Shown here piece by piece: positions 1 through 64,000 of a stretch of DNA of 64,000 nucleotides. Under the pieces are notes generated by a model. It saw only the letters and a program-made list of their open reading frames with translations. It had not been told where the DNA came from and made no database searches. The stretch comes from a virus: IMG/VR virus record IMGVR_UViG_3300045988_103180; one strand, given 5' to 3'. Position numbers and translations under genes: made by a program. Positions within the stretch are counted from its first letter, which is position 1; every line of letters starts with the position of its first letter.

Positions 1-1443
1 TTCTGCAATATCTAAAATATATTTTGGATTGACTCTATCATAATTCCAGACGTAATCAACAAGATATACAGGTTTAAAATTAACACCTTTATATTGCTCG
101 TTGGTCTTATCTAAGAACTCATAAAAATTCTCTAAAGGCAACGAGAGTCCAAATGCAGACCCGTGCCCAGCAGCATAATCAACAACACCAGTATCTTCAC
201 AAAGACTGCGCATATCTTCAATAGGACAGTAAGAATAATTACGAGCAGACCCTTTTAGATGCACCCCGTCTTCTTCTTCGACTTCCTGTAAGACTAATGT
301 AGGATGCTGGTATTTAGCTTGAATTTTATTTGCAATTAATCCCAAAATACCGGGTTTAGCATCATCTTTGCCGCATACGCAAGTAATGATAGCATTATTT
401 GTTAGTTTTTTGGTTTGAATCTGATATTCAAAGAACTCCATAGCTTCATCTTGTAGCTTGGTTTGCCTACGTTTCACTCGTTCAATAACAGTGATAGCTT
501 CTTGCCAAATAGGAACCTCTTTACCTTTTTCACCTCTCTTGGATGATGGAATCATAGTATCACACTTATAATCCAAGAGAGCGCTAAGAAGAAGACGTTT
601 CTCTACCATTTCACCAGTTCGACAACATGCATTAATATAAGGAACTACATAAAAGCTAGAGCTTAGATAATTAAGTCCATTCATCTTATTTAAAGAAAAC
701 TCTTGTTTATCTACAAATGCTTTAAAAAATTTGTTTTTAACGTTAGCGTAACCAATATTGACAAGCGCTCTCACTTCTTTTTCATGATAATCCATCATGT
801 CACCACATAAACCAAGAGCACACAAATCAACTAAGTCATTCGCATAATCGAAGTTACATATTTCATCCATCTGGCGACATAGCTGCCATGTAACGCCTGC
901 TCCGCAAAAGTTTTTATTAGGATAATCGTCTAATTGATTATTTACTACAATAGCATCCTTAGAATATTTTTCGCAATGGTGGTGGTCAGCGATTACAATG
1001 TCTACGCCATTATCATGCAAATATTTAAGTTGTTCATAATCATTGCTTGCCGCATCTGGGATAATAAGAAGATTGGTAGTCTCTATAATATTGTCTAAAT
1101 CAATGTCTGCAAGTCCGTGAGCTTTTCCTTCGTGGATTAAGATGGTAGGTTCCTTGCTACAAATACGGTGAATATAATTAGCTATAATGGCGCTCGAAGT
1201 CAATCCATCGCAATCACAGTCTTGTAAAATAGTAATCTTAGAGCTTGCCAACATACAATAATTAGCAATCATTACAGCTGCTTCTTTAATATTTTTTAGT
1301 AAATGAAAATCGTTTACATTATTCCAATAGGCATTAAGCCAATTACTTTGCTCTTCTACTGGAATATTTCTATTATATAAAATTTGTTGTTGAGGTGTCA
1401 AGCTATCTAATGTTGGCTTATATAATTTATAATCTATTTTCAT
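1..1443 (-). CDS. RecJ-like DHH/DHHA1 single-strand DNA exonuclease (C-terminus beyond window edge)
   Basis: Unterminated frame read by eye from ATG (rc of cat 1441-1443) to base 1, 481 sense codons. Motifs CDCDGLTSS, IIPDAASN, VIADHHH, AAGHGSAFG. Confidence 0.7.
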   Translation of the reverse strand, partial: MKIDYKLYKPTLDSLTPQQQILYNRNIPVEEQSNWLNAYWNNVNDFHLLKNIKEAAVMIANYCMLASSKITILQDCDCDGLTSSAIIANYIHRICSKEPTILIHEGKAHGLADIDLDNIIETTNLLIIPDAASNDYEQLKYLHDNGVDIVIADHHHCEKYSKDAIVVNNQLDDYPNKNFCGAGVTWQLCRQMDEICNFDYANDLVDLCALGLCGDMMDYHEKEVRALVNIGYANVKNKFFKAFVDKQEFSLNKMNGLNYLSSSFYVVPYINACCRTGEMVEKRLLLSALLDYKCDTMIPSSKRGEKGKEVPIWQEAITVIERVKRRQTKLQDEAMEFFEYQIQTKKLTNNAIITCVCGKDDAKPGILGLIANKIQAKYQHPTLVLQEVEEEDGVHLKGSARNYSYCPIEDMRSLCEDTGVVDYAAGHGSAFGLSLPLENFYEFLDKTNEQYKGVNFKPVYLVDYVWNYDRVNPKYILDIAE

Positions 1444-1657
1444 CAACTCCAAACTCTTTGCACATACATCCTGCTAATGTTTTAAAACCTGGGATATAAG
1501 GATAAATCCGTTTATCTTTAATAGCACATTCAGGAGGAACGGTGCTGGTCAATTTTAGCTCATGCGGCACATATGGATAAAAATAATATTTACAATATCG
1601 ACAGCGCTGATGTTTGCGGCGATAACTGAGAATCTTTAATTTATCATCTTCTGTCAT
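1427..1657 (-). CDS. hypothetical small Cys-rich protein
   Basis: 76-aa ORF tightly packed in a minus-strand operon. CRYCKY...CMCKEF cysteines. Confidence 0.4.
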   Translation of the reverse strand: MTEDDKLKILSYRRKHQRCRYCKYYFYPYVPHELKLTSTVPPECAIKDKRIYPYIPGFKTLAGCMCKEFGVDENRL

Positions 1658-1881
1658 ATTGTATCTTCCTCTTGGTTATTTTCGCTTTCTTCATACCATG
1701 ATTCTAAATCTCTTTTCTGCCTGTAATTATCAATCTTATCACGAATAATCTCAAAAGGATAAAATATAATATCTACCCATTTGTCTATGATAATATAAGC
1801 CATAATAATAGCAAGACACAAAAGAATCGGTGACAAAAGCACAAGTATCAAAACTATGATTTGTCCAATTGTAACACACAT
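1654..1881 (-). CDS. hypothetical small membrane protein
   Basis: 75-aa ORF with a hydrophobic N-terminal segment (IIVLILVLLSPILLCLAIIMAYIII). Overlaps neighbours by 4 and 1 nt. Confidence 0.4.
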   Translation of the reverse strand: MCVTIGQIIVLILVLLSPILLCLAIIMAYIIIDKWVDIIFYPFEIIRDKIDNYRQKRDLESWYEESENNQEEDTI

Positions 1882-2960
1882 TATAGCATAATCCTGTTCT
1901 TAAATAGATACATAAATACATCTTTTCCTTGGTCTAATGGACTTGCCTTATATCCTAAAATATTCTCTCTATCAAACACTACAGACATATTCATATACGG
2001 CTTATATTTATTACCAATCTTGGCAATCTTTTCTTCAACCTTTAAACTTTCATCTGAACCATATTCATCAAAATCATGGTCAAATGCGATAACAATTTCT
2101 TTACATCCTGCATCTTTAAGAAGTTTGAATTGATATTTAGACAAGGAACTGCCGCATGTTGCAACACAAATATTATTACCTGTACCATAATATGACATGT
2201 AGGCAAGAACCGACTTTTCTGATTCGGCTACAACCGCAGTTTGTATTTCTCTAATTCTTTCTTTAGCCCAATTAAGACCATACAAGTTAAAGCCAAGAGC
2301 ATGATTATAAAGTTCACCGTGGACTCGCCAAGGCTTATATTTTCCTTTTTTCTCTTGCTCTTGGATAATAGTTCTTTGTCGAATACCTACACATCTATCA
2401 TTCTGGTCAAAGTGCGGGATAAGGATATTGCCGCCAAGAGAGTCATAATGAATTTGCGCAAAGTCACACACCTCTTTTGAGATATTAGACCAAGAGGAAA
2501 TAATAGGTTGAGGATAATGCTGAATAATAGATATATCATATTCTGGTAACTCAATGGTATTATCATTTACAGTTACATCTTTTTGCTCTTTATATCTATT
2601 GAATATTTTCCAGTCTTCTTGACTATCTTTTAAATCAATATCATTATCTAAATCAATTTGAAGATTTAAGAAATTAACCACGAAATAGATTGCGGAATTA
2701 AGGTCTACATTTTTAACTTTCTCAACAAGTTCAAAAATATCAAATGCGCCGCACTCAGTATAGCAATTAAACATACTATTCTCAAAATAATAATATAACT
2801 TCTTTGAACCTTCACCGATGCCATTGTGACAGATTGTGCGGGAAATGATATAATCAGAATACATTTCTGGTTCTGCTCCAAAGTATTCTAGAATATCATA
2901 TACGTTTTCTGGTTCAATTGATTCCTTTACTTTTGCTTTATCGTATCCCAATTCCCGCAC
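1881..2960 (-). CDS. DnaG-like DNA primase (zinc finger + TOPRIM)
   Basis: CHC2-type finger CHNG..x..FNCYTEC. TOPRIM Glu (VVAESEKSV) and DxD (IAFDHDFDEYG). Adjacent to the helicase. Confidence 0.7.
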   Translation of the reverse strand: MRELGYDKAKVKESIEPENVYDILEYFGAEPEMYSDYIISRTICHNGIGEGSKKLYYYFENSMFNCYTECGAFDIFELVEKVKNVDLNSAIYFVVNFLNLQIDLDNDIDLKDSQEDWKIFNRYKEQKDVTVNDNTIELPEYDISIIQHYPQPIISSWSNISKEVCDFAQIHYDSLGGNILIPHFDQNDRCVGIRQRTIIQEQEKKGKYKPWRVHGELYNHALGFNLYGLNWAKERIREIQTAVVAESEKSVLAYMSYYGTGNNICVATCGSSLSKYQFKLLKDAGCKEIVIAFDHDFDEYGSDESLKVEEKIAKIGNKYKPYMNMSVVFDRENILGYKASPLDQGKDVFMYLFKNRIML

Positions 2961-2963
2961 CTC

Positions 2964-3392
2964 CTATTCTTTCTTCTTTTGGAAAATTTCATCTTTGTCT
3001 ATTGGTTTAAAAGAGAAATCAGTTACAAATAAAGTCTTATATCGACAAGTACCTTTATTTGCGCGCATCCAACAAATAACACGATTGAATTTTCCTCGTC
3101 GATTCTTATATACGCTTCTTTTTACATTTGGTGGACACATTCCGGGATGCTGTGCCAAAACGCCTTCAATATCTTGAATATCTTCATCTGTACAATCAAC
3201 CATGATTTCACCATAGTCGATTCGGTTTGCAATTGATTTTGCGCCAGCTAGCATGTTCTGGTCTAGGATTTTCTCTTGCTTGTAACTACCATTAATTTGA
3301 GTAGAGGATAGAAGAAAAACATTGTTATCGACAGCTATTTCTTTAAGTTTAGATGACATAAGAAATAGAATTTGGTCTTCGCGTACTTTCAT
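2964..3392 (-). CDS. DnaB-like replicative helicase, C-terminal segment (exon 2)
   Basis: REDQILFLMSSKLKEIAVDNNVFLLSSTQING matches DnaB motifs H3/H4 (SRxLKxLAKEL..v..lsQlnR). Lacks its own Walker motifs. Confidence 0.65.
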   Translation of the reverse strand: MKVREDQILFLMSSKLKEIAVDNNVFLLSSTQINGSYKQEKILDQNMLAGAKSIANRIDYGEIMVDCTDEDIQDIEGVLAQHPGMCPPNVKRSVYKNRRGKFNRVICWMRANKGTCRYKTLFVTDFSFKPIDKDEIFQKKKE

Positions 3393-4301
3393 CAGTTTTG
3401 TTATCCTATAGGCTTTTTATCCTATAGTTCTTATAGTTTCCTATAAGCTCGGCGTACATTTTCACCTACAGCTTTATCTGTTTAGGTGTTGGACACTCTT
3501 GGCAGGATTATATTTATTCACCTGCTACGCTCTACGGTATCAATCAACCTTTCGCAATTTGATTGATTACCTCGGTATCAACATATTATATTAACTTAGT
3601 CTTCACCGATTTTGCCCAATAATAATTCTAAATATTACTATTTAGAACGGCATCTTAGTAGCAATTTTAAATTTTCTATCTAAATATACATTTGCATTAT
3701 CATACATTTGATGGGATATTTCTTTTGCATATTTTCCTTGCCATTCAATAATTGACAAGCCATTATCTCTAACTCTGATTTTGTTTCGTTTCCATTTTGT
3801 TCGTTCAAGCATCATATCAATAAACTCATATGTGCCACAAAATGATAATCGAGGATAGTCAATAGTTCCCTTTGTTATTTTCCCAAGAGAACCATCACCG
3901 TCACAATATCCTCTTACAAAATGATATAAAAAAGCATCTGGAACTTGTATTTCTGTTGGGAAAACTAAGTCTTTTGATTTGCGAGGATGACATCCAAGAT
4001 TTAACAAATCATTAAACATTGGCTTACATCTAAATACAAGTTCACATCTACCAAACTTACCGTTTTGTCTAATTTTTACTTCATTATCCCATTCTAAAAA
4101 ATCTTTTAATTTTTCTAAATGATGCTTATCACTAGATTTTAGCATAACGCCAATCCTAGAGTCTTCACTCATACAACCATCAGCGTATAAAAATCCAAGC
4201 CAATAAGCAGATTCTTCTGAACTTATTTTTGAAAACTTATTAATATTTACATGATATTTTATCATTTTCTCTTCTTTCCGATAGAAAATGATAATTGCTA
4301 C
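3393..4301 (-). mobile_element. intervening sequence splitting the helicase gene, probable group I intron carrying a homing endonuclease ORF
   Basis: 909 nt between the helicase Walker-B segment and the H3/H4 segment. Contains a free-standing LAGLIDADG ORF with its own RBS plus about 250 nt of non-coding, stem-rich sequence (3393-3641). Confidence 0.5.
3642..4265 (-). CDS. LAGLIDADG homing endonuclease (double-motif)
   Basis: Two LAGLIDADG motifs: YWLGFLYADGCM and FVRGYCDGDGSL. Own RBS GGAAAGAAGAGAAA before the ATG. Confidence 0.85.
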   Translation of the reverse strand: MIKYHVNINKFSKISSEESAYWLGFLYADGCMSEDSRIGVMLKSSDKHHLEKLKDFLEWDNEVKIRQNGKFGRCELVFRCKPMFNDLLNLGCHPRKSKDLVFPTEIQVPDAFLYHFVRGYCDGDGSLGKITKGTIDYPRLSFCGTYEFIDMMLERTKWKRNKIRVRDNGLSIIEWQGKYAKEISHQMYDNANVYLDRKFKIATKMPF

Positions 4302-5444
4302 TTATAGTCTACCAGTTCCATGTGAAATTTCCTCAATCATCTTAATAGATGAAGTTAAATAGTCAAAGACAACACACTGAAAAGTTAGGTAATCTGTATT
4401 GCCTTGTTCATTTACTCGTGGATATTTATATTTACGTATATTGCGTTTGATACAATTCTCAACATCTTTCATGCCATAGTTAGGAAGATATTCCATACGA
4501 AGTGGTGCTTCTTCTAGAATCTGTACTGCTTTCTTTAATCTCTCTTCTTCGTCAAAAGTAAGTAAATCCATTTCAACAATATGGTCTTCTGGAATATTAC
4601 CGATAAAAGCTAATGCCATGGTTGTAAGCTCTTCAATGTCTAGTTCTACCGAAATATATAAAGTAGGTACTCGATTATATAAACGTTCCCATTTACCTTC
4701 ATCTGAATAATACTCAGAACATGAGAAAAAACAAGCATCAGCAACACCAGTGCGGCTTTTGCCTACACCTGTCGCTGCACTTCTTAAATAAAAGCGGCCA
4801 GGTCGTGCGCCCATAGCGATTGCATCTTCATACATATCATACATTGCCCAGCCACGAGCAGGATGCTGCGCTAATTCATCTACAATCTTTTGGACGTTAT
4901 CACCAATAGCAACAGAGTCGTTATCGTTATTGTCTACATATAAATCCCTGATAAAATAAAACTTACCCTCTACATCATCTGCTAATTGCTCTAATGTTGT
5001 ACCATCAAGATACTCGTCTTGTGCCTGCTTCTTTGCAGAATCTAAGATATTATCAGGGTCATAAATATCAGATACATCTACGCCAACATCATCATACGCG
5101 CGAAGTAGAGACATCTTTTTTAAACGATTATAATAATACTCGAAAGCATCTAGGTGAGCATTTGCATGAGTTTCAAACATCCACTCTCTACCTTTGTTAG
5201 CTTTATAGACTGCATATGCTTTCGGCTTGTCTTTAAGATAATTCTCAATTTCTCGTGCAAGATGGTCAGTTACACCCGCGTTATATAGACTATACAATGC
5301 ACCAAATACCACCTTGTGTAAGTCATTGCAAAAGTCGTGTTCTGAAAAGAAGTATTGTCCATCTGCCGCCAAGTATTCAGGTTTCCGCATACAACATCCA
5401 ATTACCTGCAATGCCGCAACAGAATCATAGTATTTACTAATCAA
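4302..5444 (-). CDS. DnaB-like replicative helicase, N-terminal segment (exon 1)
   Basis: DnaB N-domain-like start, Walker A SAATGVGKSR, Walker B VVFDYLT. The frame then stops 10-15 codons after Walker B. Confidence 0.7.
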   Translation of the reverse strand: MISKYYDSVAALQVIGCCMRKPEYLAADGQYFFSEHDFCNDLHKVVFGALYSLYNAGVTDHLAREIENYLKDKPKAYAVYKANKGREWMFETHANAHLDAFEYYYNRLKKMSLLRAYDDVGVDVSDIYDPDNILDSAKKQAQDEYLDGTTLEQLADDVEGKFYFIRDLYVDNNDNDSVAIGDNVQKIVDELAQHPARGWAMYDMYEDAIAMGARPGRFYLRSAATGVGKSRTGVADACFFSCSEYYSDEGKWERLYNRVPTLYISVELDIEELTTMALAFIGNIPEDHIVEMDLLTFDEEERLKKAVQILEEAPLRMEYLPNYGMKDVENCIKRNIRKYKYPRVNEQGNTDYLTFQCVVFDYLTSSIKMIEEISHGTGRL

Positions 5445-5456
5445 ATATCCTCCCTT

Positions 5457-5975
5457 CTATTCCAAATTAAAACGTGGCTTTTTCCTATAAATATTTACGT
5501 CTCTTGGCCGCACAAATACACGATGTTCATCTGTAATATCTGTATTCACTTGCCCTTCGCTCTGTACAGTTCTAATCTCTTCTAATCGTTTGAAATAATT
5601 TTCTGCTTCGACATAAATTGATTTGATAATCCATATGCCACCATTTGACCTACTCGGGTCATTACGCTTTATTTTATACCAATACTTTAAAGCCTTAGCC
5701 ATTTGCTCATATGTGATACCAGCTTTGATAAGTTGTCCCATATTCAAAGCTACTTTTTGATAATCTACATATGCACCGAGATATTTTCCAGCCATTTTCA
5801 TAACTGCTTCTCGTTGCTTTTTCAGCTTATCTTTATTTTTTTCTTTTTCCTCTTGGCTCTTGGCATAACATTCATCATGCCAATATCGGTTGCCAATCTT
5901 TTTCCAATCGAACTCACAATCACGGTCAATCATTTGGCCGCAATATGGACATTTAACAAGTCTTTGTTTTGCCAT
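5457..5975 (-). CDS. hypothetical zinc-ribbon protein (possible helicase partner)
   Basis: 172-aa ORF with CPYCGQ...HDEC. Lys-rich middle region. Sits immediately upstream of the helicase. Confidence 0.4.
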   Translation of the reverse strand: MAKQRLVKCPYCGQMIDRDCEFDWKKIGNRYWHDECYAKSQEEKEKNKDKLKKQREAVMKMAGKYLGAYVDYQKVALNMGQLIKAGITYEQMAKALKYWYKIKRNDPSRSNGGIWIIKSIYVEAENYFKRLEEIRTVQSEGQVNTDITDEHRVFVRPRDVNIYRKKPRFNLE

Positions 5976-5999
5976 ATTTTCTCCTAACTTTATAATATA

Positions 6000-6028
6000 A
6001 TTATAACATATTCAGGAGATTTTGTCAA
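6000..6028 (-). promoter_or_regulatory. sigma70-type promoter
   Basis: On the minus strand: TTGACA-17-TATAAT. Confidence 0.5.
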
Positions 6029-6029
6029 T

Positions 6030-6060
6030 AAAAAAGACCGCCCAATTATGGACGGTCTTT
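6030..6060 (-). terminator. rho-independent terminator
   Basis: rc AAGACCGTCC-ataatt-GGGCGGTCTT followed by TTTTT. Confidence 0.6.
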
Positions 6061-6064
6061 AGAA

Positions 6065-7081
6065 TTAAGCTACATCAATTCCATTAGACAGTAAGTCTTT
6101 GAGGTCATCAAGGATAAGTGAAAGCTGTTCAGCTTGCTTAGCAGTACAGTCATTGACCTTCTTGCCGACACCGAGATACTTATCTGTAATTTCGATAATT
6201 TTAGGCGCCCAAGACTTTTTGAATTCATCCTTAGAAACACTATGCTGAATCTTGACGGTTAATTCTTTGAATTCATTCTTCATAGCTTCAAAGTCAGGAC
6301 CATCATTAATATCATATGCAGTAGTACGTGCATCGGTGACAAACTTGCCAGCATCTTCCTCTGCTTGCTTGTCGATTGCATCACCAATAGCCTTGACAAG
6401 ATTGTCATATGTGAAGTCAATGGAGTCAGGCGTATATTTAAATCGAGAACCAGCTACGAATCGAGGGGTTCCGCGCATATACAGGACAGTATGAGTGCGG
6501 CCATCTTCCTCTTCTACTGGATGGGCGTAACCGATAACGTCACTCATTCGGTCAACGATTAGACGTGGACGATTGCCAAGAGTAGGAACAATCTGGTTAT
6601 ATTCACTACCATTTTCATCAGTAAAAGTCTTGTCTTGACTATGTGAAATCATTACTAGACCATAGCCCATCTGAGGAATGGAACGAAGACATTCATCGAA
6701 CTCTTTACTAGTTTTAGACCACCCCTGACCATAAGGTAGCTCATTTACAGCCGAGACTCCAGCCTGATTGCAGACGTACTTTTCACAAAGGTCATAAGCA
6801 ATGTCAGCAGTATCAATAATAATATTGCTGTATAGCTCATGAGCTTTCGGGTCTTTTAGCTGCTTTAGAACCTGTTTAAATTCAGACCATTTGTTAATAG
6901 GTTGCGGTTTTACGCCGCCAATTGCTAGATAGCCAACCTCAAAACCCAATAGTAAGGCTTTTGGAAATTTGGCTGCTGTTGATGTTTTTCCAGTCTTAGG
7001 CTCACCGTAAAACATGATTGTATAGCCCTCTAGCGAACGACTAACTTTGTGAGGTTCAATATTAAAAATATCAATTGACAT
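6065..7081 (-). CDS. Sak4-like / AAA_24-type recombination ATPase
   Basis: Walker A YGEPKTGKTS near the N-terminus. IIDTADI Walker B-like. Architecture typical of phage RecA-like annealing ATPases. Confidence 0.6.
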   Translation of the reverse strand: MSIDIFNIEPHKVSRSLEGYTIMFYGEPKTGKTSTAAKFPKALLLGFEVGYLAIGGVKPQPINKWSEFKQVLKQLKDPKAHELYSNIIIDTADIAYDLCEKYVCNQAGVSAVNELPYGQGWSKTSKEFDECLRSIPQMGYGLVMISHSQDKTFTDENGSEYNQIVPTLGNRPRLIVDRMSDVIGYAHPVEEEDGRTHTVLYMRGTPRFVAGSRFKYTPDSIDFTYDNLVKAIGDAIDKQAEEDAGKFVTDARTTAYDINDGPDFEAMKNEFKELTVKIQHSVSKDEFKKSWAPKIIEITDKYLGVGKKVNDCTAKQAEQLSLILDDLKDLLSNGIDVA

Positions 7082-7473
7082 ATATTGCTTTCTCTTTTCT
7101 CTCTTGGTTTAATCTTTTGCTATCTACTATTAAATACGATTTAGATAAATAACATTGTATCGGTGGCAAGTGCTATGTCCCCAATTGCTTAGCCACTCAG
7201 TTGCGTCCTCGCTGCTAAACTTCGTTTGGATGCTAGAAAATGCTGCTTTCACGCCCTGCCCAAGAGTCATTGTGTCACACCCTTCGTTGTCTACGACAAC
7301 AACGCGGTCTTCCTAACCCTTTGGGCATGTGTACCAGCGATCCTGCTCAACTACTCAGAAACGTGGGTCCGCTTGACAAAAACGTCTCTTGCGTATTCAA
7401 CTTGTCTTGAAGCTCCTTTAGGAATTTGACTCCATCCGCTGTTAGCATTTGCTCACCGCCTTCGCTCCACAGC

Positions 7474-7743
7474 TCATTCGCTTACGACCTCGTAGACGTT
7501 GCAGTTGGTAAAGTCGATGCGGTACGTCTTGCCTTCATCGCGGCACAGCTTGCAATCCTTGTACCCTTTCGTCCACCATGCAGCGTTGTCGCAACCCTTC
7601 CATCTGAGCAGGAGCCATACAAGTCTGCCGTTATCGTCCGTAACAGGATTGCCATTATTGTCAAGTACGATGTCTCTATACTTCCAGAACAAGTCGTTGT
7701 TGTGCTTGTAGTGTCTGGCCTTTCCGATGTATTTCTCGGTCAT
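7474..7743 (-). CDS. hypothetical protein in a G+C-rich island
   Basis: 89-aa frame from the ATG with RBS GGTGAAGGG. The GTG at 7815 in the ORF track is less likely. No motif recognised. Confidence 0.35.
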   Translation of the reverse strand: MTEKYIGKARHYKHNNDLFWKYRDIVLDNNGNPVTDDNGRLVWLLLRWKGCDNAAWWTKGYKDCKLCRDEGKTYRIDFTNCNVYEVVSE

Positions 7744-7859
7744 CCCTTCACCGGCTTTACGCAACTTATTCGCTATCTTGCGGCGCACTCCGAGCACTTG
7801 GCAGCAAGACCGCACATGACGTAAAATTAAATTCCATTTTAAATCCTTTTCTATCTTAT

Positions 7860-7885
7860 AGGGGATAGAACTTAATCTATCCCCT
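7860..7885. terminator. bidirectional hairpin terminator
   Basis: AGGGGATAGA-acttaa-TCTATCCCCT, with a T-rich run on the plus side. Confidence 0.45.
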
Positions 7886-7910
7886 ATTTATTTAATTGTC
7901 TGCTACTTGA

Positions 7911-8867
7911 CTAGAAAGGCCATGCCTCATCATCATCATCATCTTCATTTTCATCTACTGGAGCTTCAACCTTTGCGACTACCTTTGCTGCTGCAAAGTT
8001 CTGACCACCGTTACGATTAGCCTGATACTCGTCATGATTACGCTTGACCTCTGCCATACGCTCTTCACGCTCGTTTAACTTCTGCTTGAATTCCTTTTTG
8101 GTGATGGTAGATTCATCATCCCACTCATAAGGTTCGACCGCAGCCCAAGTAACATCCCAAGAACGAACATGACGAACGACCTTATGAACTACTGGGTCAC
8201 CAAATGCAGATTCTTCAGTCTTCTCAGTCGTGATGGCCTGAGACACGATAGAACCCTTGATATGAGTTAGGAGAGGATTCTTATTAGAAATATCTTGGTC
8301 GATAAAATAATCCATACCACCCTTAGAACGGACATTAACATCAACGGGAAGAATGCCACCACGATAATCAAAGACGTAGCCACGAAGATTTACAAAATCA
8401 TCACCATCTTCGACCTCACGCTCAGCCGCATTTGCAATAAGCATATCGACATCGAATGTCGCAGGATTCTCAGAAATCTCGTTGGTCATAACGTGCATAA
8501 ACTGGCCCTCGACACGCTTAGGAGAAACAACTTCACCATCACGAGATACAAAATCATTTGTGCCGACAGAACCATCAATACGAACCTTGAGAGCAGAAGT
8601 ACCTACAACTTCAAACGTATCTGAACCCTCATGGTCAATTAGGGCAGTTAGAATCTCCCATGCGGGATTAGGCTTGCCACTCTTAAAAGTCTCAGTAACG
8701 TAACGGAAAAATACAGGGACAACGTTAAGACCCTTATCATCAGTGGCTACATTTACTGTGCCGTTAATAAAAGGAGTGTTTGTCTTTTTAGAGACACGCT
8801 GGGCAAGGCGGTCAGTTGAAAATACATATCCCTCAATATGGCATGAATTATTTGTCTTTGAAAACAT
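7911..8867 (-). CDS. single-stranded DNA-binding protein (phage type)
   Basis: Acidic C-terminal tail ...NEDDDDDEAWPF resembles the SSB tip DDDIPF. Sits in a replication/recombination context. Confidence 0.6.
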   Translation of the reverse strand: MFSKTNNSCHIEGYVFSTDRLAQRVSKKTNTPFINGTVNVATDDKGLNVVPVFFRYVTETFKSGKPNPAWEILTALIDHEGSDTFEVVGTSALKVRIDGSVGTNDFVSRDGEVVSPKRVEGQFMHVMTNEISENPATFDVDMLIANAAEREVEDGDDFVNLRGYVFDYRGGILPVDVNVRSKGGMDYFIDQDISNKNPLLTHIKGSIVSQAITTEKTEESAFGDPVVHKVVRHVRSWDVTWAAVEPYEWDDESTITKKEFKQKLNEREERMAEVKRNHDEYQANRNGGQNFAAAKVVAKVEAPVDENEDDDDDEAWPF

Positions 8868-8907
8868 TCAATTTCCTTTCTAATTTTTCTTTCAATATAT
8901 ATCACAT

Positions 8908-8936
8908 ATTATAGCACGTTTTTAAATTTTAGTCAA
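8908..8936 (-). promoter_or_regulatory. sigma70-type promoter
   Basis: Minus strand TTGACT-17-TATAAT. Confidence 0.5.
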
Positions 8937-9609
8937 TAACTTTTTTAGGGTATTTCCCGCATGATTTATGCTCTAAACAATAACCGGCTTTGTCGCATTT
9001 ACACTTAAAGAATAAATCACAGATAGTTTTCCATTCATCAGAATATTCAGATAGCGCTTCAATAATGTCTTTCATTAGCTGTCTAAACTCCCAATAGGCA
9101 CGAGTACATAGACGCTGTTCAGCCATTGTCATAAGTGTGCGGCTATTGAAACGACAACTAACAGTCGTTGTCATTCCAAGAGGGAGAACCATATTTGCAT
9201 CTTCCTGCGGAATTCCACATTCCTTTTGCATATAAGTAGTAGCTTCGGCAATAGCTTTCATACAAGAATTGTACATTTGCTTAGCATCTTCATTTGCTGC
9301 AATCTTAGGAGGAACTACATAATCAAAATCTTGATATTTGATATAACGCGTACTTGCCTGTAGACGTGTAGGCGCTCCACCATTATGAGTATAAAATTCT
9401 CGAATTACCTTTGCTGAATACCCTTCTAGAACAAACCATACTTCTCCAAATTCAAGCGTGCGGAAATGCCCATCTTTGATACAAGAAAGACCACGTTTAT
9501 AATTCTTTTCTACGTTACTGGTATCTGTGCCATAACAAGGGCCAGCCATTTCTCCAATTAACGTAATAGGATTTTTAATAGTATTACTGTTAATCGTTAC
9601 TTTTCCCAT
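8929..9609 (-). CDS. thyX: flavin-dependent thymidylate synthase ThyX
   Basis: DGHFRTLEFGEV (GHxSxxEH-like), a THN..STRY variant of the RHRxxSxxxxSxRY motif, and RLCTRAYWEFRQL (AQWEIR-like). Confidence 0.75.
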   Translation of the reverse strand: MGKVTINSNTIKNPITLIGEMAGPCYGTDTSNVEKNYKRGLSCIKDGHFRTLEFGEVWFVLEGYSAKVIREFYTHNGGAPTRLQASTRYIKYQDFDYVVPPKIAANEDAKQMYNSCMKAIAEATTYMQKECGIPQEDANMVLPLGMTTTVSCRFNSRTLMTMAEQRLCTRAYWEFRQLMKDIIEALSEYSDEWKTICDLFFKCKCDKAGYCLEHKSCGKYPKKVID

Positions 9610-10474
9610 TTACACCATCCTGTGAATTGAAACCATAGTTAACTGCATTATATACATCAATATAATATTTTTCTTTTTCATTTAATTCTTCTTGCGGGCA
9701 AAGCTCAACGACTTCAAATGTAAATTGGTCTAAGCCATCTTTAAGCATTGCTGCATACATCTTGTTATCTTTAGGTGTCTTTATGCCACATCCGCAACGA
9801 CAGTGCTGTGTAAAACGATTTGCAATATCTACAGACTGACCTATATAGCATTTTGTATCATTTATGTCTGTAATCTTATAAATACCGCAAGTTTTTTCAG
9901 TACCAACAATATTAACGAATAAAGCCTTTGCTTTCTTCTGGAAATACGTTGACCAAATTAGCTTTGAAAGAATCTCTGGGTTAGAAAGGCGGTTCTTAAA
10001 CGAATTTAAAATATCAATATCTGCTTTATCACTATCTTCGATAATGATACGATAATCATCTTTAGAATCTTGAACCGCCTGTTCACGTTGAAACGCTTCA
10101 ATTGTCGCAGCCTTTTGTCGCTTTAGTTTATCAAGCGAGTTTTGAAGAATTTGAATTTGCTCGACATATTCAGCTTTATCTTCATCGACTTGAGCCTGAA
10201 AATCACGAAGATTATTCATGATATTCTCTTTTTCAATTTTCTTGAAATCTTCAAAGCTCTGCTTCTGCTGTTCCACATTCTCTTGGAGAGATTTTAAATG
10301 TGCCTTTTCATTTTGAATTTGATATTCAATATGCTCTCGCGCAATAAGAACTTCTTTGTTGTTCTCTTTGACTATATCACATGTTTCTTTTCTGCCAGCT
10401 ATAACGCCTACGCTATAGCCGCATACGACAAATGTAATAGCGCAGACAACAGCTATAATAAATTCGAGAGCCAT
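9590..10474 (-). CDS. T5orf172/GIY-YIG-like nuclease domain protein with N-terminal TM helix and coiled coil
   Basis: C-terminal CGIYKITD...CYIGQSVDIANRFTQH...NEKEKYYI. N-terminal hydrophobic helix followed by a long Glu/Lys/Gln coiled coil. Confidence 0.6.
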   Translation of the reverse strand: MALEFIIAVVCAITFVVCGYSVGVIAGRKETCDIVKENNKEVLIAREHIEYQIQNEKAHLKSLQENVEQQKQSFEDFKKIEKENIMNNLRDFQAQVDEDKAEYVEQIQILQNSLDKLKRQKAATIEAFQREQAVQDSKDDYRIIIEDSDKADIDILNSFKNRLSNPEILSKLIWSTYFQKKAKALFVNIVGTEKTCGIYKITDINDTKCYIGQSVDIANRFTQHCRCGCGIKTPKDNKMYAAMLKDGLDQFTFEVVELCPQEELNEKEKYYIDVYNAVNYGFNSQDGVNGKSND

Positions 10475-10475
10475 A

Positions 10476-10748
10476 TTACTTAGTATATGTTACAGTGATT
10501 TCAGGGTCAACGTTAATACCCTCATTGGTAAGACGAATAAAGTTAGTACCACCATCAGGCTGTAGTTCACGAACTGCATATCCCTTGCGGACAAGTGAAG
10601 AAGTAATAATGCAATTAGTAGTCTTATCGGTTAGATGAACAGCTTTTGCAATATCCTTAAAAGTTTCATCTTTGCCATGATTCTCCTGTAGGTGCTTTAG
10701 AACCTTTTTAGCATTGTCTGAAAATACTGGCTTGGTGATAGTAATCAT
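10476..10748 (-). CDS. hypothetical small winged-helix-like protein
   Basis: 90-aa ORF. FKDIAKAVHLTDKTTNCIITSSLVRKGY resembles a MarR-like recognition helix. Confidence 0.35.
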   Translation of the reverse strand: MITITKPVFSDNAKKVLKHLQENHGKDETFKDIAKAVHLTDKTTNCIITSSLVRKGYAVRELQPDGGTNFIRLTNEGINVDPEITVTYTK

Positions 10749-10785
10749 ATAACTCCTTTACTTTTTTCATTTTTATTTCATATAC

Positions 10786-10814
10786 ATGATAACATAAAAT
10801 ATTCTAGAAGTCAA
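10786..10814 (-). promoter_or_regulatory. sigma70-type promoter
   Basis: Minus strand TTGACT-17-TATCAT. Confidence 0.45.
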
Positions 10815-10817
10815 GCC

Positions 10818-11852
10818 TTAATTAAAAATTTCTTCTAGCTTACAGTCCTGTGTTGGTTTATCTGGACGAAGCCTAGATAGATAAGGATGTCGAAAAGTTT
10901 TATTCTCCTTGTCAAGACTCATGCAGTTTACCTCTACGACCATTCCAATATATTTATCAGGATTGGCTGCGAGGTCAGCTTTGAGATTATCTGTAAGACC
11001 AGAAGACACACGCCCAACAGACACAAGGTTTCCCGCATTATCATATGCGCCAAGACGTAAAGCACCAACCCAACCATAATATGCGGCTTTTGTAATTAGA
11101 TTACCTTCTTTATCTTTATATCCCCAAGTCTCAGATTCTTTACCAGTATAAAGATATTCTGGTGGCAGAACTTCTGTAATCACAAAATCAATATCATTCT
11201 GTGCTTGTTTAATTTTGAACATGACTTTTGGCTGTCGCTTGCCTGGCGCGTATAGACCATTCTCTACGCGAAACACCATACCTTCTTCGCCTGCGGCAAG
11301 TTTATCAGTTGTAACTCTATCTAAGTCTAGATAAGCGTTATCATAGCATCGTGCTACTTCAAGTTCTGGAATTAAAGGAGTAGCAATATCAATATGTCCA
11401 CAAAGATTACTATAACGATAATCATATGTCATATTATTCATAACATAATCTTCGCCGCTATATGCAAGAATATCGTGCATATAGAAATGAATCTTACCGT
11501 ACTCGCCTTTCTGACGTTCAATGGCTTTTTCTGGTAAAGCACCTAAAACCGATGTTACATTCTTAGATGTACCATTAGGATAATAAACCTCACCGATGAT
11601 GCACGTACCATTAGGAAGTTCATTTATAGCCCAATCTTTAATATGCGGCACTTTATCAATATTATCGCTATAATAGCCAGTCTTTTTAGATACTGTGCGA
11701 CTATAAAGATGAACCTCATTCTCGTCTTTAACTAGTTGTGACCAATATCCATCTTTCTTAATAGTACCTATGATTGGTATATTTTTAAGCATATTTTCGT
11801 AATTTTTGGGAGCTTTGCCAACCAGCATTGGCGAATAAATATTTAGAGACAT
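10818..11852 (-). CDS. ATP-dependent DNA ligase
   Basis: Motif I TIKKDGYW, motif IV EGMVFR, motif V VMFKIK. Start moved to the ATG at 11852 behind RBS TGGAGGAA. Confidence 0.75.
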   Translation of the reverse strand: MSLNIYSPMLVGKAPKNYENMLKNIPIIGTIKKDGYWSQLVKDENEVHLYSRTVSKKTGYYSDNIDKVPHIKDWAINELPNGTCIIGEVYYPNGTSKNVTSVLGALPEKAIERQKGEYGKIHFYMHDILAYSGEDYVMNNMTYDYRYSNLCGHIDIATPLIPELEVARCYDNAYLDLDRVTTDKLAAGEEGMVFRVENGLYAPGKRQPKVMFKIKQAQNDIDFVITEVLPPEYLYTGKESETWGYKDKEGNLITKAAYYGWVGALRLGAYDNAGNLVSVGRVSSGLTDNLKADLAANPDKYIGMVVEVNCMSLDKENKTFRHPYLSRLRPDKPTQDCKLEEIFN

Positions 11853-11880
11853 ATTCCTCCAATAGAAAAGAAAGGACAGA

Positions 11881-13974
11881 CTAAAGAATAACTCCCCGTC
11901 CACCCTTGTTTGCAATTTTACCTGTAAAGTTCTGCGGTTCAGTAATTGTCATAGATACAATTTTATCATCATCATCTAACTTAATGCCGCACATTCCGCC
12001 AGAGCGAATACTGCTTGCCCGCACACTATCAGCCATGAAACTAATTTGTCTCTTGATTGATGTTAATGTTACAACACACCCATTTGTCTCTTGGATACTG
12101 ACAATTTTGCTGTCGGTCTTAAATGCCACAGAACCTTTAACATTACGGGTGCCACCGGCAAATTGTTTACCTTCACACTTCTTAACCTTACCGTCTTCCG
12201 TAACAAATAACATGTAAGGCTTATCTACGAATACATCGTTGTGAATAGTGATAATCTTTTCATCATTATCAAGATTGATAATTGCACCGATAGCTGTACC
12301 CTTATCTTTTGAGCCACATTCTTTAATATCTGAAAGAGCAATCCTAAAGAATCGTCCTTTATTCGAGAATAAAGCCACTTTTCTATCCTCAGACACGGTG
12401 AATGCAAGGTTACCATCACTCTTGTACTTAGAAGGTGAGACTTTTTGTAGATAACCAAGAGGATTAAAAGCAATAATAAAATTTCTATTCTCTTTTGGTG
12501 TGGAAGACTTTGTCTTTTTCGTCTTTGTGATTTCCTTTTGAACTACCTTAGTGCGGCGTTCGTCTCCAAACTTTTCGGACACTTCATTAAAACGCTTAAT
12601 CATTTCTTGCTTTAGAAGTTTATTTGAATTTAAAATAGAACCAATTCGCTCAATTTCAGATTCAAGATTTTCTTTATCTTTAATTAGCTTATTTACTTCT
12701 AGTTTTGCAAGACGAACAAGTTTAATTTCTAGAATTGCCTTAGCTTGGTCTTCATCAATATCTAAGAAAGATTGTAGTTTTTCATTAGCTTCTTTAGTTG
12801 AAGAAGAACTCTTAATCGTTTCAACTGTTTCATCAATCTTATTAATTGCCGCAATAATACCATTTGTAATTTTTAATTTATAATTAAGAACATCAAGCTG
12901 ATGTTTGTACATATTAATATATATTTGCTTCTCATGTTTCAAGTGTGCAGTTAATGCTTCTTGCCAACCAAAGACTTTAGGATAGCGACCGTTCTCAAGC
13001 ATGGTCATGTTGATACCATAAGTTTTTTGTAGAGAAGTATTATCAAACAGATAAGTTGCTACTTCTTTTGGATTAGCAGACCTAGAAAGATAAATCTTAA
13101 TACAGACGTTTTCACCTGTAAGGTCATTTAGATTAACGATGCCAGGATTAGTTTCTTCATCATTCGTAATCTTTTCAATTTCATTACAAATAGTATTAGT
13201 ATAAACGCTATAAGGAAGTTCACGAACGATAATGCAATTATCTTTCTTGTCGTATTCTAGCTTTGCACGAATAATGCAACCTTTACCTTTACCAGTTTTA
13301 AGGCTTTCGCGCACTTCGTCTTTATTAAGAATTGTGCCACCAGTAGCAAAATCAGGATAACATAAAATATCATCAAATGTTGCATCTTTATGCTCTAACA
13401 TATACATCATTGCTGCATTTACTTCTTTGAGATTGAACTGTGGAACAGAGCTTGCAAGACCAGATGCAATTCCGCTTGTGCCGTTGACGATATTATAAAA
13501 TCCAAGAGAGGAAAGAATTCTAGGATACTTTTCAGTATCGTCATAGTTATCTACCCATTCATCTACAGTATATTTATCTGTTTCTTTGAGAAGATAATCA
13601 GATAGCTGAGAAAGACGTGATGCTGTATATCGTGGTGCGGCCCAGTTCCCTGTCTCTGTTAAAGTTCCGTACGAACCTTCCACTTCTACTAGTGGATACC
13701 TCATGGAAAAAGGCTGTCCACTACGCATTACAATACCTTCGCAAGACGCGTCGCCGTGAATGTAAAGTCTCATACAACTTCCTATCGCTTTAAGCGTCTT
13801 TTTAAATGGCTTATCATGAGTGAATTTGTCTGTGAACATACAGTACAGAACTTGTCTAGTAGATGGTTTTACGCAGTCTCGGACATCTACTAACGCACGT
13901 GACTGAATAACTGCTCCTGCATACTGTCCAAAACTGTTATCAATAACATCGTCTAAACTTACTTCAAAATCCAA
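11881..13974 (-). CDS. type II DNA topoisomerase, subunit A (GyrA/ParC-like)
   Basis: SRALVDVRDCVKPSTRQVLY (RALPDVRDGLKPVHRR-like). Active-site region AAPRYTASRLS. Confidence 0.8.
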   Translation of the reverse strand: MDFEVSLDDVIDNSFGQYAGAVIQSRALVDVRDCVKPSTRQVLYCMFTDKFTHDKPFKKTLKAIGSCMRLYIHGDASCEGIVMRSGQPFSMRYPLVEVEGSYGTLTETGNWAAPRYTASRLSQLSDYLLKETDKYTVDEWVDNYDDTEKYPRILSSLGFYNIVNGTSGIASGLASSVPQFNLKEVNAAMMYMLEHKDATFDDILCYPDFATGGTILNKDEVRESLKTGKGKGCIIRAKLEYDKKDNCIIVRELPYSVYTNTICNEIEKITNDEETNPGIVNLNDLTGENVCIKIYLSRSANPKEVATYLFDNTSLQKTYGINMTMLENGRYPKVFGWQEALTAHLKHEKQIYINMYKHQLDVLNYKLKITNGIIAAINKIDETVETIKSSSSTKEANEKLQSFLDIDEDQAKAILEIKLVRLAKLEVNKLIKDKENLESEIERIGSILNSNKLLKQEMIKRFNEVSEKFGDERRTKVVQKEITKTKKTKSSTPKENRNFIIAFNPLGYLQKVSPSKYKSDGNLAFTVSEDRKVALFSNKGRFFRIALSDIKECGSKDKGTAIGAIINLDNDEKIITIHNDVFVDKPYMLFVTEDGKVKKCEGKQFAGGTRNVKGSVAFKTDSKIVSIQETNGCVVTLTSIKRQISFMADSVRASSIRSGGMCGIKLDDDDKIVSMTITEPQNFTGKIANKGGRGVIL

Positions 13975-15825
13975 TTACTCTTTCACCTCACTAAAGTCAA
14001 TATTGTTGAAAATAAAATTTTTGCGACCGTCTGCATTTGAACCCATAAGAGTTATAAGTTTATTCTTTGTTTTGTCTGTTGGAATAAGAACATCCATATG
14101 CTGATTCTCGCCAAACATAGAATTACGTGCTTGACTTGCAGATAGTGAACCGAGTCCCTTACAACGTTGTACCTCTACTCCTGCTGGAAGGTTTGGCCTA
14201 GCTGCGTCCATTTCTTGGTCTGTAAAGTAATATTGTTCCTTATCTTTACCTTTGACAATATAGAGAGGTGAGCGTAACCAACATAGTCTATTCTCTTGAA
14301 TAAACTTAGGACAGAAGTGTTCTAAAGCTGATGCAATAAGCAATCCGATGTGGTAACCGTCACTATCGGAGTCAACGCATATACCAATCCTGCCGTATCT
14401 TAAATTTGTCTCTTCGTAATCTTCATATGGTTTAATACCAAGTGCCTTAAAAAGTAATTGAATCTCTTCGTTCTTTAACAGTCTATCGTCTTTATTTGCA
14501 AGTGCGTTGATTAGCTTGCCGCGCAGCATTAAAATTCCATATTTGTCAATTTCACGTGCAACACACATCGAAGCTCCAGCTGACAGTCCTTCCACTACGA
14601 GAAGGGTAGAATCTTGGCCAAGGAATTCAGCGTCTTTGAGCTTGTCTGGATTAAGAATCTTAACCTTATTACCACGCTTTTTATTATTCTTAACTGCCGC
14701 ACGCGCACGCTTAGCTGCTTCTGCGGCTTTTCGCGCAAGGATAGCCTTTTCCAGAATAGCCTTTGCATCTTCTGGGTTGCTATCTAGCCATACTTCTAGC
14801 TGCTGTCCAAGAGCAGTGGTAAAAGAAGTATCCATATCAATAATATCATCTTTTACCTGCGCATTATATTTAACACCTTTGCTATTGATATTACATACTA
14901 ATACAATACCTTCTTGGATTGCGGCACCATCCAGATTTTTATCTTTTGCGGTTAAAAGATTATTTTCTTTCGCCCAGTTATTAAATACACGAGTGAGAGT
15001 TGATTTAATTCCTGTAATATGCGGTCCAGATGATGTAATACCATAGTTAACGTATGGAATAATCTTTGCTTGACTGCCAGATGTAAAAGTCATAGCTAGA
15101 TTGATTTTATCAGTATTCATAACAAAATGATTACCAACAATTTCAATATCTTTACCACGTTTTTCATCTAACATATCTTCAATGCTATTATGACTAATCT
15201 TTTCGCCATTTAAAAATACCGTTAGAGTTGGACAAATACAAGTAATATCATTGAAAAACTTTTTGAAAAATAAAACTGATGTTTTACCTGTGCCAAAAAA
15301 TTGTTCGTCCGGAAGATAAGTAACAGTCGTACCAGTATGAGCGGTTTGTTTTGCGTCTCCACTTTGATGACTATAAAGTACACCATCTGAAAAGCTATTA
15401 CATTCCCACCTACCTTCACGAACTGTTTCTGCCATTACATTTTTAGATAGATATGTAACTAATTTTGTACCAATTCCGTTAAGGCCAAGACTTGAACCTT
15501 CATATACTCCATCATCTGTATATTTACCAGATGTATTCATAGTATCGAACGCAGCTTGAAAAACAGTTTTACCATCGTCTCGCATTTCATCTACAAGAAA
15601 TCCTTGAGCAAAATCTTCAATACGGCATAAACCGCTTTTGTCAATTGATACATCAATAGTATCACCATGACCAATGTTATGTTCGTCAAGAGCATTGCTA
15701 AACAATTCCATCATAAGTTGATTTGGCGTTGAAGTATCGCCACAATACATAGACGGGCGCTTTCTTACATGCTCTCTTGGTGTTAACGATTGAATAGATT
15801 CTTTAGTATAATCATTCTTAGCCAT
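13975..15825 (-). CDS. type II DNA topoisomerase, subunit B (GyrB/ParE-like)
   Basis: RKRPSMYCGDT, GLNGIGTKL, TOPRIM LVVEGLSAGAS, DSDSDGYHIG. Start at the ATG at 15825 behind AGGAG. Confidence 0.8.
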   Translation of the reverse strand: MAKNDYTKESIQSLTPREHVRKRPSMYCGDTSTPNQLMMELFSNALDEHNIGHGDTIDVSIDKSGLCRIEDFAQGFLVDEMRDDGKTVFQAAFDTMNTSGKYTDDGVYEGSSLGLNGIGTKLVTYLSKNVMAETVREGRWECNSFSDGVLYSHQSGDAKQTAHTGTTVTYLPDEQFFGTGKTSVLFFKKFFNDITCICPTLTVFLNGEKISHNSIEDMLDEKRGKDIEIVGNHFVMNTDKINLAMTFTSGSQAKIIPYVNYGITSSGPHITGIKSTLTRVFNNWAKENNLLTAKDKNLDGAAIQEGIVLVCNINSKGVKYNAQVKDDIIDMDTSFTTALGQQLEVWLDSNPEDAKAILEKAILARKAAEAAKRARAAVKNNKKRGNKVKILNPDKLKDAEFLGQDSTLLVVEGLSAGASMCVAREIDKYGILMLRGKLINALANKDDRLLKNEEIQLLFKALGIKPYEDYEETNLRYGRIGICVDSDSDGYHIGLLIASALEHFCPKFIQENRLCWLRSPLYIVKGKDKEQYYFTDQEMDAARPNLPAGVEVQRCKGLGSLSASQARNSMFGENQHMDVLIPTDKTKNKLITLMGSNADGRKNFIFNNIDFSEVKE

Positions 15826-15917
15826 GAATCTCCTTTCTTTTATAGATATTATATCATTTTCATTTTCAATTGTCAACAAAAAATGGATGCCGATTATAGC
15901 AATCGACATCCATGCAA

Positions 15918-16328
15918 TTACCTTCGCTTATTTTCTACATCTTTTAGGAACTGTCTGCGACTATCTACTTCATCCTTGCAGAATTCCTTGAAATTATTTT
16001 TCAAATTCCTATATTCCTTACGAGACGTGTACCAATCATGCTTTGCCCAACGACAAGCATCCTTAAAATATTTCGCATCCTCAAGCATATATGCGTAAGA
16101 CATAATACCATAATAACGCTCACGCATAGCTTCAGCACGCTTTTTCATAATTTTTACACGACACTTATACTCGGCAATACGCCAACCGCTCCAACGGTTT
16201 GCCACATCAACATCTTCGTCATGCGGCTTAGCATATCCAGTAAACGTACCCCACTTTGAAGATAGTGTTACCGATGCCAGTTTAGTGTTTTCATCCCAAG
16301 AACAATCAATTACTCGACGATGTGCCAT
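15918..16328 (-). CDS. hypothetical protein
   Basis: 136-aa ORF in operon packing. No motif recognised. Confidence 0.4.
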   Translation of the reverse strand: MAHRRVIDCSWDENTKLASVTLSSKWGTFTGYAKPHDEDVDVANRWSGWRIAEYKCRVKIMKKRAEAMRERYYGIMSYAYMLEDAKYFKDACRWAKHDWYTSRKEYRNLKNNFKEFCKDEVDSRRQFLKDVENKRR

Positions 16329-16338
16329 TTCTTTCTCC

Positions 16339-17190
16339 TTATAATTTATTATAGACTGTTGACATATAATAGTTCATGATAGCGAATTGAGTCGATTCAA
16401 GTGCATCCGCCGCATCTTTAGACGGCTCGGGAATAAATTTAGAATTATTCTCAATAAGCTCGTCCATTTTCATTACATACTTTTCTGCTTTTAACTTTGC
16501 ATCTTCTGGTGTAAAGACAGTACGGTAACGTTTAATATCCATCATTTCATCGCGATACATACTTTCTTTACCAAAAGAGTCATATTTATCAACCCATATA
16601 GCCCGAGAAAATGGTGCACCATCAATGAGATAACGTTTAACAAATAGATACAGTCGCATGATATGCTGCAATTCCTTCGCTACATATCCGTACTTCTCAA
16701 TCAGCTCATGATTGGCAGGAGAATCATGACAAATCTTCTTTGCCTTTTCCATTGCCATTCCAAGAGAAGAAAAGATTAGCTTCTGCGGATTAAGATTAGC
16801 AATATCATCACAATGTTTACGGAGATATTCCCAATAAATATTATATTGAGGATTCACAACATAATATTCAGTACAAAGAATCTCCAAGAAATTAATGTTA
16901 GCTTTATGGAGAATCTTAAAATAATCTCGAAAATCTTTTACAGTACAATGCTCGTCATTGTCCATAATCTCGACTTTATTAAGATGCTTCTTATCCAAGA
17001 ACAAATCATATGCTGTTGGGATCATAAGCAACTTGGTATCAACATCAGATTCTTCGTCCCATAGATTATAATTCATAGAACCATTGGCTGCGCATACAAG
17101 ATATGGATACTGCCAATACTTACCTGTGGCAATAATAGCGCTAAGATGCTCTTCAACCCTATTCTGAATCTTATTTACATTTTCTGCCAT
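16339..17190 (-). CDS. RlaP-like (RNA-repair-associated pol-beta fold) nucleotidyltransferase
   Basis: N-terminal NGSMNYNLWDEESDVDTKLL fits the GS-x9-12-SDxD nucleotidyltransferase signature. Directly downstream of the Ro60-like gene. Confidence 0.5.
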   Translation of the reverse strand: MAENVNKIQNRVEEHLSAIIATGKYWQYPYLVCAANGSMNYNLWDEESDVDTKLLMIPTAYDLFLDKKHLNKVEIMDNDEHCTVKDFRDYFKILHKANINFLEILCTEYYVVNPQYNIYWEYLRKHCDDIANLNPQKLIFSSLGMAMEKAKKICHDSPANHELIEKYGYVAKELQHIMRLYLFVKRYLIDGAPFSRAIWVDKYDSFGKESMYRDEMMDIKRYRTVFTPEDAKLKAEKYVMKMDELIENNSKFIPEPSKDAADALESTQFAIMNYYMSTVYNKL

Positions 17191-17215
17191 TTCTATTTCC
17201 TTTCTCTATATATGT

Positions 17216-17244
17216 ATTATAACAGATTTATTTATCATTGTCAA
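17216..17244 (-). promoter_or_regulatory. sigma70-type promoter
   Basis: Minus strand TTGACA-17-TATAAT. Confidence 0.5.
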
Positions 17245-17246
17245 TA

Positions 17247-17276
17247 CAAAAAAGGCACCCATGAGGGTGCCTTTAC
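17247..17276 (-). terminator. rho-independent terminator
   Basis: rc AAAGGCACCC-tcat-GGGTGCCTTT followed by TTTG. Confidence 0.65.
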
Positions 17277-17290
17277 CAAAAGAAAGAAAA

Positions 17291-18751
17291 TTAGAAGAGG
17301 TAGTTCTCGCTATCGTTGGCGTAGAAATGGTAGTTATCATTGATGTAGTCGTACAGCTTGCCGCCATTCTCTACGTATTTAAGCATCTTGAAGACGTTAT
17401 CGTTCAGAGCTGTCATGAGGTGGACGTCAGGATTGCCTGGATTAGCAATTTGGTCAGCATAGTTACCTAGGTCGAAACTATAAAGAATTGTGCGGCCATG
17501 TGTGGCACAATAATTATTATAGTTGCACATATCGTAAGTACTATCTCCCCAATAATGATACTGTCTTGCCATCACCTGCATATCAGAAACAACGAAGATG
17601 CGGTCGTACTTCTTATCACTGATAATACCGAAAGCAGGAGCAATGTCAGTTCCATAACCGCAATTATCGTTCTCACACATTTCACGAATGACTTGGAATG
17701 GGCCGCAAGCCTTCTTGAAAGTTGCAGACTTAGCACGATTGCCGAACTTTACAAAATCGCAATTACCATTAATGTAAAGAGCCGCAGCATAGCAAGCGCC
17801 AACTTCCTTGATAGTAAGATTGGACTTGTTACCGTAGCGGTCTTCCATCGAACCGGAAACATCAAGCATGATAACGGAATTACCTTCTAGCTTGGGCATA
17901 TTGCCGCAAGCAATACGGAAAGCAGTATCAAGTGCAGTGATAACTGCAAAGTTCTGAACATTTAGATTACGATAAGCAGTATAAATCTGATAAGGAAATA
18001 CAAGAGACTTCTTGATAGAAACCTCGTTAATAAGCTGGTCTACAAGATTACGCTTAATCCATTCGTCGTCAACGTCCTCTGCGAGAATGTTATTGAGATT
18101 ACGGATAAGAGCGAGATAACCGAGACGATTACCCTCAACCATATTCTTCCAACTGTTCTTGCCAGTGGAGATATTGACTTCCCAAGTATCAGCAGCTTCT
18201 AGCTTACCATTCATGTAACCATCAACAATGCCACTCTTGGGATGAATGATATTGATAAGGTCATACATGTTATAGCGCTTACCCTTCATCTGATACTTCA
18301 TAAGATTGTACTCAGAAAGACCAGACATATAATCTGCAAAACCACGAATCATAGCATGAGAACGCTTGCCACCAAGCATGTCAACAGCTGCGAAAATCTC
18401 AGACATATCATCAGGACGATGACAGAAAGCCTTATAGAAATCGCGCTTGCGCTCAAAGCTCTGACCATTCAGCATAGCCGCAACAAGCTGCGAAACACTA
18501 CGCATACCAAGTTGGTTTCGTGCAAACATGGCACACTTACCAGCGAACTCAGCGCCATACTTATCAATTACAAGATTCGTAAGTTCGATGAAACGAGTCT
18601 GCTGCGTGTCAGCATTCTCATAGAAACCATCGTCCATCTTGCTAGAGAACAAGAAATTCATCCAATCCTCAAGTACATCCTTCTTGTAATTCTCGCCGCC
18701 CTCGTATGACATAGAACGTTCGGTCTTAACCTTTTCATTAAACTTAGACAT
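17291..18751 (-). CDS. rsr: Ro60/Rsr ortholog (TROVE domain + vWA/MIDAS)
   Basis: YEGGENY..LEDWMNFLF..GFYE, LMKYQMKGKRYNMYDLINIIHPK, MIDAS IMLDVSGSM, GYGTDIAP, IFVVSDMQ. These line up with my recollection of Deinococcus Rsr. Confidence 0.75.
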   Translation of the reverse strand: MSKFNEKVKTERSMSYEGGENYKKDVLEDWMNFLFSSKMDDGFYENADTQQTRFIELTNLVIDKYGAEFAGKCAMFARNQLGMRSVSQLVAAMLNGQSFERKRDFYKAFCHRPDDMSEIFAAVDMLGGKRSHAMIRGFADYMSGLSEYNLMKYQMKGKRYNMYDLINIIHPKSGIVDGYMNGKLEAADTWEVNISTGKNSWKNMVEGNRLGYLALIRNLNNILAEDVDDEWIKRNLVDQLINEVSIKKSLVFPYQIYTAYRNLNVQNFAVITALDTAFRIACGNMPKLEGNSVIMLDVSGSMEDRYGNKSNLTIKEVGACYAAALYINGNCDFVKFGNRAKSATFKKACGPFQVIREMCENDNCGYGTDIAPAFGIISDKKYDRIFVVSDMQVMARQYHYWGDSTYDMCNYNNYCATHGRTILYSFDLGNYADQIANPGNPDVHLMTALNDNVFKMLKYVENGGKLYDYINDNYHFYANDSENYLF

Positions 18752-18788
18752 ATCTTATCACTTTCTCTTGGAAGGAAAACTTTCTTAT

Positions 18789-18818
18789 ATTATAACATCT
18801 GTTTATATAGCTTGTCAA
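18789..18818 (-). promoter_or_regulatory. sigma70-type promoter
   Basis: Minus strand TTGACA-18-TATAAT, then a CCAAGAGA leader. Confidence 0.5.
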
Positions 18819-18826
18819 GTAAAATT

Positions 18827-19615
18827 TTAGAAAACATCTAGGTCATGGAAACCTGAATAGTCAATGATTTTCAAATTGCCAAGAGCATCATAACCATAGT
18901 TGCCAGTATGCAAGTCTGAAATCTTTTCTTTATAAAGAAAATCAATAAAACGTTGAGTTGCCCTGCGACCATACGTTTCAATGAAAACGCCACACTCTGT
19001 AGTATAAAATTCACTATAGCTATCTTTGTGCTCTTTGCGACTTTTGTCAATCATTGCCTTTGCAATTTTATCCGTCTTGCGGCAATTGCTCTTTTTACGA
19101 TTGTATGTTTTCCCAGCGCAAGAAGAAACATACACCGGAACGCCGCATATAAAACCTAAAAAAGCAGTCTTAGTAAACATCTGATTAACATTATACTTGC
19201 GGGCAATACGATAAATATATTCTTCAACCGCACAATAGTCATTTGCATCTACTGGATATGCACCATCATTATTTGCATTTTTATAAAGGACTACATCATC
19301 AAAGCAGAAATACATAGGCACACGCTCTTGCTCAGCACAGTCTTTAAAATATTGATTATCTTCATCCTCAATATGAAAAAATCCAATATAAGGAATCTTA
19401 AACACATAGTTAGCAAACTCTTTAAAATGAAATACAGATTTGGAACAACCACAATTAACCCAATCAGCACCAATAGTATTGCCAATTTGCTTAATAAAAT
19501 TATAAAAAGTATCTTCAACGGCATCTTCAAAATATACCTGAGACAATTTTAAAAATTCAGGATTACAATTACGAAATCTATTATCAAGAAAATTAAGCAT
19601 CTCTGATTTATTCAT
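18827..19615 (-). CDS. hypothetical protein
   Basis: 262-aa ORF. No motif recognised. Confidence 0.45.
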   Translation of the reverse strand: MNKSEMLNFLDNRFRNCNPEFLKLSQVYFEDAVEDTFYNFIKQIGNTIGADWVNCGCSKSVFHFKEFANYVFKIPYIGFFHIEDEDNQYFKDCAEQERVPMYFCFDDVVLYKNANNDGAYPVDANDYCAVEEYIYRIARKYNVNQMFTKTAFLGFICGVPVYVSSCAGKTYNRKKSNCRKTDKIAKAMIDKSRKEHKDSYSEFYTTECGVFIETYGRRATQRFIDFLYKEKISDLHTGNYGYDALGNLKIIDYSGFHDLDVF

Positions 19616-19642
19616 ATAGTTTCCTTTCTTCGTTCCACTATA

Positions 19643-19975
19643 TTATATCATTTCAGAGTTGCATTTGTCAATTATTTTCTTTTTAGTGCCGATGGCTTTA
19701 CCTTTTTCATCTAAAACCGTGCCGATAGGACATCTTTTATAAACATATTTTAAAAATTCGTCTACCCTTTCAGTCTCATTTTTGTACATACCAAGAGAAA
19801 GAAAGGGTAGAATCTCATTATTTATATGTTCATATTCAGCATACGTGTCATCGTCTAATTTTCTAGTGCATCCTTGCCTAGATTCTTCTGGAACATATTC
19901 ACCTATGCGGCACAAGAGACATGAGTCATTGTCGCACTCATGACAATGCAAGCTAATGATAGTGTAATCATCCAT
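19643..19975 (-). CDS. hypothetical Cys-rich protein
   Basis: 110-aa ORF with CHECDNDSCLLC. Confidence 0.4.
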   Translation of the reverse strand: MDDYTIISLHCHECDNDSCLLCRIGEYVPEESRQGCTRKLDDDTYAEYEHINNEILPFLSLGMYKNETERVDEFLKYVYKRCPIGTVLDEKGKAIGTKKKIIDKCNSEMI

Positions 19976-20210
19976 TTGCCTGCCAATCTTTTATAAATCT
20001 AGCTGGATTGTAGGGAATCCATGCTTGATACTCTGGTGGCAAAACTACTCTTACTTCTGCTGGCTTTGTGACTATAGGAACACCGTTTACATATATCATA
20101 TTTGAATCAGATTCAATATGAATATCATACTGCTGTCCATGTTTCAATTCAACATCCATTGGCGGCACAAGATTTTTATATACCCAGTCTTCGCCAATAT
20201 ATGTATACAT
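19968..20210 (-). CDS. hypothetical protein
   Basis: 80-aa ORF overlapping its neighbours (operon packing). Confidence 0.4.
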   Translation of the reverse strand: MYTYIGEDWVYKNLVPPMDVELKHGQQYDIHIESDSNMIYVNGVPIVTKPAEVRVVLPPEYQAWIPYNPARFIKDWQANG

Positions 20211-20428
20211 TAGCGAGCCTTGCGAATTTCAAAGATAGGGTCAAAATAGGTCTTGCCAGCTTTGACTTTCTCAAGGAATGCTTCTGCATCCTTTTTCTCT
20301 ACAAACATCATTGCTTTACTTGAATCGGTTGTACGCATACCTTTTGCTGTAAGCATACGGAATTGCTTATCAATATAAGGTTCCTTGGTGCGCTTTCCAT
20401 AAATCATCCACATATTTAATACTCCCAT
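20210..20428 (-). CDS. hypothetical protein
   Basis: 72-aa ORF, start overlaps the upstream stop. Confidence 0.4.
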   Translation of the reverse strand: MGVLNMWMIYGKRTKEPYIDKQFRMLTAKGMRTTDSSKAMMFVEKKDAEAFLEKVKAGKTYFDPIFEIRKAR

Positions 20429-20628
20429 TCTTCTATGATATGCTTTAAACGAATTTCCTTAGTAAAATTGTTAATTGCTTCTATCTCTTGGTCTTGATAA
20501 CAATCATATACTTGGTCAACATTTCCAAGCCATACAAAATGCGTATATCCTCCATGATTTACTAAACCGAACAAATCAAAAGTTTTATACTCAGGTCGGC
20601 CTTGAATAATTGCGTCTTCAAGTGTCAT
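20416..20628 (-). CDS. hypothetical protein
   Basis: 70-aa ORF behind RBS AAGGAG. Confidence 0.4.
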   Translation of the reverse strand: MTLEDAIIQGRPEYKTFDLFGLVNHGGYTHFVWLGNVDQVYDCYQDQEIEAINNFTKEIRLKHIIEEWEY

Positions 20629-20664
20629 TAAATCTCCTTAAAGAATATTTTTTCTTTTGGCATA

Positions 20665-20693
20665 ATTATAACACATAAAAAGTGAGCCGTCAA
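20665..20693 (-). promoter_or_regulatory. sigma70-type promoter overlapping a terminator hairpin
   Basis: Minus strand TTGACG-17-TATAAT. Confidence 0.5.
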
Positions 20694-20714
20694 GAAAAAT
20701 TTGACAGCCCACTT
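20675..20714 (-). terminator. rho-independent terminator
   Basis: rc AGTGGGCTGTCAA-attttc-TTGACGGCTCACT followed by TTTT. Confidence 0.5.
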
Positions 20715-20724
20715 AAAATTTTAT

Positions 20725-21657
20725 TTAGTTGTTAAGAATGTACTCGCGCACTCGTGCCTGAGCAAGACCCTTGATTGCGGCCAACTTTACAGAAGCAGCC
20801 TTCTTCTTCTTGAAGAAGTCCCAGAAGTTCTCTTCAATAAGCTCGTCAAGAACTTTGTTGATAGCCATGCCAAAGAACTTACCATTCTTACAATCAATCA
20901 TATCCATATCGAGAGCGATAAGGACCTTGTTGATTTCCTTCTCGACAAAAGCATCAGTGCAATACTTCTCTACGAACTCCTTCTCCAAGGAATCAGTTCC
21001 AGTATAGGCAGTCTTCTTCTTAGTCTTGTCATTATGCCACTCATCACGTACAATCTTTGCAATTTGGATATTGCCCCACGGGTCGCGCACACAAGGATAA
21101 GCCTTGATTACGATGCCCTCACCGATAGTCCCCTTTGGAAGATTGTAAATACATTCGTCAACATGCTTATTCACATCATCCCAAGTCATGTTGCTGATGC
21201 GGCAAATGACAGGAACGCAACGATGATAGAACTTGCTGACTACTGGATACCATACATCATAATCAATATACTCACTATCATCAGTATTGAGAATATCAAA
21301 GATGAAGAATCCGCCCTCAAGATAAGTTTTGATAGTACCAGTGAACTTGCGGCCATCAACTCCGCCAAGCCACTCACCATAAATGATATAATTAGGATGG
21401 TCAAGCAACCAATTCTTTAGTGCATTAACCTCAGTATCGTCAGTGTTGGTGATATAATCAGCGAAACCAGCGTTATCCTTCTCGATAGAAATCTCACGAG
21501 TGCGGCTACCGCAAGTAATATTTCCATTATCGTTTACCCAGACAGAACTATTCGTACCATCCAGCTTCGGCTGCAAAATTGTGTCACGACCGATAAAGTT
21601 CTGAACTTCTGCACGAGTCGAGCGCTCAAGATGCACATACTTATTGAAATGAGACAT
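20725..21657 (-). CDS. Rnl2-like RNA ligase (nucleotidyltransferase superfamily)
   Basis: Motif I QPKLDGTN, motif III IIYGEW, motif IV GEGIVIK, motif V IAKIVRDEW. Confidence 0.6.
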   Translation of the reverse strand: MSHFNKYVHLERSTRAEVQNFIGRDTILQPKLDGTNSSVWVNDNGNITCGSRTREISIEKDNAGFADYITNTDDTEVNALKNWLLDHPNYIIYGEWLGGVDGRKFTGTIKTYLEGGFFIFDILNTDDSEYIDYDVWYPVVSKFYHRCVPVICRISNMTWDDVNKHVDECIYNLPKGTIGEGIVIKAYPCVRDPWGNIQIAKIVRDEWHNDKTKKKTAYTGTDSLEKEFVEKYCTDAFVEKEINKVLIALDMDMIDCKNGKFFGMAINKVLDELIEENFWDFFKKKKAASVKLAAIKGLAQARVREYILNN

Positions 21658-21689
21658 TATAAAATCCTTTCTCTTGTTTTCGTAATTAC

Positions 21690-21718
21690 ATTATACACAA
21701 ATTTTTGACCGCACGCAA
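21690..21718 (-). promoter_or_regulatory. sigma70-type promoter
   Basis: Minus strand TTGCGT-17-TATAAT. Confidence 0.5.
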
Positions 21719-22050
21719 GAACTTTTTTCTTCTCTTTTTCTTATTTCTTTTTACTACTTTACTACGTAAAGTAGTTTATTTTTCTTTATTCTTTTATTAT
21801 CTTCTTTTAATAGAAATTACTGTGCGTAGCACAGGAATTTCTTTATAATAAAATCTTTTATATAATACAATTATATAATATCTCTTTCTTATATATATAA
21901 AAATCAATATACATATATAAACTATTTTATATAAACTAATATAATTTATTTTATATATATTTAAGGGGTAAACCCCTTAACAACCCAGTTAAAAAGTATA
22001 ATGATTTTCAAATCTTTTGTCAAGAAAAAAATTTTAACTAAAATTCTTTT

Positions 22051-22080
22051 TAAAAAAGTATTGACAGGCACTATTGCTAT
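22051..22080 (+). promoter_or_regulatory. sigma70-type promoter
   Basis: TTGACA-18-TATAAT. Confidence 0.55.
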
Positions 22081-22120
22081 GATTTATAATATAGCCAACG
22101 CATAAAAGAAAGGATATTAC

Positions 22121-22501
22121 ATGGAACCAATTACAGCAGAAAAAGCACGTGACATGCGTTATGTCGCATTAAAGAAGAAAAAAGAAGAGCGATTAAAGAA
22201 AGTCCAAGAGTACGATTACTTCCATATCGTAATGGAAGATATTGAGAAAGCTGCCAATGACGGCAAGAACAGCTTAGACTTTTATCCGCATATATCAGAC
22301 TTCTACGATGAAATCATTCAAAGCGGTAGCATTGTACCAGCCGCGGACAAAGATTTTTCCCACCACGAGAAGGAAGTTTTTAAAGCTCTTGAAGAATCTC
22401 TTGGCTATGACGTAACACGCAATGAATACTATCAAGTAACTTATTTTCGTGGCGTTGACCGCATTGATATTACGATTAGTAAGTATACTATCTATTGGTA
22501 G
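22121..22501 (+). CDS. hypothetical protein
   Basis: 126-aa ORF behind RBS AGAAAGGA. Confidence 0.45.
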   Translation: MEPITAEKARDMRYVALKKKKEERLKKVQEYDYFHIVMEDIEKAANDGKNSLDFYPHISDFYDEIIQSGSIVPAADKDFSHHEKEVFKALEESLGYDVTRNEYYQVTYFRGVDRIDITISKYTIYW

Positions 22502-22507
22502 GTAAAA

Positions 22508-23020
22508 ATGAAACATACGCTAATTCTAATGTGTGGCGTAACGCAGAGTGGCAAATCTGTATTTGCAAAGGCAATTCAAGATTCACATGAAGACTGTATG
22601 ACAATCAAGAGAGATAATTGCCGCATGTATAATTCAGAAGATGCAAACACAGTTGACAAACGTTTCTATAATGCAGTAAATATTGCCTTAAAATCACATC
22701 GTTACGTTGTGGCGAATGACCGCAATATCAATCGCGTTGAGCGCGATAAATTTTTCAACAATGTAAATTATAATGGTTGCGAGGTTGTTTGTGTTTGGGT
22801 TGAGACTCCACAAAATGTAGCAGTTGCGCGCAATAAGAATCGTGATAAATATCATCGTTTAAGTGAAAAGGAAATTGCAGAAATGTATAGATGCAAAGTT
22901 TCGCCACAAGAAAATGAGTCGTTTGACAAGATTGTATTTATTTCAGAGCAGCAAAACTACGCTATCGGCACAAATAATATGCAAATTTTGCCAATCATTG
23001 ACCAACTAAAGGCAATCTAG
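22508..23020 (+). CDS. P-loop polynucleotide-kinase-like (AAA_33-type) kinase
   Basis: Walker A MCGVTQSGKS, RDNCR, and WVETPQNVAVARNKNR resembling the T4 Pnk kinase domain. Confidence 0.55.
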   Translation: MKHTLILMCGVTQSGKSVFAKAIQDSHEDCMTIKRDNCRMYNSEDANTVDKRFYNAVNIALKSHRYVVANDRNINRVERDKFFNNVNYNGCEVVCVWVETPQNVAVARNKNRDKYHRLSEKEIAEMYRCKVSPQENESFDKIVFISEQQNYAIGTNNMQILPIIDQLKAI

Positions 23021-23063
23021 TCTTACAATTGAATATTGAAGTCAACTATGATGAAAGGTTATA

Positions 23064-23996
23064 ATGTTGAAAATTCTTATTTCTATTATCAGTGTACTTA
23101 TTGCAATTTCAGGAATCGCCGCATGTCTGTCTTTTTTCCATGAAGATGAACACAAAGAGCGTGTCCAGCTAGGACGACGAGCAGTAGTTATCGTGCTTGG
23201 TCTAATTGCAACTGGCATTTGCTGTGTCTACTCACAAGACGTAGGTGAAGTAGTCGTTCTTCGTTCTCTTGGCGGCAATCTAGCCGGGTCTACTACAGAT
23301 GCAGGCTTTCACTTTACCGCACCTTGGAATGATGTAATTACGTTTGATACGCGCAATAACCTAATCAACTTTTACGGTAAAGACACAGAATACTCCTATG
23401 ATGGTGGCTCTGCTGAAGGTCCTTGCGTAACCGTAAATGATAAGTCAGGTTCTTCTGCTAATGTTGATATTCAGATTAACTACAGTCTTGACCCGAAGAC
23501 AGCTGAGTATCTTTACACTGAATACGGAACCCAAGAGAACTTCACCAAGAATTATGCAGCTAATGACCTACGTTCTGTTGCACGTGAAGTTTCAGGTCAA
23601 TTTGATACTATTACAATGCTGACTGACCGCGCTCAGTACACCAAGGCCGTCCAAAAAGCTCTTGAAAAGAAGTGGTCTAAGATTGGTCTTACTGTTGAGC
23701 AGGTAAGTGTTCAGGATATTTCTTATGCTAAGTCTATTACCAATGCTTATGCTGATTCTCAGGCAGCAGAAGTAGAGAAGGCTAAGGCTCAGAACCAGCA
23801 GGAAACTGCAAAGATTAAGGGTGAGACTAAGGTTATTGAAGCTACTAAAGAAGCAGAGGCAAACCGTGTACTCAACGAATCTCTAACTGACAATGTTCTA
23901 ACACAAGAGTACATTGATGCTCTAAAGGAAATGTCAAAGAATGGTAATACTGTAGTTGTGCCGCAAGGGTCAACACCAGTAGTCAATACAAAATAA
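23064..23996 (+). CDS. SPFH/band-7 (prohibitin/HflC-like) membrane protein
   Basis: N-terminal TM helices, GEVVVLRSLGG...GFHFTAPW, and a C-terminal Ala/Glu/Lys coiled coil. Confidence 0.65.
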   Translation: MLKILISIISVLIAISGIAACLSFFHEDEHKERVQLGRRAVVIVLGLIATGICCVYSQDVGEVVVLRSLGGNLAGSTTDAGFHFTAPWNDVITFDTRNNLINFYGKDTEYSYDGGSAEGPCVTVNDKSGSSANVDIQINYSLDPKTAEYLYTEYGTQENFTKNYAANDLRSVAREVSGQFDTITMLTDRAQYTKAVQKALEKKWSKIGLTVEQVSVQDISYAKSITNAYADSQAAEVEKAKAQNQQETAKIKGETKVIEATKEAEANRVLNESLTDNVLTQEYIDALKEMSKNGNTVVVPQGSTPVVNTK

Positions 23997-24004
23997 TATA
24001 AATT

Positions 24005-24040
24005 AGTCCCAAAGTTTCTATTGACTTTGGGACTTTTTTG
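24005..24040 (+). terminator. rho-independent terminator
   Basis: AGTCCCAAAGT-loop-ACTTTGGGACT followed by TTTTTTG. The loop contains the next -35 box. Confidence 0.6.
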
Positions 24041-24049
24041 TTATATAAT
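24021..24049 (+). promoter_or_regulatory. sigma70-type promoter
   Basis: TTGACT-17-TATAAT. Confidence 0.55.
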
Positions 24050-24082
24050 AGACTTAAATAAAATCCAAGGGAAGGAAGAGTA

Positions 24083-24271
24083 ATGGGGATTGATGCTATT
24101 ACAATTATTTGCATCACTGTTCTTGTGATTGCGGCAATTGCTGGGAAATGTTATATGGAGCATATAGCTCTAGAAACTAGAAAAATTTGCCCCAAAGCAA
24201 GTCTGCGGCAGAAAAACATTGACAACATGCCATACGTATCCAATGATATTTGGAAGGTCAAGATTAAGTAA
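24083..24271 (+). CDS. hypothetical small membrane protein
   Basis: 62-aa ORF, hydrophobic N-terminus, leader CCAAGGGAAGGAAGAG. Confidence 0.4.
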   Translation: MGIDAITIICITVLVIAAIAGKCYMEHIALETRKICPKASLRQKNIDNMPYVSNDIWKVKIK

Positions 24272-24344
24272 TGATTTGTTTTGCTATTGGTTTCTTTTTC
24301 GGCTACACTGTAGCATGTCTTATGTTTAATTCTAGGGAGTAGCA

Positions 24345-24467
24345 ATGGCAGATTGTTTGTTTGTACTATACGTACTTTTTATATGCGGCTATTCATATGT
24401 TGCACTTGCCGCACGTTTTGAAAAGTTTCGTTTTGAAATCTATAAGGCATTTCTTGAAATGTTTTAA
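24345..24467 (+). CDS. hypothetical 40-aa membrane peptide
   Basis: Below the ORF-track cutoff. RBS GGGAG 7 nt upstream. Hydrophobic core LFVLYVLFICGYSYVALA. Confidence 0.3.
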   Translation: MADCLFVLYVLFICGYSYVALAARFEKFRFEIYKAFLEMF

Positions 24468-24496
24468 TTGACCTTTGGCTTTATATATAATATAAT
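24468..24496 (+). promoter_or_regulatory. sigma70-type promoter
   Basis: TTGACC-17-TATAAT. Confidence 0.5.
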
Positions 24497-24613
24497 ACAA
24501 GTATAAAGTCAAGAGACTCCTTGGCAGAAAAGTTATGCAGCGCCCTGCAAAGGCGTTTAAACTGGAGCATTACCAGCAGGAGTCTCTTGATTTTATATTT
24601 GAAAGGAACAATT

Positions 24614-24802
24614 ATGCGTGATGTAAATAGAATCTATGATATTCTTGTGAAGTTTCAAGACCTATGGGAACAGTATCCTGACCAGCGTTTTGGGCAGATT
24701 ATCTCTAATTATCTTGTAAATGATAAGGAAGATATTTTCTATATTGAAGATGATGAACTGTCCAAGCGCCTTACTGACCAGCTTTCAATGATTGAGTGGT
24801 AA
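24614..24802 (+). CDS. hypothetical protein
   Basis: Start moved to the ATG at 24614 behind GAAAGGAA. The upstream part of the track ORF lies in a leader hairpin. Confidence 0.45.
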   Translation: MRDVNRIYDILVKFQDLWEQYPDQRFGQIISNYLVNDKEDIFYIEDDELSKRLTDQLSMIEW

Positions 24803-25032
24803 CTATGAATGTTTATTGTCTATTGGCTGCAATGAAAGATGATTTAAAGGAAAATGCGTATGTAGAGTTTGCTATGTATGATATGCCTAATATGCGCACA
24901 GAATCAGTCCCGCTAAATGAATGGTTAATTGACCCAGAAGACGAAATCTTAAAGGCCAACGTTATCGAGTTTGATATTGAGACTGACAAAAACTATGGCT
25001 ATTTAATGTTCACTATCTTTATCGCTATGTAA
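24796..25032 (+). CDS. hypothetical protein
   Basis: 78-aa ORF (alternative start 24805). Confidence 0.4.
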   Translation: MVTMNVYCLLAAMKDDLKENAYVEFAMYDMPNMRTESVPLNEWLIDPEDEILKANVIEFDIETDKNYGYLMFTIFIAM

Positions 25033-25040
25033 AGGATATT

Positions 25041-25613
25041 ATGATTACTCAGTATGGTTGCAGCACAGAGTTTTGTGAGACAGCAAGGCGCAATGTGATT
25101 GACGCATATAAAAAGTGGACCGATGAAGAGATTAAAGCTGACCTGCAAAAGAATAGGCTCCCGATGGTTTCTATCTTTATGAATGTAGGATATAATATCA
25201 ATATTGCCAGCGGCATCCGCGCACATAATGCGTTTCTTGGAAAAGAAATCTATATCATTGGCCGTAAGAAATGGGACAGGCGTGGCTCAATTAGCACTCA
25301 TAGATATGAAACTGTATATCATGCTGATAATTTTGATGAAGTTTTAGAAATTCTTCACCCTCTTGGATATACTATCTTTGCTGTGGATAATATTCCAGAG
25401 TATAATCCGCATAATATTTATGATGCCGACATTCCCATGAAGTCTGCGTTTGTATATGGCAATGAGTGTGACGGTTTGCCAAAAGAAATCATTGACAAAT
25501 GCGATGAAATGATTTATATTCGTCAATATGGTTCTTGCCGTTCATTGAATGTTGCGCAAAGCGCAGCCTGTTGCATGATGGAATATTCTCGACGTTATAG
25601 GATGAAAGGTTAA
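25041..25613 (+). CDS. SpoU/TrmH-family RNA 2'-O-ribose methyltransferase
   Basis: SPOUT C-terminal knot motifs: FVYGNECDGLPKEI, IYIRQYGSCRSLNVAQSAA. Confidence 0.7.
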   Translation: MITQYGCSTEFCETARRNVIDAYKKWTDEEIKADLQKNRLPMVSIFMNVGYNINIASGIRAHNAFLGKEIYIIGRKKWDRRGSISTHRYETVYHADNFDEVLEILHPLGYTIFAVDNIPEYNPHNIYDADIPMKSAFVYGNECDGLPKEIIDKCDEMIYIRQYGSCRSLNVAQSAACCMMEYSRRYRMKG

Positions 25614-25614
25614 T

Positions 25615-26244
25615 ATGCGTTATTGCAAAATTCAAGCTATTGTAAATGATATTCCATATACTCTATATGGACAATTTGATAATCTTATTTCATATGATGA
25701 AATTGAATATTATATCTCCGAAGCAATTGACTTTAACATCGAAGATGAGGAAGAAGAACTTGACTTTGAAGTTATATTGATGGACGATTTTGGTGCAGAG
25801 TTTAAGTGCGAGGACATGTCTTTGAACGACTGGCTTTCAAATGTTATCTGTGATTACAAGCATGTGCGGCCTATCCTTCAAGTCTATGTTTTAGGAAACC
25901 TCATGGATAACATGGTTTCTATATATCGTTCATATGAGGAAGATATTAGTAAAACTCCACAGTATCTATATCTAAGTGGTGAAGTCAGCAAAGATGAAGG
26001 TCGTAAGTATTCTGCCGCATGTGTCGTAGCTCCAGATAAGCAGCGCGTTGAGGTAATCGAAGAAGGCTGGAAAGACCTTCTCGGTCGTATCAAGCGTGAC
26101 GACAATATGGGTGGAGTATATATCAAGACAGGTATCTTCACTGTATTCGATGTACCGCAAGAAGACTATGAACGATATAAGAAGAATACAGAATTAGTAT
26201 TAGATTCAAGGTGGGATTCTATTGAACAACAGTATCCAAGTTAA
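25615..26244 (+). CDS. hypothetical protein
   Basis: 209-aa acidic ORF. No motif recognised. Confidence 0.45.
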   Translation: MRYCKIQAIVNDIPYTLYGQFDNLISYDEIEYYISEAIDFNIEDEEEELDFEVILMDDFGAEFKCEDMSLNDWLSNVICDYKHVRPILQVYVLGNLMDNMVSIYRSYEEDISKTPQYLYLSGEVSKDEGRKYSAACVVAPDKQRVEVIEEGWKDLLGRIKRDDNMGGVYIKTGIFTVFDVPQEDYERYKKNTELVLDSRWDSIEQQYPS

Positions 26245-27187
26245 CGTGTCTATTCCTCGTGGTATTGATGCCGTCAATGTGCTAGGCCCATCAGATAGGT
26301 ATGTAAGGGCCGTAAAAGAACAAATTGATGATACACTGCGTGTTAATCTTGGACGCTCTAATGAAGAAAATACTATTGTAATTTTCGGCAAGGAGAAGTC
26401 TGTATATCAAGCTCAAGAGGTATTTGAAAAGCTGATTGAAATTAAAGACGAAATCAGTACAGATGAAGTGCAGCTTCTTGCCAAGCAAAGTGTAGATGGT
26501 GGTATTTTTGATAACTCTGGTTCTTCTACTACTGTTCTTAAATATGGTAAAAAGGAAATCAAAGTACGAACAGAAGGTCAGCTTGAATATCTGAATAGTA
26601 TGCGGTGCAATGCTATTACTATTTGTATTGCACCTCCTGGTGCTTCAAAAACCTATACGGCTGTATGCTATGCACTGTCTCAGCTTATCAATAAGAATGT
26701 AGATACAATCGTTATTTCTCGCCCAATGGTTTCAGCGAAAGGCGAAGCAGATTTAGGTGCTCTGCCCGGCACTGCCGATGAAAAGTTTTCACTATATGCA
26801 CTTCCTATGATGGATGTATTTGAACGAGTTCTCGGACGTGAGAAACTTGATTCATATATTGAAAAAGGTAAAATCAAAATGCTGCCGCTAGGGTATATGC
26901 GCGGATGTTCTCTATATAAAACTTTCCTTCTCGTGGATGAAGCAGAGAACATGAATACGATTCTAGGAAAACTCGCAGTCACACGTTTAGGAGAAGATTC
27001 TAAGATTGTTCTATGCGGCGATTTGGTTCAGCAAGATTCCAAAGGCGAAAGCGGTCTTGAATATCTTGCCAATAGTCTAAAAGATGTATCTGGTATTGGC
27101 GTAGTACGTATGACAGAAGCAGATGTTGTAAGGCACGCTCTTATCACTAAAATGTTAAATGCTTTTGCCGCATACGATGAAAAATAA
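26222..27187 (+). CDS. phoH: PhoH-like ATPase
   Basis: Walker A APPGASKTYTAV, Walker B LLVDEAENM, CGDLVQQD. Confidence 0.8.
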   Translation: MNNSIQVNVSIPRGIDAVNVLGPSDRYVRAVKEQIDDTLRVNLGRSNEENTIVIFGKEKSVYQAQEVFEKLIEIKDEISTDEVQLLAKQSVDGGIFDNSGSSTTVLKYGKKEIKVRTEGQLEYLNSMRCNAITICIAPPGASKTYTAVCYALSQLINKNVDTIVISRPMVSAKGEADLGALPGTADEKFSLYALPMMDVFERVLGREKLDSYIEKGKIKMLPLGYMRGCSLYKTFLLVDEAENMNTILGKLAVTRLGEDSKIVLCGDLVQQDSKGESGLEYLANSLKDVSGIGVVRMTEADVVRHALITKMLNAFAAYDEK

Positions 27188-27190
27188 TTA

Positions 27191-27219
27191 TTGACTTTTG
27201 AATTATTTTATTCTATAAT
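27191..27219 (+). promoter_or_regulatory. sigma70-type promoter
   Basis: TTGACT-17-TATAAT. Confidence 0.55.
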
Positions 27220-27248
27220 ATATTTAGTTTAAGAAAGGATGCGGTCAT

Positions 27249-27461
27249 ATGAATTGGAACGATTTATCACCAGAAGCAAAAATCTATATTGAGTTAAGCC
27301 CTGTAGAGTTTGCAAAAACTTCTATGGCCGCTTCTATCTCTCTATTGGAGAATGCCAATAGCACTAAAGAGTATGAGCGTATTATCTCGAATTGTGTAAA
27401 CTTGCTTACACTATGCGGCAAATCAATTGGTTATCATCCTAATTTTACTTTGGTGAAATAA
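27249..27461 (+). CDS. hypothetical protein
   Basis: 70-aa ORF behind AAGAAAGGA. Confidence 0.4.
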   Translation: MNWNDLSPEAKIYIELSPVEFAKTSMAASISLLENANSTKEYERIISNCVNLLTLCGKSIGYHPNFTLVK

Positions 27462-27526
27462 AGTTCTTGACGCTGGATACATCTTATGATATTATATATA
27501 ATATAAGATGTGAAAGGATTTAATAA

Positions 27527-27970
27527 ATGGCTGAGTTTAGTAAGCATGATATGAAGATGTTTGATTTGGCGCGAAAGGCGGCACTGGAATCTACATATGA
27601 ACCTTTCAAACTCGGCACTGTTATGTCTTATAAAGGCAAAGTTCTTGCTACTGGTCACAACAGCCGCAAGACCAATCCTTTGCAAAAGAAGTATAATCGC
27701 AAATATCGTACGTTTAGAGAGAATGGTCAACCTATTCATGATTATCTTCATGCAGAGATTGATTGTCTTTTGAATATTCCAAAGTGCATTGATGTCAACC
27801 TTGACTATTCAAAGGTGAAGGTATATACTTATCGTATCTGCAATGGAAAGCGATTTAATTTCGGTTTAGCACGAAGTTGTCCTGCGTGCTTGCACGCTTT
27901 GCGTGATAAGGGTATCCAGCATTTTTATTATACTGGTGACGATTCTTTTATTTATGAAAAAGTATATTAG
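27527..27970 (+). CDS. dCMP/cytidine deaminase-family zinc enzyme
   Basis: HAEIDCLL and SCPACLHAL (HAE...PCxxC). Confidence 0.75.
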   Translation: MAEFSKHDMKMFDLARKAALESTYEPFKLGTVMSYKGKVLATGHNSRKTNPLQKKYNRKYRTFRENGQPIHDYLHAEIDCLLNIPKCIDVNLDYSKVKVYTYRICNGKRFNFGLARSCPACLHALRDKGIQHFYYTGDDSFIYEKVY

Positions 27971-27978
27971 GTGATAAC

Positions 27979-28059
27979 ATGTTGATTGTAATTATAGGAA
28001 TTGTTTCTATTTTTCTTTTTTCTGTATATGCATATTACTATGGAAAGCGATTTAAGTAA
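27979..28059 (+). CDS. hypothetical 26-aa membrane peptide
   Basis: MLIVIIGIVSIFLFSVYAYYYGKRFK. Its stop overlaps the next ATG (TAATG). Confidence 0.3.
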   Translation: MLIVIIGIVSIFLFSVYAYYYGKRFK

Positions 28060-28349
28060 TGAATTGTATTATTATTCCTGACAAGGAAATGAATTCATAC
28101 ATTACAAAGCTCAATCCGAATTTTGTATTTGTATGGTGTGAACAGTATGCTACCCTTATAGATTTCGTTAATGGTAAGCGCGTTCCTGTTCGTGATACAT
28201 ATGATGCAATTGTTCCGCATTTTATTCTTGCATATGGCGATGACGAAGCTAAGAAGACTGTTGGCGATGCTGTACTACACAACATTTTAGCAGAAGTGAC
28301 GCAGATTTATCACGATACTAGCCGCAAGGTCTATATCATCACTTATTAG
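28059..28349 (+). CDS. hypothetical protein
   Basis: 96-aa ORF. Confidence 0.45.
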   Translation: MNCIIIPDKEMNSYITKLNPNFVFVWCEQYATLIDFVNGKRVPVRDTYDAIVPHFILAYGDDEAKKTVGDAVLHNILAEVTQIYHDTSRKVYIITY

Positions 28350-28374
28350 ACAAGTTCTAGACAATCTGTTTGAC

Positions 28375-28451
28375 GGGCTATTAGCTCAAATGGATAGAGC
28401 AAAAGACTTCTAATCTTTAGGTTACAGATTCGAGTTCTGTATAGCCCACCA
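28375..28451 (+). tRNA. tRNA-Arg(TCT), CCA encoded
   Basis: Hand-folded cloverleaf: acceptor GGGCTAT/ATAGCCC, anticodon loop CTTCTAA, T-loop TTCGAGT. Confidence 0.85.
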
Positions 28452-28503
28452 GACAGATTGTCAGACTTATATTAGACAGCATTTTTCTTTGAAAGGATTT
28501 ATT

Positions 28504-28677
28504 GTGAAAATTCGTGACTGGGACGAACTTGAGTATAGCAATGATGATACTTTTGAAAAGTTTTCCCACAAAGCAAAGCTAATTCGTCAGCGCAAAGACG
28601 ATACTTATAAGGCAAAACGTAAGGAAAAGTTAGAGCGCATGGAGTTTGAAGAAAATGCTACTAAGGGAGAGGACTAG
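28504..28677 (+). CDS. hypothetical Lys/Glu-rich protein
   Basis: GTG start behind GAAAGGA. 57 aa. Confidence 0.35.
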   Translation: MKIRDWDELEYSNDDTFEKFSHKAKLIRQRKDDTYKAKRKEKLERMEFEENATKGED

Positions 28678-28695
28678 TTCCTCTCCCTTTTTTTG
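28665..28695 (+). terminator. rho-independent terminator
   Basis: GGGAGAGGA-ctagt-TCCTCTCCC followed by TTTTTTT. Confidence 0.6.
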
Positions 28696-28707
28696 TAGAA
28701 AAAAATA

Positions 28708-28737
28708 TTTGCCGCACACATTTATATATGGTATAAT
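28708..28737 (+). promoter_or_regulatory. sigma70-type promoter (extended -10)
   Basis: TTTGCC-18-TGgTATAAT. Confidence 0.45.
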
Positions 28738-28765
28738 ATTATTAAATCAAGAGAGAGGAAGATAA

Positions 28766-29713
28766 ATGAACGAAGTCGATATACTGCGTAATAGCTCGCT
28801 TGTGCGCGAGAAGCATCTTGCCAATGGAATCTCTTCTTTTAATTTCTCAAACAAGTGCTTTTTCAACCAAGCATGGGATGATATTAATGTTAAAGCACGC
28901 GGACTTTTTGTAAAAGATGATAATAAGGTTGTTGCACGTTCGTACAACAAGTTCTTCAATATTGGAGAGCGTCCTGAGACTGAAATGGCTAGCCTGCGCG
29001 AGAATCTTGTGTTCCCTGTGTGCGCATATGTCAAGTCTAACGGATTCCTTGCTATGATTTCTGCCGACCCGACCGAGGATGGTAAACTGTTCATCGCATC
29101 CAAGAGCACGAATGAGGGAGATTTCGCAGGATATATCCGTGACGTTCTTGACAAGACGTTGACCACTGCACAGCAGGAGGAATTCGCAGAATATCTGCAC
29201 AAGAATGACTGCACTGCTGTCTTCGAGTGCATTGACCCTATCCATGACCCGCATATCGTTGAGTATTCGCATCCTCACCTCGTGCTTTTGGACTTGGTGT
29301 ACAATGATTTTAACTATAGCCATGCGGGGTACTATACACTTATTGACGTAGCGGGACATTTCGGATTCTATTGCAAGGTTCTTAGCAAAGTCATTGCTAA
29401 CTGGCAGGAGTTTGAAGCCTTTATTGACAAGTGGGCCGCGTGTGCATACATCGAGGGCTTTGTCTTCGAGGATTCGAACGGTTTCATGGTGAAATATAAG
29501 ACTCCTTGGTACAAGAACTGGAAGCAGGTTCGTGGAGTTTTACAGCAGGTTTGGACTGGACGCGATATTGATACTATCAAGAACATCAAGACCAAGCTGG
29601 CATTTGAACCTCGTCTCATGGCCGCAATTCCTGAGTTCGTGGAAGAGTGCCGCGAGCAAGGTCGTGGAGCTTGCCCCTCGGTAATCGAATTGCGTAACTG
29701 GTTTGAAAATTAA
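28766..29713 (+). CDS. T4 Rnl1-like (RnlA/Trl1-type) tRNA-repair RNA ligase
   Basis: Colinear with T4 Rnl1 as I recall it: KARGLFV, YNKFFNIGERPE (MEKFFNLNENP), motif I YVKSNGFL, VFECIDP, IEGFVFEDSNGFMVKYKTPWY ([21 protein letters not shown]). Confidence 0.7.
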   Translation: MNEVDILRNSSLVREKHLANGISSFNFSNKCFFNQAWDDINVKARGLFVKDDNKVVARSYNKFFNIGERPETEMASLRENLVFPVCAYVKSNGFLAMISADPTEDGKLFIASKSTNEGDFAGYIRDVLDKTLTTAQQEEFAEYLHKNDCTAVFECIDPIHDPHIVEYSHPHLVLLDLVYNDFNYSHAGYYTLIDVAGHFGFYCKVLSKVIANWQEFEAFIDKWAACAYIEGFVFEDSNGFMVKYKTPWYKNWKQVRGVLQQVWTGRDIDTIKNIKTKLAFEPRLMAAIPEFVEECREQGRGACPSVIELRNWFEN

Positions 29714-29715
29714 TC

Positions 29716-29745
29716 TTGACGATTGGTTATATTATATGCTATAAT
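29716..29745 (+). promoter_or_regulatory. sigma70-type promoter
   Basis: TTGACG-18-TATAAT. Confidence 0.55.
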
Positions 29746-29774
29746 TATGGTATAGCCAAGAGAGAGGAAAAGAT

Positions 29775-29957
29775 ATGATGGCTTCTTATAACACTGCTAT
29801 TCTGCACCTTGCAAATTATTATCTTGAGCATCATGACGAGATTTCTGGGTATTATCTTGATGGTGCAATTGATATGATTCATAATATCTATGGCGTGCGC
29901 GTAGAGCGAGTTTCCGCAGATATGTATAAGATTGCCGACATTTTGATGGAGGACTAA
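29775..29957 (+). CDS. hypothetical protein
   Basis: 60-aa ORF behind the leader CCAAGAGAGAGGAAAAG. Confidence 0.4.
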   Translation: MMASYNTAILHLANYYLEHHDEISGYYLDGAIDMIHNIYGVRVERVSADMYKIADILMED

Positions 29958-29959
29958 CA

Positions 29960-30175
29960 ATGCTGCACATGGACAATTCTGTGGGCAATCCCATGATGCT
30001 TCTTGCTTCTGAGGAAGAAATGGAGCAGAAGGTTGATGATGTAATCCAGACAATTGAAACTGAATATAATGGGCGGGCTTCTGCCGATATTGTCTATGAC
30101 CTCTTGGATTCTTATGAGGTTGAGACTTCTGATTTGCCGCAATGGTTGTGGAATCGCTTGGCCGCATATCTTTAA
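29960..30175 (+). CDS. hypothetical acidic protein
   Basis: 71-aa ORF. Confidence 0.4.
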   Translation: MLHMDNSVGNPMMLLASEEEMEQKVDDVIQTIETEYNGRASADIVYDLLDSYEVETSDLPQWLWNRLAAYL

Positions 30176-30197
30176 TGATTTTTAGGGTGATTGTCTC

Positions 30198-30226
30198 TTG
30201 ACAATTGCCCTTTTTTGTTATATAAT
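30198..30226 (+). promoter_or_regulatory. sigma70-type promoter inside a terminator hairpin
   Basis: TTGACA-17-TATAAT. The flanking stem GGGTGATTGT/ACAATTGCCC is followed by a T-run. Confidence 0.55.
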
Positions 30227-30256
30227 ATAAAATAGGTTATTATGAAAGGATGATAT

Positions 30257-31069
30257 ATGATTAAATTGGCAATTCCATTTCAATTGAATGGCGAATTGAA
30301 CGATAAAGCTAAAGAGTTTAATATTCTCTTTTACAAATCTCGCAATTCGATTGAAGACCTTATTGATTTTGTGCAGGAATATGATGATACCCGTATCAAT
30401 CTTGAATTCCCAGAAGGTATCCATATGCCTACCGTCAAGTCAATTAACAAAGTATCAGACAAGATTTATATCCGCGTAGCACCAACAGACATTACAAAGG
30501 CCGCAGAGCTTAAAGAAAATTCATATAAGTTTTTCTTTAATCAAGATATGAAGGTTCCAACCTATTCCTGTCTTGAGTCTTTTATCAATCTAGGTGTATC
30601 TGATGTATACATTGCCGATGATTTATGTTATAATATAAAGAATGTTCATGATATTTGTCAAGAGAACAATGTTCAAATGCGGCTAATTTTGAATCAGGTT
30701 CCGTCAATGACACTTGACCGTGGTATCAATCCAAAGGCTCCAATCTTTATGCCAAAAGATATGGATACTATCAATCCGTATTTTGATGTCTTTGAATTTG
30801 AATGCGGTTTGCCATATGATTGGGCAAAGTTTGATGTCTTATATCGTGCATGGTTCATTAATAAATATTGGCATGGTCAAATGAGTGAAATCAATGAAGA
30901 TGTAGATATGGATTTTCATTGTGACGCAATCCACCCAAGTTTCACTGCAAGCAAAATTAACTGCGAGCGTCGTTGTTGCAAGCGTCTATCAAACCATTGT
31001 AATAAATGTGAAGATTTTCTGTCTCTTGGCGAGGTTTTAAAGAAGAAGCAAATCCGTTTTACAAATTAA
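30257..31069 (+). CDS. hypothetical protein with C-terminal Cys cluster
   Basis: 270-aa ORF with CERRCCKRLSNHCNKCEDF. No family recognised. Confidence 0.45.
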   Translation: MIKLAIPFQLNGELNDKAKEFNILFYKSRNSIEDLIDFVQEYDDTRINLEFPEGIHMPTVKSINKVSDKIYIRVAPTDITKAAELKENSYKFFFNQDMKVPTYSCLESFINLGVSDVYIADDLCYNIKNVHDICQENNVQMRLILNQVPSMTLDRGINPKAPIFMPKDMDTINPYFDVFEFECGLPYDWAKFDVLYRAWFINKYWHGQMSEINEDVDMDFHCDAIHPSFTASKINCERRCCKRLSNHCNKCEDFLSLGEVLKKKQIRFTN

Positions 31070-31165
31070 CTAATTGGGCAAATGATTATAATCTTTTGCC
31101 CACATTTTTTATATATTTTTAAGCAATCGTCTTGTCGTATAGGAATAGAAAGAGGAATTATCCGA

Positions 31166-31939
31166 ATGAAATTCATTAAAAACAAAACGAAAGCATTGGC
31201 TATGTGCCTATCCGTAGTGGCACTCGCTGGCGTGACAAATGCTTTTTGTGTAAACGAAGCAAATGCAATTATCGTTAATGATGAAATTACAAATGCGGCA
31301 GTCCGCACAACTACACTTGATGCTATGATTCCATATAAGGAAGATGGGTACGATAACGCTCAGACATGGCTAGTGGATAAATGTAACATGAAAGACTCAC
31401 AGTTTGATGATGTTATATATATTATTCAGAATTACGGAGATTATCTTGAACAGAATGATATTTTAGAGATTCAAGATATTATGGAGAAGCAATCTGTTTG
31501 CGACACTATTACAGAACTAAAGCAATATAAGGCTCGACTTGATAGCTGGAAACAGTATGGTGCAGATAAGAAACAGAAAGCTCTCCAAGAGAAGAAAGAA
31601 GCAGAAGAACGTGCGGCTCAAGAAGCTGCTGCTCAAAAAGCTGCGGCGCAGGTAAGTTATCAGAATCAACAGTCTAACTCATATAGTACATCAAGCTATT
31701 CATATTCTGGCTACTCTTGGAATGGCTCTGCACGTGATTTCATTGTTTCTAAGGAAAGTGGTGGTAGTTATAGTGCCACCAATGGACGCTACTATGGCGC
31801 ATACCAGCTTGATATTTCCTATTTGAATGGAGACTTGTCGCAGGAAAATCAAGACAGGGTTGCTGAGCAATATGTGTCAAATAGATATGGTAGCTGGGAA
31901 AATGCTGCCGCGCACTGGCAGTCTCATGGTTGGTACTAA
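31166..31939 (+). CDS. secreted protein with C-terminal APF/transglycosylase-like domain
   Basis: Signal peptide MKFIKNKTKALAMCLSVVALAGVTNA. C-terminus KESGGSYSATNGRYYGAYQLDISYL...RYGSWENAAAHWQSHGWY resembles Lactobacillales aggregation-promoting-factor tails. Confidence 0.6.
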   Translation: MKFIKNKTKALAMCLSVVALAGVTNAFCVNEANAIIVNDEITNAAVRTTTLDAMIPYKEDGYDNAQTWLVDKCNMKDSQFDDVIYIIQNYGDYLEQNDILEIQDIMEKQSVCDTITELKQYKARLDSWKQYGADKKQKALQEKKEAEERAAQEAAAQKAAAQVSYQNQQSNSYSTSSYSYSGYSWNGSARDFIVSKESGGSYSATNGRYYGAYQLDISYLNGDLSQENQDRVAEQYVSNRYGSWENAAAHWQSHGWY

Positions 31940-31958
31940 AATATTTTCAATAAAATAG

Positions 31959-31987
31959 TTGACTTCTAGAAAAATATTTGTTATAAT
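31959..31987 (+). promoter_or_regulatory. sigma70-type promoter
   Basis: TTGACT-17-TATAAT. Confidence 0.55.
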
Positions 31988-32032
31988 ATTAACGAAATTA
32001 AAGGAACAAAAGAATTAAAAGGAGAATGGTAA

Positions 32033-32452
32033 ATGGCAGAATCTTATGGTTTAAACTTTAATTTAGCTATGACTACAAATGAGGATGGTGTTGTAGACCT
32101 AGGTGTACATGTAACCGATTCTGACGGTCTTGACCTAGACCATAAAGCTAGTGGCAAAGATGCTATGAAGGTTATTGATGAGCTAACTAGTACTCTTACG
32201 CGCGAGCTTATGATTGTATCTGATGACCGCAAGCAGAAGAAGGATAAGGAACAGGCTAAAAAGATTAAGAAGGAGCGCGAAGAGCGTGCGGCTAAGCTAG
32301 CTGATCTCAAGTCTCAGGCTGAGAAAATCAAGAAGCAGATTGAGGAAATCGAAAAGGACACTAAGGATGCAAAGACTGTCCGCACAAGCCGTCCTTCCTA
32401 TGAGTCTCTTCTTGACCAGGATTTTGCTCGTCTACTAAAGCTATTTAGTTAA
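32033..32452 (+). CDS. hypothetical Lys/Glu-rich coiled-coil protein
   Basis: 139-aa ORF behind AAAGGAG. Confidence 0.45.
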   Translation: MAESYGLNFNLAMTTNEDGVVDLGVHVTDSDGLDLDHKASGKDAMKVIDELTSTLTRELMIVSDDRKQKKDKEQAKKIKKEREERAAKLADLKSQAEKIKKQIEEIEKDTKDAKTVRTSRPSYESLLDQDFARLLKLFS

Positions 32453-32461
32453 AAAAAGTTC

Positions 32462-32490
32462 TTGCCAAGAGCTTTAAGAAGTTATATAAT
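32462..32490 (+). promoter_or_regulatory. sigma70-type promoter
   Basis: TTGCCA-17-TATAAT. Confidence 0.5.
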
Positions 32491-32517
32491 ATAGTTAAAG
32501 AAAGAGAGGAAGGTATC

Positions 32518-32868
32518 ATGGATTTGTTTGTCAAAGATAAATATTACAATATTGACTCGAAGCGCGACTTGGACGTTTGCTTGAAAGAGAACGGCTTCAA
32601 TTATGATGAACTTGAGAATGTGATACTTTCCTATCATGCGGCAGATTATGCGCATGGCGTTGAAGGTCTAATTGGCGATGATTTATACGAGACACAGCAC
32701 GCTATCAACTCTGAGTTGAGTGACTTGGAAAACGAGATTAAGAATCTTAATGGTCGTTCGTGCAAGAATAACACTCGTGCGGATATTGCGAATCGACTTA
32801 GTGATATTTACGCCAATCTTATGGACTTAAACCTTTCCTGCCAAGTATATGACAGGGATACGCTGTAA
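32518..32868 (+). CDS. hypothetical protein
   Basis: 116-aa ORF behind GAGAGGAAGG. Confidence 0.45.
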   Translation: MDLFVKDKYYNIDSKRDLDVCLKENGFNYDELENVILSYHAADYAHGVEGLIGDDLYETQHAINSELSDLENEIKNLNGRSCKNNTRADIANRLSDIYANLMDLNLSCQVYDRDTL

Positions 32869-32878
32869 GGAGCTTTTT

Positions 32879-33412
32879 ATGGGACAAGACATTCATGTTT
32901 ATCTTGCTCGCAAGACTAGCGAGTATGCACAGAAGAATGGATGCGAAGAGTATTATCCGGTAGAGTTATTTTCTAAGTATTATAACAATGATGATGATAG
33001 TGTCGTGTATGAATATGCCCAGCCATACAATGGTCGCAATTATGAGCTGTTTTCTTGGCTCATGGATGGCAATGGTCGTGTATATGTAGATGAATCTGCT
33101 TGCCCCGTTGGTCTGTATTTTGACTATGATGGTCTTGTGCCGCAAAAGATTCTTAAAGAATGGGAAGACTGGGAAGAGGGCGGCGCATATGGATATAATG
33201 CTGTTATGCTCTCTGATATTATCAATCATTATAATGCAATTAGTTCTACTAAGTATGCGGTCGATGATATGCTTGGAAGTCATTCCTCTAACAATGAGCT
33301 TAAAGATAGTATCGGTGATTTCATCGAAGACATCAAGCGTTATTGTAGCATTGAAGGAGCATATTATCTAACTCCGCAGGATATTCTTGTTGTCTATTGG
33401 TTTGATAATTAA
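32879..33412 (+). CDS. hypothetical protein
   Basis: Start at the ATG at 32879 behind AAGGAG. 177 aa. Confidence 0.45.
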   Translation: MGQDIHVYLARKTSEYAQKNGCEEYYPVELFSKYYNNDDDSVVYEYAQPYNGRNYELFSWLMDGNGRVYVDESACPVGLYFDYDGLVPQKILKEWEDWEEGGAYGYNAVMLSDIINHYNAISSTKYAVDDMLGSHSSNNELKDSIGDFIEDIKRYCSIEGAYYLTPQDILVVYWFDN

Positions 33413-33421
33413 AAAAAGTTC

Positions 33422-33451
33422 TTGACAGACTTTATATCAATATGATATAAT
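33422..33451 (+). promoter_or_regulatory. sigma70-type promoter of the first tRNA transcription unit
   Basis: TTGACA-18-TATAAT. Confidence 0.55.
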
Positions 33452-33585
33452 ATTTTTAGTTACAAAATAAAAGTTCTGGACAAAAAGTTATAATTTTTGT
33501 TGCGCAACTTTTATATTGTAATAGTGGTGTTAGAGCCTGCAAGATTTCTAGAGTATTGCAGGCTCATTTTCTTTTAACATTCTGA

Positions 33586-33658
33586 GCTGCCGTAGCTCAA
33601 CTGGCAGAGCAGCTGATTTGTAATCAGCAGGTTGTAGATTCGATTTCTATCGGCAGCT
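33586..33658 (+). tRNA. tRNA-Thr(TGT)
   Basis: Acceptor GCTGCCG/CGGCAGC, D-arm GCTC..GAGC, anticodon loop TTTGTAA, T-loop TTCGATT. Confidence 0.85.
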
Positions 33659-33775
33659 CAGAGTGCTAATCTTAGACACTCTCCAAGTGGTAGTAGACCG
33701 AGCTTTGAACTCGCCTGTACTACCCCAAGTCAATTTTAGCGGTTTGGACAGTCGCTATATAAATTTGTCCATTTT

Positions 33776-33848
33776 TGGCTCTTCTTCTAACGGAATAGGA
33801 AAGTGCGCTCTGACCGCATTAATGAAAGTTCGAGTCTTTCAGAGCCAG
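33776..33848 (+). tRNA. tRNA-Gln(CTG)
   Basis: U1-A72 acceptor TGGCTCT/AGAGCCA (Gln-like), anticodon loop CTCTGAC, T-loop TTCGAGT. Confidence 0.6.
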
Positions 33849-33866
33849 CCTAGTTAAAAAAATTAC

Positions 33867-33895
33867 TTGACAAATACCAAGTAATTTTATATAAT
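33867..33895 (+). promoter_or_regulatory. sigma70-type promoter driving the permuted tRNA-like RNA 1
   Basis: TTGACA-17-TATAAT. The -35 lies in the palindrome AATTACTTG..CAAGTAATT. Confidence 0.55.
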
Positions 33896-33901
33896 ATAGT
33901 T

Positions 33902-34000
33902 AACAAATCGTGATGGTGAAGGTTCAGGTTCGACTCCTGCCGCTGTCCGACAAGGACGGCGTAGTTTCAATTGGTGAGAATAGCACCTAGCGATTGTGTT
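33902..34000 (+). ncRNA. circularly permuted tRNA-like RNA 1 (YrlA-class Y-RNA candidate)
   Basis: Terminal stem AACAAATCG/CGATTGTGTT with one bulge, then UGAU. T-arm CAGG-TTCGACT-CCTG. 8-bp acceptor-like stem CGCTGTCC/GGACGGCG closed by GACAA. D-arm GTTT-CAATTGGTGA-GAAT. Confidence 0.55.
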
Positions 34001-34370
34001 ATATCCAATGCTTGGGGAGAGGTTATCGCTGCAAGGTAAATGTCTCCCGACTTCTATAATCTTTTGCAGGGATTATAGATTAAAGGGTTGGCGGTTTTCC
34101 CAGTTTGAAACCGTCCACGTGATTATATTATCTTGCTTGCAAGATTTTATATATGCCGGCTCTGTAGCCGTAGACAATGCGGGCCAGCGCATACTTGAAA
34201 AGAAGCGCCTAGGGGAAGAGGAATCTGGTATATTTTGGTAGTTTTCAAACCTCTGCAGATGTGAAAACTACTACTTTAATTGCGGGTGGGAGGTCAGTAT
34301 CTCACGGAGTCTCATAAGCTCTGTTAAGTTTCGGCAGCAGAAACACCTCGCGACCAATTTTTGTTATAAA
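34001..34370 (+). ncRNA. ORF-free, hairpin-dense RNA segment of unknown class
   Basis: G+C-richer than its surroundings. Hairpins GGGGAGA..TCTCCC, TCTATAATC..GATTATAGA, ATCTTGC..GCAAGAT, GTAGTTTTCA..TGAAAACTAC. No RBS-preceded ORF. Confidence 0.35.
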
Positions 34371-34377
34371 AAATTAT

Positions 34378-34407
34378 TTGACAAATAGTTGAATAATTTG
34401 ATATAAT
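34378..34407 (+). promoter_or_regulatory. sigma70-type promoter
   Basis: TTGACA-18-TATAAT, within the palindrome AAATTATT..AATAATTT. Confidence 0.55.
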
Positions 34408-34569
34408 ATATCTAGAAGGAAAGGGAAAAAGGATAGTCAACAGTACCGTCAACAAACCAGTGACCCTGCGGCTTATTGCCAACACCCAGAAGTGTAATGC
34501 TTAGTACGCTGTTAGGTTTGACCATTTGTTTTCTTCTAGTGTAGTAAACCAAGAGAAAGGTAAGAAAGT

Positions 34570-34710
34570 ATGGCACAGTCAATCGAGACGATGGAACAGC
34601 GTTATCAGATGCTACTTAACCGCAAAGGTAAGAACTCAGAAAATGTAGGCATCATGCGCAAGCTACGCCGCAAGATTAACAAGGCAAAGCAGGGTGTCAT
34701 TCTTTCCTAA
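34570..34710 (+). CDS. hypothetical 46-aa basic protein
   Basis: Below the ORF-track cutoff. Leader CCAAGAGAAAGGTAAGAAAG before the ATG. MAQSIETMEQRYQMLLNRKGK... Confidence 0.4.
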   Translation: MAQSIETMEQRYQMLLNRKGKNSENVGIMRKLRRKINKAKQGVILS

Positions 34711-34724
34711 TTAAGTTTATTTAT

Positions 34725-34822
34725 TATGCGTGATGAGGGTTCAGTTACTTCGTGAAGATTTTATGGGATATTTTAAATGCGGTACGCTGCATTTGTTAGT
34801 CTGACCCCAATTTTTCCGCATA
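34725..34822 (+). ncRNA. repeat-family structured RNA, copy R0
   Basis: P1 TATGCG/CGCATA, UGAU, P2 GGGTTCAG/CTGACCCC, TTACTTCG, AATTTTTC. Confidence 0.55.
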
Positions 34823-34893
34823 TTTTTTCTTGACTTCTGGTCTATGTATATTATGATATAATATACATAGACCAAGAGAGAAAGAGGTTTGTT

Positions 34894-35049
34894 ATGAAGC
34901 AGTTCGTCATTTGTCGTGAAAAGACCTGCGGTATCTATTCAATTCGTGTCAACACTGATTGTTCTACTGTTCGTTTTGAGATAATCAAAGATTTCGACAC
35001 GTTTGAAGATGCAGACAACTACCTTCATAATATTCTTCTATATAAGTAA
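34894..35049 (+). CDS. hypothetical 51-aa protein
   Basis: Below the ORF-track cutoff. Leader CCAAGAGAGAAAGAGG. MKQFVICREKTCGIYSIRV... Confidence 0.4.
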   Translation: MKQFVICREKTCGIYSIRVNTDCSTVRFEIIKDFDTFEDADNYLHNILLYK

Positions 35050-35059
35050 TTCATTCTAT

Positions 35060-35128
35060 TGGAGTGTAATTCAGTTGGTAGAATGTTGTTAACTCAACGT
35101 GTCGCAGGTTCGAGTCCTGTCACTTCAA
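35060..35128 (+). tRNA. tRNA-like gene, Asn-paralog with truncated anticodon arm (pseudo-tRNA or mimic)
   Basis: Same acceptor 5' strand (TGGAGTG) as tRNA-Asn, with good D and T arms. Only 19 nt separate the D and T arms (4-bp stem GTTG/CAAC, 6-nt loop). Confidence 0.4.
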
Positions 35129-35157
35129 TAGAACAAAACGTGGCTTATCTACCCTGC

Positions 35158-35229
35158 TGGAGTGTAGCTCAATGGTAGAGCCTGCGGCTGTTAACCGCAT
35201 TGTTGTAGGTTCGAGTCCTACCATTCCAG
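35158..35229 (+). tRNA. tRNA-Asn(GTT)
   Basis: U1-A72 acceptor TGGAGTG/CATTCCA, anticodon loop CTGTTAA, T-loop TTCGAGT. Confidence 0.85.
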
Positions 35230-35280
35230 CAGAGTAGATAGCTACTCAATTTATCCAAAAGTAGAAAAGGAGCTTTGTAA

Positions 35281-35727
35281 ATGTCGTATCCTTATAAGGA
35301 TGAAGTATTGGCAACTAAATATGCTTATATTCCCGATGATGCGGCCAATGCTCCCGCTCGCAAAAAGAAAAAGACAGTGAAGAAAGCCAATCATAAGCAC
35401 GCTTACGATAAGAGTATTGTTATCAATTACTTTGATAAGTACGCTGGCACATGGACTTATGCCTATAGGAATGTTTGTACTATTTGCGGTCGTATCGGTG
35501 ATTTTGTTGATAATGAGGGAATTATCAAAAAGACTTTCCCGCATGTCAAGCCTAGCTGGTTTGGTTTTGCTGTTTCTTTTGGATATAACGATGAATTTGC
35601 TGAATTTACCGAGTGGTCAAAGACTTGGTATCCTCTGATTATTTGGAAAGACTATCAGCCTTTGGATGACAAGTTTATTCCAGACGAGTTTTTTGATATG
35701 CTTGGGATTCAGAAACAAACCAATTAA
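35281..35727 (+). CDS. hypothetical protein embedded in the tRNA island
   Basis: 148-aa ORF behind AAAGGAG. CTICGR. No family recognised. Confidence 0.45.
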   Translation: MSYPYKDEVLATKYAYIPDDAANAPARKKKKTVKKANHKHAYDKSIVINYFDKYAGTWTYAYRNVCTICGRIGDFVDNEGIIKKTFPHVKPSWFGFAVSFGYNDEFAEFTEWSKTWYPLIIWKDYQPLDDKFIPDEFFDMLGIQKQTN

Positions 35728-35731
35728 AGAT

Positions 35732-35825
35732 GCGCCGGCACTCCGATTGGCCTTGAGAGCGGGGACTCAAAATCCTTTGGCGGTAACCATTCCGCATGTC
35801 GGTCCGAATCCGACCCGGCGTACCA
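35732..35825 (+). tRNA. tRNA-Leu(CAA), type II, CCA encoded
   Basis: Acceptor GCGCCGG/CCGGCGT, anticodon loop CTCAAAA, long variable arm GCGG..CCGC, T-arm GTCGG-TCCGAAT-CCGAC. Confidence 0.6.
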
Positions 35826-35827
35826 TT

Positions 35828-35912
35828 GCCGCAGTATTCCTTTAAAGACGAGGGGAAGACTGTAAATCTTCTGTCTATGACTGGCTAGGAGCGTTACCTA
35901 GATGCGGCACCA
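35828..35912 (+). tRNA. tRNA-Tyr(GTA)-like gene with non-canonical T-loop and D-arm, CCA encoded
   Basis: Anticodon arm GAAGA-CTGTAAA-TCTTC is canonical. The T-arm CTAGG-AGCGTTA-CCTAG lacks TTC, and the 7th acceptor pair is mismatched. Confidence 0.35.
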
Positions 35913-35920
35913 ATGTTTAT

Positions 35921-35996
35921 TAAATGCGTGATTAAGATTCAGTTACTTCGTATGGGCTTATGTATTGTAACACTGAATCTAACTTTTCCGCATTTA
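35921..35996 (+). ncRNA. repeat-family structured RNA, copy R1
   Basis: P1 AAATGCG/CGCATTT, UGAU, P2 AGATTCAG/CTGAATCT, TTACTTCG, AACTTTTC. Confidence 0.55.
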
Positions 35997-36008
35997 TTTG
36001 TTTACCAT

Positions 36009-36114
36009 AATGCGTGATAATAAATCAGTTACTTCATTCTGGAAAAATGCGCTTGCAGGTTCGACTCCTGCTCTGTATCGGTATACATTTTACTGATTTA
36101 GCCTTTTCCGCATT
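36009..36114 (+). ncRNA. repeat-family structured RNA, copy R2 (carries a T-arm-like insert)
   Basis: P1 AATGCG/CGCATT, UGAU, P2 TAAATCAG/CTGATTTA, TTACTTCA. Insert GCAGG-TTCGACT-CCTGC plus hairpin TGTAT-cggt-ATACA. Confidence 0.55.
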
Positions 36115-36130
36115 TACTTTATTAAAGTAG

Positions 36131-36212
36131 GCGATACGTGATAACGTTTCAGATACTTCAAATCTCCATTCTGAGCTGATTACTCAAACTGAAACACCTA
36201 TTTCCGTATCGC
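36131..36212 (+). ncRNA. repeat-family structured RNA, copy R3
   Basis: P1 GCGATACG/CGTATCGC, UGAU, P2 GTTTCAG/CTGAAAC, ATACTTCA. The insert shares CATTCTGAGCTG with the tRNA-Thr 5' end. Confidence 0.55.
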
Positions 36213-36222
36213 TTTCTCTTGT

Positions 36223-36334
36223 GCGGCAAGTGATTAGTAAAGAGTTACTTCGTTATATGATATGTTTAAATAAGAGCAACTTTCACTAGAAAGAGGCAAC
36301 CCCACCTATACTCTTTACACTTTTTCCTTACCGT
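36223..36334 (+). ncRNA. repeat-family structured RNA, copy R4
   Basis: P1 GCGGCAAG/CTTACCGT (one mismatch), UGAU, P2 GTAAAGAG/CTCTTTAC, TTACTTCG, ACTTTTTC. Confidence 0.5.
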
Positions 36335-36386
36335 TATTTGTAAACCCCTTTCTCGCCTATATAGTGTGCGAGCTATATAGACACAA

Positions 36387-36467
36387 ATGTGCGTGATTAT
36401 TATTCAGTTACTTCATATAGCAATTTTTATGACCATCCAACACTGAATAAACTTTTTCCGCACACAT
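36387..36467 (+). ncRNA. repeat-family structured RNA, copy R5
   Basis: P1 ATGTGCG/CGCACA(ca)T, UGAU, P2 TTATTCAG/CTGAATAA, TTACTTCA, ACTTTTTC. Confidence 0.55.
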
Positions 36468-36478
36468 TGATATTTTAT

Positions 36479-36506
36479 AGGGACTCTTTTGAGTCCCTAT
36501 TTTTTG
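36479..36506 (+). terminator. rho-independent terminator
   Basis: AGGGACTC-tttt-GAGTCCCT followed by ATTTTTTG. Confidence 0.6.
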
Positions 36507-36536
36507 TTGACTATTGGCTATATATTATGCTATAAT
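36507..36536 (+). promoter_or_regulatory. sigma70-type promoter
   Basis: TTGACT-18-TATAAT. Confidence 0.55.
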
Positions 36537-36563
36537 ATATTTAAGAAATCGAAAGGAGATTCA

Positions 36564-37100
36564 ATGAGCATCTTTGTAGTCAGTGACACTCATTTTTCGC
36601 ATCAGAATATTATCAATTATTGTGAGAAGTCGCGTGCTTTTAATACGGTTGATGACATGAACGAAGACATCATCGAAAGGTGGAATTCCGTTGTATCTCC
36701 TGATGATACTATCTATCATCTTGGTGATTGCTTCATGGGACCGCTTGAGACTGTAGCTAAATATGGTTCTCATCTCAATGGAAAGGTTCATGTGATTCCC
36801 GGCAATCATGATACCAAGAAACGCATTGCTGAAATGGAAAAGCTCGGCTGGATTATTGAAAACAAGGTATCTTGTCTTGATTACAATGATGTCAGTTTCA
36901 TTATGATTCACGAGCGCCCCGAGGAAATGCGTGGAGACAGCGCCAATGTCATTCTATACGGTCATGTTCATGATGCGGCTCCCAAGGGCCTTGTTGATTG
37001 GACATATCATGTAGGTGTTGACACTAATAATCTTACTCCTGTTAATATTCATGACATTTGGCTCGATGTCCAGCAGAAGAAGATTGAGCTTGGAGAGTAA
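36564..37100 (+). CDS. calcineurin-like metallophosphoesterase
   Basis: MSIFVVSDTHFSH, YHLGDCF, IPGNHD, GHVH. Start at 36564 behind GAAAGGAG. Confidence 0.75.
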   Translation: MSIFVVSDTHFSHQNIINYCEKSRAFNTVDDMNEDIIERWNSVVSPDDTIYHLGDCFMGPLETVAKYGSHLNGKVHVIPGNHDTKKRIAEMEKLGWIIENKVSCLDYNDVSFIMIHERPEEMRGDSANVILYGHVHDAAPKGLVDWTYHVGVDTNNLTPVNIHDIWLDVQQKKIELGE

Positions 37101-37101
37101 A

Positions 37102-37296
37102 ATGGAAGTCAAGCATAAGGTCCAGCGTATCTGCGGCAATTGCAGATTTTACAAAAATTGCAGTTGCTATCGCTTTCCTCCAAATGTAATTATTGACCCA
37201 ACAGATTATAATATCTATACAGTACATCCTTCACCGCAAAGTGGAGATAGGTGCGGTGAATGGGCAATTCATCCTAAATTGGAGAAATATGAGTGA
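37102..37296 (+). CDS. hypothetical zinc-ribbon-like protein
   Basis: 64 aa behind GGAGAG. CGNCRFYKNCSC...GDRCGEW. Confidence 0.4.
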   Translation: MEVKHKVQRICGNCRFYKNCSCYRFPPNVIIDPTDYNIYTVHPSPQSGDRCGEWAIHPKLEKYE

Positions 37297-37561
37297 AATG
37301 TGTAGTATGCACCTTAATAAAATGACTGCTATGATTCTTGATTTCATTGTGTACCTTAGTCAGCAGAAAGATATTGAGAAGATTGTAGATAAACTTAAAA
37401 AGGTTGACCGTGCTGTTTTCCATGACCTTGTTGTAAATGCTATGGAAAAGAATCCTTCTCATACTAGCACTTATTGTGCTGAGCAGTTATGGAACATGGC
37501 TCCACTTACATCTTTAGCTCTCTTGGATTGGCTTAATAATTTCAACGAATTTTATGCCTAA
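37289..37561 (+). CDS. hypothetical protein
   Basis: 90-aa frame from the ATG at 37289 behind GGAGAAA. Confidence 0.4.
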   Translation: MSEMCSMHLNKMTAMILDFIVYLSQQKDIEKIVDKLKKVDRAVFHDLVVNAMEKNPSHTSTYCAEQLWNMAPLTSLALLDWLNNFNEFYA

Positions 37562-37568
37562 TTTTTTC

Positions 37569-37598
37569 TTGACTTTTGGTTAAAAGATATGCTATAAT
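37569..37598 (+). promoter_or_regulatory. sigma70-type promoter
   Basis: TTGACT-18-TATAAT. Confidence 0.55.
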
Positions 37599-37630
37599 AT
37601 AGTTAAAGAAACCAAGAGAAAGAAGAAATA

Positions 37631-37804
37631 ATGGTTGAAGCGACTAATATATGCGGTAATTGCAAATATTATGAGTCTACAGACCTTTGGTATCTAGGCA
37701 TTTGCCGCAAGCATTTAATTGATGACGAACCTGACAAGGTATGCGTTAATGATTGGATGTGCAATGATGGAGAGTATGACGAAGAGGAATACAATGGAGA
37801 TTAG
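37631..37804 (+). CDS. hypothetical 57-aa Cys-rich protein
   Basis: Below the ORF-track cutoff. Leader AACCAAGAGAAAGAAG. CGNCKYYES...GICRKH...CVNDWMC resembles ORF 37102. Confidence 0.4.
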   Translation: MVEATNICGNCKYYESTDLWYLGICRKHLIDDEPDKVCVNDWMCNDGEYDEEEYNGD

Positions 37805-37955
37805 TAAATCTGACCGTGACACATACTTTGACCTGCTTTATGATATGTACGATGCCGACTTGGTTGATGTTGCTTTAGAGACTCTTGGCGAGAATGAGCT
37901 GCTTGATGGCATTCCTGCTATGCTTAAAGACTATTATTTTGACGAAGATTGCTAA
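37794..37955 (+). CDS. hypothetical acidic protein
   Basis: The ATG at 37794 overlaps the upstream stop. 53 aa. Confidence 0.35.
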   Translation: MEISKSDRDTYFDLLYDMYDADLVDVALETLGENELLDGIPAMLKDYYFDEDC

Positions 37956-38855
37956 ATGAAAGTAGCGGTTATGAATTTTAAGACTTTTGAAGGAAATTCT
38001 GGCGATATATGGAAGTATGTCTTTACGAAAGAAGATATGGTCGCCGAAGCGGTTCTATATAAATATAATAGTTACTACGATAGAACTGTAATTTGTTGCA
38101 GCGTTATGAGTGGTTGTCCTGTTGGATGTCTCTTTTGCGGCACTGGTTCTAAATTTGTTAGGAATCTTACTGCTGATGAAATTGTAGATCAGATTGTAAC
38201 CGTCTTAACTAATAAAGGTTTAATTAATGACATTAATGAAAAGTGTAAAAAATTACAGTTTATGTTTATGAGCATGGGTGAGCCTATGTTAAATTGGGTA
38301 GAAGTTGAAAAAGCAATTGTCAATCTTCATAAAAAGTTTAGTAATGCTCAGTTACTACTTTCGACTATTGGCTGTGATAATGATGAAACTTTTGCAAAGA
38401 TGATTGCTCTATCTAAGAAGATAGATAAAATTGGTTTGCAATTTTCTATTCATAAGTCCAATGACGCAGAGCGGAATGTGTTAATTCCATTCAAGAAGAA
38501 AATGAATCTTCAAAAGATTAGGGATGTTGGAACTGTTTGGTGGAAAGAAACCGGTAGGCATCCATTCTTAAACTACTGCATTGATGGAACGAATAATGAA
38601 GATAAGAACTTTAAAGAACTTACAGACCTGTTTTCTCCTGTAATCTTTAATTTTACTTTTAGTGTAGTTTGCGCATCTGATGAAACTATGAAAGATGCTG
38701 CGTTTAGAAACTTAGATGTTATTAAGAAGTTTCAGGATAAGTTCTTAGAAAAGGGTTATAATGTAAGGACATTTGACCCAGCTGGTCAAGATGATATTGG
38801 TGGTGGGTGCGGCCAGCTTTGGTATGTTCAGAAGTGGCTAAAGTCTCACCAATAG
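37956..38855 (+). CDS. RlmN/Cfr-family radical-SAM RNA (adenine C2/C8) methyltransferase, N-terminally short
   Basis: SGCPVGCLFCGTGSKFVRNLTADEIVDQIV (RlmN GCALECKFCSTAQ..RNL..EI..Q), FMSMGEPMLN, and the C-terminal catalytic Cys region GQDDIGGGCGQLW. Confidence 0.7.
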   Translation: MKVAVMNFKTFEGNSGDIWKYVFTKEDMVAEAVLYKYNSYYDRTVICCSVMSGCPVGCLFCGTGSKFVRNLTADEIVDQIVTVLTNKGLINDINEKCKKLQFMFMSMGEPMLNWVEVEKAIVNLHKKFSNAQLLLSTIGCDNDETFAKMIALSKKIDKIGLQFSIHKSNDAERNVLIPFKKKMNLQKIRDVGTVWWKETGRHPFLNYCIDGTNNEDKNFKELTDLFSPVIFNFTFSVVCASDETMKDAAFRNLDVIKKFQDKFLEKGYNVRTFDPAGQDDIGGGCGQLWYVQKWLKSHQ

Positions 38856-38876
38856 TTTAAAAGCAGTTACAGTAAT

Positions 38877-38948
38877 GCGAAATTCGTACAACGGTTAGGA
38901 CATCCTGCTTATAACGGGAAGACGAAAGTTCAACTCTTTCATTTCGTA
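38877..38948 (+). tRNA. tRNA-Ile(TAT)
   Basis: Acceptor GCGAAAT/ATTTCGT, anticodon arm TCCTG-CTTATAA-CGGGA, T-arm GAAAG-TTCAACT-CTTTC. Confidence 0.7.
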
Positions 38949-38963
38949 CCTCTAACTTTTTTC

Positions 38964-38993
38964 TTGACAATTGCATATTGAATATGATATAAT
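38964..38993 (+). promoter_or_regulatory. sigma70-type promoter driving permuted tRNA-like RNA 2 and the tRNA cluster
   Basis: TTGACA-18-TATAAT. Confidence 0.55.
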
Positions 38994-39003
38994 ATAGTTA
39001 TCA

Positions 39004-39097
39004 AGTCGAGCATAGAGCAGATGTGGGTTCGACTCCCATCCTTGCCCGACAAGGGCGAGGTAGTTTAATTGGTTAAATACGGTTCTTACGTTCGACT
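39004..39097 (+). ncRNA. circularly permuted tRNA-like RNA 2 (YrlA-class Y-RNA candidate)
   Basis: Terminal stem AGTCGAG/TTCGACT. T-arm GTGGG-TTCGACT-CCCAT. 8-bp acceptor-like stem CCTTGCCC/GGGCGAGG closed by GACAA. D-arm GTTT-AATTGGTT-AAAT. Confidence 0.55.
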
Positions 39098-39214
39098 AGA
39101 TATATAGAAAATATAGGAAATAGCTTAACCCTATATTTTCAACTTCTAAAGCCTAGCTAGCTTTAGATTAAAAGGTTCGCAACTATCCTTAAAATGGTTG
39201 CCACTAGTGACGGT

Positions 39215-39286
39215 GTGTTAGTAGTTTAACTGGCAGAATTGCAAGGTGACGTTCTTGAGATTGGAGTTCGAATCTCCACTAGCGCA
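39215..39286 (+). tRNA. tRNA-like gene with 8-nt anticodon loop (Val-GAC-like)
   Basis: Acceptor GTGTTAG/CTAGCGC (two G-U pairs), D-arm GTTT..GAAT, T-arm TGGAG-TTCGAAT-CTCCA. The anticodon stem CAAG/CTTG encloses GTGACGTT. Confidence 0.4.
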
Positions 39287-39294
39287 CGAAAATT

Positions 39295-39369
39295 TCTCTA
39301 TGGTGTAATTGGCAGCACAACGGATTTTGGTTCCGTTAGTTTATGTTCGAGTCATAATAGAGAAGCCAA
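39295..39369 (+). tRNA. tRNA-Gln(TTG), CCA encoded
   Basis: U1-A72 acceptor TTCTCTA/TAGAGAA, anticodon arm ACGGA-TTTTGGT-TCCGT, T-loop TTCGAGT. Confidence 0.8.
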
Positions 39370-39373
39370 CATG

Positions 39374-39446
39374 TCCATGTAGCTCAGTAGGTAGAGCAGC
39401 AGACTGAAAATCTGCGTGTCGGTAGTTCAATTCTACCCGTGGACAC
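39374..39446 (+). tRNA. tRNA-Phe(GAA)
   Basis: Acceptor GTCCATG/CGTGGAC, anticodon arm GCAGA-CTGAAAA-TCTGC, T-loop TTCAATT. Confidence 0.85.
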
Positions 39447-39454
39447 CTTATATG

Positions 39455-39526
<72 letters not shown>

Positions 39527-39541
39527 CCTTTAGTTTTCTTT

Positions 39542-39615
39542 GGCAGTGTAGCTTAGATGGTTAGAGCGCACGGCTCATACCCGTGAGGTCATTAGTTCAA
39601 ATCTAATCACTGTCA
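39542..39615 (+). tRNA. tRNA-Met/Ile2(CAT)
   Basis: Acceptor GGCAGTG/CACTGTC, anticodon arm CACGG-CTCATAC-CCGTG, T-loop TTCAAAT. Confidence 0.85.
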
Positions 39616-39623
39616 CCTTATAT

Positions 39624-39708
39624 GCGGCTATGGCGGAAGTGGCAGACGCGCTAGCTTTAGGTACTAGTGGGGAAACCCATGCAGGTTCGATTCCTGCTAG
39701 CCGCACCA
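39624..39708 (+). tRNA. tRNA-Leu(TAG), type II, CCA encoded
   Basis: Acceptor GCGGCTA/TAGCCGC, anticodon loop TTTAGGT, variable arm GGGG-aaa-CCC, T-arm GCAGG-TTCGATT-CCTGC. Confidence 0.75.
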
Positions 39709-39723
39709 AGTATTTTGTTTTGA

Positions 39724-40500
39724 ATGGATGTAATTATGTGTAATTATATTGACCACATTGATGCTGTTATTACTCATTATTGTAATTTTAACTGTCCTTT
39801 TTGTATTGATAAATTTAAAACAAATATTAAGAATCCTCAGAATGAATTTAATAAAGAATATTTTAATGATTTTTTAAATTCTTTAAATAAAAAAGAAAGT
39901 TCTGGCGATATTAAGATTAATTCTAATCGTGAGGTTCTATTTTTGGGTGGTGAACCAACAACTGTTGGTTTTAATTTACTGAAGGATTATGCTAATATTG
40001 TTAGTCGTAATGGTTTTCATCCAATTATATCAACTAATGGTGTTGATAAAAACACAATTAAAAAGATTCTTCCATATTTCGATTGGGTACAGGTAACGGC
40101 TCATAGCAAGAAAGAGATTGATGAATGGCGTACGTATAATACGTATGGGAATATCAATCTTAAAATTGCTGGAGATAGTCATTTTACGTATGATAAGTTA
40201 AATTATTTAATTGATAATTGTAAAGATTTTACTCGTCGTAGCGTATCCATGTATTTTACAAAAGATTTTGTTGAATTATGTAAAGATAAAGAAATTTGGA
40301 ATCTTTTAGATTCTTTAAATAATTGGAAAACCAATGGAAGTTACGAGTATGCTTTTTATAAAGATGTTCGTATTAAGAAATGTATACATGGATTAACAAA
40401 TATTATTGATGAACCCACTGTCCCAAAGATTTATGATAAGAAATATAATAAAACATGGGATAATGAAGAATTAGATGATTATTTAAATCTATTTATATAG
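39724..40500 (+). CDS. radical-SAM enzyme of unknown specificity
   Basis: CNFNCPFC (CxxxCxxC) near the N-terminus. VLFLGGEPT SAM-binding motif. Very AT-rich codons. Confidence 0.65.
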   Translation: MDVIMCNYIDHIDAVITHYCNFNCPFCIDKFKTNIKNPQNEFNKEYFNDFLNSLNKKESSGDIKINSNREVLFLGGEPTTVGFNLLKDYANIVSRNGFHPIISTNGVDKNTIKKILPYFDWVQVTAHSKKEIDEWRTYNTYGNINLKIAGDSHFTYDKLNYLIDNCKDFTRRSVSMYFTKDFVELCKDKEIWNLLDSLNNWKTNGSYEYAFYKDVRIKKCIHGLTNIIDEPTVPKIYDKKYNKTWDNEELDDYLNLFI

Positions 40501-41251
40501 TTTAAGACAGTATTAAATACAGAATAATGATAACTCGCAGCGCTTCTTTATAGCGAAACTTGACAGAGAGAGGTTTAATACTGTTTATAATGGGGGCATG
40601 GATATAGTCATGATGTAGCTAGATTCTCATGGATGATGACAGCTTAACCAATTCTGGTTCGAGTCCAGGCGTGTCTTAGCTTAGACGGAAAATAAGCAGC
40701 CATGTGTTTATGATTATGTTATTTTGCAAAAGACATGTAGTGTAATTGGCAACACGCCCTACTTTCGGAGTAGATAACCAGCGGGGAGCTGGGTTTGCCT
40801 GCTAAGCAAAACGTGCTTATTATAAGCATTCGGGTCGGAACCGAATTACTCCGCCATATAATACCTGCCCCTATTGGCAGTGGTTTTTAAGATTTTCCCG
40901 AAAAAAATCTTTTGCGGTAGAATAGGCAACGCCGCACAGCTATTCGAGAGGATAGCGAGCCTTCTCGCTAGGAGATAAGCGAGTGCTTTCACGGAGTAAT
41001 TGGTGAGCTGAAACACCGTAAAAACAGACCCTCTGGATGCGCCGTGAATACGCATCCTGCTTTGGCTAATCAACTGGTCCAGCGACTAGGCCCGCCTAGA
41101 AAGCGGTGCGTTCCCAAGAGGGAATGGAGGGCAGCACTTCGGTTAGCCGCCATAAGGAAGCAGAACCGGACCAGTGTTCGGACTCGCCTCGAAAGCGATG
41201 TGTCCCGCGAGGGATGGGTAGCGTCAACTCCTGCTTCTGCCATATATTACG
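40501..41251 (+). ncRNA. large ornate structured RNA (GOLLD/ROOL-class candidate) with an embedded permuted tRNA-like module
   Basis: About 750 nt, G+C-richer, no RBS-preceded ORF. Many short hairpins, several tetraloop-capped (TCCC-gcga-GGGA, TTCCC-aaga-GGGAA, GGATGCG..CGCATCC, AGCGAG..CTCGCT). Long-range pair ACAGTATTAAA (40507) / TTTAATACTGT (40575). Confidence 0.5.
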
Positions 41252-41289
41252 TAGGGTAACTTCTTTTATAGAAGTTACCCTATTTTTTT
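41252..41289 (+). terminator. rho-independent terminator
   Basis: TAGGGTAACTTC-ttttata-GAAGTTACCCTA followed by TTTTTTT. Confidence 0.7.
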
Positions 41290-41290
41290 A

Positions 41291-41320
41291 TTGACATACA
41301 GCAATTCAAAATGATATAAT
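41291..41320 (+). promoter_or_regulatory. sigma70-type promoter
   Basis: TTGACA-18-TATAAT. Confidence 0.55.
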
Positions 41321-41354
41321 ATATTTAAAGAAAAGCCAAGAGAAAGGTTATCTC

Positions 41355-41708
41355 ATGAGCAACACCGATGATATGCTTTATGAACAGTGTAAGTGTATTT
41401 CAGAAGAACTTGATGAACTTGTAGACAAATATAATAATTCTGATGACTGCGATGAATTCATAGAATATTTTGACGATAACTATGGAATTGACTATATATG
41501 GCGTATGGGTGTAGGCCTTATCGGTGTGCGCGTTCTTGTTGCTTTTGGTGGCCCCAATATCTATATTGATACTTTTGATGGCGTTGTCCGTGGCTACTGG
41601 GGCAGCACGCAGTCCTATCCTTTGCATTATAATGTAGTTGATACTCTCAATGACTATTTTGAGGATTGCGCGGCAGAAAATATTTATTTTGATAGTCATC
41701 GTAATTAA
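41355..41708 (+). CDS. hypothetical acidic protein
   Basis: 117-aa ORF behind the leader GCCAAGAGAAAGG. Confidence 0.45.
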   Translation: MSNTDDMLYEQCKCISEELDELVDKYNNSDDCDEFIEYFDDNYGIDYIWRMGVGLIGVRVLVAFGGPNIYIDTFDGVVRGYWGSTQSYPLHYNVVDTLNDYFEDCAAENIYFDSHRN

Positions 41709-41712
41709 TATC

Positions 41713-41741
41713 TTGATTATTGGCTTTATATCTAGTATAAT
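41713..41741 (+). promoter_or_regulatory. sigma70-type promoter
   Basis: TTGATT-17-TATAAT. Confidence 0.5.
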
Positions 41742-41775
41742 ATATTTAAAGAAAGCTAAGAGAAAGAAATATAAG

Positions 41776-42150
41776 ATGCCTACTTTCATTTGTACTGTGT
41801 GTCAAAATAGAATTAAAGAACATGGCAGCAATGTCGATTGTGGATATTATAACGATACTCGTCAGATGATTGAAGACACGACAAAGTTATATGATAAAAG
41901 TTTTCTTTGTCCGCATTTTTGTCACGTTAGGTATCACAATATAGGTGTATGTAAATCAAAGAAAAAATACGCTAACAGATATGATGCGTTATGTGCGGCT
42001 AAGATGATATTCGTCAATAGCTCAAAAACCTTGCGTCCATATAAGTGCAAGATGTGCAAGTTTTGGCATTTAACGCATCAGTATAATAGCAATTATAATC
42101 CAGAAAAAGAGTACGATAAAGCTAGAAAAGCAAACCGCTTGTATGATTAG
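41776..42150 (+). CDS. hypothetical multi-zinc-finger protein
   Basis: The ATG at 41776 follows the leader GCTAAGAGAAAGAAA. CTVCQN..., CPHFCH, CKMCKFWH. Confidence 0.45.
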   Translation: MPTFICTVCQNRIKEHGSNVDCGYYNDTRQMIEDTTKLYDKSFLCPHFCHVRYHNIGVCKSKKKYANRYDALCAAKMIFVNSSKTLRPYKCKMCKFWHLTHQYNSNYNPEKEYDKARKANRLYD

Positions 42151-42159
42151 GAGATAAAT

Positions 42160-42639
42160 ATGGCTAATCTTTATATTCTTGCAGGTATCCCAGGCTGCGG
42201 CAAGTCGTTTTGGGCGCATGAGCATAGCGCTGAACTTGATGCCAAGATTGTTTCGCGTGATTATATCCGCTTTGAGTATATGGCAAATGACCCTGATTTT
42301 CTTCCTTCTATGGATTACTTTAAGTATGAGAGTGACGTTATTAAGGATTTCTATAGTCAGATTAACGACAATCTTTGCAATGATATTAATGTTATTGCAG
42401 ATGCTACTCATATCTCTTGGAAGTCGCTTCGCAAGACCGTTGAGAATTGCGGCAAGAACGCCGATAAGATTATTCTTGTATACTTCAATCGTGGCCTTGA
42501 CATTGCTTTACCGCAGAATGCTAAGCGCGGAGATGTTGAACATGTACCCGAGGATGTTATCAAGCGCATGTGGGCTGGTCGTTATATGCCTGCTCGCGCT
42601 AAAGCCAAGGGTCTTGTAGGCGAGTATATGATTGTATAG
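42160..42639 (+). CDS. T4 Pnk-like polynucleotide 5'-kinase domain protein (no phosphatase domain)
   Basis: MANLYILAGIPGCGKSFWAHE...VSRDYIR (T4 Pnk IILTIGCPGSGKSTWA..NRDDYR). QNAKRGDVEHVPEDVIKRMW (RNSKRG..VP.DVL). Confidence 0.65.
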   Translation: MANLYILAGIPGCGKSFWAHEHSAELDAKIVSRDYIRFEYMANDPDFLPSMDYFKYESDVIKDFYSQINDNLCNDINVIADATHISWKSLRKTVENCGKNADKIILVYFNRGLDIALPQNAKRGDVEHVPEDVIKRMWAGRYMPARAKAKGLVGEYMIV

Positions 42640-42645
42640 GTGAAT

Positions 42646-42861
42646 ATGAAAAAAGATACCGTATATGTTTTTAAGCAGATTTTAGATGCTATCCAAGAGC
42701 AAGAAATATCTAGTTCATCTATTGGTTTTGAATATTGCGTATATGAAATGCCGCAAAAAGAATGCGAAGATATATGTATAATCTTGCAGAAACTTGGGTA
42801 TAATGCAATTATAGGACATAGACTCGGAAGTGAGTCTACAATTACAGTGATGAAAGAGTAG
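42646..42861 (+). CDS. hypothetical protein
   Basis: 71-aa frame from the ATG at 42646. Confidence 0.4.
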   Translation: MKKDTVYVFKQILDAIQEQEISSSSIGFEYCVYEMPQKECEDICIILQKLGYNAIIGHRLGSESTITVMKE

Positions 42862-42863
42862 AT

Positions 42864-43175
42864 ATGTGTACATTTGATTATCCAGAACATTATAATTATC
42901 TTACAAAAGACCAGCAGGAGAGCGTTCTAAGCTGGTTCAATACCACGAAAGACATTGAGCGCAGTATTATCAGCACTTCTGTAAAGAGCAAGTCTGAACG
43001 TGAGCTAAAGGCTTTCTCTGAGAACCGTGAACGTTATGAGACGCAGCTTCGCGGAGCACAGTCAATTTTGCGTTCAATGGGCGTCTTTGTTGAATACAAT
43101 TGGCCGGGCCATGAGCATGAGTATTTTCTAGCTACTGCGGCAGATGCCGAGCGTTATCGCAAGGAGCATGAATAA
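42864..43175 (+). CDS. hypothetical protein
   Basis: 103-aa ORF. Confidence 0.4.
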   Translation: MCTFDYPEHYNYLTKDQQESVLSWFNTTKDIERSIISTSVKSKSERELKAFSENRERYETQLRGAQSILRSMGVFVEYNWPGHEHEYFLATAADAERYRKEHE

Positions 43176-43369
43176 TGGCCGCATGTATTCATGGAGACGT
43201 ATGCCGTGCATGGATGCGACAGACAGGCAGTATTGCACCATTGCGTGCATCTTGTCCTAATTGTCCTTGGTTTGAGCCTAAGTATCGCCCTTGTGATACT
43301 TGGTTTAATAGAGATTGTATGCGCGATTGGCAAGGTCGCCCAGTCGTAACTTGTCGCGCGATGATTTAG
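43175..43369 (+). CDS. hypothetical Cys-rich protein
   Basis: 64-aa ORF with CIHGDVC...CPNCPW...C. Its start overlaps the upstream stop. Confidence 0.4.
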   Translation: MAACIHGDVCRAWMRQTGSIAPLRASCPNCPWFEPKYRPCDTWFNRDCMRDWQGRPVVTCRAMI

Positions 43370-43380
43370 AAAGGTATTTT

Positions 43381-43656
43381 ATGATTGCTAATGATGCCCG
43401 CACAATGGTATATGATACTCTTTATAAGTATGATTATGACATTCCCCAAGAGTTAGAAGATAAAATCAATGAAGAGATTATTGCTGCGGCAGAGCGTATG
43501 AAGTTTCGTTGTAAGGTCGAGCTTTTCCCCTGTGATGATGAACGAGCGCAGGATGTAGAATTTCGCCGCAGTATTGTTGTGTATTATCATAGTTTAGGTT
43601 ATAATTGTTACGTGACACCTTGTAACGGTCATTTTGTTTTAGTAGTGGAGTGGTAA
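43381..43656 (+). CDS. hypothetical protein
   Basis: The ATG at 43381 sits behind GAAAGG. 91 aa. Confidence 0.4.
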   Translation: MIANDARTMVYDTLYKYDYDIPQELEDKINEEIIAAAERMKFRCKVELFPCDDERAQDVEFRRSIVVYYHSLGYNCYVTPCNGHFVLVVEW

Positions 43657-43658
43657 AT

Positions 43659-43949
43659 ATGTTTTTTGTTATGATGGACTGGTTTGAAGATGGTGTTGAT
43701 TCCTATCGTGGAATGAAGGTAATTCCTATTCTAGATAGTGATGCAGATATTGCACTTTTCCTCGCACATGATATTGCCTACAATATGGACGCTTGGGAAG
43801 AGTATGAGAAGCCGCACGATGTATATGTATTCCATAGTGATAACGGTATCTTCGATGAAGAAGATAACTTTGTATGTTCTTACTTAGATTGCGATAAATT
43901 CACCAAATGCGGCGAACGCAAGTTTAATGGACGAATTCCTAAGTACTAA
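43659..43949 (+). CDS. hypothetical protein
   Basis: 96-aa frame from the ATG at 43659. Confidence 0.4.
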   Translation: MFFVMMDWFEDGVDSYRGMKVIPILDSDADIALFLAHDIAYNMDAWEEYEKPHDVYVFHSDNGIFDEEDNFVCSYLDCDKFTKCGERKFNGRIPKY

Positions 43950-43952
43950 TGG

Positions 43953-43979
43953 TAGGGCTAGAAATAGCCCTATTTTTTT
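43953..43979 (+). terminator. rho-independent terminator
   Basis: TAGGGCTA-gaaa-TAGCCCTA followed by TTTTTTT. Confidence 0.65.
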
Positions 43980-43980
43980 C

Positions 43981-44009
43981 TTGTAGTAAGCCATATAAAA
44001 TGATATAAT
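43981..44009 (+). promoter_or_regulatory. sigma70-type promoter
   Basis: TTGTAG-17-TATAAT. Confidence 0.5.
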
Positions 44010-44041
44010 ATATTTAAGAAATGAAGCAGAAAGGATTTTAT

Positions 44042-44974
44042 ATGGCTTCTGAGTTTGGTTTTCGCCCATGCAAGATTGAAGATTTGAAAGGACAACCAAA
44101 AGTCCAAAAGATGCTGCAAATCTATATTAAGGCGGCACAGATTAAGAAGGAATCTTTCCCGCATACGATTATCACAGGCCAGTCTGGTTGCGGCAAGACC
44201 GCTACGGCTAATGTAATCGCACACGAGCTTGGATATGGGTTTAAGGCTTTCTCTGGCCCTGCGATTAATGATAAGAAGGTAATTGACGAGATTCTTCTTA
44301 ATCTTAAAGAGAATGACGTGCTCTTTATCGACGAAATTCATAGAATTAGCCAAAGATTGCAAGAGTCTCTATATTTTGCAATGGAGCAGTTCCAAGCAGA
44401 TGTTGTAGTGGACGGAGTGGCGACAAGGGTGAGCTTGCCGCATTTTACTCTTATTGCCGCAACTAATCTTTATGGTGGTCTTAACGATGCGCTTTTGAAC
44501 CGTTTCCCTATTCAAATTAAATTAGCCGCATATTCTAAAGCTGATATGGCATCTATCGTAGAGAAGATTTGTCAAGAGAAGAAAATTAAGATTGATGAAG
44601 AGAGTGTCTATAAGATTGCGGCAACTACTCGCGGTATTCCACGCAATGCCAACTCTTATGTAGCCCGTGTATATGATTTTGCATTGGTGATGAATGATGG
44701 TGTAATCAATCCTGAAATTGTTGATGAAGCCCTATATGTGATGGGAATTAATAAGTTTGGTCTTAATCAAGATGATATGGATTATATGAATTTCCTTAAC
44801 AGTAATACTCGTGCTGTAGGTGTGGATACAATTTGTCTTACTCTTGGCATGGATAAAGATACTGTGCAAACAAAGATTGAGCCTTATCTGCTATCCAAGT
44901 GTTATATTCAAAAGCAGCCGCGTGGTCGTGTCATCACCGATTTAGGTCGTGCAATGATGGAAGAGTGTGAATAA
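44042..44974 (+). CDS. RuvB-like AAA+ ATPase
   Basis: FRPCKIEDLKGQPKV, Walker A TGQSGCGKTATA, Walker B/sensor LFIDEIHRIS, TRGIPRNAN. Confidence 0.7.
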   Translation: MASEFGFRPCKIEDLKGQPKVQKMLQIYIKAAQIKKESFPHTIITGQSGCGKTATANVIAHELGYGFKAFSGPAINDKKVIDEILLNLKENDVLFIDEIHRISQRLQESLYFAMEQFQADVVVDGVATRVSLPHFTLIAATNLYGGLNDALLNRFPIQIKLAAYSKADMASIVEKICQEKKIKIDEESVYKIAATTRGIPRNANSYVARVYDFALVMNDGVINPEIVDEALYVMGINKFGLNQDDMDYMNFLNSNTRAVGVDTICLTLGMDKDTVQTKIEPYLLSKCYIQKQPRGRVITDLGRAMMEECE

Positions 44975-45339
44975 TGGACGCAGAAACTATTCAAGAGATT
45001 GCGAATCAACTTGGCATTACAGTTGATGAAGTTACCAAAGAAGCGATTCCCGCTTTTGCTCAATTTGAAATAGGACATAATATTTTCGGAGTTATTATGT
45101 TTGGATGTTTATTTGCGGTAACTTTAGCTTTAACTGTATTTTTTATGAAAAAGGGCATAATTGAAAAAAGAAATGGCGATTTAAATCCAAACTACGATTC
45201 AAGTCTTTATTTTATAATTGGTACTCTCGCTGCACTTTGTGCAACAGTATTTTTTGTTCTTTCGGTTAATGCAATTTCGTCCGTTACTCTTTGGATATAT
45301 TCTCCTTATGGCTCTTTTATTAATTATATCCTTAATTAG
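44974..45339 (+). CDS. hypothetical membrane protein (paralog pair member 1)
   Basis: MDAETIQEIANQLGITVDEVTKEAIPAF followed by 3 hydrophobic segments. Paralogous to ORF 45358. Confidence 0.45.
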   Translation: MDAETIQEIANQLGITVDEVTKEAIPAFAQFEIGHNIFGVIMFGCLFAVTLALTVFFMKKGIIEKRNGDLNPNYDSSLYFIIGTLAALCATVFFVLSVNAISSVTLWIYSPYGSFINYILN

Positions 45340-45357
45340 TTAGAAAGAATGTGAACA

Positions 45358-45750
45358 ATGAATACAGAAGTTATTAAAGAAATTGCAAATCAGCTTGGAA
45401 TCGCTGCAAGCGCTGTTACAAAAGACGTAATTCCAGCATATGCTTCATATGTGATTGCGGTATACGCTAGTAGGGTTATCATCCTTGCTATTCTTGCTAT
45501 TGCTCTTTTGGTTGTAGCTCGATTTTGTATGGCTAAAAGTAAGGAATATTCTGACTGGGAGAAATTACCGTTAACAGAGTATCAAAAAAGCTGTGTAAGG
45601 GATAAATATGAAGCTCTCGAAGTTACAAGTTACGTCTGCTATGGCCTAAGTGCAGTTTTCGTTGGTATTGCGGTTATAGCATTTGCCACCGTTATCCCTT
45701 GGATTTTCTCGCCTTATGGTGCCTTTATAAATCTCCTAATGCCGCATTAA
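45358..45750 (+). CDS. hypothetical membrane protein (paralog pair member 2)
   Basis: MNTEVIKEIANQLGIAASAVTKDVIPAY. Ends ..SPYGAFINLLM, compare ..SPYGSFINYIL in the paralog. Confidence 0.45.
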   Translation: MNTEVIKEIANQLGIAASAVTKDVIPAYASYVIAVYASRVIILAILAIALLVVARFCMAKSKEYSDWEKLPLTEYQKSCVRDKYEALEVTSYVCYGLSAVFVGIAVIAFATVIPWIFSPYGAFINLLMPH

Positions 45751-45757
45751 AAAGTTC

Positions 45758-45786
45758 TTGCGTTTCGTTATATATTATTATATAAT
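45758..45786 (+). promoter_or_regulatory. sigma70-type promoter
   Basis: TTGCGT-17-TATAAT. Confidence 0.5.
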
Positions 45787-45816
45787 ATATATAGACCAAG
45801 AGGGAAAGGAAATTAT

Positions 45817-45966
45817 ATGATTGGCTCTATGGTTCTTTATAAGGCTCTATACGGCGATGTATATGGCGTAGTTGTAGATATTCTTTTCTTCTGCGATAGT
45901 CTTGTTATTGTTGACGAAGATGGCGTATTTCATACTGCCAAGCGTGAAGATGTTTACTATCTCTAA
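45817..45966 (+). CDS. hypothetical 49-aa protein
   Basis: Below the ORF-track cutoff. Leader ACCAAGAGGGAAAGGAAA. Resembles small ORFs 46865 and 49390. Confidence 0.35.
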   Translation: MIGSMVLYKALYGDVYGVVVDILFFCDSLVIVDEDGVFHTAKREDVYYL

Positions 45967-45975
45967 GGAGATTAT

Positions 45976-46194
45976 ATGTGCAAGTATTGTAATTTCAAAA
46001 TGAACACCCGCTGGGGCGAGAGCGTTGACTGTACTGATTATGATAATGCCGATTCTGATGTTGGTATGTATATTCATTATTCGGATACAGATAAAGCCTA
46101 CTATCTCATGGGTGAGTATTACGATAAAGGCATTGATAAGCTCGGTTGGTCGCATGAGATTCAGTATTGTCCTTTCTGTGGTCGCAAGCTCTAA
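45976..46194 (+). CDS. hypothetical zinc-ribbon protein (paralog of 50807)
   Basis: MCKYC...CPFCGRKL. Same termini as ORF 50807. Confidence 0.5.
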   Translation: MCKYCNFKMNTRWGESVDCTDYDNADSDVGMYIHYSDTDKAYYLMGEYYDKGIDKLGWSHEIQYCPFCGRKL

Positions 46195-46203
46195 GGAGAT
46201 TTA

Positions 46204-46530
46204 ATGAATTGCAACCTTATATCTAACATTTTGTCGGCTTTGGATACCATCGCATATAATGAGGGTTGGCTGATTGGTGAGTATAACGGCGAAACGCGCA
46301 GCACTTTTTACTATCGTGGTATCAAGTTCACAGTGGTAGGTCGTAAACAAGTACCTGTCTATTTCGATATTTATTGTGAATATCAAAATGGAAAGGATGT
46401 GACCTATAGCAAGATTGGCCGCACATATCTAGGTGAGAAGGGCGTGATGGGAGAAAGTCCAGTGCAGAACTTCGCAGTTATGCTCTTCTGTGATATGGTA
46501 AAGGAATCAAAAATCCTTACTATTTTCTAG
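46204..46530 (+). CDS. hypothetical protein
   Basis: 108-aa ORF behind AAGGAG. Confidence 0.45.
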   Translation: MNCNLISNILSALDTIAYNEGWLIGEYNGETRSTFYYRGIKFTVVGRKQVPVYFDIYCEYQNGKDVTYSKIGRTYLGEKGVMGESPVQNFAVMLFCDMVKESKILTIF

Positions 46531-46559
46531 TTGACCTACGTTCTTTGATATTATATAAT
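46531..46559 (+). promoter_or_regulatory. sigma70-type promoter
   Basis: TTGACC-17-TATAAT. Confidence 0.55.
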
Positions 46560-46593
46560 ATTATTAAAGAAAGCCAAGAGAAAGAAGAAAGAT

Positions 46594-46872
46594 ATGCGTT
46601 ACATTGTCGAATGTGAACTTAATCGTTTTCAAGCATGGTCTGGCGGCAAGACTTGGTTGGAAGAGTTGATTAACCATCCAAAGGCTTACGATTATATCGT
46701 TGACCTGATTGAACTCAAAGATTTGTGTTATGACGGCGAGCTTAGTACTGAGACTGAAATTAACGATTACCTTTGGTTCTATATGCAGCAAGATTTGCGG
46801 GAAGCAGGCTTTCTGAATGAGAACGATGAATGGATTGAGAACACGGACGAGGAAGAGGACAAAGATGCTTAA
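46594..46872 (+). CDS. hypothetical acidic protein
   Basis: 92-aa ORF behind the leader GCCAAGAGAAAGAAG. Confidence 0.45.
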   Translation: MRYIVECELNRFQAWSGGKTWLEELINHPKAYDYIVDLIELKDLCYDGELSTETEINDYLWFYMQQDLREAGFLNENDEWIENTDEEEDKDA

Positions 46873-47026
46873 GCTGTCTGTTGGAGATTATGTCACCTAT
46901 ACTGCTCCCGCTGGTATTGTAAGTGTCGTTAAGATTCTGCACTTCAATAGTAACGGAACAGTCCTTGTCAAGTATCTAAATGGCTCTACCGTTTACGTAC
47001 CAGAGAACAAGTTGTCTCTATATTAA
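46865..47026 (+). CDS. hypothetical small protein
   Basis: The ATG at 46865 overlaps the upstream stop. 53 aa. Confidence 0.35.
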   Translation: MLKLSVGDYVTYTAPAGIVSVVKILHFNSNGTVLVKYLNGSTVYVPENKLSLY

Positions 47027-47030
47027 TTGT

Positions 47031-47060
47031 AAACAGGGGCGCAAGCCCCTGTTTTTGTTT
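47031..47060 (+). terminator. rho-independent terminator
   Basis: AAACAGGGGC-gcaa-GCCCCTGTTT followed by TTGTTTT. Confidence 0.65.
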
Positions 47061-47078
47061 TCCAAGAGAGGAAAGAAA

Positions 47079-47414
47079 ATGAAGAGCGCCAAGGTTTTGT
47101 TTGATACCATTTATGGCAAATGTAGCAATGGCGATATGTATAGTTGGAAAGCATGTAAGCCCAAAGAGCATGATAATGTGGTATCATTTGATGTACGGCA
47201 AAAGGTAGACAATCAGCTTCTTTGCTCTTGCGCCATAAGTTGTTTTGAAGAGTATACATATTATAGTCATGATTATCCTATTGGTCGTGTACACTTCTTG
47301 TTTTATGATGGCTGTGATGCATTAGAGCTAAATGTGTCAGATTATAAATGTGAAGTGGGCAGTATCTATATGAATGATATTATCGACATGGCAATTAAGA
47401 TGCTTTACCGATAA
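47079..47414 (+). CDS. hypothetical protein
   Basis: The ATG at 47079 follows CCAAGAGAGGAAAGAAA. 111 aa. Confidence 0.45.
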   Translation: MKSAKVLFDTIYGKCSNGDMYSWKACKPKEHDNVVSFDVRQKVDNQLLCSCAISCFEEYTYYSHDYPIGRVHFLFYDGCDALELNVSDYKCEVGSIYMNDIIDMAIKMLYR

Positions 47415-47422
47415 TTTTATAC

Positions 47423-47451
47423 TTGCGGCCAGTCTTATATTATTATATAAT
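47423..47451 (+). promoter_or_regulatory. sigma70-type promoter
   Basis: TTGCGG-17-TATAAT. Confidence 0.5.
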
Positions 47452-47483
47452 ATATATAAAGAAAGACAATGAAGGGATAAAAC

Positions 47484-47792
47484 ATGACCCAGAGCAGCAA
47501 GAAGTTTAAGCAGATTATCAACCGGGCTTTCGCTAACGTCAACCATGTAATGCAGATGTGCCACAAAGATGTGGCAATCGCAAGCATGGACGAGCAGACT
47601 TATACTTATTCTTTTGGCGATAAGCATGTGACCGTCACAGCTTGTGTTGCCTGCGATGATTTTGAGTATGTACCGCGATTTACTGTTGCAAAACTCGGCA
47701 GTGATTATGTTAAGGATATAAACGTATATAGTGCGAATTATATGGAAGGTGCGTGTATTTACGCCACTATTTGTGATATGTTTGGAGTGTAA
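47484..47792 (+). CDS. hypothetical protein
   Basis: 102-aa ORF. Confidence 0.45.
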   Translation: MTQSSKKFKQIINRAFANVNHVMQMCHKDVAIASMDEQTYTYSFGDKHVTVTACVACDDFEYVPRFTVAKLGSDYVKDINVYSANYMEGACIYATICDMFGV

Positions 47793-47793
47793 G

Positions 47794-48132
47794 ATGAACA
47801 AGTTTATGAATCAGCTTATCCACGATTTTATGTATAAGAATGTTGCCAAGTATTCTTGGCATATCCTTAATATCGTCAAGAAGCAAGAAGATAATCTATA
47901 TGTCCGTGTAGCTTCTGGCCTTTCATATAAGACTGCTGGTTGTAACATTCATATCTATCCTAATGGTGGTAGCTTGGACGATAGCGATTCTGCTGCTTAT
48001 AATTTTGTACTATGTTTTCAAGACGGTGAAGGAGATAGTGCAGGAACTTGTGTAGGAGTTCTAGAAAAAGTAGCGGATGCCGCGCATGTTCTTGACTGTC
48101 TATTGGCCGCGAACGATTTTGATAAGGATTAG
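47794..48132 (+). CDS. hypothetical protein
   Basis: The ATG at 47794 sits behind GGAGTG. 112 aa. Confidence 0.45.
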   Translation: MNKFMNQLIHDFMYKNVAKYSWHILNIVKKQEDNLYVRVASGLSYKTAGCNIHIYPNGGSLDDSDSAAYNFVLCFQDGEGDSAGTCVGVLEKVADAAHVLDCLLAANDFDKD

Positions 48133-48134
48133 CA

Positions 48135-48542
48135 ATGAGTTATTATCTGACCGATGAAATTGTCAAGAGTTTGACTGAATATGCTGCTAAGATTGAACAG
48201 GCATATCACGAACGTCCTCTTTGTCATTTTGATTGGAAGCCCGCACGTATTTCTGTAGACAAAGTTAATCCAAGCAAGGTACTTTTCGATATGGTCTGGC
48301 TTGATGATGAATCGCTTAAAGGATGTGTATCTGTTGATGACTTGGTGCTTTGTACTGGTTCTAATTTAGATATGCAACATAAGTTAGTTTTTTCTATTTG
48401 GGAGCATGATAACCATCGTATTAACGGTGATTCAACGGCTAAATTTGTTATTCCGTATCATGGCGGCAATGACTGGGACTCTATTGGTCAATATGTCTAT
48501 GGTTTTGTAGATGAAGTTGATACTTTAATGTGTTGTTATTAG
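48135..48542 (+). CDS. hypothetical protein
   Basis: 135-aa ORF. Confidence 0.45.
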   Translation: MSYYLTDEIVKSLTEYAAKIEQAYHERPLCHFDWKPARISVDKVNPSKVLFDMVWLDDESLKGCVSVDDLVLCTGSNLDMQHKLVFSIWEHDNHRINGDSTAKFVIPYHGGNDWDSIGQYVYGFVDEVDTLMCCY

Positions 48543-48549
48543 GAGAGCT

Positions 48550-48933
48550 ATGAATGATTCAAATGCTTTAAATATTCTAGAGAAAATCTACAATGCTATT
48601 AAAAAACATAGTCTTGATAGGACTCAATGTTGGACGGTTGGTCATGTAAAGTTTTACAAAAATCGTCTTATTTCGTATTGTACTTTTGATATTCTTGCCA
48701 GCTATAACCAAGAATCTTTTGGTCAGTGTAGCATCACTCTAGTCAATACAGAAACTTCTTTTGATTGTTTGACTGTTTCATTTAAGGCATATAAGGAAAG
48801 TGTCTATGGAGCTGGCAACGTGTATCCTAAAGTTACTTTGCCACTAAGTCGATATGAAGTCACTGACGATGTTTTGGGACGTTATTTTTATCGTTTGATA
48901 CATAATTTATATGCTTTGGCTGTTTTTTATTAG
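48550..48933 (+). CDS. hypothetical protein (tandem paralog 1 of 2)
   Basis: IYNAIKKHSLDRTQCWTVGHVKFYKN...VTLPLSRYEVTDDVLGRYFY. Paralogous to the next ORF. Confidence 0.45.
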   Translation: MNDSNALNILEKIYNAIKKHSLDRTQCWTVGHVKFYKNRLISYCTFDILASYNQESFGQCSITLVNTETSFDCLTVSFKAYKESVYGAGNVYPKVTLPLSRYEVTDDVLGRYFYRLIHNLYALAVFY

Positions 48934-48943
48934 GAGAAAAAGC

Positions 48944-49309
48944 GTGAATATTTTTAAAGAAATCTACAATGCCTTAAAAGTCTATTGTTTTAATACAAAC
49001 AGCGCGTGTTGGGAAGTTGGCGTTATTAAGTTTTATAAAGATGAAGCTGATAATTTTGATACGTCCTGCTCTTTTGAAATTATGTCTAAATATGACAAAG
49101 AACCATTGGGATATTGTAGTATTTTTTTGACTACAAAACCAATGGAAGGCAGCCTTGTTGTTGTATTTAATACTTATAAAGTAAACACGAATGATGTTGT
49201 ATATCCAAGTATTACTTTGCCGCCAAGTCGTTGTGAGTATGATAATGATATACTTGGACATTATTTTTATCTTTTAGTTGACCAGCTATATCATATGACT
49301 GTTTTTTAA
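48944..49309 (+). CDS. hypothetical protein (tandem paralog 2 of 2)
   Basis: GTG start behind AGGAG. IYNALKVYCFNTNSACWEVGVIKFYKD...ITLPPSRCEYDNDILGHYFY. Confidence 0.45.
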   Translation: MNIFKEIYNALKVYCFNTNSACWEVGVIKFYKDEADNFDTSCSFEIMSKYDKEPLGYCSIFLTTKPMEGSLVVVFNTYKVNTNDVVYPSITLPPSRCEYDNDILGHYFYLLVDQLYHMTVF

Positions 49310-49330
49310 ACCGCACGCTTAAAATTTTTC

Positions 49331-49359
49331 TTGCAGATGGTGAAATAATAGTATATAAT
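49331..49359 (+). promoter_or_regulatory. sigma70-type promoter
   Basis: TTGCAG-17-TATAAT. Confidence 0.5.
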
Positions 49360-49389
49360 ATAAGTATACCAAGAGGGAAAGGAAAGTAT

Positions 49390-49548
49390 ATGAAGCGCAA
49401 TGATTACGTACAATATCTTAACCCCTATACTCGCAAGTTCATTATCTGCCAGATTGAAGAGATTTATGGCGATGGTCATGTTCTTCTATATGCGGTTGAT
49501 ACGAACGAAGCGTTTCTGGTCAACACTTGGGAACTTTTGTCTTATTAA
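49390..49548 (+). CDS. hypothetical 52-aa protein
   Basis: Below the ORF-track cutoff. Leader ACCAAGAGGGAAAGGAAAG. Confidence 0.35.
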   Translation: MKRNDYVQYLNPYTRKFIICQIEEIYGDGHVLLYAVDTNEAFLVNTWELLSY

Positions 49549-49558
49549 GGAATATTTT

Positions 49559-49816
49559 ATGATTTCACCCTATGAAGTTAAAGATAGACAGCATAATCAA
49601 AGTTATAATGACCCCTTTGAGCTTAAAATTGATAAAGGACTAACATATAGCTCTGGGACCGATTCTTGTAGTGTAAGTTTTGTCTTTTCAGAAGTTTCTG
49701 CTGACAAGATGAAAACTTTAACAAAATATATAGACAATGGTTATAAAGTTACTATGAAGCCGCGTTTTTATAATGGCGAAACAAAAATCTATATTACTAT
49801 TGTTTATAAGTTTTAA
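49559..49816 (+). CDS. hypothetical protein (tandem triplet member 1)
   Basis: MISPYEVKDRQHNQSY... Shares its N-terminus and YxDxGY core with the next two ORFs. Confidence 0.45.
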   Translation: MISPYEVKDRQHNQSYNDPFELKIDKGLTYSSGTDSCSVSFVFSEVSADKMKTLTKYIDNGYKVTMKPRFYNGETKIYITIVYKF

Positions 49817-49845
49817 CAAATAATTTTTCTATTAAGGAGTCAACA

Positions 49846-50127
49846 ATGATTACACCAAACGAAGTAAAAAGAAAGTCTATTCAAAACTCCGACCCTGAGA
49901 ATTATTCTCATACTCTTGAAGTGAGGATTGATGACGCTCTTAGGTATGACCCATGCAAGAATCGTGTGCATTGTGACCTTGCTCTTAGTTGTCTTACCAC
50001 TTACAGCATTAATACTCTTTTTAAATATATTGACGCTGGATATGATGTTATGATTAGCAATGAATCTAATGAGAATAATGATATAACATTGACTATTTAT
50101 CACTATTTCAATAATAGGGATAATTAA
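49846..50127 (+). CDS. hypothetical protein (tandem triplet member 2)
   Basis: MITPNEVKRKSIQNSDP...RIDDALRYDP...KYIDAGYDV. Confidence 0.45.
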   Translation: MITPNEVKRKSIQNSDPENYSHTLEVRIDDALRYDPCKNRVHCDLALSCLTTYSINTLFKYIDAGYDVMISNESNENNDITLTIYHYFNNRDN

Positions 50128-50399
50128 TGATTCAGCCTTTGGAGTTTAAACGCGAGTATCTTCATAATAATCCGCACTCAGAGATAGATGTTGGTCTTGA
50201 AACCATGATTGATGCGGCTCTCAAATATGACCCTTTCAGCAATGTCACTTATTGTACTTTATTTCGTCCTGCCTTGAATGGTTGTGATATGAAAGTCCTT
50301 GCCAAGTATGCTGAAGCTGGATATAGCATTGCAATTCAAACTGCGCATCATTGTGATGATACCGATGATGTAGAAGTGACCGTTTGTTATTATTACTAG
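50127..50399 (+). CDS. hypothetical protein (tandem triplet member 3)
   Basis: MIQPLEFKREYLHNNP...MIDAALKYDP...KYAEAGYSI. Confidence 0.45.
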   Translation: MIQPLEFKREYLHNNPHSEIDVGLETMIDAALKYDPFSNVTYCTLFRPALNGCDMKVLAKYAEAGYSIAIQTAHHCDDTDDVEVTVCYYY

Positions 50400-50406
50400 A
50401 GGCAAT

Positions 50407-50730
50407 ATGAATATTTTGACCAATTGTGAAACCAATGTCTTTTTTAAATTTTTCCTTAAAAAGACAATTTTTATGCCGTCGACTCAGTTTCAGTGGTGTT
50501 CAGTCTACGAAGGTTGCGACAAACGCACTGTCAAAGACATTAATAAAGCGATTGATTTATTAAATAAATATCATTTTTTCGCATATTGTCGCATTAGGCC
50601 CACAAGACCCTTTTGGGAACGTTGTAGTGTTATGGTCGTTGTGTGCGTTCCAGCAGACCGTGCAAAGTGGTGGCAAGATTGCGGTCAAGTACTTTATCAA
50701 CGGTTATTCTATCCTATTATTCGTCATTAG
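50407..50730 (+). CDS. hypothetical protein
   Basis: 107-aa ORF, start uncertain. Confidence 0.35.
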   Translation: MNILTNCETNVFFKFFLKKTIFMPSTQFQWCSVYEGCDKRTVKDINKAIDLLNKYHFFAYCRIRPTRPFWERCSVMVVVCVPADRAKWWQDCGQVLYQRLFYPIIRH

Positions 50731-50743
50731 TCTAAAAAAGTTC

Positions 50744-50772
50744 TTGCATCTTGCCTGAAATTGTTATATAAT
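50744..50772 (+). promoter_or_regulatory. sigma70-type promoter
   Basis: TTGCAT-17-TATAAT. Confidence 0.5.
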
Positions 50773-50806
50773 ATAATTAAAGAAACCAAGAGAAAGAAGT
50801 TCTTCT

Positions 50807-51019
50807 ATGTGCAAGTATTGTGAGTACCCTGCCGGTGTTCGATTTGGCGCAAACATGCTTGATGATGAATATTCTGAGGGCGAGGGCTATTCTATCACCA
50901 TTTGCGATGTTTACAAAAATCCGCAACGCAAATTCATTTGCATTGAGGACGAAGATGGCGAATCGGCTGCTAGCTCGATTGATATTAACTTTTGCCCCAT
51001 CTGCGGTAGAAAACTGTAA
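50807..51019 (+). CDS. hypothetical zinc-ribbon protein (paralog of 45976)
   Basis: MCKYC...CPICGRKL. Confidence 0.5.
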   Translation: MCKYCEYPAGVRFGANMLDDEYSEGEGYSITICDVYKNPQRKFICIEDEDGESAASSIDINFCPICGRKL

Positions 51020-51045
51020 CAGACCAATAGAGTAGAAAAAAATAC

Positions 51046-51074
51046 TTGCAGTTCATCTTTCATTATTATATAAT
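51046..51074 (+). promoter_or_regulatory. sigma70-type promoter
   Basis: TTGCAG-17-TATAAT. Confidence 0.5.
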
Positions 51075-51115
51075 ATAATTAAAGAAAAGCAAGAGGAAAA
51101 GAAAGGTTTTCCAAT

Positions 51116-51316
51116 ATGGCTAAGTACATGAAGGCTAACATCATCTTCAACAAGTTCTACGAGGGCGATGGTCGTTTCTGCGGCATCGAGTATACTGAGT
51201 GCATGTTCAAGAGTCTTGAGCAGCTTAACCGTATCATGGCCGAGGTTGCCGCTAAGAACCTTCGTGAGCACCATCTTGTCTATGAGGGCTATGTCGGCAG
51301 CATTGAAAACCTTTAA
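51116..51316 (+). CDS. hypothetical protein with G+C-rich codon choice
   Basis: 66-aa ORF. Its codon usage is unlike its neighbours (many NNC/NNG codons). Confidence 0.45.
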   Translation: MAKYMKANIIFNKFYEGDGRFCGIEYTECMFKSLEQLNRIMAEVAAKNLREHHLVYEGYVGSIENL

Positions 51317-51350
51317 TCTGATATATTAGTTATCCAAGAGAGGAATTAGA

Positions 51351-51773
51351 ATGGGCTTGATTTATCTTTCTTTCAAGAATATGGTCGAGGATGATGCAAA
51401 AAACTTTATTGTTGCCAACTTCGAAGACGGCACTTATGATGGTGATACGGACTGGAGCGAAGTCTTTGATGATATGTATGATTCTGATGATGTAACCGGC
51501 AATGCTTCGCTTGCTGGGCATCCTGATTGTTTCCTCGTGTCGTATGCGCCCGACTATGAGAAGATTGCGTTTATGTTCGCCGATGAAGATATTCGTGAGA
51601 CACTTGAGGATACGTATGGTGACGAGGTGCCTTGGTATGAGTTCGTTGGGCATGGTCAGGATGGTATCACTAAGTTTGATACATGGATTCGTATCGCAAT
51701 GCTGTGTGAGCTGAACGATGACCTTTATAAGTATTTTGAGCAGGTCCAGAAGAACTTTGGCAAGGAGAACTAG
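51351..51773 (+). CDS. hypothetical acidic protein
   Basis: 140-aa ORF behind CCAAGAGAGGAA. Confidence 0.45.
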   Translation: MGLIYLSFKNMVEDDAKNFIVANFEDGTYDGDTDWSEVFDDMYDSDDVTGNASLAGHPDCFLVSYAPDYEKIAFMFADEDIRETLEDTYGDEVPWYEFVGHGQDGITKFDTWIRIAMLCELNDDLYKYFEQVQKNFGKEN

Positions 51774-51774
51774 T

Positions 51775-52440
51775 ATGCTTGGTATTGATAAAACTACGGT
51801 ATCTGATAGTGTGATGTACAAGGATGCTAGTATCCAACATCAAGTGTATAATGCAAATGAGATTGCACGTGCCGCACACTCACTTGCGGTTACGAATGCT
51901 AAGTTTCTGAGTAAATTTAACTATGGTACCGATGGTAATGACCGCATTGTTGATATGGAACTGTCTGACGATTTGCTTGAGAGCCTTTATGATGCGCTTG
52001 TGGATGGACATGAGAAACTAGTCCAAGAAAAGAAAAAGCGTGATGAAAAGGTTCGCCGCAAATTCAATGAGTCTCAGGTTAATCAGATTAAGCGCGTCAA
52101 ATACGATAATCCTTGGACTATCGTGTGGTGGCGTGACGGTCAGGTTACTCGCTCTAAGTGTGCGGAAAATGATGTGTGGAGCGAGTCCGTAGGCTTTAAT
52201 ACGTGTGTTTCCAAACATTATTTTCAGACTGCTGGCGCATATAACAAAGTTTTGAAAACATATTGTACCGATGTACACAACGATAAAGTCACCAGTTGGC
52301 AAGATGGTTACGATACTGGCTATGAAGATGGTCGTGAAGATGGCTACTATGAAGGTCATGAAGATGGTTACGATGAAGGTTTCGAGGACGGCCAAAACTA
52401 TGAGCGCCAAGAGCGAAAAGAAATGAATTTTGAAGACTAG
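51775..52440 (+). CDS. hypothetical protein with C-terminal (E/D)DG(Y/R) repeats
   Basis: The ATG at 51775 sits behind AAGGAG. The tail reads QDGYDTGYEDGREDGYYEGHEDGYDEGFEDG. Confidence 0.45.
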   Translation: MLGIDKTTVSDSVMYKDASIQHQVYNANEIARAAHSLAVTNAKFLSKFNYGTDGNDRIVDMELSDDLLESLYDALVDGHEKLVQEKKKRDEKVRRKFNESQVNQIKRVKYDNPWTIVWWRDGQVTRSKCAENDVWSESVGFNTCVSKHYFQTAGAYNKVLKTYCTDVHNDKVTSWQDGYDTGYEDGREDGYYEGHEDGYDEGFEDGQNYERQERKEMNFED

Positions 52441-52453
52441 ATTGGCCGCGCAA

Positions 52454-52483
52454 GGAGAGTAGAGAAATCTATTCTCCTTTTTC
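52454..52483 (+). terminator. rho-independent terminator
   Basis: GGAGAGTAGA-gaaa-TCTATTCTCC followed by TTTTTC. Confidence 0.6.
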
Positions 52484-52496
52484 TATTGGAGGTTAT

Positions 52497-52658
52497 ATGG
52501 ATTATATCTATAAAGACATTTTAGATGCCCTTAATACCACTGATGATACAGATAGTATTGCTGATTACGTCAATAAAATTGAAAGCGGCAGTGGCGAAAC
52601 TTTCTATGATTGGCTCGACAATGTGATTGATGTATTGGACGATGAAGATTATGATTAA
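52497..52658 (+). CDS. hypothetical 53-aa acidic protein
   Basis: Below the ORF-track cutoff. RBS TGGAGG 6 nt upstream. Confidence 0.4.
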   Translation: MDYIYKDILDALNTTDDTDSIADYVNKIESGSGETFYDWLDNVIDVLDDEDYD

Positions 52659-52672
52659 TGAAGTGTTAGGAG

Positions 52673-52906
52673 TTGTCTGTCTTGTTTGTGCAATCGTTGG
52701 AGTATGCGCTGTCCTGTCTTTTATATTCTCCTGCTGGGGACATGATAATGACATTGGCGACATTGATTGGTAGTTCTCCTATGAGCCTGTTTATTTTCAC
52801 TGTCCTATGTGTTATTGGCTTTATCGTTGGTATCTGTATGATTCTGTATGCGGCAAGGGAGACTGCGTTTCTTGTGCGTGAGGTAATCCAAGAGAAGAAA
52901 GAATAA
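52673..52906 (+). CDS. hypothetical small membrane protein (start uncertain)
   Basis: TTG-start track ORF. An internal ATG at 52744 would give a 2-TM 54-aa protein. A 40-aa TM ORF (52651-52773) in another frame is also possible. Confidence 0.3.
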   Translation: MSVLFVQSLEYALSCLLYSPAGDMIMTLATLIGSSPMSLFIFTVLCVIGFIVGICMILYAARETAFLVREVIQEKKE

Positions 52907-52930
52907 GTCATTAGCCGCATAAGTTTTTTC

Positions 52931-52959
52931 TTGTAGTCTGTCTAATAATGTTATATAAT
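52931..52959 (+). promoter_or_regulatory. sigma70-type promoter
   Basis: TTGTAG-17-TATAAT. Confidence 0.5.
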
Positions 52960-52991
52960 ATTATTAAAGAAAGGCAAGGAAAGGATTTCAA

Positions 52992-53282
52992 ATGACCAAT
53001 AAGTATGATAACTTTCGTCTTAATGTTATTCTTGACCGTATTAAGGATAAGAATATTCTTACAAAGACTGCTGATGTTATTTGTCGTATGCGTGAAAATG
53101 TAGATTGCCCTAATTTTTTCTACATTCCTGCTGACTGTGTGAGCGATATGGATTATGTGATTGCGGCCATCAATTATATTATCACATCTTTTGGCTATAA
53201 GGCACATTGGGATTGTCTTAGTTATGCCAAGGTTGGCGGCAAGTATTGTATTCATCTGTTTCTTGAGGAAATTGACCTATAA
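52992..53282 (+). CDS. hypothetical protein
   Basis: 96-aa ORF behind GGCAAGGAAAGGA. Confidence 0.45.
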   Translation: MTNKYDNFRLNVILDRIKDKNILTKTADVICRMRENVDCPNFFYIPADCVSDMDYVIAAINYIITSFGYKAHWDCLSYAKVGGKYCIHLFLEEIDL

Positions 53283-53289
53283 AAAGTTC

Positions 53290-53318
53290 TTGCTGGCTGC
53301 TCTATAATATTATATAAT
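53290..53318 (+). promoter_or_regulatory. sigma70-type promoter
   Basis: TTGCTG-17-TATAAT. Confidence 0.5.
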
Positions 53319-53374
53319 ATATATAGAGAAAGGGAGAGGACAAGATAAAGTTTTCTAAGAGAAGGAGAAAGTAT

Positions 53375-53701
53375 ATGACTAAGGTTGAGACGATTCTTGC
53401 ACAGGTTGACGGTCTTCTGGATGCGGCATATGAGGTTGTCAATGGCCGCAAGCTCTGGAAGGAAGTTACTCCTTTGGTGAATATTGCTGCCGAGATGCTT
53501 CTTGAAGAGCGCAAGGACTATTATGCTGGTTGCGCCTATTGGGTTTCCTGCTATGGTACTGAAAAGGAAATGCTCGATGCTAAGAATACCCTTGAGGACC
53601 TTGGCCTGTGCGTCTGTGATTACTACTGGGATGATGCTGACGAGTATGATGCTGCTGGTGGTCATTTGAGCGTCTATTGGACTGTCAACGACTGGGACTA
53701 G
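53375..53701 (+). CDS. hypothetical protein
   Basis: 108-aa ORF behind GAAGGAGAAAG. Confidence 0.45.
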   Translation: MTKVETILAQVDGLLDAAYEVVNGRKLWKEVTPLVNIAAEMLLEERKDYYAGCAYWVSCYGTEKEMLDAKNTLEDLGLCVCDYYWDDADEYDAAGGHLSVYWTVNDWD

Positions 53702-53709
53702 GAGCGCAT

Positions 53710-54048
53710 ATGTTATTGAGCAATGAGAAGTATGCAAAGGAAAATGTTTATTGGACTTTGGACTTCGTGCTATCTGCGAATTATTATATTTATCAGTGTG
53801 CCGCAAAGCAAGTTGAAATTCTTGCGGCTAATAAGGATACATGCAATGATACTGAGTTGCCTACTATGTATGACCTGATTGATGATGCTTTGGCTACTGG
53901 TGCAGACGAAGAGGGCGAGTGTTATAATTGTTGGGGTGTGACTGACAACTATAATACTGATTTTGCTTTTGGTTGTATAATAGTTGAAGAAGATGGCAAG
54001 ACTATCCTTAATGGTATTGATTGGATTGATGGAATATCTGGTAGGTGA
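53710..54048 (+). CDS. hypothetical protein
   Basis: The ATG at 53710 sits behind AGGAG. 112 aa. Confidence 0.45.
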   Translation: MLLSNEKYAKENVYWTLDFVLSANYYIYQCAAKQVEILAANKDTCNDTELPTMYDLIDDALATGADEEGECYNCWGVTDNYNTDFAFGCIIVEEDGKTILNGIDWIDGISGR

Positions 54049-54052
54049 TAAT

Positions 54053-54364
54053 GTGTATCCGATATGGATAGATAGTAGAAGCAAAGACGATGGGCCAATG
54101 ATTGATTGGCAGTTTAAAATTATGGATTATGTGTATGACATGCTTGAAGGCCTGCCATATGGGACTGCTGCTATTATCAGCAAAGAAGAGCTTCACAAGC
54201 ATGTATGCCCTGAACGTGAAATCTGGTGTCCTTTTGGCAGTAGGCGCTTTTGGCCTATACCTGAGATGTTAGAGTTATGCGGCATAAAGGTCAATAGTAA
54301 TTGGAAGTCCACAATGGACACTTGGGGATATTTTGTAGCTATGAAAGGGCGTAGTGATGAATAA
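54053..54364 (+). CDS. hypothetical protein
   Basis: GTG at 54053 behind AGGTGA. 103 aa. Confidence 0.35.
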   Translation: MYPIWIDSRSKDDGPMIDWQFKIMDYVYDMLEGLPYGTAAIISKEELHKHVCPEREIWCPFGSRRFWPIPEMLELCGIKVNSNWKSTMDTWGYFVAMKGRSDE

Positions 54365-54887
54365 TATACATAGTTTTGTTGATGATATGGCACAAGAGAT
54401 ATATAAAAATTTGGATAGGCCGCATAATCAGAATTGTGTCATAAGGGTTGCAAATGAGGATATGACTCTTCAAGAATGTCGTGCAGTTGTTTTACATTTT
54501 CAGAAAAAGGGTTTTGAAGCTACTTGGTATCAAAAAGATGATAAAAAGCCTATCATTGTAGTATCTTGGGGCTTGCCATTTGATATTGATGAAATTGATA
54601 CTATGTATAAAACTGGAATTCAATTGGTCAATGAGCCTTATAAAGTTGTACATCTGCTAGCAGAGTATATTCATTATGTTTATCTTTGTTCTTATAAGGA
54701 TATTTGCGTTATTCCTCTTGAGCGTTTAGATTATATTGCCGGTGATTATTTGACTTATAAAACATTTATAGACGCTCTTCAAGAAGCGGAAGAGAGTTAT
54801 TCATTAAAGATTTATACGGGTACTCTTGATGATGAAGATTGGGAATCTGAGTATATTTGTATCCAAAAGAAGGAACGAAATGGATAA
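54354..54887 (+). CDS. hypothetical protein
   Basis: 177-aa ORF. Confidence 0.45.
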   Translation: MMNNIHSFVDDMAQEIYKNLDRPHNQNCVIRVANEDMTLQECRAVVLHFQKKGFEATWYQKDDKKPIIVVSWGLPFDIDEIDTMYKTGIQLVNEPYKVVHLLAEYIHYVYLCSYKDICVIPLERLDYIAGDYLTYKTFIDALQEAEESYSLKIYTGTLDDEDWESEYICIQKKERNG

Positions 54888-55131
54888 AATAGAAGAGTAT
54901 CGGTATAAACTCTTTGATTACATATATGAAGAGTTTGAAGGTGCGCCGCGAGGATTTTGTTGTATGTTTTCTGTTGAAGAGATTTATGAAGATATTGGTA
55001 TTTCTTGGCCTTATATCCGTTCAGCGCTTTCTTGCGCAATAAAAAATCTGGAGCAATGCGGCATACATATTTATGATAATTATTGTGATACAATTACTAG
55101 GGGCTATTTTCTAGCCAAGAAAATTAAATAG
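54880..55131 (+). CDS. hypothetical protein
   Basis: The ATG at 54880 sits behind AAGGAA. 83 aa. Confidence 0.4.
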   Translation: MDKIEEYRYKLFDYIYEEFEGAPRGFCCMFSVEEIYEDIGISWPYIRSALSCAIKNLEQCGIHIYDNYCDTITRGYFLAKKIK

Positions 55132-55137
55132 TGTGGT

Positions 55138-55176
55138 AAAAGACCTGCGGCCTATGGCCGTGGGTCTTTTCTTTTA
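55138..55176 (+). terminator. rho-independent terminator
   Basis: AAAGACCTGCGGCC-tat-GGCCGTGGGTCTTT followed by TCTTTT. Confidence 0.7.
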
Positions 55177-55177
55177 C

Positions 55178-55206
55178 TTGACAAAATAGACGAAGTATGT
55201 TATACT
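55178..55206 (+). promoter_or_regulatory. sigma70-type promoter
   Basis: TTGACA-17-TATACT. Confidence 0.5.
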
Positions 55207-55335
55207 GTAGATGTGGTACAGTATCTTGGTGTCCGTGTGAAGTGTGCTTACGCGTTTTTGCGTATTAACTGACTAATGGCGCAAGTGCGCGGTAAATTAT
55301 CTTTAACGGACGAGACGGATTGGCAAATGACAAAA

Positions 55336-55582
55336 CCGCAGGTATTTTGGTGGGTATTTTTTTACTTTCGGAGTGATTAAAAAATGCACACCAGTATCAA
55401 AATGATTAAAAAATACACACCAGTCATTATTTCCGCAGGTACTTTGGTGGGTATTTTTTAATTTTAAATTTTTAGCGAAGTGAAAGGAGCGATTGGAAAG
55501 TTAAAAAATGCACACCAGTTAAGATAAAAAAGTGAAAAAATGCACACCAGTCCCTTCAAAATTGTTAAAAAATGCACACCCC
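55336..55582 (+). repeat. iteron array (putative replication origin)
   Basis: Five direct copies of TTAAAAAATGCACACCAGT (55377, 55406, 55501, 55533, 55565; minor variants). Two copies of CCGCAGGTAYTTTGGTGGGTATTTTTT (55336, 55433). Confidence 0.7.
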
Positions 55583-55651
55583 TAATAAATTATATAATAA
55601 ATTATTTTAATAAATAATATGTCGTATACGTGTGTGCAAGGAAGGAGAAAT

Positions 55652-56503
55652 ATGACAGATAAAGAAGAAAGCCACAAAGCGCCCAAGCTGAGTTTTAGCG
55701 TAGACCCTGAGAAGTTAGAGAACAAAAATTGTGACTACAATGCGATGGGCAGTCTTATGTTGGATACTAAGTTGGAAAAAGACAATACTAGGATTCTATC
55801 TATGAAGGACAGTCGAGCGAGATTGAAAAGTGTAGGATTGACGAACTATCAGATTAGAAATGTCATGAGTTGTTTTGAATCATTGGATGTTATCAAGATA
55901 AATGGTATGAACGTTATCGTGCAGCCAGTGGAAGGACAGTATGTTACCATCCCCGTGGATACTGTTAGATTTTGTCTCAGTGCGTTAAGTGCGGATTGTT
56001 TCAAGACGTATTGCTATCTTAAAAGGTGGTATCAACTTCACGAAGCATTCTTTAAGGGCGGCGAGAACTATTTCTTTTCCCGCACTGAGATTTTGAAAGC
56101 TCTTGGATATTACAAGGATGCGAGAAATATTCGCAGAGTAGACGAATTCCTTATCGTACTTAGGGATGTCGGCCTTATCGAGTATGCGGAGAAGGCTGTA
56201 TACCGTAAGGGAAAGAAAGGTCTTTATACTGAATTGTATAAGGTAAATGACTATGCACGTGCGCAAAAGGAATCTATCGAGAATACGCTGAGAGAAATGA
56301 AAGTCTATACTGATTTAGGGTATATGAATTTGCAAGAGATTAGAGAGCATTATTTGTCGATGGATGAAGAGAGGGGAGATACTTGGCTAAAATTTGTCGC
56401 AAGGTTTGCAGACCGTGCTAAAGATAAAGATAAGGTGAATGCTATACTTGCTCTTTCCAATAAGAAGTTAGAGCTTGGTAATTTCTGTGATGATATAAAA
56501 TAA
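55652..56503 (+). CDS. putative replication initiator (Rep-like, winged-helix)
   Basis: 283-aa ORF behind GGAAGGAG, immediately downstream of the iterons. Function is inferred from context only. Confidence 0.45.
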   Translation: MTDKEESHKAPKLSFSVDPEKLENKNCDYNAMGSLMLDTKLEKDNTRILSMKDSRARLKSVGLTNYQIRNVMSCFESLDVIKINGMNVIVQPVEGQYVTIPVDTVRFCLSALSADCFKTYCYLKRWYQLHEAFFKGGENYFFSRTEILKALGYYKDARNIRRVDEFLIVLRDVGLIEYAEKAVYRKGKKGLYTELYKVNDYARAQKESIENTLREMKVYTDLGYMNLQEIREHYLSMDEERGDTWLKFVARFADRAKDKDKVNAILALSNKKLELGNFCDDIK

Positions 56504-56781
56504 CTCGTGTTTTGCACTCGTTTAGAAATGACGTATGTTTGATTATGAATAGTGTCTGAAAGCTGGAGAGAAAGCCCATATAGGGTTAAAAATGATTACA
56601 CTGCCTAATTCATTGAAGTGCGCATTTTACCAGTTCAGCAAACCAATGTCAAGAAAAAAATTTTTTAGCACAACCTTTTTAATTTTCGATTCCAATTACA
56701 AAAACGAATTTCATTTCCAAATGAAAACGATTTCCATTTCGCTTTTCATTTTCAAAACCAAAATTCATCTTGAAAAAGTTC

Positions 56782-56810
56782 TTGCGGTCAGTGAAAACTT
56801 ATAGTATAAT
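56782..56810 (+). promoter_or_regulatory. sigma70-type promoter
   Basis: TTGCGG-17-TATAAT. Confidence 0.5.
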
Positions 56811-56872
56811 ATAATTAAAGAAAGGGAGGGGATAAGAAACCTCCCGTGGGTTCCAAGAGAAAGAAGATTAAC

Positions 56873-57208
56873 ATGACCCAGTTCGAGATTTACAACACTA
56901 TCAAGTCTGCCATGTCTGACAACGCCGAGGTGGTTGAGTTCTGCGATAAGCAGCTTGCGGCTATCGAGCGCAAGCGCGCCAAGGATGCTGAGAAGTCCGC
57001 AGAGAAGCAGGCTTTCCTTGACGAGATTTACGCAGCTCTCAAGTCTTTTGACGAGCAGGCGGGAGCCACCTCTAAGGCCGTAGCCATGCACATGGGCGAG
57101 GATGTCAGCTCCCGCAAGGTCGCAGCCAACATGCGTTTCCTCGTTGAGGATGGTCGTGCCGAGAAGGTGGCGGTGAACAGCAAGACCTTCACGTACAAGG
57201 CTCTGTAG
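56873..57208 (+). CDS. hypothetical protein (G+C-rich codons)
   Basis: The ATG at 56873 follows CCAAGAGAAAGAAG. 111 aa. Confidence 0.45.
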   Translation: MTQFEIYNTIKSAMSDNAEVVEFCDKQLAAIERKRAKDAEKSAEKQAFLDEIYAALKSFDEQAGATSKAVAMHMGEDVSSRKVAANMRFLVEDGRAEKVAVNSKTFTYKAL

Positions 57209-57319
57209 CGAAATATTTAATAGGTAGGGTCTACTTATTAGAGTTTTTAATTAGAAGGGCCGTGGAGTCCATTTGATGAGACTCCCGGCCTATTCCAAGA
57301 GATAGAAGGAAGTAAGCCT

Positions 57320-57691
57320 ATGCGGCACACCTACTATGATATGAAAGGTAACGAGCATACCATAGAGATTCCTAACGAGTATATCGAGTCCAAGAGACAG
57401 CAGGCAATACTCAAGGCAAGCGCGGCCAACCTCTATCTGCTAGAGCATGGCATCGAGTATGACGCAGCATACAGGCCTGATACAGACAAGAAGGAGAAGA
57501 AAGTGTCTGAAAAGCAATTGATTATGAATTCCATTGCGGACGCACTGGGAGAGCTTACCATGACCACCAGTGACTGGGAGGATTCCCCACACGGTATCGA
57601 GGTCGGCGATGATGGTAAAATCCGATTCATTCTCAATTCCAAGACGTATGAGATGTCTATGGTATGCAAGCGTAAGCCCAAGGCAAAATAA
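57320..57691 (+). CDS. hypothetical protein
   Basis: 123-aa ORF behind CCAAGAGATAGAAGGAAG. Confidence 0.45.
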   Translation: MRHTYYDMKGNEHTIEIPNEYIESKRQQAILKASAANLYLLEHGIEYDAAYRPDTDKKEKKVSEKQLIMNSIADALGELTMTTSDWEDSPHGIEVGDDGKIRFILNSKTYEMSMVCKRKPKAK

Positions 57692-57826
57692 GATTGATTT
57701 TCAAATGCGGCCAAAATTTTTGGGCAGGAAAGTGTAATTTACACTTTAATAAAAACATATATTAAAAAAACACTTTTTAAATGTAACTAATTTAGTCACA
57801 TTTCCGCATTGATTTTCACTTACAAA

Positions 57827-57852
57827 AAGCGTGTGCCGCACGCTTCTTTTTC
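57827..57852 (+). terminator. rho-independent terminator
   Basis: AAGCGTG-tgcc-gCACGCTT followed by CTTTTTC. Confidence 0.5.
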
Positions 57853-58007
57853 TTCTGTCTCTTGGTTTATGTGAACCTATTTTATGACGCGCAAGCGCGC
57901 CTTTGGCGATTGATTCTCACTTTCTATTGGCTCTAGAAGTCACACAGGGGTACGCAAAAATGATTAAAATTCATTTTAGAACGCTCTCTTGGTAGGTGCC
58001 AGTTCTG

Positions 58008-58045
58008 TCCCTTCTCGCCATATAGGCGGGGAGGGATTTTTTTTA
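58008..58045 (+). terminator. rho-independent terminator
   Basis: 12-bp stem TCCCTTCTCGCC/GGCGGGGAGGGA followed by TTTTTTTT. Confidence 0.6.
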
Positions 58046-58477
58046 TTTAATTTTATGATTGACTTTCGTTTTAGGATTTTGAGAGCGCTATGGCGCAGGC
58101 CCCCAAAATCTACATAAATTCGCCATATACGCGAACGGCGGCGGCAGGTCCAAATATGGTATTATTGTATAGTGTTCCTTTATTATATTATACCATACAA
58201 TTCCCTATTTGTCAAGACTCTTCACAGAACCAACACGGAATCTCCACAAATAATAGTTAGGTACCTCACAATGATTCGGAGTTAACCTAGGGTAACACTT
58301 GCTCGGGTCGCTCTGTACCTAACTTAATTTTTTTCACGTGTGCGGCCCTGTAATAGCCCTAGAACGGGCGATAGCCAAAAGTGCCTAGGAACGCAAGGGC
58401 ATAGGCCGCAAGGCCGTTAAAACGCGTTTCAGGCGCTCAGTTTTTTGTATAAAAGTTGTGTTTTTGCTTGAAAAATC

Positions 58478-58507
58478 TTGACAATAAGGTACCTAATCGT
58501 GTAAAAT
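58478..58507 (+). promoter_or_regulatory. sigma70-type promoter with a GGTACC palindrome in the spacer
   Basis: TTGACA-18-TAAAAT. TAAGGTACCTAA sits between -35 and -10. Confidence 0.45.
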
Positions 58508-58666
58508 CGACCCAACTATGGAATTTCTGTGAATTTTTTTTAAAATATCTTGATTTTTCCGCTCATTTGTGCTAGGCAAGGAGATCTTTTTCCTACCTTT
58601 TCAGTAGGAATTAAACGCAAAATAAAGCGCCCTACTTTTAAAGTAGAGCGCTTTTATTTAATTGTG

Positions 58667-58930
58667 TTATTTTATTGTAAATTGCGTTATGAGCGCTTGC
58701 GCGCATTGCGTGAGCGTTTCGGCGTTTTCCGTTTCGCCACTTGCGTAGGCGTTGCCCGCCAAATGCGTGAGGTCGTGTACTATCTTATGAATCTCGGTAG
58801 GTAGCAAAACTACCTTGCCGCTTTTCATCGCGTTTAGGTGGTGGGCTTGCAAGTCGTGCCCTAGCTTGCGGAGTTCCGTATCGGGCAAGTTTCCGAATAC
58901 CTCAATTAATGCCGCGCGTCTGTAATCCAT
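58667..58930 (-). CDS. hypothetical protein
   Basis: 87-aa ORF followed by a bidirectional hairpin at 58624-58654. Confidence 0.4.
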   Translation of the reverse strand: MDYRRAALIEVFGNLPDTELRKLGHDLQAHHLNAMKSGKVVLLPTEIHKIVHDLTHLAGNAYASGETENAETLTQCAQALITQFTIK

Positions 58931-59005
58931 CGGCTAGCCGTCCTTATGCTGTGCTATAGGTGCAAGGGTAAGGTGGGCGGGGTTTGCTCCGCCCACCCTA
59001 GGCGA

Positions 59006-59437
59006 CTACGCTACGATGGCATAGGCCATCTTGTTTCCGATGGGTGCAACCTTGGTAGCGCGCTTATCGAGCATGAGCAACCCGACAATTTTTGCGGCCT
59101 TGGGCGCAGACGTTACCACGCTCGGGAACTCTGCCATAACCTCGGCGAGCGTGAATGGCTCGCCGTTCGCGTGAGCTGCCGCGAGCTTTTCGGCTGTTGC
59201 ACGGTTTTCAAGCGCCGTCTTGCTCGGCGCTTTGGGCTTGGCTGCGTTCTCCTTGAGCACATGGTACTTATGCGAAACCTTGCGGTCAAAGTTCTCGACA
59301 GTATGAACGTCTGCCTTATAGGTATCGCCAAGAACCTCACGAATGAGGTCATCGGTCACGCCCTTGGTGCCGCCTTTGGCAAGGACCGCGAACATCTGGT
59401 AGTCGGTGAACTGAAACTTGGTGCGAGTGGTAGCCAT
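59006..59437 (-). CDS. hypothetical Ala/Lys-rich protein
   Basis: 143-aa ORF with balanced composition. The antisense 165-aa plus ORF looks spurious. Confidence 0.5.
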   Translation of the reverse strand: MATTRTKFQFTDYQMFAVLAKGGTKGVTDDLIREVLGDTYKADVHTVENFDRKVSHKYHVLKENAAKPKAPSKTALENRATAEKLAAAHANGEPFTLAEVMAEFPSVVTSAPKAAKIVGLLMLDKRATKVAPIGNKMAYAIVA

Positions 59438-59797
59438 AGCTAACCCCTATCCGTCCCCGAGACGCGAGCGAGCCGCCGTTCGGCTCTTTTTTCTCTGTCC
59501 CCTTTGGACAACTATTACTTTACTATTGCATAGACTTTTTGGCAAGAACTATTTTAAAAAATATGGAGGAATCATGGAAACCCCAGGTAGATGGCCTAGT
59601 TTTTTCAGATTCTCAAAATATTTTGGCCCCAACCTCGGGGCTACGGTTGTTTAAACAAGTGCATTTGAAATATTTCAAAACTTAAAACGCTTCAATCGGC
59701 GTTACCCTAGGCTAACTTTAAAGCGTTTTAATTATTGAAGCGTTTCAATCGGGATTTGTGAAGGAAATATGTTTTCAAAAAAATCTGAAAATAATGC

Positions 59798-59826
59798 TTG
59801 ACAAAACCATTCTGGCGTGATAAAAT
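59798..59826 (+). promoter_or_regulatory. sigma70-type promoter (extended -10)
   Basis: TTGACA-17-TGaTAAAAT. Confidence 0.45.
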
Positions 59827-59852
59827 TTTTTGCGCCATAAATGGCGTCTTGG

Positions 59853-59874
59853 ATAGTTTACCTAGGTAAACTAT
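59853..59874. repeat. perfect 22-bp palindrome (operator-like)
   Basis: ATAGTTTACCTAGGTAAACTAT. Confidence 0.6.
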
Positions 59875-59883
59875 TTTAATTAG

Positions 59884-59895
59884 TTAGGTACCTAA
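59884..59895. repeat. perfect 12-bp palindrome TTAGGTACCTAA (operator-like), one of about 6 related sites
   Basis: Related sites at 58257, 58315, 58485, 59941 and 61469. Confidence 0.6.
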
Positions 59896-60071
59896 CAATG
59901 ATTCACGGTTTACCATAGCTAACTTCTTGCCGGATAATGCGGTACCTAAATAAAAAAATATCGCCATAGCGGCCATGAGACGCGTTTTAAGGTGCCATTA
60001 GGCCAAAGTCCTTATTTTAATAAAGGGGTTTGCCGCACGCCCTAGAGCGCTAGAATCGCTTTTGCTCATAG

Positions 60072-60100
60072 TAAAAGAAAAGGGAGCCGTTAGGCTCCCC
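60072..60100 (-). terminator. rho-independent terminator
   Basis: rc GGGAGCC-taac-GGCTCCC followed by TTTTCTTTTAC. Confidence 0.6.
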
Positions 60101-60106
60101 ATTCGT

Positions 60107-60820
60107 CTAAAGGTCAAGTGTTTTAAATGCCGCGCTTGCGTCTCGCCAACCTTGACCACGCGAACCGTGGCGCGTCTTTTTGTGCTTTGCCTTTGCCGCA
60201 AGCAAAATAGCTGCCTCAATACGTGCGTCTGAAAGCGCGGTGTGGTCCTCGGTAAAGTCGTGTTCACTGTTGATAAAGCGGTACACGCTTTCCGCACTAG
60301 TTGACGGGTTTCCGCTAGGCGTGAACGCTCCCGTTGCTACGCAATACTTTAGATAGCGCTTAGAGCTGGTAATGTTGCTTGCGTAGTCCCAAACGTCTTT
60401 AAGTCGTAGTTTAAAGGGCATGAACCACGTAGCGAAACCGTTTGAATACGTGCGCAACGTGTTGTTTAGCGCTATCTCGTCAAATCGACAATTGTACGCC
60501 CACGCGCTTTTAACGTTGCACTCTTTACAATCAGCTTTGAACGTGCGCCAAACCTCATTAAAAGACGATTCGACCCACTCACCCGTTTTAATTCCCTCAA
60601 GATAGGTAGGGATTTTATCGGCGTAGTAGGCGCTTTTCATGAGGTCAATTTGATAAAACGTATCAGTGACCACAAACGAACGCTCACGAATAGCGTTATT
60701 GTCGTTGTCGCGGATAGTATAGCCAAAGTCGTAAACCAAAGACGTCTCGGGGTGCGCCTTGTTATCCTTGTGGTTGACGGTTGGAGCGGTTTCACAATCC
60801 AAAACACAGAAGTTAGCCAT
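60107..60820 (-). CDS. DEDD (DnaQ-like) 3'-5' exonuclease
   Basis: Exo I FCVLDCETAP, Exo II-like WAYNCRFDEIAL, Exo III HTALSDARIEA. Start at the ATG at 60820 behind GAAAGG. Confidence 0.65.
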   Translation of the reverse strand: MANFCVLDCETAPTVNHKDNKAHPETSLVYDFGYTIRDNDNNAIRERSFVVTDTFYQIDLMKSAYYADKIPTYLEGIKTGEWVESSFNEVWRTFKADCKECNVKSAWAYNCRFDEIALNNTLRTYSNGFATWFMPFKLRLKDVWDYASNITSSKRYLKYCVATGAFTPSGNPSTSAESVYRFINSEHDFTEDHTALSDARIEAAILLAAKAKHKKTRHGSRGQGWRDASAAFKTLDL

Positions 60821-60895
60821 TTCAATACCTTTCAACTAGGCTTAACTTATTACACTAACTAGTATAGCGTTTTTTGTTGTTGCGTCAACCGTTTA

Positions 60896-61393
60896 TTATT
60901 CTACATATTTCCAACAAAAACCGTAGGCGTTATCTCTTCTGCCTTTGCAAGCGGCTGTAATGTTACAATGCCCGTCACGTTTGCCCAACCATCTTTCAGC
61001 GTCCGCAACACCACCAAAACGTTTAAGCGGTTGTTTTGTTTCTTTATCTAACATTAAAACAGGAACCGCTAACGTAATACCAATTCGTTTGTTTCTAGTA
61101 CCATAATTTGAATTTAAATAAGGCGTTGACCATTCAAGATTAGAAACGTCATTATTTTTTGGGTTTTCGTCTAAATGGTTGATTTGTTCCCAATGGTTTG
61201 GATTAGGTATAAACATTGTGGCTACTAATTTGTGCAATCGCCAATAATGCTTTTCACCATGCACACTTAGGACAATAGAGTAATATCCCTTTTTGTCTAA
61301 TTTTGGTTTCATAAAATCATTTATATTTTTGGAATAAACTCTACCATCTGAATAAATAATATAATTGTGGTTATCAGGGTATTCTTTTGTCAT
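60896..61393 (-). CDS. HNH homing endonuclease (NUMOD4/HNH_3-like)
   Basis: HKLVATMFIPNPNHWEQINHLDENPKNNDVSNLEWSTPYLN. AT-rich patch within the G+C-richer arm. Confidence 0.75.
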   Translation of the reverse strand: MTKEYPDNHNYIIYSDGRVYSKNINDFMKPKLDKKGYYSIVLSVHGEKHYWRLHKLVATMFIPNPNHWEQINHLDENPKNNDVSNLEWSTPYLNSNYGTRNKRIGITLAVPVLMLDKETKQPLKRFGGVADAERWLGKRDGHCNITAACKGRRDNAYGFCWKYVE

Positions 61394-61659
61394 TACTATA
61401 ATATCCTCCTTTCGTTAAGTATAGTATAGCATAAAAATATAAAATTGTCAAGTTTACCTTAGCTAACTCAAGGTACCTAACTGTAGAGAACGTGTCGCCG
61501 TTTGCGTAGCAAACGCCGGGGTCGGCGCATTCTGCGCCAACACCGAAGTCATAATGAGTAGGCTATGTTCGGTGCCATTGTCCTCCCGACCAAGGTTAGT
61601 ATAGCACTTTCAGGACGTGCAGCACGCGAAAAAAAGAAAAAGTTTTTTTAATTTTTCTC

Positions 61660-61688
61660 TTGCTTTTGGTTGTGTATTGTGGTAAAAT
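61660..61688 (+). promoter_or_regulatory. sigma70-type promoter
   Basis: TTGCTT-17-TAAAAT, followed by the same CGNCNCCAACTATGG start region as 58478. Confidence 0.4.
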
Positions 61689-61734
61689 CGCCGCCAACTA
61701 TGGCGTAATGGAAAAGGCACCTTAGTAGGTGCCT

Positions 61735-61881
61735 TTACATTAAAGCGTAGTTAAAGTACATAAAGAAGAGAAGAATAACGCCCCAATCAGTAATACCTAG
61801 AAATAATAAAACCAAACCAACGCAACCAATCGCAACAAGCGCCCACTTGATAGCGTTGTACGTCTTTACTGTTACTTTCAT
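61735..61881 (-). CDS. hypothetical 48-aa membrane protein
   Basis: Below the ORF-track cutoff. RBS AGGTGA. MKVTVKTYNAIKWALVAIGCVGLVLLFLGITDWGVILLFF... Followed by hairpin AAAGGCACC/GGTGCCTTT. Confidence 0.4.
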   Translation of the reverse strand: MKVTVKTYNAIKWALVAIGCVGLVLLFLGITDWGVILLFFMYFNYALM

Positions 61882-61938
61882 TTGTCACCTACCAATGTTT
61901 CACGTGAAACATTAGGGGAGCGTTGCCGCTCCCCAGCT

Positions 61939-62421
61939 CTATTCTAGCTCTTGGATAATAAGAGATTCTAGCGCGTCTAGCAAAGTAGTTTCGTCTTTAA
62001 TACGTACCGCCTTACCGCTTGACGTATCACGTTGCCATGCGTGGACGTTACCACTTTCATCGTCAAATAAAATGCCGCCCTTGTAGTTTGATACGCGCCA
62101 CTTGTTAGTGCCATGTTTGACCACGTGGACGTTATTCAAGTCGATAGCAGGGTAGTATTTGCGCAACCATGCGCGTTTATTCTTGCGTACCGCGCTATCA
62201 AATTGCTTAGTAGTCTTGCCTTTTGCCAACCAACTAACGACCTCGACCGCATAGCCGTAGCCCTGTAAAGCGGCAAGCAAACCGTTTAGCTTCTTGTAGT
62301 CTCCTAAAGGCTTAGCGATTAGGTAAGGCGCGGCGTTTTCTGCTTGCAACATAGGCAACCACCCGTTGACGTTGTAAAAATCACAAAGAGTGCCGTCCAA
62401 ATCTAAAACAATTGCTTTCAT
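61939..62421 (-). CDS. HAD-superfamily phosphatase
   Basis: N-terminal MKAIVLDLDGTLCDF (DxDGT nucleophile motif). 160 aa. Confidence 0.65.
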   Translation of the reverse strand: MKAIVLDLDGTLCDFYNVNGWLPMLQAENAAPYLIAKPLGDYKKLNGLLAALQGYGYAVEVVSWLAKGKTTKQFDSAVRKNKRAWLRKYYPAIDLNNVHVVKHGTNKWRVSNYKGGILFDDESGNVHAWQRDTSSGKAVRIKDETTLLDALESLIIQELE

Positions 62422-62546
62422 TATTCCACTTTCAAAGAGTGGGTAGGGCTTGCGCCCTACCCTTTGACTAACTAAAGACGCTTACCCTTACAAACGTACT
62501 CAAGATTAACGTTGTAGTCGAACTCTTCGCCCAACTCACGCACACG

Positions 62547-62711
62547 CTAAACGGAACTGTCAAGCTCTTTAGAATCTTCGCCACAATCCATGCGGGCAGC
62601 AACGATAGCAGCGGCGAGATTTTGCTCGCTATCAGCTTCAACGATAAAGTTATCGTAATCGTCAAGCGGATAGTCCGCGTCAATACCGTTAACAGAAACG
62701 AAATACAACAT
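62547..62711 (-). CDS. hypothetical 54-aa acidic protein
   Basis: My own reading. RBS TTGGAG 8 nt before the ATG at 62711. MLYFVSVNGIDADYPLDDYDNFIVEADSEQ... The overlapping 82-aa track ORF in another frame looks like low-complexity junk. Confidence 0.4.
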   Translation of the reverse strand: MLYFVSVNGIDADYPLDDYDNFIVEADSEQNLAAAIVAARMDCGEDSKELDSSV

Positions 62712-62766
62712 AACAAACTCCAATTCTAAAGGCGGGCGGGGAATACCCCGCCCTAGCTATCAGAAA

Positions 62767-63240
62767 CTAACGCGCCTTGTAAACATAAAGAACGTTAGTA
62801 CCGTTCGACTTGAACACCATCGTATCCACCTCAAAGACCTTAGCCTTAATCAGACGGTCGAAGAACTCTTTGAGAGTGTTGCGCGTATCTTTATTATCAA
62901 GCGTAACATAGGTGTTACCGCTATACCAATCACGAACCTTGTTAGTTTTGATAGCTCCAGAACGACCGCACAAATCGGAGAACGTGAACCATTCATCACG
63001 GTTTGCATTGAGAAACGCAACAAGCAGGTCAAGAGCATCCGCATGAGCATCGCTAATTTCGGTAGGCGCGGTACCAACCAAACCAGAAGTACCAACCGCC
63101 GCACGGTAAAGTGCATCGAAAGCCTCGTCTGAAAGCTCAACGCCCGTGGCAAGTACGCGCGTCTTGGTGGTGTTGTACTTGTCGGTGTGAGCCTGAGCCG
63201 CGAGACCGAGAGCCTTGTTGTAATTCTGAGCGTTAGACAT
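62767..63240 (-). CDS. hypothetical protein
   Basis: The ATG at 63240 sits behind TGGAG. 157 aa, balanced composition. Confidence 0.5.
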   Translation of the reverse strand: MSNAQNYNKALGLAAQAHTDKYNTTKTRVLATGVELSDEAFDALYRAAVGTSGLVGTAPTEISDAHADALDLLVAFLNANRDEWFTFSDLCGRSGAIKTNKVRDWYSGNTYVTLDNKDTRNTLKEFFDRLIKAKVFEVDTMVFKSNGTNVLYVYKAR

Positions 63241-63577
63241 TGCTAACTCCATTCTATCCCCGTTCGGGCGTGTAACTACCTGTTACTCTTACGCCCTCGC
63301 CTTTGGACAACTATTATTATGCGGTAAGTTGCCTAGTTTGGCAAGTATCAATTTGCCGCACACAATTCCTCCATAAGTCTCCTGGTCTAACCCTTTAGTG
63401 TAACATAAGTCAAGTGAAAAGTCAAACCGTGAGAGCGTGAATGCGCGAATACACAGAAAAAACAACTCTATCAAGTTGTGACCACTAATTCATAATTTTT
63501 TGCCCTTGCAAGCCCACAGAATCGCCTACAAGGTGCCATTTGGTAAAATGCCTACGCGCATAGGTACGACCAAAAGA

Positions 63578-63608
63578 GCCAAAATAAAAGGCTCCCACGG
63601 GAGCCTTT
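63578..63608 (-). terminator. rho-independent terminator
   Basis: rc AAAGGCTCCC-gtg-GGAGCCTTT followed by TATTTTGG. Confidence 0.6.
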
Positions 63609-63610
63609 AG

Positions 63611-63793
63611 TTAATGCGCCAAAGCGACAAATACCACGTTGCCGCCCTCGTCTACGACCGCGCACGTTGTACGTTCGCATTCAGCTATCGCTCGCGCCCT
63701 TGCCTTATGCGCCGCAAGTGAAGCGCTCGAATCGTAGCCCGTACATTTGTCAATGCTAAAATCTTTGGCATTGTCACGCTTGAGGTAGTACAT
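63611..63793 (-). CDS. hypothetical protein
   Basis: 60-aa ORF. Confidence 0.4.
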   Translation of the reverse strand: MYYLKRDNAKDFSIDKCTGYDSSASLAAHKARARAIAECERTTCAVVDEGGNVVFVALAH

Positions 63794-64000
63794 TATTCTA
63801 TCCCTTCTCTTGATTTACGACCTAAGTATAACACCTTTGCACGCGATAGCGCCCGACAATCTTAAAAAGTTTTTTCATGTTTTTTCAGATTGACGCTTGA
63901 CAGAAAAATCGCCCTATCCTATTATTATTATTAAGCTAGAGGACTGTGCATTTTTTGAGTTAGTTGGTCAAAGAAAAACCCACCCTTGCGGGTGGGCTTC

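What the first reader, a model, noticed from the sequence alone, without database searches (positions are those of the whole stretch)
33867..34000. Promoter-driven, circularly permuted tRNA-like RNA (Y-RNA/YrlA candidate 1)
A consensus promoter (TTGACA-17-TATAAT) places the start at about 33902, which is exactly where a terminal stem begins (AACAAATCG / CGATTGTGTT, one bulged G).

Inside the stem, the order of elements is a tRNA opened at the anticodon and closed at the acceptor end:
- UGAU
- a 4-bp GGTG/CACC helix
- a T-arm, CAGG-TTCGACT-CCTG
- an 8-bp acceptor-like helix, CGCTGTCC/GGACGGCG, capped by GACAA
- TA
- a D-arm with a GG loop, GTTT-CAATTGGTGA-GAAT

Bacterial YrlA-class Y RNAs are known to carry a tRNA-like module on top of a Ro60-binding stem, and they are usually encoded near rsr. 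This phage encodes a Ro60 ortholog.
Basis: partly seen in the sequence, partly recalled or inferred. Interest (0 to 1): 0.85.

Follow-up and report, generated by a model that had tools for sequence, protein, structure and literature searches.

The report
Phage permuted tRNA-His-like small RNA
A gut phage that encodes a Ro60-type RNA-binding protein also carries a small RNA with its own promoter that folds like a tRNA-His closed at the acceptor end and opened at the anticodon; it is a compact relative of bacterial YrlA "Y RNAs", and whether it binds Ro60 still needs an experiment.

Summary
A perfect TTGACA-17-TATAAT promoter (33867-33895) precedes a ~99-nt RNA (33902-34000). The RNA has a terminal stem, a 4-5 bp anticodon-like stem, a T arm, a closed 8-bp acceptor-like hairpin and a D arm.

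A covariance model built only from a 74%-identical paralog (39000-39101) finds it at 54 bits (E 3e-11). Across 24 distinct homologs, 92% of cells pair, against 35-46% in slid controls, and 22 of 33 pairs change on both sides.

Re-permuted in silico, both paralogs are called tRNA-His(GUG), each with a G-1:C73 pair.

The YrlA reading is only partly supported. The architecture matches, the phage encodes a TROVE/Ro60 protein, and sister-clade phages carry permuted tRNA-like RNAs directly upstream of TROVE. However, this RNA gets no Rfam YrlA hit. It lacks the GNCGAA, YUAY and UUUUCC stem motifs and the near-invariant YrlA D arm. It lies 15 kb from TROVE on the opposite strand, and 4 of 22 relatives that keep TROVE lack it. 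Six separate cassette RNAs at 34.7-36.5 kb do carry the Ro-adjacent stem motifs.

Best reading: a stand-alone tRNA-mimic module of the YrlA kind. It is a new variant of a known kind; Ro60 binding is plausible but unproven.

The parts
33867..33895 (+). Sigma-70-type promoter of candidate 1: TTGACA, 17 nt, TATAAT, with an A-tract upstream.
   Evidence: 12/12 consensus match. It is one of 14 perfect promoters of this type in the window and is conserved in all 18 homologs.
33902..34000 (+). Candidate 1 RNA: a compact, circularly permuted tRNA-His-like small RNA.
   Evidence: R1, trained on the paralog only, scores it 54.2 bits, E 3e-11. Covariation is shown. Folding z = -2.58. After re-permutation ARAGORN calls tRNA-His(GUG).
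33902..33910 (+). Terminal stem P1, 5' strand (AACAAATCG). It pairs with 33991-34000 (CGATTGTGTT, G33996 bulged).
   Evidence: Sequence. MFE structure. P1 pairs co-vary between the paralog families, for example A-U to U-A at pair 2.
33911..33918 (+). UGAU junction plus the anticodon-like stem 5' strand GGUG, which pairs with CACC 33984-33987. The 3' junction is UAG 33988-33990.
   Evidence: The stem extends to 5 bp (AGGUG/CACCU) in L025, L031 and L075. The composite loop UAG|UGAU matches the E. coli tRNA-His anticodon loop UUGUGAU at 6 of 7 positions (plus own knowledge of the E. coli sequence).
33925..33939 (+). T arm: CAGG, TTCGACT, CCTG.
   Evidence: The stem co-varies (CAGG/CCTG, CGGG/CCCG, TGGG/CCCA) while the loop is invariant.
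33941..33961 (+). Closed acceptor-like hairpin: CGCTGTCC, GACAA, GGACGGCG. It forms 7 bp plus a G-1:C73-like pair.
   Evidence: Seven of its 8 pairs change on both sides across the families. It is degraded or replaced in the L041 class.
33962..33981 (+). UA junction and D arm with a GG loop.
38964..38993 (+). Promoter of paralog candidate 2: TTGACA, 18 nt, TGnTATAAT.
39000..39101 (+). Candidate 2: a paralog with the same architecture, about 74% identical, lying immediately upstream of a 7-tRNA cluster.
   Evidence: Covariation within its own family reaches 95.5% of cells paired, against 27-47% in slid controls. R1 scores it 126.7 bits. After re-permutation ARAGORN calls tRNA-His(GUG).
40651..40758 (+). 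Candidate 3 core: T arm, an acceptor-like helix with a 52-nt insertion, UA, and a D arm (GTGT-AATTGGCA-ACAC).
   Evidence: R1 scores it 19.7 bits, E 0.017. Sequence.
17291..18751 (-). TROVE/Ro60-like protein (486 aa, with a DxSxS MIDAS-type motif). It has its own 12/12 promoter at 18818-18789 and a terminator at 17274-17251.
35922..36468 (+). Array of five Y-RNA-stem cassettes (units 2-6: about 35922-35994, 36008-36114, 36131-36212, 36223-36334, 36386-36468). A sixth, unit 1, lies at about 34725-34822. Each unit is P1, GUGAU, P2, WUACUUC, insert, P2', UUUUCC, P1'.
   Evidence: A descriptor search found 4 hits in the window, 7 in 93.5 kb next to TROVE genes of other phages, and 0 in 1.01 Mb of control phage DNA.

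Best explanation
Candidate 1 is a real, independently transcribed small RNA of about 100 nt. It is a circularly permuted tRNA-His-like molecule.

What the sequence and comparisons show:
- The T arm, D arm and the elbow-forming nucleotides (U8, A14, G18, G19, the T-loop UUCGA, and an A15:U48 pair) are kept.
- The acceptor stem is closed by a 5-nt loop.
- The anticodon loop is replaced by a 9-bp helix formed by the RNA's own 5' and 3' ends.
- This is the architecture of the tRNA-like "effector" domain of YrlA-class bacterial Y RNAs, here sitting on a minimal stem.

What is inferred:
- It acts as a tRNA mimic within the phage's Ro60 and RNA-repair gene set.
- Most likely the terminal stem, with its 5' (A/G)UCG-UGAU segment, docks on the phage Ro60 ring, while the tRNA-like elbow recruits a tRNA-binding host factor. 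That factor could be a nuclease such as PNPase or RNase P, or a modification or repair enzyme. This would follow the model proposed for YrlA and shown for the Ro60-Y RNA-PNPase complexes of D. radiodurans and phage phiLo.
- The 5' end is the transcription start. The 3' end must come from processing, because no terminator follows the stem.
For: Structure:
- R1, a model built from six candidate 2 sequences only, detects candidate 1 at 54.2 bits, E 3e-11.
- On 24 distinct sequences 92% of cells pair, against 35-46% in slid controls. 22 of 33 pairs change on both sides, and 0 of 500 shuffles reach the observed score.
- On the gapless MAFFT alignment of candidate 2 alone, 95.5% of cells pair against 27-47%.
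- The promoter is a perfect consensus and is conserved.
- Variation concentrates in the acceptor-like hairpin, as in YrlA.

tRNA identity:
- ARAGORN calls the re-permuted candidate 1 and candidate 2 tRNA-His(GUG).
- Both carry an extra G-1:C73-like pair (sequence; cloverleaf layout).

Link to Ro60:
- The phage encodes a TROVE protein with the same promoter type.
- In phages whose TROVE is 55% and 63% identical, R1 hits lie 132 nt and 53 nt upstream of TROVE on the same strand (28.8 and 20.5 bits). These are also the only Rfam YrlA sub-threshold hits there.
- In the unrelated phages Atuin, GiJojo and csAssE-Sib, the R1 core hits lie within about 0.5 kb of the Ro gene.
- R1 gives no hit at E<=1 in 856 kb of control phage DNA.

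Context:
- The neighbourhood encodes T4-type RNA ligase 1 and a metallophosphoesterase.
- In the sister clade, TROVE sits between two RNA ligases and a kinase.
Against: - Rfam YrlA gives no hit at E<=10.
- The D arm (UUUC...GAGA) is not the near-invariant YrlA GCUC...GAGC.
- The 5' segment AUCGUGAUG matches GNCGAAN0-1G only at C and G.
- There is no YUAY/WUACUUC motif and no UUUUCC strand, although every Ro-adjacent phage RNA inspected has them.
- The RNA is 15.2 kb from TROVE on the opposite strand. Chen 2014 required a distance of at most 4 kb on the same strand.
- Four of 22 relatives retain TROVE but lack candidate 1.
- Six cassette RNAs in the window carry the Ro-adjacent stem motifs and are better Ro60 ligand candidates.
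- There are no expression or binding data.
Confidence: 0.55

Rival explanations
1. A Ro60-independent tRNA decoy. The stand-alone tRNA-His-like body titrates or redirects a host factor that recognises the tRNA elbow or acceptor region. Candidates are RNase P, TruB or Dus enzymes, the CCA-adding enzyme, HisRS, or a tRNA-directed defence nuclease. The six cassette RNAs would be the true Ro60 partners.
For: - Candidate 1 lacks most Ro-adjacent stem motifs, which the cassette units carry.
- It is unlinked from TROVE and is dispensable in relatives that keep TROVE.
- The tRNA-His features G-1:C73 and the GUG remnant are kept in both paralogs.
- It sits among tRNA genes and RNA-repair genes.
Against: - There is no anticodon loop, so it cannot act as bait for anticodon nucleases.
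- The closed acceptor end offers no 3' CCA unless the RNA is processed.
- Permuted tRNA-like modules track TROVE genes in every other phage examined.
- The terminal stem sequence is conserved between the paralogs (A[A/U]CAA[A/G]UCG), which suggests a sequence-specific partner for the stem.
Confidence: 0.22
2. A cis-acting 5' module of a polycistronic RNA operon. The tRNA-like fold directly after the transcription start would protect the 5' end or seed RNase P/RNase Z processing of the downstream RNAs.
For: - Neither paralog is followed by a terminator.
- Candidate 1 is followed by a 280-nt, 95-98% conserved structured RNA and a tRNA(CAU)-like module within the same promoter-to-promoter unit.
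- Candidate 2 is followed by hairpins and seven tRNAs.
- The deletions in relatives remove whole promoter-bounded units.
Against: - Other tRNA clusters and cassette arrays in the window have no such leader.
- The closed terminal stem defines a self-contained molecule.
- L029 deletes candidate 1 but keeps most of the downstream RNA.
Confidence: 0.1
3. A true circularly permuted tRNA-His gene. The terminal stem would be excised and the ends sealed by the phage RNA ligase. RNase P and 3' trimming plus CCA addition would then open the acceptor loop to give a working tRNA-His.
For: - After re-permutation both paralogs give tRNA-His(GUG), and both carry a G-1:C73-like pair.
- The acceptor helix has 7+1 bp. 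M. smegmatis YrlA, with a 7-bp stem, is cut by RNase P and CCA-tailed in vivo.
- The phage encodes Rnl1 and a phosphoesterase.
- Ordinary tRNA-finding tools found no tRNA-His in the window.
- Wang 2018 raises this possibility for YrlA RNAs.
Against: - The composite loop has A33 in candidate 1, and is a non-canonical 9-nt loop with C33/C37 in candidate 2.
- Two variants read AUG instead of GUG.
- Four candidate 2 variants have A-1:U73.
- The L041 class of candidate 1 has lost the 3' acceptor strand yet is conserved in eight distinct sequences.
- No bacterial or phage enzyme is known that excises such a stem.
Confidence: 0.05
4. A decaying remnant of tandem tRNA genes with no function.
For: - It lies in a tRNA cluster.
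- The acceptor hairpin is variable or degraded in many relatives.
- L038 carries a T-stem mismatch and a 3-nt insertion.
- It is absent from 4 of 22 relatives.
Against: - It has its own perfect, conserved promoter.
- Compensatory changes occur in all helices.
- The T loop and D loop are invariant across two paralog families that are only 74% identical.
- The same design recurs next to TROVE in distant phages.
Confidence: 0.06

Closest known systems
YrlA (Y RNA-like A; Rfam RF02553; Chen et al. 2014, PMC4201824; crystal structure in Wang et al. 2018)
   Same: - The element order is the same: 5'/3' terminal stem, anticodon-like stem, variable region, T arm, closed acceptor-like hairpin, UA, D arm.
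- The elbow nucleotides and an A15:U48 Levitt-type pair are present.
- The acceptor-like hairpin is the variable part.
- It is encoded by a genome that has a Ro60 ortholog, among tRNA genes.
   Different: - Rfam gives no hit.
- There is no GNCGAAN0-1G and no YUAY.
- The middle helix (P2) with its internal loops is missing, so the stem is 9 bp + 4-5 bp only.
- The D arm sequence is not the YrlA-invariant one.
- It is 15 kb from Ro60 on the other strand.
- It has an explicit tRNA-His signature.
Ro-adjacent phage Y RNAs (Atuin, GiJojo, csAssE-Sib and the sister-clade gut phages L228/L229 examined here; phiLo Yrl1/Yrl2, PMC12135203)
   Same: - A permuted T arm, closed hairpin and D arm core, detected by the same model R1.
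- Phage origin, with sigma-70-type promoters.
- Placement in tRNA-rich regions.
   Different: - Those RNAs are wrapped in a cassette: P1, GUGAU or CGAWG, P2, WUACUUC, then UUUUCC and P1'.
- They sit within 0.5 kb of the Ro gene on its strand.
- Candidate 1 keeps only CGUGAU.
- In this phage the cassette occurs as separate RNAs without a tRNA-like cargo.
M. smegmatis YrlA (RNase P-cleaved, CCA-tailed; Chen 2014)
   Same: A full-length acceptor-like helix, 7 bp there and 7+1 bp here. This is the determinant that Chen et al. link to RNase P cleavage.
   Different: Cleavage is untested here. The M. smegmatis RNA has the canonical Ro-binding stem and lies next to rsr.
Circularly permuted tRNA genes of Cyanidioschyzon merolae and some archaea (Soma 2007, as cited)
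   Same: - The 3' half comes before the 5' half.
- The acceptor ends are joined by a short loop.
- The transcript ends pair to extend the anticodon stem.
- Re-permutation gives a recognisable tRNA.
   Different: - There is no bulge-helix-bulge motif, and no splicing endonuclease is known in bacteria or phages.
- The composite anticodon loop is non-canonical (A33).
- The acceptor helix has decayed in many relatives.
D. radiodurans Yrn1-type Y RNAs
   Same: A Y RNA with tRNA-like T-arm features.
   Different: Yrn1 keeps the normal D to T order with an anticodon-like arm between them. The csAssE-Sib cassettes that wrap annotated "tRNA-Lys/Tyr" look like that type. Candidate 1 is the permuted type.

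Membership tests
YrlA (Chen 2014 / Rfam RF02553) | T and D stem-loops in the order T, then acceptor-like stem-loop, then D, with the tRNA elbow nucleotides. | tested here: met
   Sequence. Covariation in all helices. The T loop UUCGACU and the GG of the D loop are invariant.
YrlA (Chen 2014 / Rfam RF02553) | Near-invariant D-arm and T-arm sequences (GCUC...GGUAGAGC; GGUUCGAnnCC). | tested here: inconclusive
   The T loop matches. The D arm is UUUC-AAUUGGU-GAGA (or GUUU...GAAU), not GCUC...GAGC. The sister-clade Ro-adjacent RNAs do have GCUC...GAGC.
YrlA (Chen 2014 / Rfam RF02553) | GNCGAAN0-1G motif near the 5' end (the putative Ro60 contact). | tested here: not met
   Candidate 1 has AUCGUGAUG, which matches only C and G. 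The window's candidate 2 has GUCGAGC, matching 5 of the first 6 positions.
YrlA (Chen 2014 / Rfam RF02553) | YUAY at the start of the variable region, and a multi-helix stem with internal loops. | tested here: not met
   There is no YUAY or WUACUUC. The stem is P1 (9 bp) plus a 4-5 bp helix only.
YrlA (Chen 2014 / Rfam RF02553) | Encoded within 4 kb of the Ro60 ortholog on the same strand. | tested here: not met
   15.2 kb away on the opposite strand. The sister clades do meet this criterion with their own RNAs.
YrlA (Chen 2014 / Rfam RF02553) | Score at or above the Rfam gathering threshold (69 bits). | tested here: not met
   No hit at E<=10. This test is weak, because bona fide Ro-adjacent phage RNAs also score only 26-32 bits.
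Y RNA (functional definition) | Bound by Ro60. | not testable with these tools
   Requires RIP-seq or EMSA with the 17291-18751 protein.
Canonical tRNA gene | Contiguous cloverleaf with an anticodon loop and a free acceptor end. | tested here: not met
   Neither ARAGORN nor the Rfam tRNA model calls it. Only the re-permuted sequence is called, as tRNA-His(GUG).
Circularly permuted tRNA gene (C. merolae type) | Re-permutation gives a tRNA with a canonical 7-nt anticodon loop (U33, R37) and a conserved acceptor stem; a bulge-helix-bulge motif at the junction. | tested here: not met
   - A33 in candidate 1, and a 9-nt loop in candidate 2.
- The acceptor helix is degraded in the L041 class.
- The junction is a 4x3 internal loop, not a bulge-helix-bulge.
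Ro-adjacent phage Y-RNA stem cassette (defined here) | P1, GUGAU or CGAWG, P2 (7 bp), WUACUUC, cargo, P2', UUUYC, P1'. | tested here: not met
   The descriptor finds units 2, 3, 4 and 6 but not candidate 1 or 2. Candidate 1 shares only CGUGAU.

The most novel reading that the evidence does not exclude
This phage lineage has taken the YrlA design apart. The Ro60-binding stem survives as an array of six cargo-less cassette RNAs. The tRNA-like effector survives as two or three free-standing permuted tRNA-His molecules. These have a full 7+1-bp acceptor helix with G-1:C73, so RNase P could open them and a CCA tail could be added, as happens to M. smegmatis YrlA. The product would be a two-piece RNA that HisRS could charge, or, after stem excision and sealing by the phage Rnl1 ligase, a working tRNA-His. 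That would be the first permuted tRNA maturation pathway in a bacterial virus.
Probability: 0.08. Interest if true: 0.88.

Novelty: new variant of a known kind. Interest (0 to 1): 0.58.

Why it matters
Bacterial Y RNAs are understood as two modules on one molecule: a Ro60-binding stem and a tRNA-like effector domain whose partner is still unknown. Here a family of gut phages carries the tRNA-like module alone, on a minimal stem, in two or three copies that each have their own strong promoter. The same genome carries the stem module alone in six tandem copies.

If the compact RNAs still bind Ro60, they define the minimal Ro60 ligand. If they do not, they show that the tRNA mimic has a job of its own. 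Either outcome gives a clean handle for finding the elbow-binding effector.

The tRNA-His signature (G-1:C73 and a GUG remnant) points to specific testable partners: RNase P, the CCA-adding enzyme, HisRS and Tgt. The work also shows that the Rfam YrlA model misses most phage Y RNAs, and that a simple cassette descriptor finds them.

Tried and rejected
1. Rfam at the gathering and E-value thresholds gave no YrlA hit for candidate 1. The only YrlA hit in the window (35083-35211, 36 bits) spans the T arm of one tRNA and the D arm of the next. This is the tandem-tRNA artefact that Chen 2014 warns about.

2. Megablast of 33400-36400 against GenBank phages found only a tRNA-Thr fragment. The exact 22-mer of candidate 1 is absent from IMG/VR.

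3. An IMG/VR scan for the T-loop...D-arm pattern returned 59 loci. Every hit outside this phage group is a pair of adjacent tRNAs.

4. An IMG/VR scan for GTGAT..WTACTTC..TTTTCC was uninformative. Only 2 of 119 loci pass a pairing check. I reused those loci as about 1 Mb of control DNA.

5. MAFFT could not align the 3' halves of the two paralog families. I therefore built the model from one family and let it align the other.

6. Coding potential was rejected. ORF 33996-34241 is broken by a 4-nt indel in L028, and the substitutions there are compensatory within hairpins.

7. Blastn of the re-permuted candidate 1 against phages gave no match.

8. Re-permutation of the compact RNA in the sister clade (L228 18747-18850) gives His(GUG) only at a relaxed ARAGORN threshold and with a shifted, poor acceptor stem. 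I give it little weight.

9. The apparent sharing of CGUGAU between candidate 1 and the cassette units is a 6-nt match and is not decisive.
Full report
**1. The observation**

- TTGACA (33867-72), a 17-nt spacer and TATAAT (33890-95) form a 12/12 consensus promoter.
- It is one of 14 perfect promoters of this type in the 64-kb window.
- It places the start at about A33902, the first base of a 9-bp terminal stem (AACAAATCG / CGATTGTGTT, G33996 bulged).
- Inside the stem come UGAU, GGUG/CACC, a T arm (CAGG-UUCGACU-CCUG), an 8-bp hairpin (CGCUGUCC-GACAA-GGACGGCG), UA and a D arm with a GG loop.
- The 99-nt RNA folds at -32.4 kcal/mol (z = -2.58; 2 of 200 shuffles fold as well).
- The permuted cloverleaf is 4-6 kcal/mol above the MFE. 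This is normal for folds held together by tertiary contacts.
- ARAGORN and the Rfam tRNA model do not call it a tRNA.

**2. Is the structure real?**

Related IMG/VR phages (contigs of about 80-147 kb, mostly from one metagenome) were fetched through the TROVE protein and through the ORF at 32849-33412.
- 18 of 22 loci carry a homolog of the RNA, giving 15 distinct sequences at 84-97% identity.
- The window also holds a paralog, candidate 2, at 39000-39101. It has its own TTGACA-18-TGnTATAAT promoter and is about 74% identical.
- A gapless alignment of six candidate 2 sequences supports the five-helix structure. 95.5% of cells pair, against 27-47% when partners are slid, and 6 pairs change on both sides.
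- A covariance model built from those six sequences alone (R1) finds candidate 1 at 54.2 bits, E 3e-11. Candidate 1 was not in the training set.
- R1 also finds a third, insertion-bearing copy at 40651-40758 (19.7 bits).
- On all 49 matches (24 distinct), 92% of cells pair against 35-46% in slid controls. 22 of 33 pairs change on both sides, and no shuffle out of 500 reaches the observed values.
- That larger alignment is fitted to the model, so it leans towards the structure. Only two paralog lineages with a few variants each contribute.
- Even so, every helix shows compensatory change while the T loop and the GG of the D loop never vary.
- The acceptor-like hairpin is the variable part. It is a perfect 8 bp in the window class, rebuilt with different sequences in candidate 2 variants, and reduced to 3-4 bp after a deletion in the L041 class.

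**3. A tRNA-His turned inside out**

I removed the terminal stem, joined the anticodon-side ends and opened the acceptor loop in silico.
- ARAGORN then calls both candidate 1 and candidate 2, and six variants, tRNA-His. The anticodon is GUG in six and AUG in two.
- Both window copies have the extra G-1:C73 pair that is the hallmark of bacterial tRNA-His (established knowledge).
- The composite loop of candidate 1, UAG|UGAU, differs from the E. coli tRNA-His loop UUGUGAU only at position 33.
- The resemblance is not complete. Candidate 1 has A33 instead of U33, candidate 2 has a 9-nt loop, four candidate 2 variants have A-1:U73, and the L041 class has lost the acceptor helix.
- These defects argue that the RNA is a tRNA-His-derived mimic rather than a tRNA precursor.
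- Wang et al. 2018 already describe YrlA RNAs as resembling circularly permuted tRNAs and propose an origin from dimeric tRNA transcripts.

**4. The Ro60 link**

*The protein.* The ORF at 17291-18751 (minus strand) is a TROVE protein.
- Pfam gives 3.8e-15, and the best solved relative is the Ro60 of Thermus phage phiLo (1.8e-22).
- That protein binds phage-encoded Y-like RNAs and host PNPase.
- The window's TROVE gene has its own perfect promoter and terminator.

*Membership tests for YrlA fail.*
- Rfam YrlA gives no hit at E<=10 on a 141-nt slice.
- The only YrlA hit in the window is a tandem-tRNA artefact.
- The GNCGAAN0-1G and YUAY motifs of Chen 2014 are absent.
- The RNA is 15.2 kb from TROVE on the other strand.

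*The Rfam test is weak.* RNAs that lie next to Ro genes in Arthrobacter phage Atuin and in two sister-clade gut phages score only 26-32 bits against a threshold of 69.

*Comparative evidence for a link.*
- R1's core (T arm, closed hairpin, D arm) hits within about 0.5 kb of the Ro gene in Atuin (29.8 bits), Streptomyces phage GiJojo (23.9 bits) and the crAss-like phage csAssE-Sib (23.1 bits).
- In phages whose TROVE is 55% and 63% identical to the window's, the R1 hits lie 132 nt and 53 nt upstream of TROVE on the same strand.
- 856 kb of unrelated phage DNA gave no R1 hit at E<=1.

**5. What weakens the Y RNA reading**

All those Ro-adjacent RNAs share a stem cassette. It consists of a closing helix P1, then GUGAU (or CGAAG/CGAUG), a 7-8 bp helix P2, then WUACUUC (the YUAY of Chen 2014), the tRNA-like cargo, P2', a UUUUCC-type strand, and P1'.
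- Candidate 1 has only CGUGAU from this set.
- The window contains six RNAs with the complete cassette but without a tRNA-like cargo. One lies at about 34725-34822, and five form a tandem array at 35922-36468 that ends in a terminator. Unit 3 holds a lone T arm.
- A descriptor that requires WUACUUC, a perfect 7-bp P2, UUUYC and a 5-bp P1 finds 4 of these units. It also finds 7 sites in 93.5 kb flanking TROVE genes of other phages, all on the TROVE strand, and none in 1.01 Mb of control phage DNA.
- So in this lineage the two YrlA modules appear on separate transcripts, and the cassette RNAs are the more obvious Ro60 ligands.
- Four relatives (L027, L029, L034, L040) keep TROVE but have lost candidate 1 through deletions, two or three of which run close to promoter-to-promoter. 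L034 still has candidate 2.

**6. Context**

- The promoter-to-promoter unit that begins with candidate 1 continues with a 280-nt noncoding stretch (34011-34290). It is 95-98% conserved, more than candidate 1 itself, and shows compensatory changes in its hairpins.
- The unit ends with a tRNA(CAU)-like module that is swapped for a canonical-looking tRNA in some relatives.
- No terminator directly follows candidate 1 or candidate 2, so their 3' ends must come from processing. Candidate 2 precedes seven tRNAs.
- Nearby genes encode T4-type RNA ligase 1, a metallophosphoesterase and two radical-SAM enzymes.
- In the sister clade, TROVE lies between two RNA ligases and a kinase.
- The theme is tRNA and RNA repair, as in the bacterial rsr-yrlBA-rtcBA operon (established knowledge).

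**7. Verdict**

- The feature is real and well supported as a structured, independently transcribed tRNA mimic.
- It works like the effector domain of YrlA, but it fails most membership criteria of that family. I therefore class it as a new variant of a known kind.
- Direct Ro60 binding is plausible, at about even odds. It is not shown.
- The strongest rival is a Ro60-independent tRNA decoy.
- The most novel reading is RNase P opening, CCA addition and possible charging or religation into tRNA-His. It is not excluded but is disfavoured by the non-canonical loop and by the decayed acceptor helices in relatives.

Noticed in passing
window 34725-34822, 35922-35994, 36008-36114, 36131-36212, 36223-36334, 36386-36468 (+): Six small-RNA units share the same layout: P1, GUGAU, P2, CAG-UUACUUC, a 23-60 nt insert, P2', UUUUCC, P1'. 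P1 and P2 co-vary. The same cassette flanks the tRNA-like RNAs next to Ro/TROVE genes in unrelated phages. These units are probably the phage's canonical Y-RNA stems, without the tRNA domain.
   Followed up: partly
window 39000-39101 (+) and 40651-40758 (+): Two further permuted tRNA-like RNAs. Candidate 2 has its own promoter and sits upstream of seven tRNAs. A third copy has a 52-nt insertion in the acceptor loop and may lie within a ~270-nt RNA at 40596-40873 closed by GGGGCA/TGCCCC.
   Followed up: partly
window 34011-34290 (+): A 280-nt noncoding stretch directly after candidate 1 is 95-98% conserved among relatives, with compensatory changes in at least two hairpins. It has no Rfam match. 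It is an unknown structured RNA in the same transcription unit.
   Followed up: partly
window 34290-34365 (+): A tRNA(CAU)-like module with a non-canonical T arm, missed by ARAGORN and Rfam. In L045, L028, L031 and L024 it is replaced by a canonical-looking tRNA(CAU) with a TTCGACT T loop.
   Followed up: no
window 35060-35128 and 39215-39287 (+): Two odd tRNA-like genes. One has a truncated anticodon arm (Rfam 44 bits, not called by ARAGORN). The other is called with a 4-nt anticodon (gacg). The sub-threshold Rfam YrlA hit at 35083-35211 is a tandem-tRNA artefact.
   Followed up: no
window 28766-29713, 36489-37100, 37956-38855, 39724-40500 (+); L228 5725-12551: RNA-repair and tRNA-related genes surround the RNA cluster: T4-type RNA ligase 1, a metallophosphoesterase and two radical-SAM enzymes. 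In the sister clade the TROVE gene lies between a PF09414 RNA ligase and Rnl1, with a KTI12/AAA_33 kinase nearby.
   Followed up: partly
L107 (phage csAssE-Sib) 5787-5915 and about 5640-5760: The annotated tRNA-Lys and tRNA-Tyr just upstream of the Ro gene sit inside GUGAU...UUACUUC...UUUUCC cassettes. The tRNA-Lys has a poor acceptor stem, so it may be a Yrn1-type Y RNA mis-annotated as a tRNA.
   Followed up: partly
window 34834-34878: A perfect 16-bp palindrome (GGTCTATGTATATTAT..ATAATATACATAGACC) overlaps a promoter-like site upstream of the small ORF 34894-35049. It looks like an operator, and it drew spurious microRNA hits in Rfam.
   Followed up: no
window, 14 sites (e.g. 22061, 30198, 33422, 34378, 41291 on +; 19671, 18818, 17244, 15876, 6028 on -): Fourteen perfect TTGACA-N16-18-TATAAT promoters, most with TG-extended -10 elements and upstream A-tracts. 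About 0.02 are expected by chance. The repeated promoters appear to act as recombination points for gain and loss of RNA modules (L040, L034).
   Followed up: partly
L228 18747-18850 and 18300-18740: The sister-clade phage has a compact candidate-1-like RNA (9-bp closing stem, no cassette) next to tRNA-Thr and tRNA-Gln, the same neighbours as in the window. It is preceded by a tRNA-like element and about 400 nt of GC-rich noncoding sequence of unknown nature.
   Followed up: partly

Follow-up and report, generated by a model that had tools for sequence, protein, structure and literature searches.

The window, as we call the whole 64-kb stretch of viral DNA that was analysed, contains six structured elements that are all on the plus strand and share one common frame. 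The array lies in a tRNA cluster, with two RNA ligases, a kinase and a phosphoesterase nearby. The plus-strand matches of covariance model R1 fall at essentially the same places as the six copies of a preliminary description of this DNA, and are as follows.

34724..34823, plus strand: copy 1, candidate Y RNA-like element (covariance model R1, 72.4 bits; folded); P1 34724-34730/34817-34823, P2 34737-34744/34801-34808; UGAUGA 34731-34736, UUACUUC 34745-34751, insert 34752-34800, 3' junction AAUUUUUC 34809-34816
35922..35995, plus strand: copy 2, candidate Y RNA-like element (R1, 75.1 bits; fold z = -4.3); P1 35922-35928/35989-35995, P2 35935-35942/35973-35980; UGAUUA, UUACUUC 35943-35949, insert of 23 nt, 3' junction AACUUUUC
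36008..36115, plus strand: copy 3, candidate Y RNA-like element (R1, 71.0 bits; T-loop motif detected); P1 36008-36014/36109-36115, P2 36021-36028/36093-36100; UGAUAA, UUACUUC 36029-36035, insert of 57 nt with T arm, 3' junction GCCUUUUC
36132..36211, plus strand: copy 4, candidate Y RNA-like element (R1, 69.4 bits; fold z = -5.1); P1 36132-36138/36205-36211, extendable to 8 bp (GCGAUACG/CGUAUCGC), P2 36145-36152/36189-36196; UGAUAA, AUACUUC 36153-36159, insert of 29 nt, 3' junction CCUAUUUC
36224..36333, plus strand: copy 5, candidate Y RNA-like element (R1, 68.0 bits); P1 36224-36230/36327-36333, P2 36237-36244/36311-36318, ending GAG/CUC; UGAUUA, UUACUUC 36245-36251, insert of 59 nt, 3' junction ACUUUUUC
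36387..36465, plus strand: copy 6, candidate Y RNA-like element (R1, 78.5 bits); P1 36387-36393/36459-36465, P2 36400-36407/36443-36450; UGAUUA, UUACUUC 36408-36414, insert of 28 nt, 3' junction ACUUUUUC

From 5' to 3', the frame consists of P1, UGAUNR, P2, (U/A)UACUUC, a variable insert, P2', NNNNUUUC and P1'. The plan of two helices that had been proposed can be read from the sequence of all six copies. P1 measures 7 bp in each copy and the 5' junction 6 nt (UGAU plus 2 nt). P2 measures 8 bp, except for 7 bp in copy 4 and one U/C mismatch in copy 1, and its 5' strand ends in CAG (GAG in copy 5). The 7-nt box after P2 is UUACUUC in five copies and AUACUUC in copy 4; it is followed by inserts of 23-59 nt, P2', an 8-nt 3' junction and P1'. 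Around the 5' junction, the sequence reads (A/U)GCG-UGAUNR, and CAAG-UGAUUA in copy 5, whose P1 and P2 are complementary yet wholly unlike those of the other copies in sequence. The six 3' junctions differ, so that only their terminal UUUC is constant, and the longer 3' box initially written as invariant has to be shortened to these four bases. Across the family, the invariant loop bases are G-UGAY and UUUC-C, and the UAC of the UACUUC box is at least 90% conserved (67 family members). In one relative (L167), a concerted change turned UACUUC into UACUAC and UUUCC into CUUCC. The spacers separating the copies are short, as in tRNA arrays.

The reality of the family was assessed via covariance searches and alignments. 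The covariance-model search proposed in the preliminary description, run with R1 over the 64 kb with filters off, yielded exactly six matches (68-78 bits), the next scoring 15 bits. For a partial frame pattern, shuffled sequence gave an expectation of 0 matches. In 843 kb of unrelated loci with the 22-nt seed pattern, which served as a specificity control, there were only three R1 matches, all of ≤29 bits. In a 26-sequence family alignment, 94% of the cells pair (21-46% in slid controls) and both sides change in 12 of the 15 pairs; in a 67-sequence alignment, which was fitted to the covariance model, the values are 93% and 15 of 15. Both helices thus covary strongly, and the claim that P1 and P2 differ between copies while staying complementary is borne out. 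Recombination sites or miniature mobile elements, which would act as DNA, have become extremely improbable: they would account for the tandem copies and for the terminal inverted complementarity of P1, but compensatory changes keep two nested helices while the sequences diverge, every copy lies on the strand that is transcribed, the asymmetric single-stranded boxes are specific to one strand, and some members contain tRNA-like domains.

Three further features were annotated around the array.

33902..33998, plus strand: candidate seventh element, YrlA-type (by sequence; fold -32.4 kcal/mol, z = -2.6)
34830..34857, plus strand: predicted sigma-70-like promoter (10/12 match)
36477..36500, plus strand: predicted intrinsic terminator after copy 6, closing the array (10-bp stem with five G-C pairs, then a T run)

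Copy 1 is preceded by a 46-aa ORF that is transcribed from a predicted promoter at 34378-34407. The promoter at 34830..34857 probably drives a co-transcribed operon that ends in copies 2-6, its order being a small ORF, a tRNA-like element, tRNA-Asn, a 148-aa ORF, tRNA-Leu, a tRNA-Tyr-like element and the five copies. From this promoter to 36477, no site combines a terminator-like sequence with a stable stem; of the two other matches to the terminator pattern, one is inside tRNA-Asn and one inside the 148-aa ORF. The element at 33902 begins where a 12/12 promoter is predicted to start transcription. It consists of a terminal stem, a CG-UGAUGG junction, a T arm, a 7-bp closed acceptor-like hairpin, a D-arm-like region, CUAG and the terminal stem, so the P1-UGAU junction that had been noticed there is present. 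It has no P2, UACUUC box or UUUC box, and neither R1 nor Rfam YrlA matches it. Close relatives keep the element, with a T stem that changes yet stays complementary (CAGG/CCTG vs. CGGG/CCCG). The 370-nt non-coding stretch that follows (33999-34372) had a fold z of -1.7 and thus no clear structure signal.

The inserts were compared with tRNAs and with one another. The T arm described from one insert (GCAGG-UUCGACU-CCUGC) is genuine and lies in copy 3, whose T stem shows a compensatory change in orthologs (cAgg/ccUg to cUgg/ccAg). The sharing with tRNA-Thr was likewise found, as a 12-nt identity (CATTCTGAGCTG) between the copy 4 insert (36167) and the tRNA-Thr leader/5' end (33578). Among the six copies, a T arm occurs only in copy 3 and a D arm in none, a recognizable tRNA element is missing from four, and neither ARAGORN nor Rfam RF00005 called a cloverleaf in any. 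In close relatives, identity was 0.91-1.00 for the frame vs. 0.53-0.94 for the insert: copy 2 orthologs have an insert that is ~53% identical in a frame that is ~91% identical, copy 4 orthologs have a 90-94% conserved insert, and copy 6 orthologs have a 100% identical frame with an insert at ~79%. This excess of frame conservation is the pattern expected of a common docking module with variable modules attached.

About 17 of the 67 family members (128-150 nt) hold a T arm and a D arm within the same frame, and those inspected also have a closed acceptor-like hairpin. In these long members, a permuted tRNA-like domain (T arm, closed acceptor hairpin, D arm) replaces the insert. Long and short RNAs are frequently adjacent, as in YrlA/YrlB. 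At the position matching copy 1 in one phage (L063; same P1, similar promoter after it), there is a full tRNA-like YrlA-type RNA. The tRNA-derived pieces in the window are therefore best read as relics of a tRNA-like module rather than as decoy fragments, and on sequence comparison the six copies appear to have lost or replaced that module.

The preliminary description had instead suggested decoys for anticodon nucleases. Such Ro60-independent tRNA mimics, soaking up anticodon nucleases or other tRNA-targeting defences beside ligase/kinase repair, would suit an array in a tRNA cluster next to RNA-repair genes, the T arm of copy 3, the 12 nt that copy 4 shares with tRNA-Thr and the fast insert evolution that an arms race predicts. 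However, what is conserved is the frame and not the tRNA-like pieces, which four of the six copies lack in recognizable form; by eye, no anticodon stem-loop mimic was identified in the conserved boxes; and the link between frame and TROVE across lineages (see below) is left unexplained. We consider decoys improbable, and the suggestion found no support.

Several other known motifs were considered and rejected. In a kink-turn, tandem sheared G.A pairs follow a bulge of three nucleotides, and GA is needed on both strands beside the stem. For UGAU(G)A ... CUGA, interpretation as a kink-turn or box C/D motif fails: the CUGA belongs to the paired P2 3' strand, and the strand beside P1' is UUUC, without GA. 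Hammerhead and other self-cleaving ribozymes had no Rfam match; inspection by eye showed neither the conserved G8 in GUGAUNA nor a GAAA box. UUACUUC was also tried by eye as an anticodon loop in several registers, none of which gives U33 and a purine at position 37.

When all 4227 Rfam families were run against 33500-36700, the six copies had no match at the gathering threshold or at E <= 10. At threshold, the family therefore does not coincide with a described Rfam model, a match that would have counted against the preliminary description. The lone YrlA match in the window (36 bits, 35083-35211) was an artefact across two adjoining tRNAs. The Rfam YrlA model (RF02553; gathering cut-off 69 bits) gave 31.8 and 34.3 bits, below that cut-off, on two long relatives (L063 and L153).

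The resemblance to YrlA lies in architecture. The Rfam YrlA consensus consists of a 6-bp stem, a 5/8-nt loop, a 7-bp stem and CUAC; the family shares the end-pairing terminal stem, an asymmetric internal loop (6/8 nt here), a second stem of 7-8 bp and a YUAY element, which is UUAC here (AUAC in copy 4). In YrlA, which is known from Salmonella, M. smegmatis and mycobacteriophages, the conserved YUAY begins the V loop (Chen et al., 2014; PMC4201824). The long family members share with YrlA the permuted tRNA-like domain with its T arm, closed acceptor hairpin and D arm, and the family shares the same-strand Ro60 ortholog next door and the frequent pairing with a shorter second RNA. There are also clear differences. 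The 5' motif is GCG-UGAUNR here and GNCGAAN0-1G in YrlA, and the UACUUC and UUUC boxes are not in the published YrlA description. The six window copies lack the defining tRNA-like domain and lie within a tRNA operon at a distance from the Ro60 gene, and the paralogs number six or seven, compared with at least two per characterized bacterium (PMC4201824). The family had at first been matched to no known RNA class; given a YrlA-type frame, tRNA-like long members and a location upstream of TROVE, this no longer holds.

The proposed protein partner is encoded elsewhere in the window.

17291..18751, minus strand: phage Ro60/TROVE gene, 486 aa, proposed partner of the RNAs (Pfam TROVE PF05731, E = 3.8e-15)

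A profile of TROVE homologs matched Ro60 of the Thermus phage phiLo (9l5y/9kop) with E = 1.6e-34, Xenopus Ro60 (1yvp) with 1.5e-5 and D. radiodurans Rsr (2nvo) with 4e-4, the closest solved relative of the window protein being phiRo60. Phage TROVE proteins are known companions of RNA-repair genes (PMC7824862), and the same was seen in the window. Clustered at 99% identity, the TROVE protein falls in a group of 1179 sequences.

We compared 24 viral loci with TROVE proteins 39-71% identical to that of the window. In 20 of them, one to four R1 matches lie no more than ~1 kb upstream of TROVE, and all R1 matches in the 24 loci share the strand of the TROVE gene. One MAG contig (L169) has the same RNA-upstream-of-TROVE arrangement. 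Among the matches listed, every cross-matched contig with a convincing family member encodes TROVE; in one (L026), a C-terminal TROVE fragment stands at the contig end. Chen et al. (2014; PMC4201824) recognized bacterial Y RNAs by genes that neighbour a Ro60 ortholog and have its orientation, and at the family level the upstream location in 20 of 24 loci is of this kind. The adjacency holds for the family and not for the six window copies, which are 16-19 kb from TROVE on the opposite strand. In three close relatives (L135, L137 and L139; TROVE 85-93% identical), there was no R1 match within 10 kb on either side of TROVE.

The location in the 5' region of TROVE in most lineages could also suggest an action in cis, as an autoregulatory leader there and as processing punctuation, insulators or stabilizers in tRNA and mRNA transcripts here; the short, tRNA-array-like spacers and the resemblance of P1 to an acceptor-type stem point the same way. 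We hold this to be very unlikely. The window has six tandem paralogs with differing helices and inserts, far from TROVE and on the other strand; members are linked to TROVE genes and not to tRNA operons generally; and characterized Y RNAs share a transcript with the rsr gene downstream of them but go on to act in trans (PMC4201824). The processing or insulator modules between tRNAs that had been proposed were thus not supported, the members in most other lineages being upstream of TROVE.

Comparable arrays were found in cultured Streptomyces phages: in BRock and GiJojo, four unannotated elements lie in a row upstream of a Ro-like gene (L174 2244-2740; L173 2110-2590). As in the window, UUACUUC or AUACUUC follows P2, CUUUUUCUA or a close variant precedes P1', long and short forms are mixed, with a tRNA-like module in at least one element per phage, and the arrays lie within tRNA clusters. 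These arrays differ from that of the window in a 5' junction, CGAUGCGNAG, that is near the YrlA type, in a 3' junction with CUAG at its end and in shorter P1 and P2 helices; TROVE is only 23-25% identical, and R1 scores only 12-17 bits.

Other Y RNAs offer further parallels. YrlB/Yrn2-type RNAs are, like the window copies, short and without a complete tRNA mimic, and share the docking region with YrlA; M. smegmatis YrlB retains a possible T arm, as does copy 3 (PMC4201824). Those RNAs are Rsr-bound and were found only by immunoprecipitation, without a sequence model, whereas here a frame defined and known from sequence alone joins short and long forms. According to the available part of the phiLo report (PMC12135203), the phage Ro60 binds two phage Yrl RNAs, Yrl1 and Yrl2, whose genes lie upstream of its own, and recruits host PNPase, the proposed role being to hijack that enzyme. 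The family, likened to these RNAs by description, is also phage-encoded and upstream of a phage Ro60 gene; the phiLo RNAs are two copies chosen by CGAA in a large bulge, which the window copies lack, and UACUUC/UUUC boxes are not reported in that part of the source. Metazoan Y RNAs, whose conserved terminal stem binds Ro60, resemble the family in that this stem has a bulge or internal loop and that the loop module varies among paralogs. They differ in being Pol III transcripts with a loop without tRNA-like ancestry and a GGUCCGA/UUGACC bulged helix, which nothing here resembles. The general Y RNA plan (end-paired stem, conserved loop, variable module) is found in all six copies.

Taken together, the TROVE gene in the window, the frame upstream of TROVE elsewhere, the YrlA architecture, the YUAY element and the boxes of the actinophage arrays indicate that the six elements are very probably Y RNA-like non-coding RNA genes (~75-110 nt), partners of the phage's own Ro60/TROVE protein. 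Among the roles suggested at the outset, that of Ro60 ligands gained comparative support as a candidate; binding itself we infer from genomic association. The kind of RNA is thus most likely known (Y RNA-like), and the array unusually large, diversified and unrecognized by current databases.

By this Y RNA-like reading, the end-paired P1, the internal loop (5' UGAYNR, 3' NNNNUUUC), P2 and the YUAY-type UUACUUC would form a docking module, a role proposed because the module is conserved, and the variable insert would be an effector or specificity module. The ancestral long-form insert may have been a permuted tRNA-like domain, as in bacterial YrlA, that decayed or was replaced in the six copies, copy 3 keeping a T arm. 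The RNAs would be made within tRNA-containing polycistronic transcripts from sigma-70-type promoters and presumably cut out by tRNA-processing nucleases. By analogy with Rsr/Y RNA/PNPase of D. radiodurans and Salmonella and with Ro60/Yrl/PNPase of the Thermus phage phiLo, each RNA may tether to or gate the phage Ro60 ring. Different inserts could let one Ro60 form several distinct particles, which would recruit host exoribonucleases or work with the phage RNA-repair enzymes.

A bolder version, which we put forward tentatively and consider rather doubtful, is that a widespread clade of ~140-kb uncultured phages turned Y RNAs into a cassette system. One docking frame with its own code (G-UGAY, UACUUC and UUUC-C, not GNCGAA) would carry exchangeable, fast-evolving inserts, so that each phage would have six to eight different Ro60 particles, every one of them directed at its own host nuclease, RNA substrate or defence factor. 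If so, the disappearance of the tRNA-like domain would be the sign of a move from tRNA mimicry to another function.

New in the present array are the 5' box GUGAUNR, distinct from the published GNCGAA motif, the lack of an Rfam match at threshold, the relocation to a tRNA operon, the inserts evolving faster than the frame and the expansion to six or seven paralogs. Many bacterial and phage Y RNAs escape bioinformatic discovery according to those who described them (PMC4201824). These RNAs are poorly catalogued, and the Rfam YrlA model misses the whole present family. The frame brings together long tRNA-like and short Y RNA-like RNAs from phages with Ro60 proteins that are only 39-71% identical, and two of its boxes are also common to the actinophage arrays. 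The UGAY, UACUUC and UUUC bases are candidate Ro60-recognition determinants besides GNCGAA. A phage may have six to eight Y RNA paralogs whose modules diverge and which are placed among tRNAs and RNA-repair genes, and the function of phage Ro60, be it nuclease hijacking, RNA repair or counter-defence, becomes more testable.

Cultured phages and possible hosts were also searched. With tblastn, the TROVE protein had nothing above 30% identity among GenBank phages, and blastn of 33500-37100 against these phages returned tRNA matches only, so there is no close cultured relative. When genomes were scanned with the TROVE profile, matches were confined to four MAG contigs. Their bins are Bacillales, Bacilli, Clostridium and Bacteroidetes, which points only weakly to a host. 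An uncultured phage of 635 kb (L172), whose TROVE is 28% identical, gave a single weak R1 match (19.9 bits), ~400 nt upstream of the TROVE gene; it has AUACUUCG and AAUUUCC boxes but no UGAU, is suggestive and was left out of the counts. Array matches in GiJojo and LuckySocke overlie features annotated as tRNA-Arg and tRNA-Ser. Elements that are unannotated or mis-annotated are thereby flagged in cultured Streptomyces phages, which could provide an experimental system.

We read a common plan directly in the sequence of six elements, all on the + strand (34724-36465; copies 1-6 from 5' to 3'). A 7-bp terminal helix, P1, is followed by a 6-nt 5' junction (UGAU plus 2 nt), the 5' strand of an 8-bp helix, P2, ending in CAG (GAG in copy 5), a UUACUUC box (AUACUUC in copy 4), an insert of 23-59 nt, the 3' strand of P2, an 8-nt 3' junction ending in UUUC, and the 3' strand of P1. 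The expected nested helices were recovered when each copy was folded alone. With filters off, R1, a covariance model built from 26 family sequences carrying the P1/P2 structure, picked out these six copies and no others from the 64-kb window (68-78 bits; next match 15 bits). In a MAFFT alignment, 94% of cells were paired, versus 21-46% when partners were slid, and changes occurred on both sides in 12 of 15 pairs. For 67 matches from diverged phages, covariation was seen in 15 of 15 pairs with 93% of cells paired, in an alignment fitted to the model and thus favouring the structure. The six-copy family with two covarying helices proposed in the preliminary description was therefore confirmed. 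Its account of three invariant boxes was correct except for the 3' box, in which UUUC alone is constant.

Rfam returned no match for the six copies at the gathering threshold or at E <= 10, ARAGORN called no tRNA on any of them, and blastn against GenBank phages gave tRNA matches only. We scanned IMG/VR with the pattern GTGATN7CAGTTACTTC. The matches listed, many of them chance occurrences, included multi-copy arrays on phage contigs of ~135-147 kb, mostly from one sample and closely related to the window, and also a few diverged single matches. On three contigs (L026, L063 and L090) the frame P1-UGAU-P2-UUACUUC ... P2'-box-P1' was retained, and the "insert" was a complete permuted tRNA-like domain: its T arm contains GGUUCGAAUCC, a short closed hairpin resembles an acceptor stem, and its D arm carries UAGCUCA..GGUAGAGC. 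Because these diverged members show, inside the same frame, the architecture of YrlA, the bacterial Y RNA-like RNA (Rfam RF02553), the identity of the family is settled. The RNA class, which the preliminary description could not place, is already known, phages included.

Both T and D arms were present in ~17 of the 67 aligned members (128-150 nt) and the T arm alone in ~7; the remaining members had neither (74-117 nt). All six window copies are of the short kind, and copy 3 keeps the T arm noted earlier. Upstream of TROVE (Ro60) genes, a long and a short RNA are often neighbours, mirroring YrlA and YrlB of Salmonella and M. smegmatis (PMC4201824). The tRNA-Thr 5'-end sequence reported in an insert was found in copy 4: CATTCTGAGCTG, 12 nt, is exactly alike at 36167-36178 and at 33578-33589, where it covers the tRNA-Thr leader and first four bases. 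The stretch in copy 4 is possibly what remains of a tRNA 5' half.

The tRNA-like form of the window is a separate element:
33902-33998: permuted tRNA-like (YrlA-type) RNA, from sequence and fold
Its 5' end coincides with the start site predicted for a 12/12 sigma-70 promoter (33867-33895). Its CG-UGAUGG junction is accompanied by a T arm, a closed acceptor hairpin of 7 bp and an arm resembling the D arm. The junction, already recognized in the preliminary description, is its likeness to the six copies; P2, the UACUUC box and the UUUC box are absent, and R1 run over the window did not match it. The element ends ...CUAG ahead of the closing strand, like Streptomyces phage elements, and is kept in close relatives, where the T stem differs in sequence with complementarity retained. 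Between it and a perfect promoter (34378-34407), ~370 nt (33999-34372) held no convincing ORF and no Rfam match (fold z-score only -1.7).

The Rfam consensus of YrlA has the same layout as the family: a terminal stem of 6 bp, an asymmetric loop (5/8 nt), a further stem of 7 bp, CUAC and a tRNA-like part. A conserved YUAY opens the V loop of YrlA (Chen et al. 2014, PMC4201824), and UUAC of the box in the window copies fits it. The window RNAs have this layout and element in common with YrlA and would be Y RNA-like in their working. The closest TROVE proteins in GenBank phages were <30% identical. In Streptomyces phages BRock and GiJojo, a Ro-like gene lies within a tRNA cluster, with an array upstream of it:
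L174 (BRock) 2244-2740: Y RNA-like array, four elements
L173 (GiJojo) 2110-2590: Y RNA-like array, four elements
These elements begin with a terminal stem, CGAUGCGNAG, a second stem and UUACUUC or AUACUUC, and continue with a variable or tRNA-like module, CUUUUUCUA or a near variant, and the closing strand. They scored only 31-33 bits with Rfam YrlA and 12-17 bits with R1. The arrays are unannotated or mis-annotated, with tRNA-Arg and tRNA-Ser features under array matches in GiJojo and LuckySocke. Their 5' box is GAUGCG, close to YrlA CGAAUGC, whereas the window family has UGAUNR. The UACUUC and CUUUUUC boxes are common to both and thus span a very wide range of phage Ro60 systems.

The proposed protein partner is encoded in the window:
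17291-18751, - strand: ORF of a TROVE-domain protein
Its homolog profile matched Ro60 from Thermus phage phiLo, a solved structure, at E = 1.6e-34, and also matched Xenopus Ro60 and D. radiodurans Rsr. TROVE homologs were aligned, 47 viral loci were fetched and oriented on the TROVE gene, and R1 was run on the 24 loci with TROVE 39-71% identical to that of the window. In 20 of the 24, the ~1 kb preceding the TROVE start contained one to four matches, and every match in the 24 loci was on the TROVE strand. Examples were:
L145: R1 matches at 9742-9883 and 9900-9991; TROVE start at 10001
L153: four copies, 9462 to 9958
L151: three copies
L167 (TROVE 39% identical): three copies, 9590-9991
One MAG contig had a like arrangement, with the RNA upstream of TROVE. 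Diverged pattern matches L002, L029, L040, L063, L090 and L095 are on TROVE-encoding contigs (linked by contig name), and L026 carries a C-terminal TROVE fragment at the contig end. In a control set of unrelated loci with the seed pattern (843 kb), R1 gave three matches, all <=29 bits.

Bacterial Y RNAs are recognized by adjoining rsr on the same strand (PMC4201824), and one phage Ro60 has been shown to bind two Yrl RNAs whose genes lie upstream of its own (PMC12135203). Such adjacency characterizes the family as a whole but not the six window copies. In three close relatives (TROVE 85-93% identical), R1 found nothing within 10 kb on either side of TROVE; arrays of close relatives sit elsewhere on their contigs. 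In L002 (TROVE 47% identical), at least eight members of both the long and the short kind are scattered across 6 kb (5418-11308), ~15 kb away from TROVE, so the window lineage is not alone in having large dispersed arrays. Because the window copies have the YrlA layout and YUAY yet lack adjacency, we classify them as a separate family of phage Y RNA-like RNAs that has a 5' box of its own, has expanded to six or seven paralogs and has moved into a tRNA operon. The family appears widespread: 1179 member sequences make up the TROVE cluster at 99% identity.

Structure, family, genomic linkage and architectural relation to YrlA are observed directly; that the six RNAs serve the phage Ro60 as Y RNA-like partners is, in our judgement, quite likely. 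Among the roles suggested earlier, TROVE linkage favours Ro60 ligand, and tRNA decoy and processing/insulator found no support. Decoys acting independently of Ro60 seem improbable and cis-acting processing or leader elements very improbable; repeats acting at the DNA level can hardly be credited. None of these three accounts for a conserved frame unrelated to tRNA together with the TROVE linkage. For Y RNA-like partners, Ro60 would dock on the conserved frame, and the variable insert would be an effector module. By analogy with established Ro60 biology (the RYPER complex of D. radiodurans and Salmonella, and phiLo Ro60-Yrl-PNPase), the six RNAs would bind Ro60, may be excised from tRNA-containing precursors, and could tether exoribonucleases or cooperate with phage RNA-repair enzymes. 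Current models miss the family, which offers new candidate Ro60-recognition bases and a modular diversification that is open to testing.

Identity among orthologs was 91-100% in the frame and 53-94% in the inserts, which were most variable in copies 2 and 6 and most conserved in copy 4. At the position of copy 1, the L063 phage (TROVE 71% identical) has a full tRNA-like RNA. All three L167 copies have UACUAC for UACUUC together with CUUCC for UUUCC, a lineage-specific pair. These paired variants suggest either that the boxes co-evolved with the partner protein or that they touch each other; a change shared by all copies is the result expected if they co-evolved with one partner acting in trans.

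Genes around the array are all on the + strand with strong sigma-70-like promoters, and a good terminator follows copy 6. RNA-repair and RNA-modification functions are abundant nearby, including radical-SAM enzymes, as are tRNAs (at least 13). An RNA-repair-type gene set (20725-29713 and 36564-37100) flanks the array:
20725-21657, - strand: RNA_ligase family (second RNA ligase)
22508-23020: AAA_33 kinase
25041-25613: SpoU methylase
26222-27187: PhoH
28766-29713: T4 Rnl1-type RNA ligase
36564-37100: metallophosphoesterase
Immediately 3' of tRNA-Leu is a tRNA-Tyr-like sequence (35826-35915) called by neither ARAGORN nor Rfam. Its acceptor stem has 6-7 bp and ends in ...ACCA, its anticodon loop reads CUGUAAA, its variable arm is long, and its T loop (AGCGUUA) is aberrant. 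A tRNA-like gene at 35060-35128 has a shortened anticodon arm (~4-bp stem, 6-nt loop) and scored 44 bits with Rfam tRNA without an ARAGORN call. The ARAGORN tRNA at 39215-39287, with a four-base anticodon (gacg) and no identity assigned by ARAGORN, heads a dense array of six more tRNAs.
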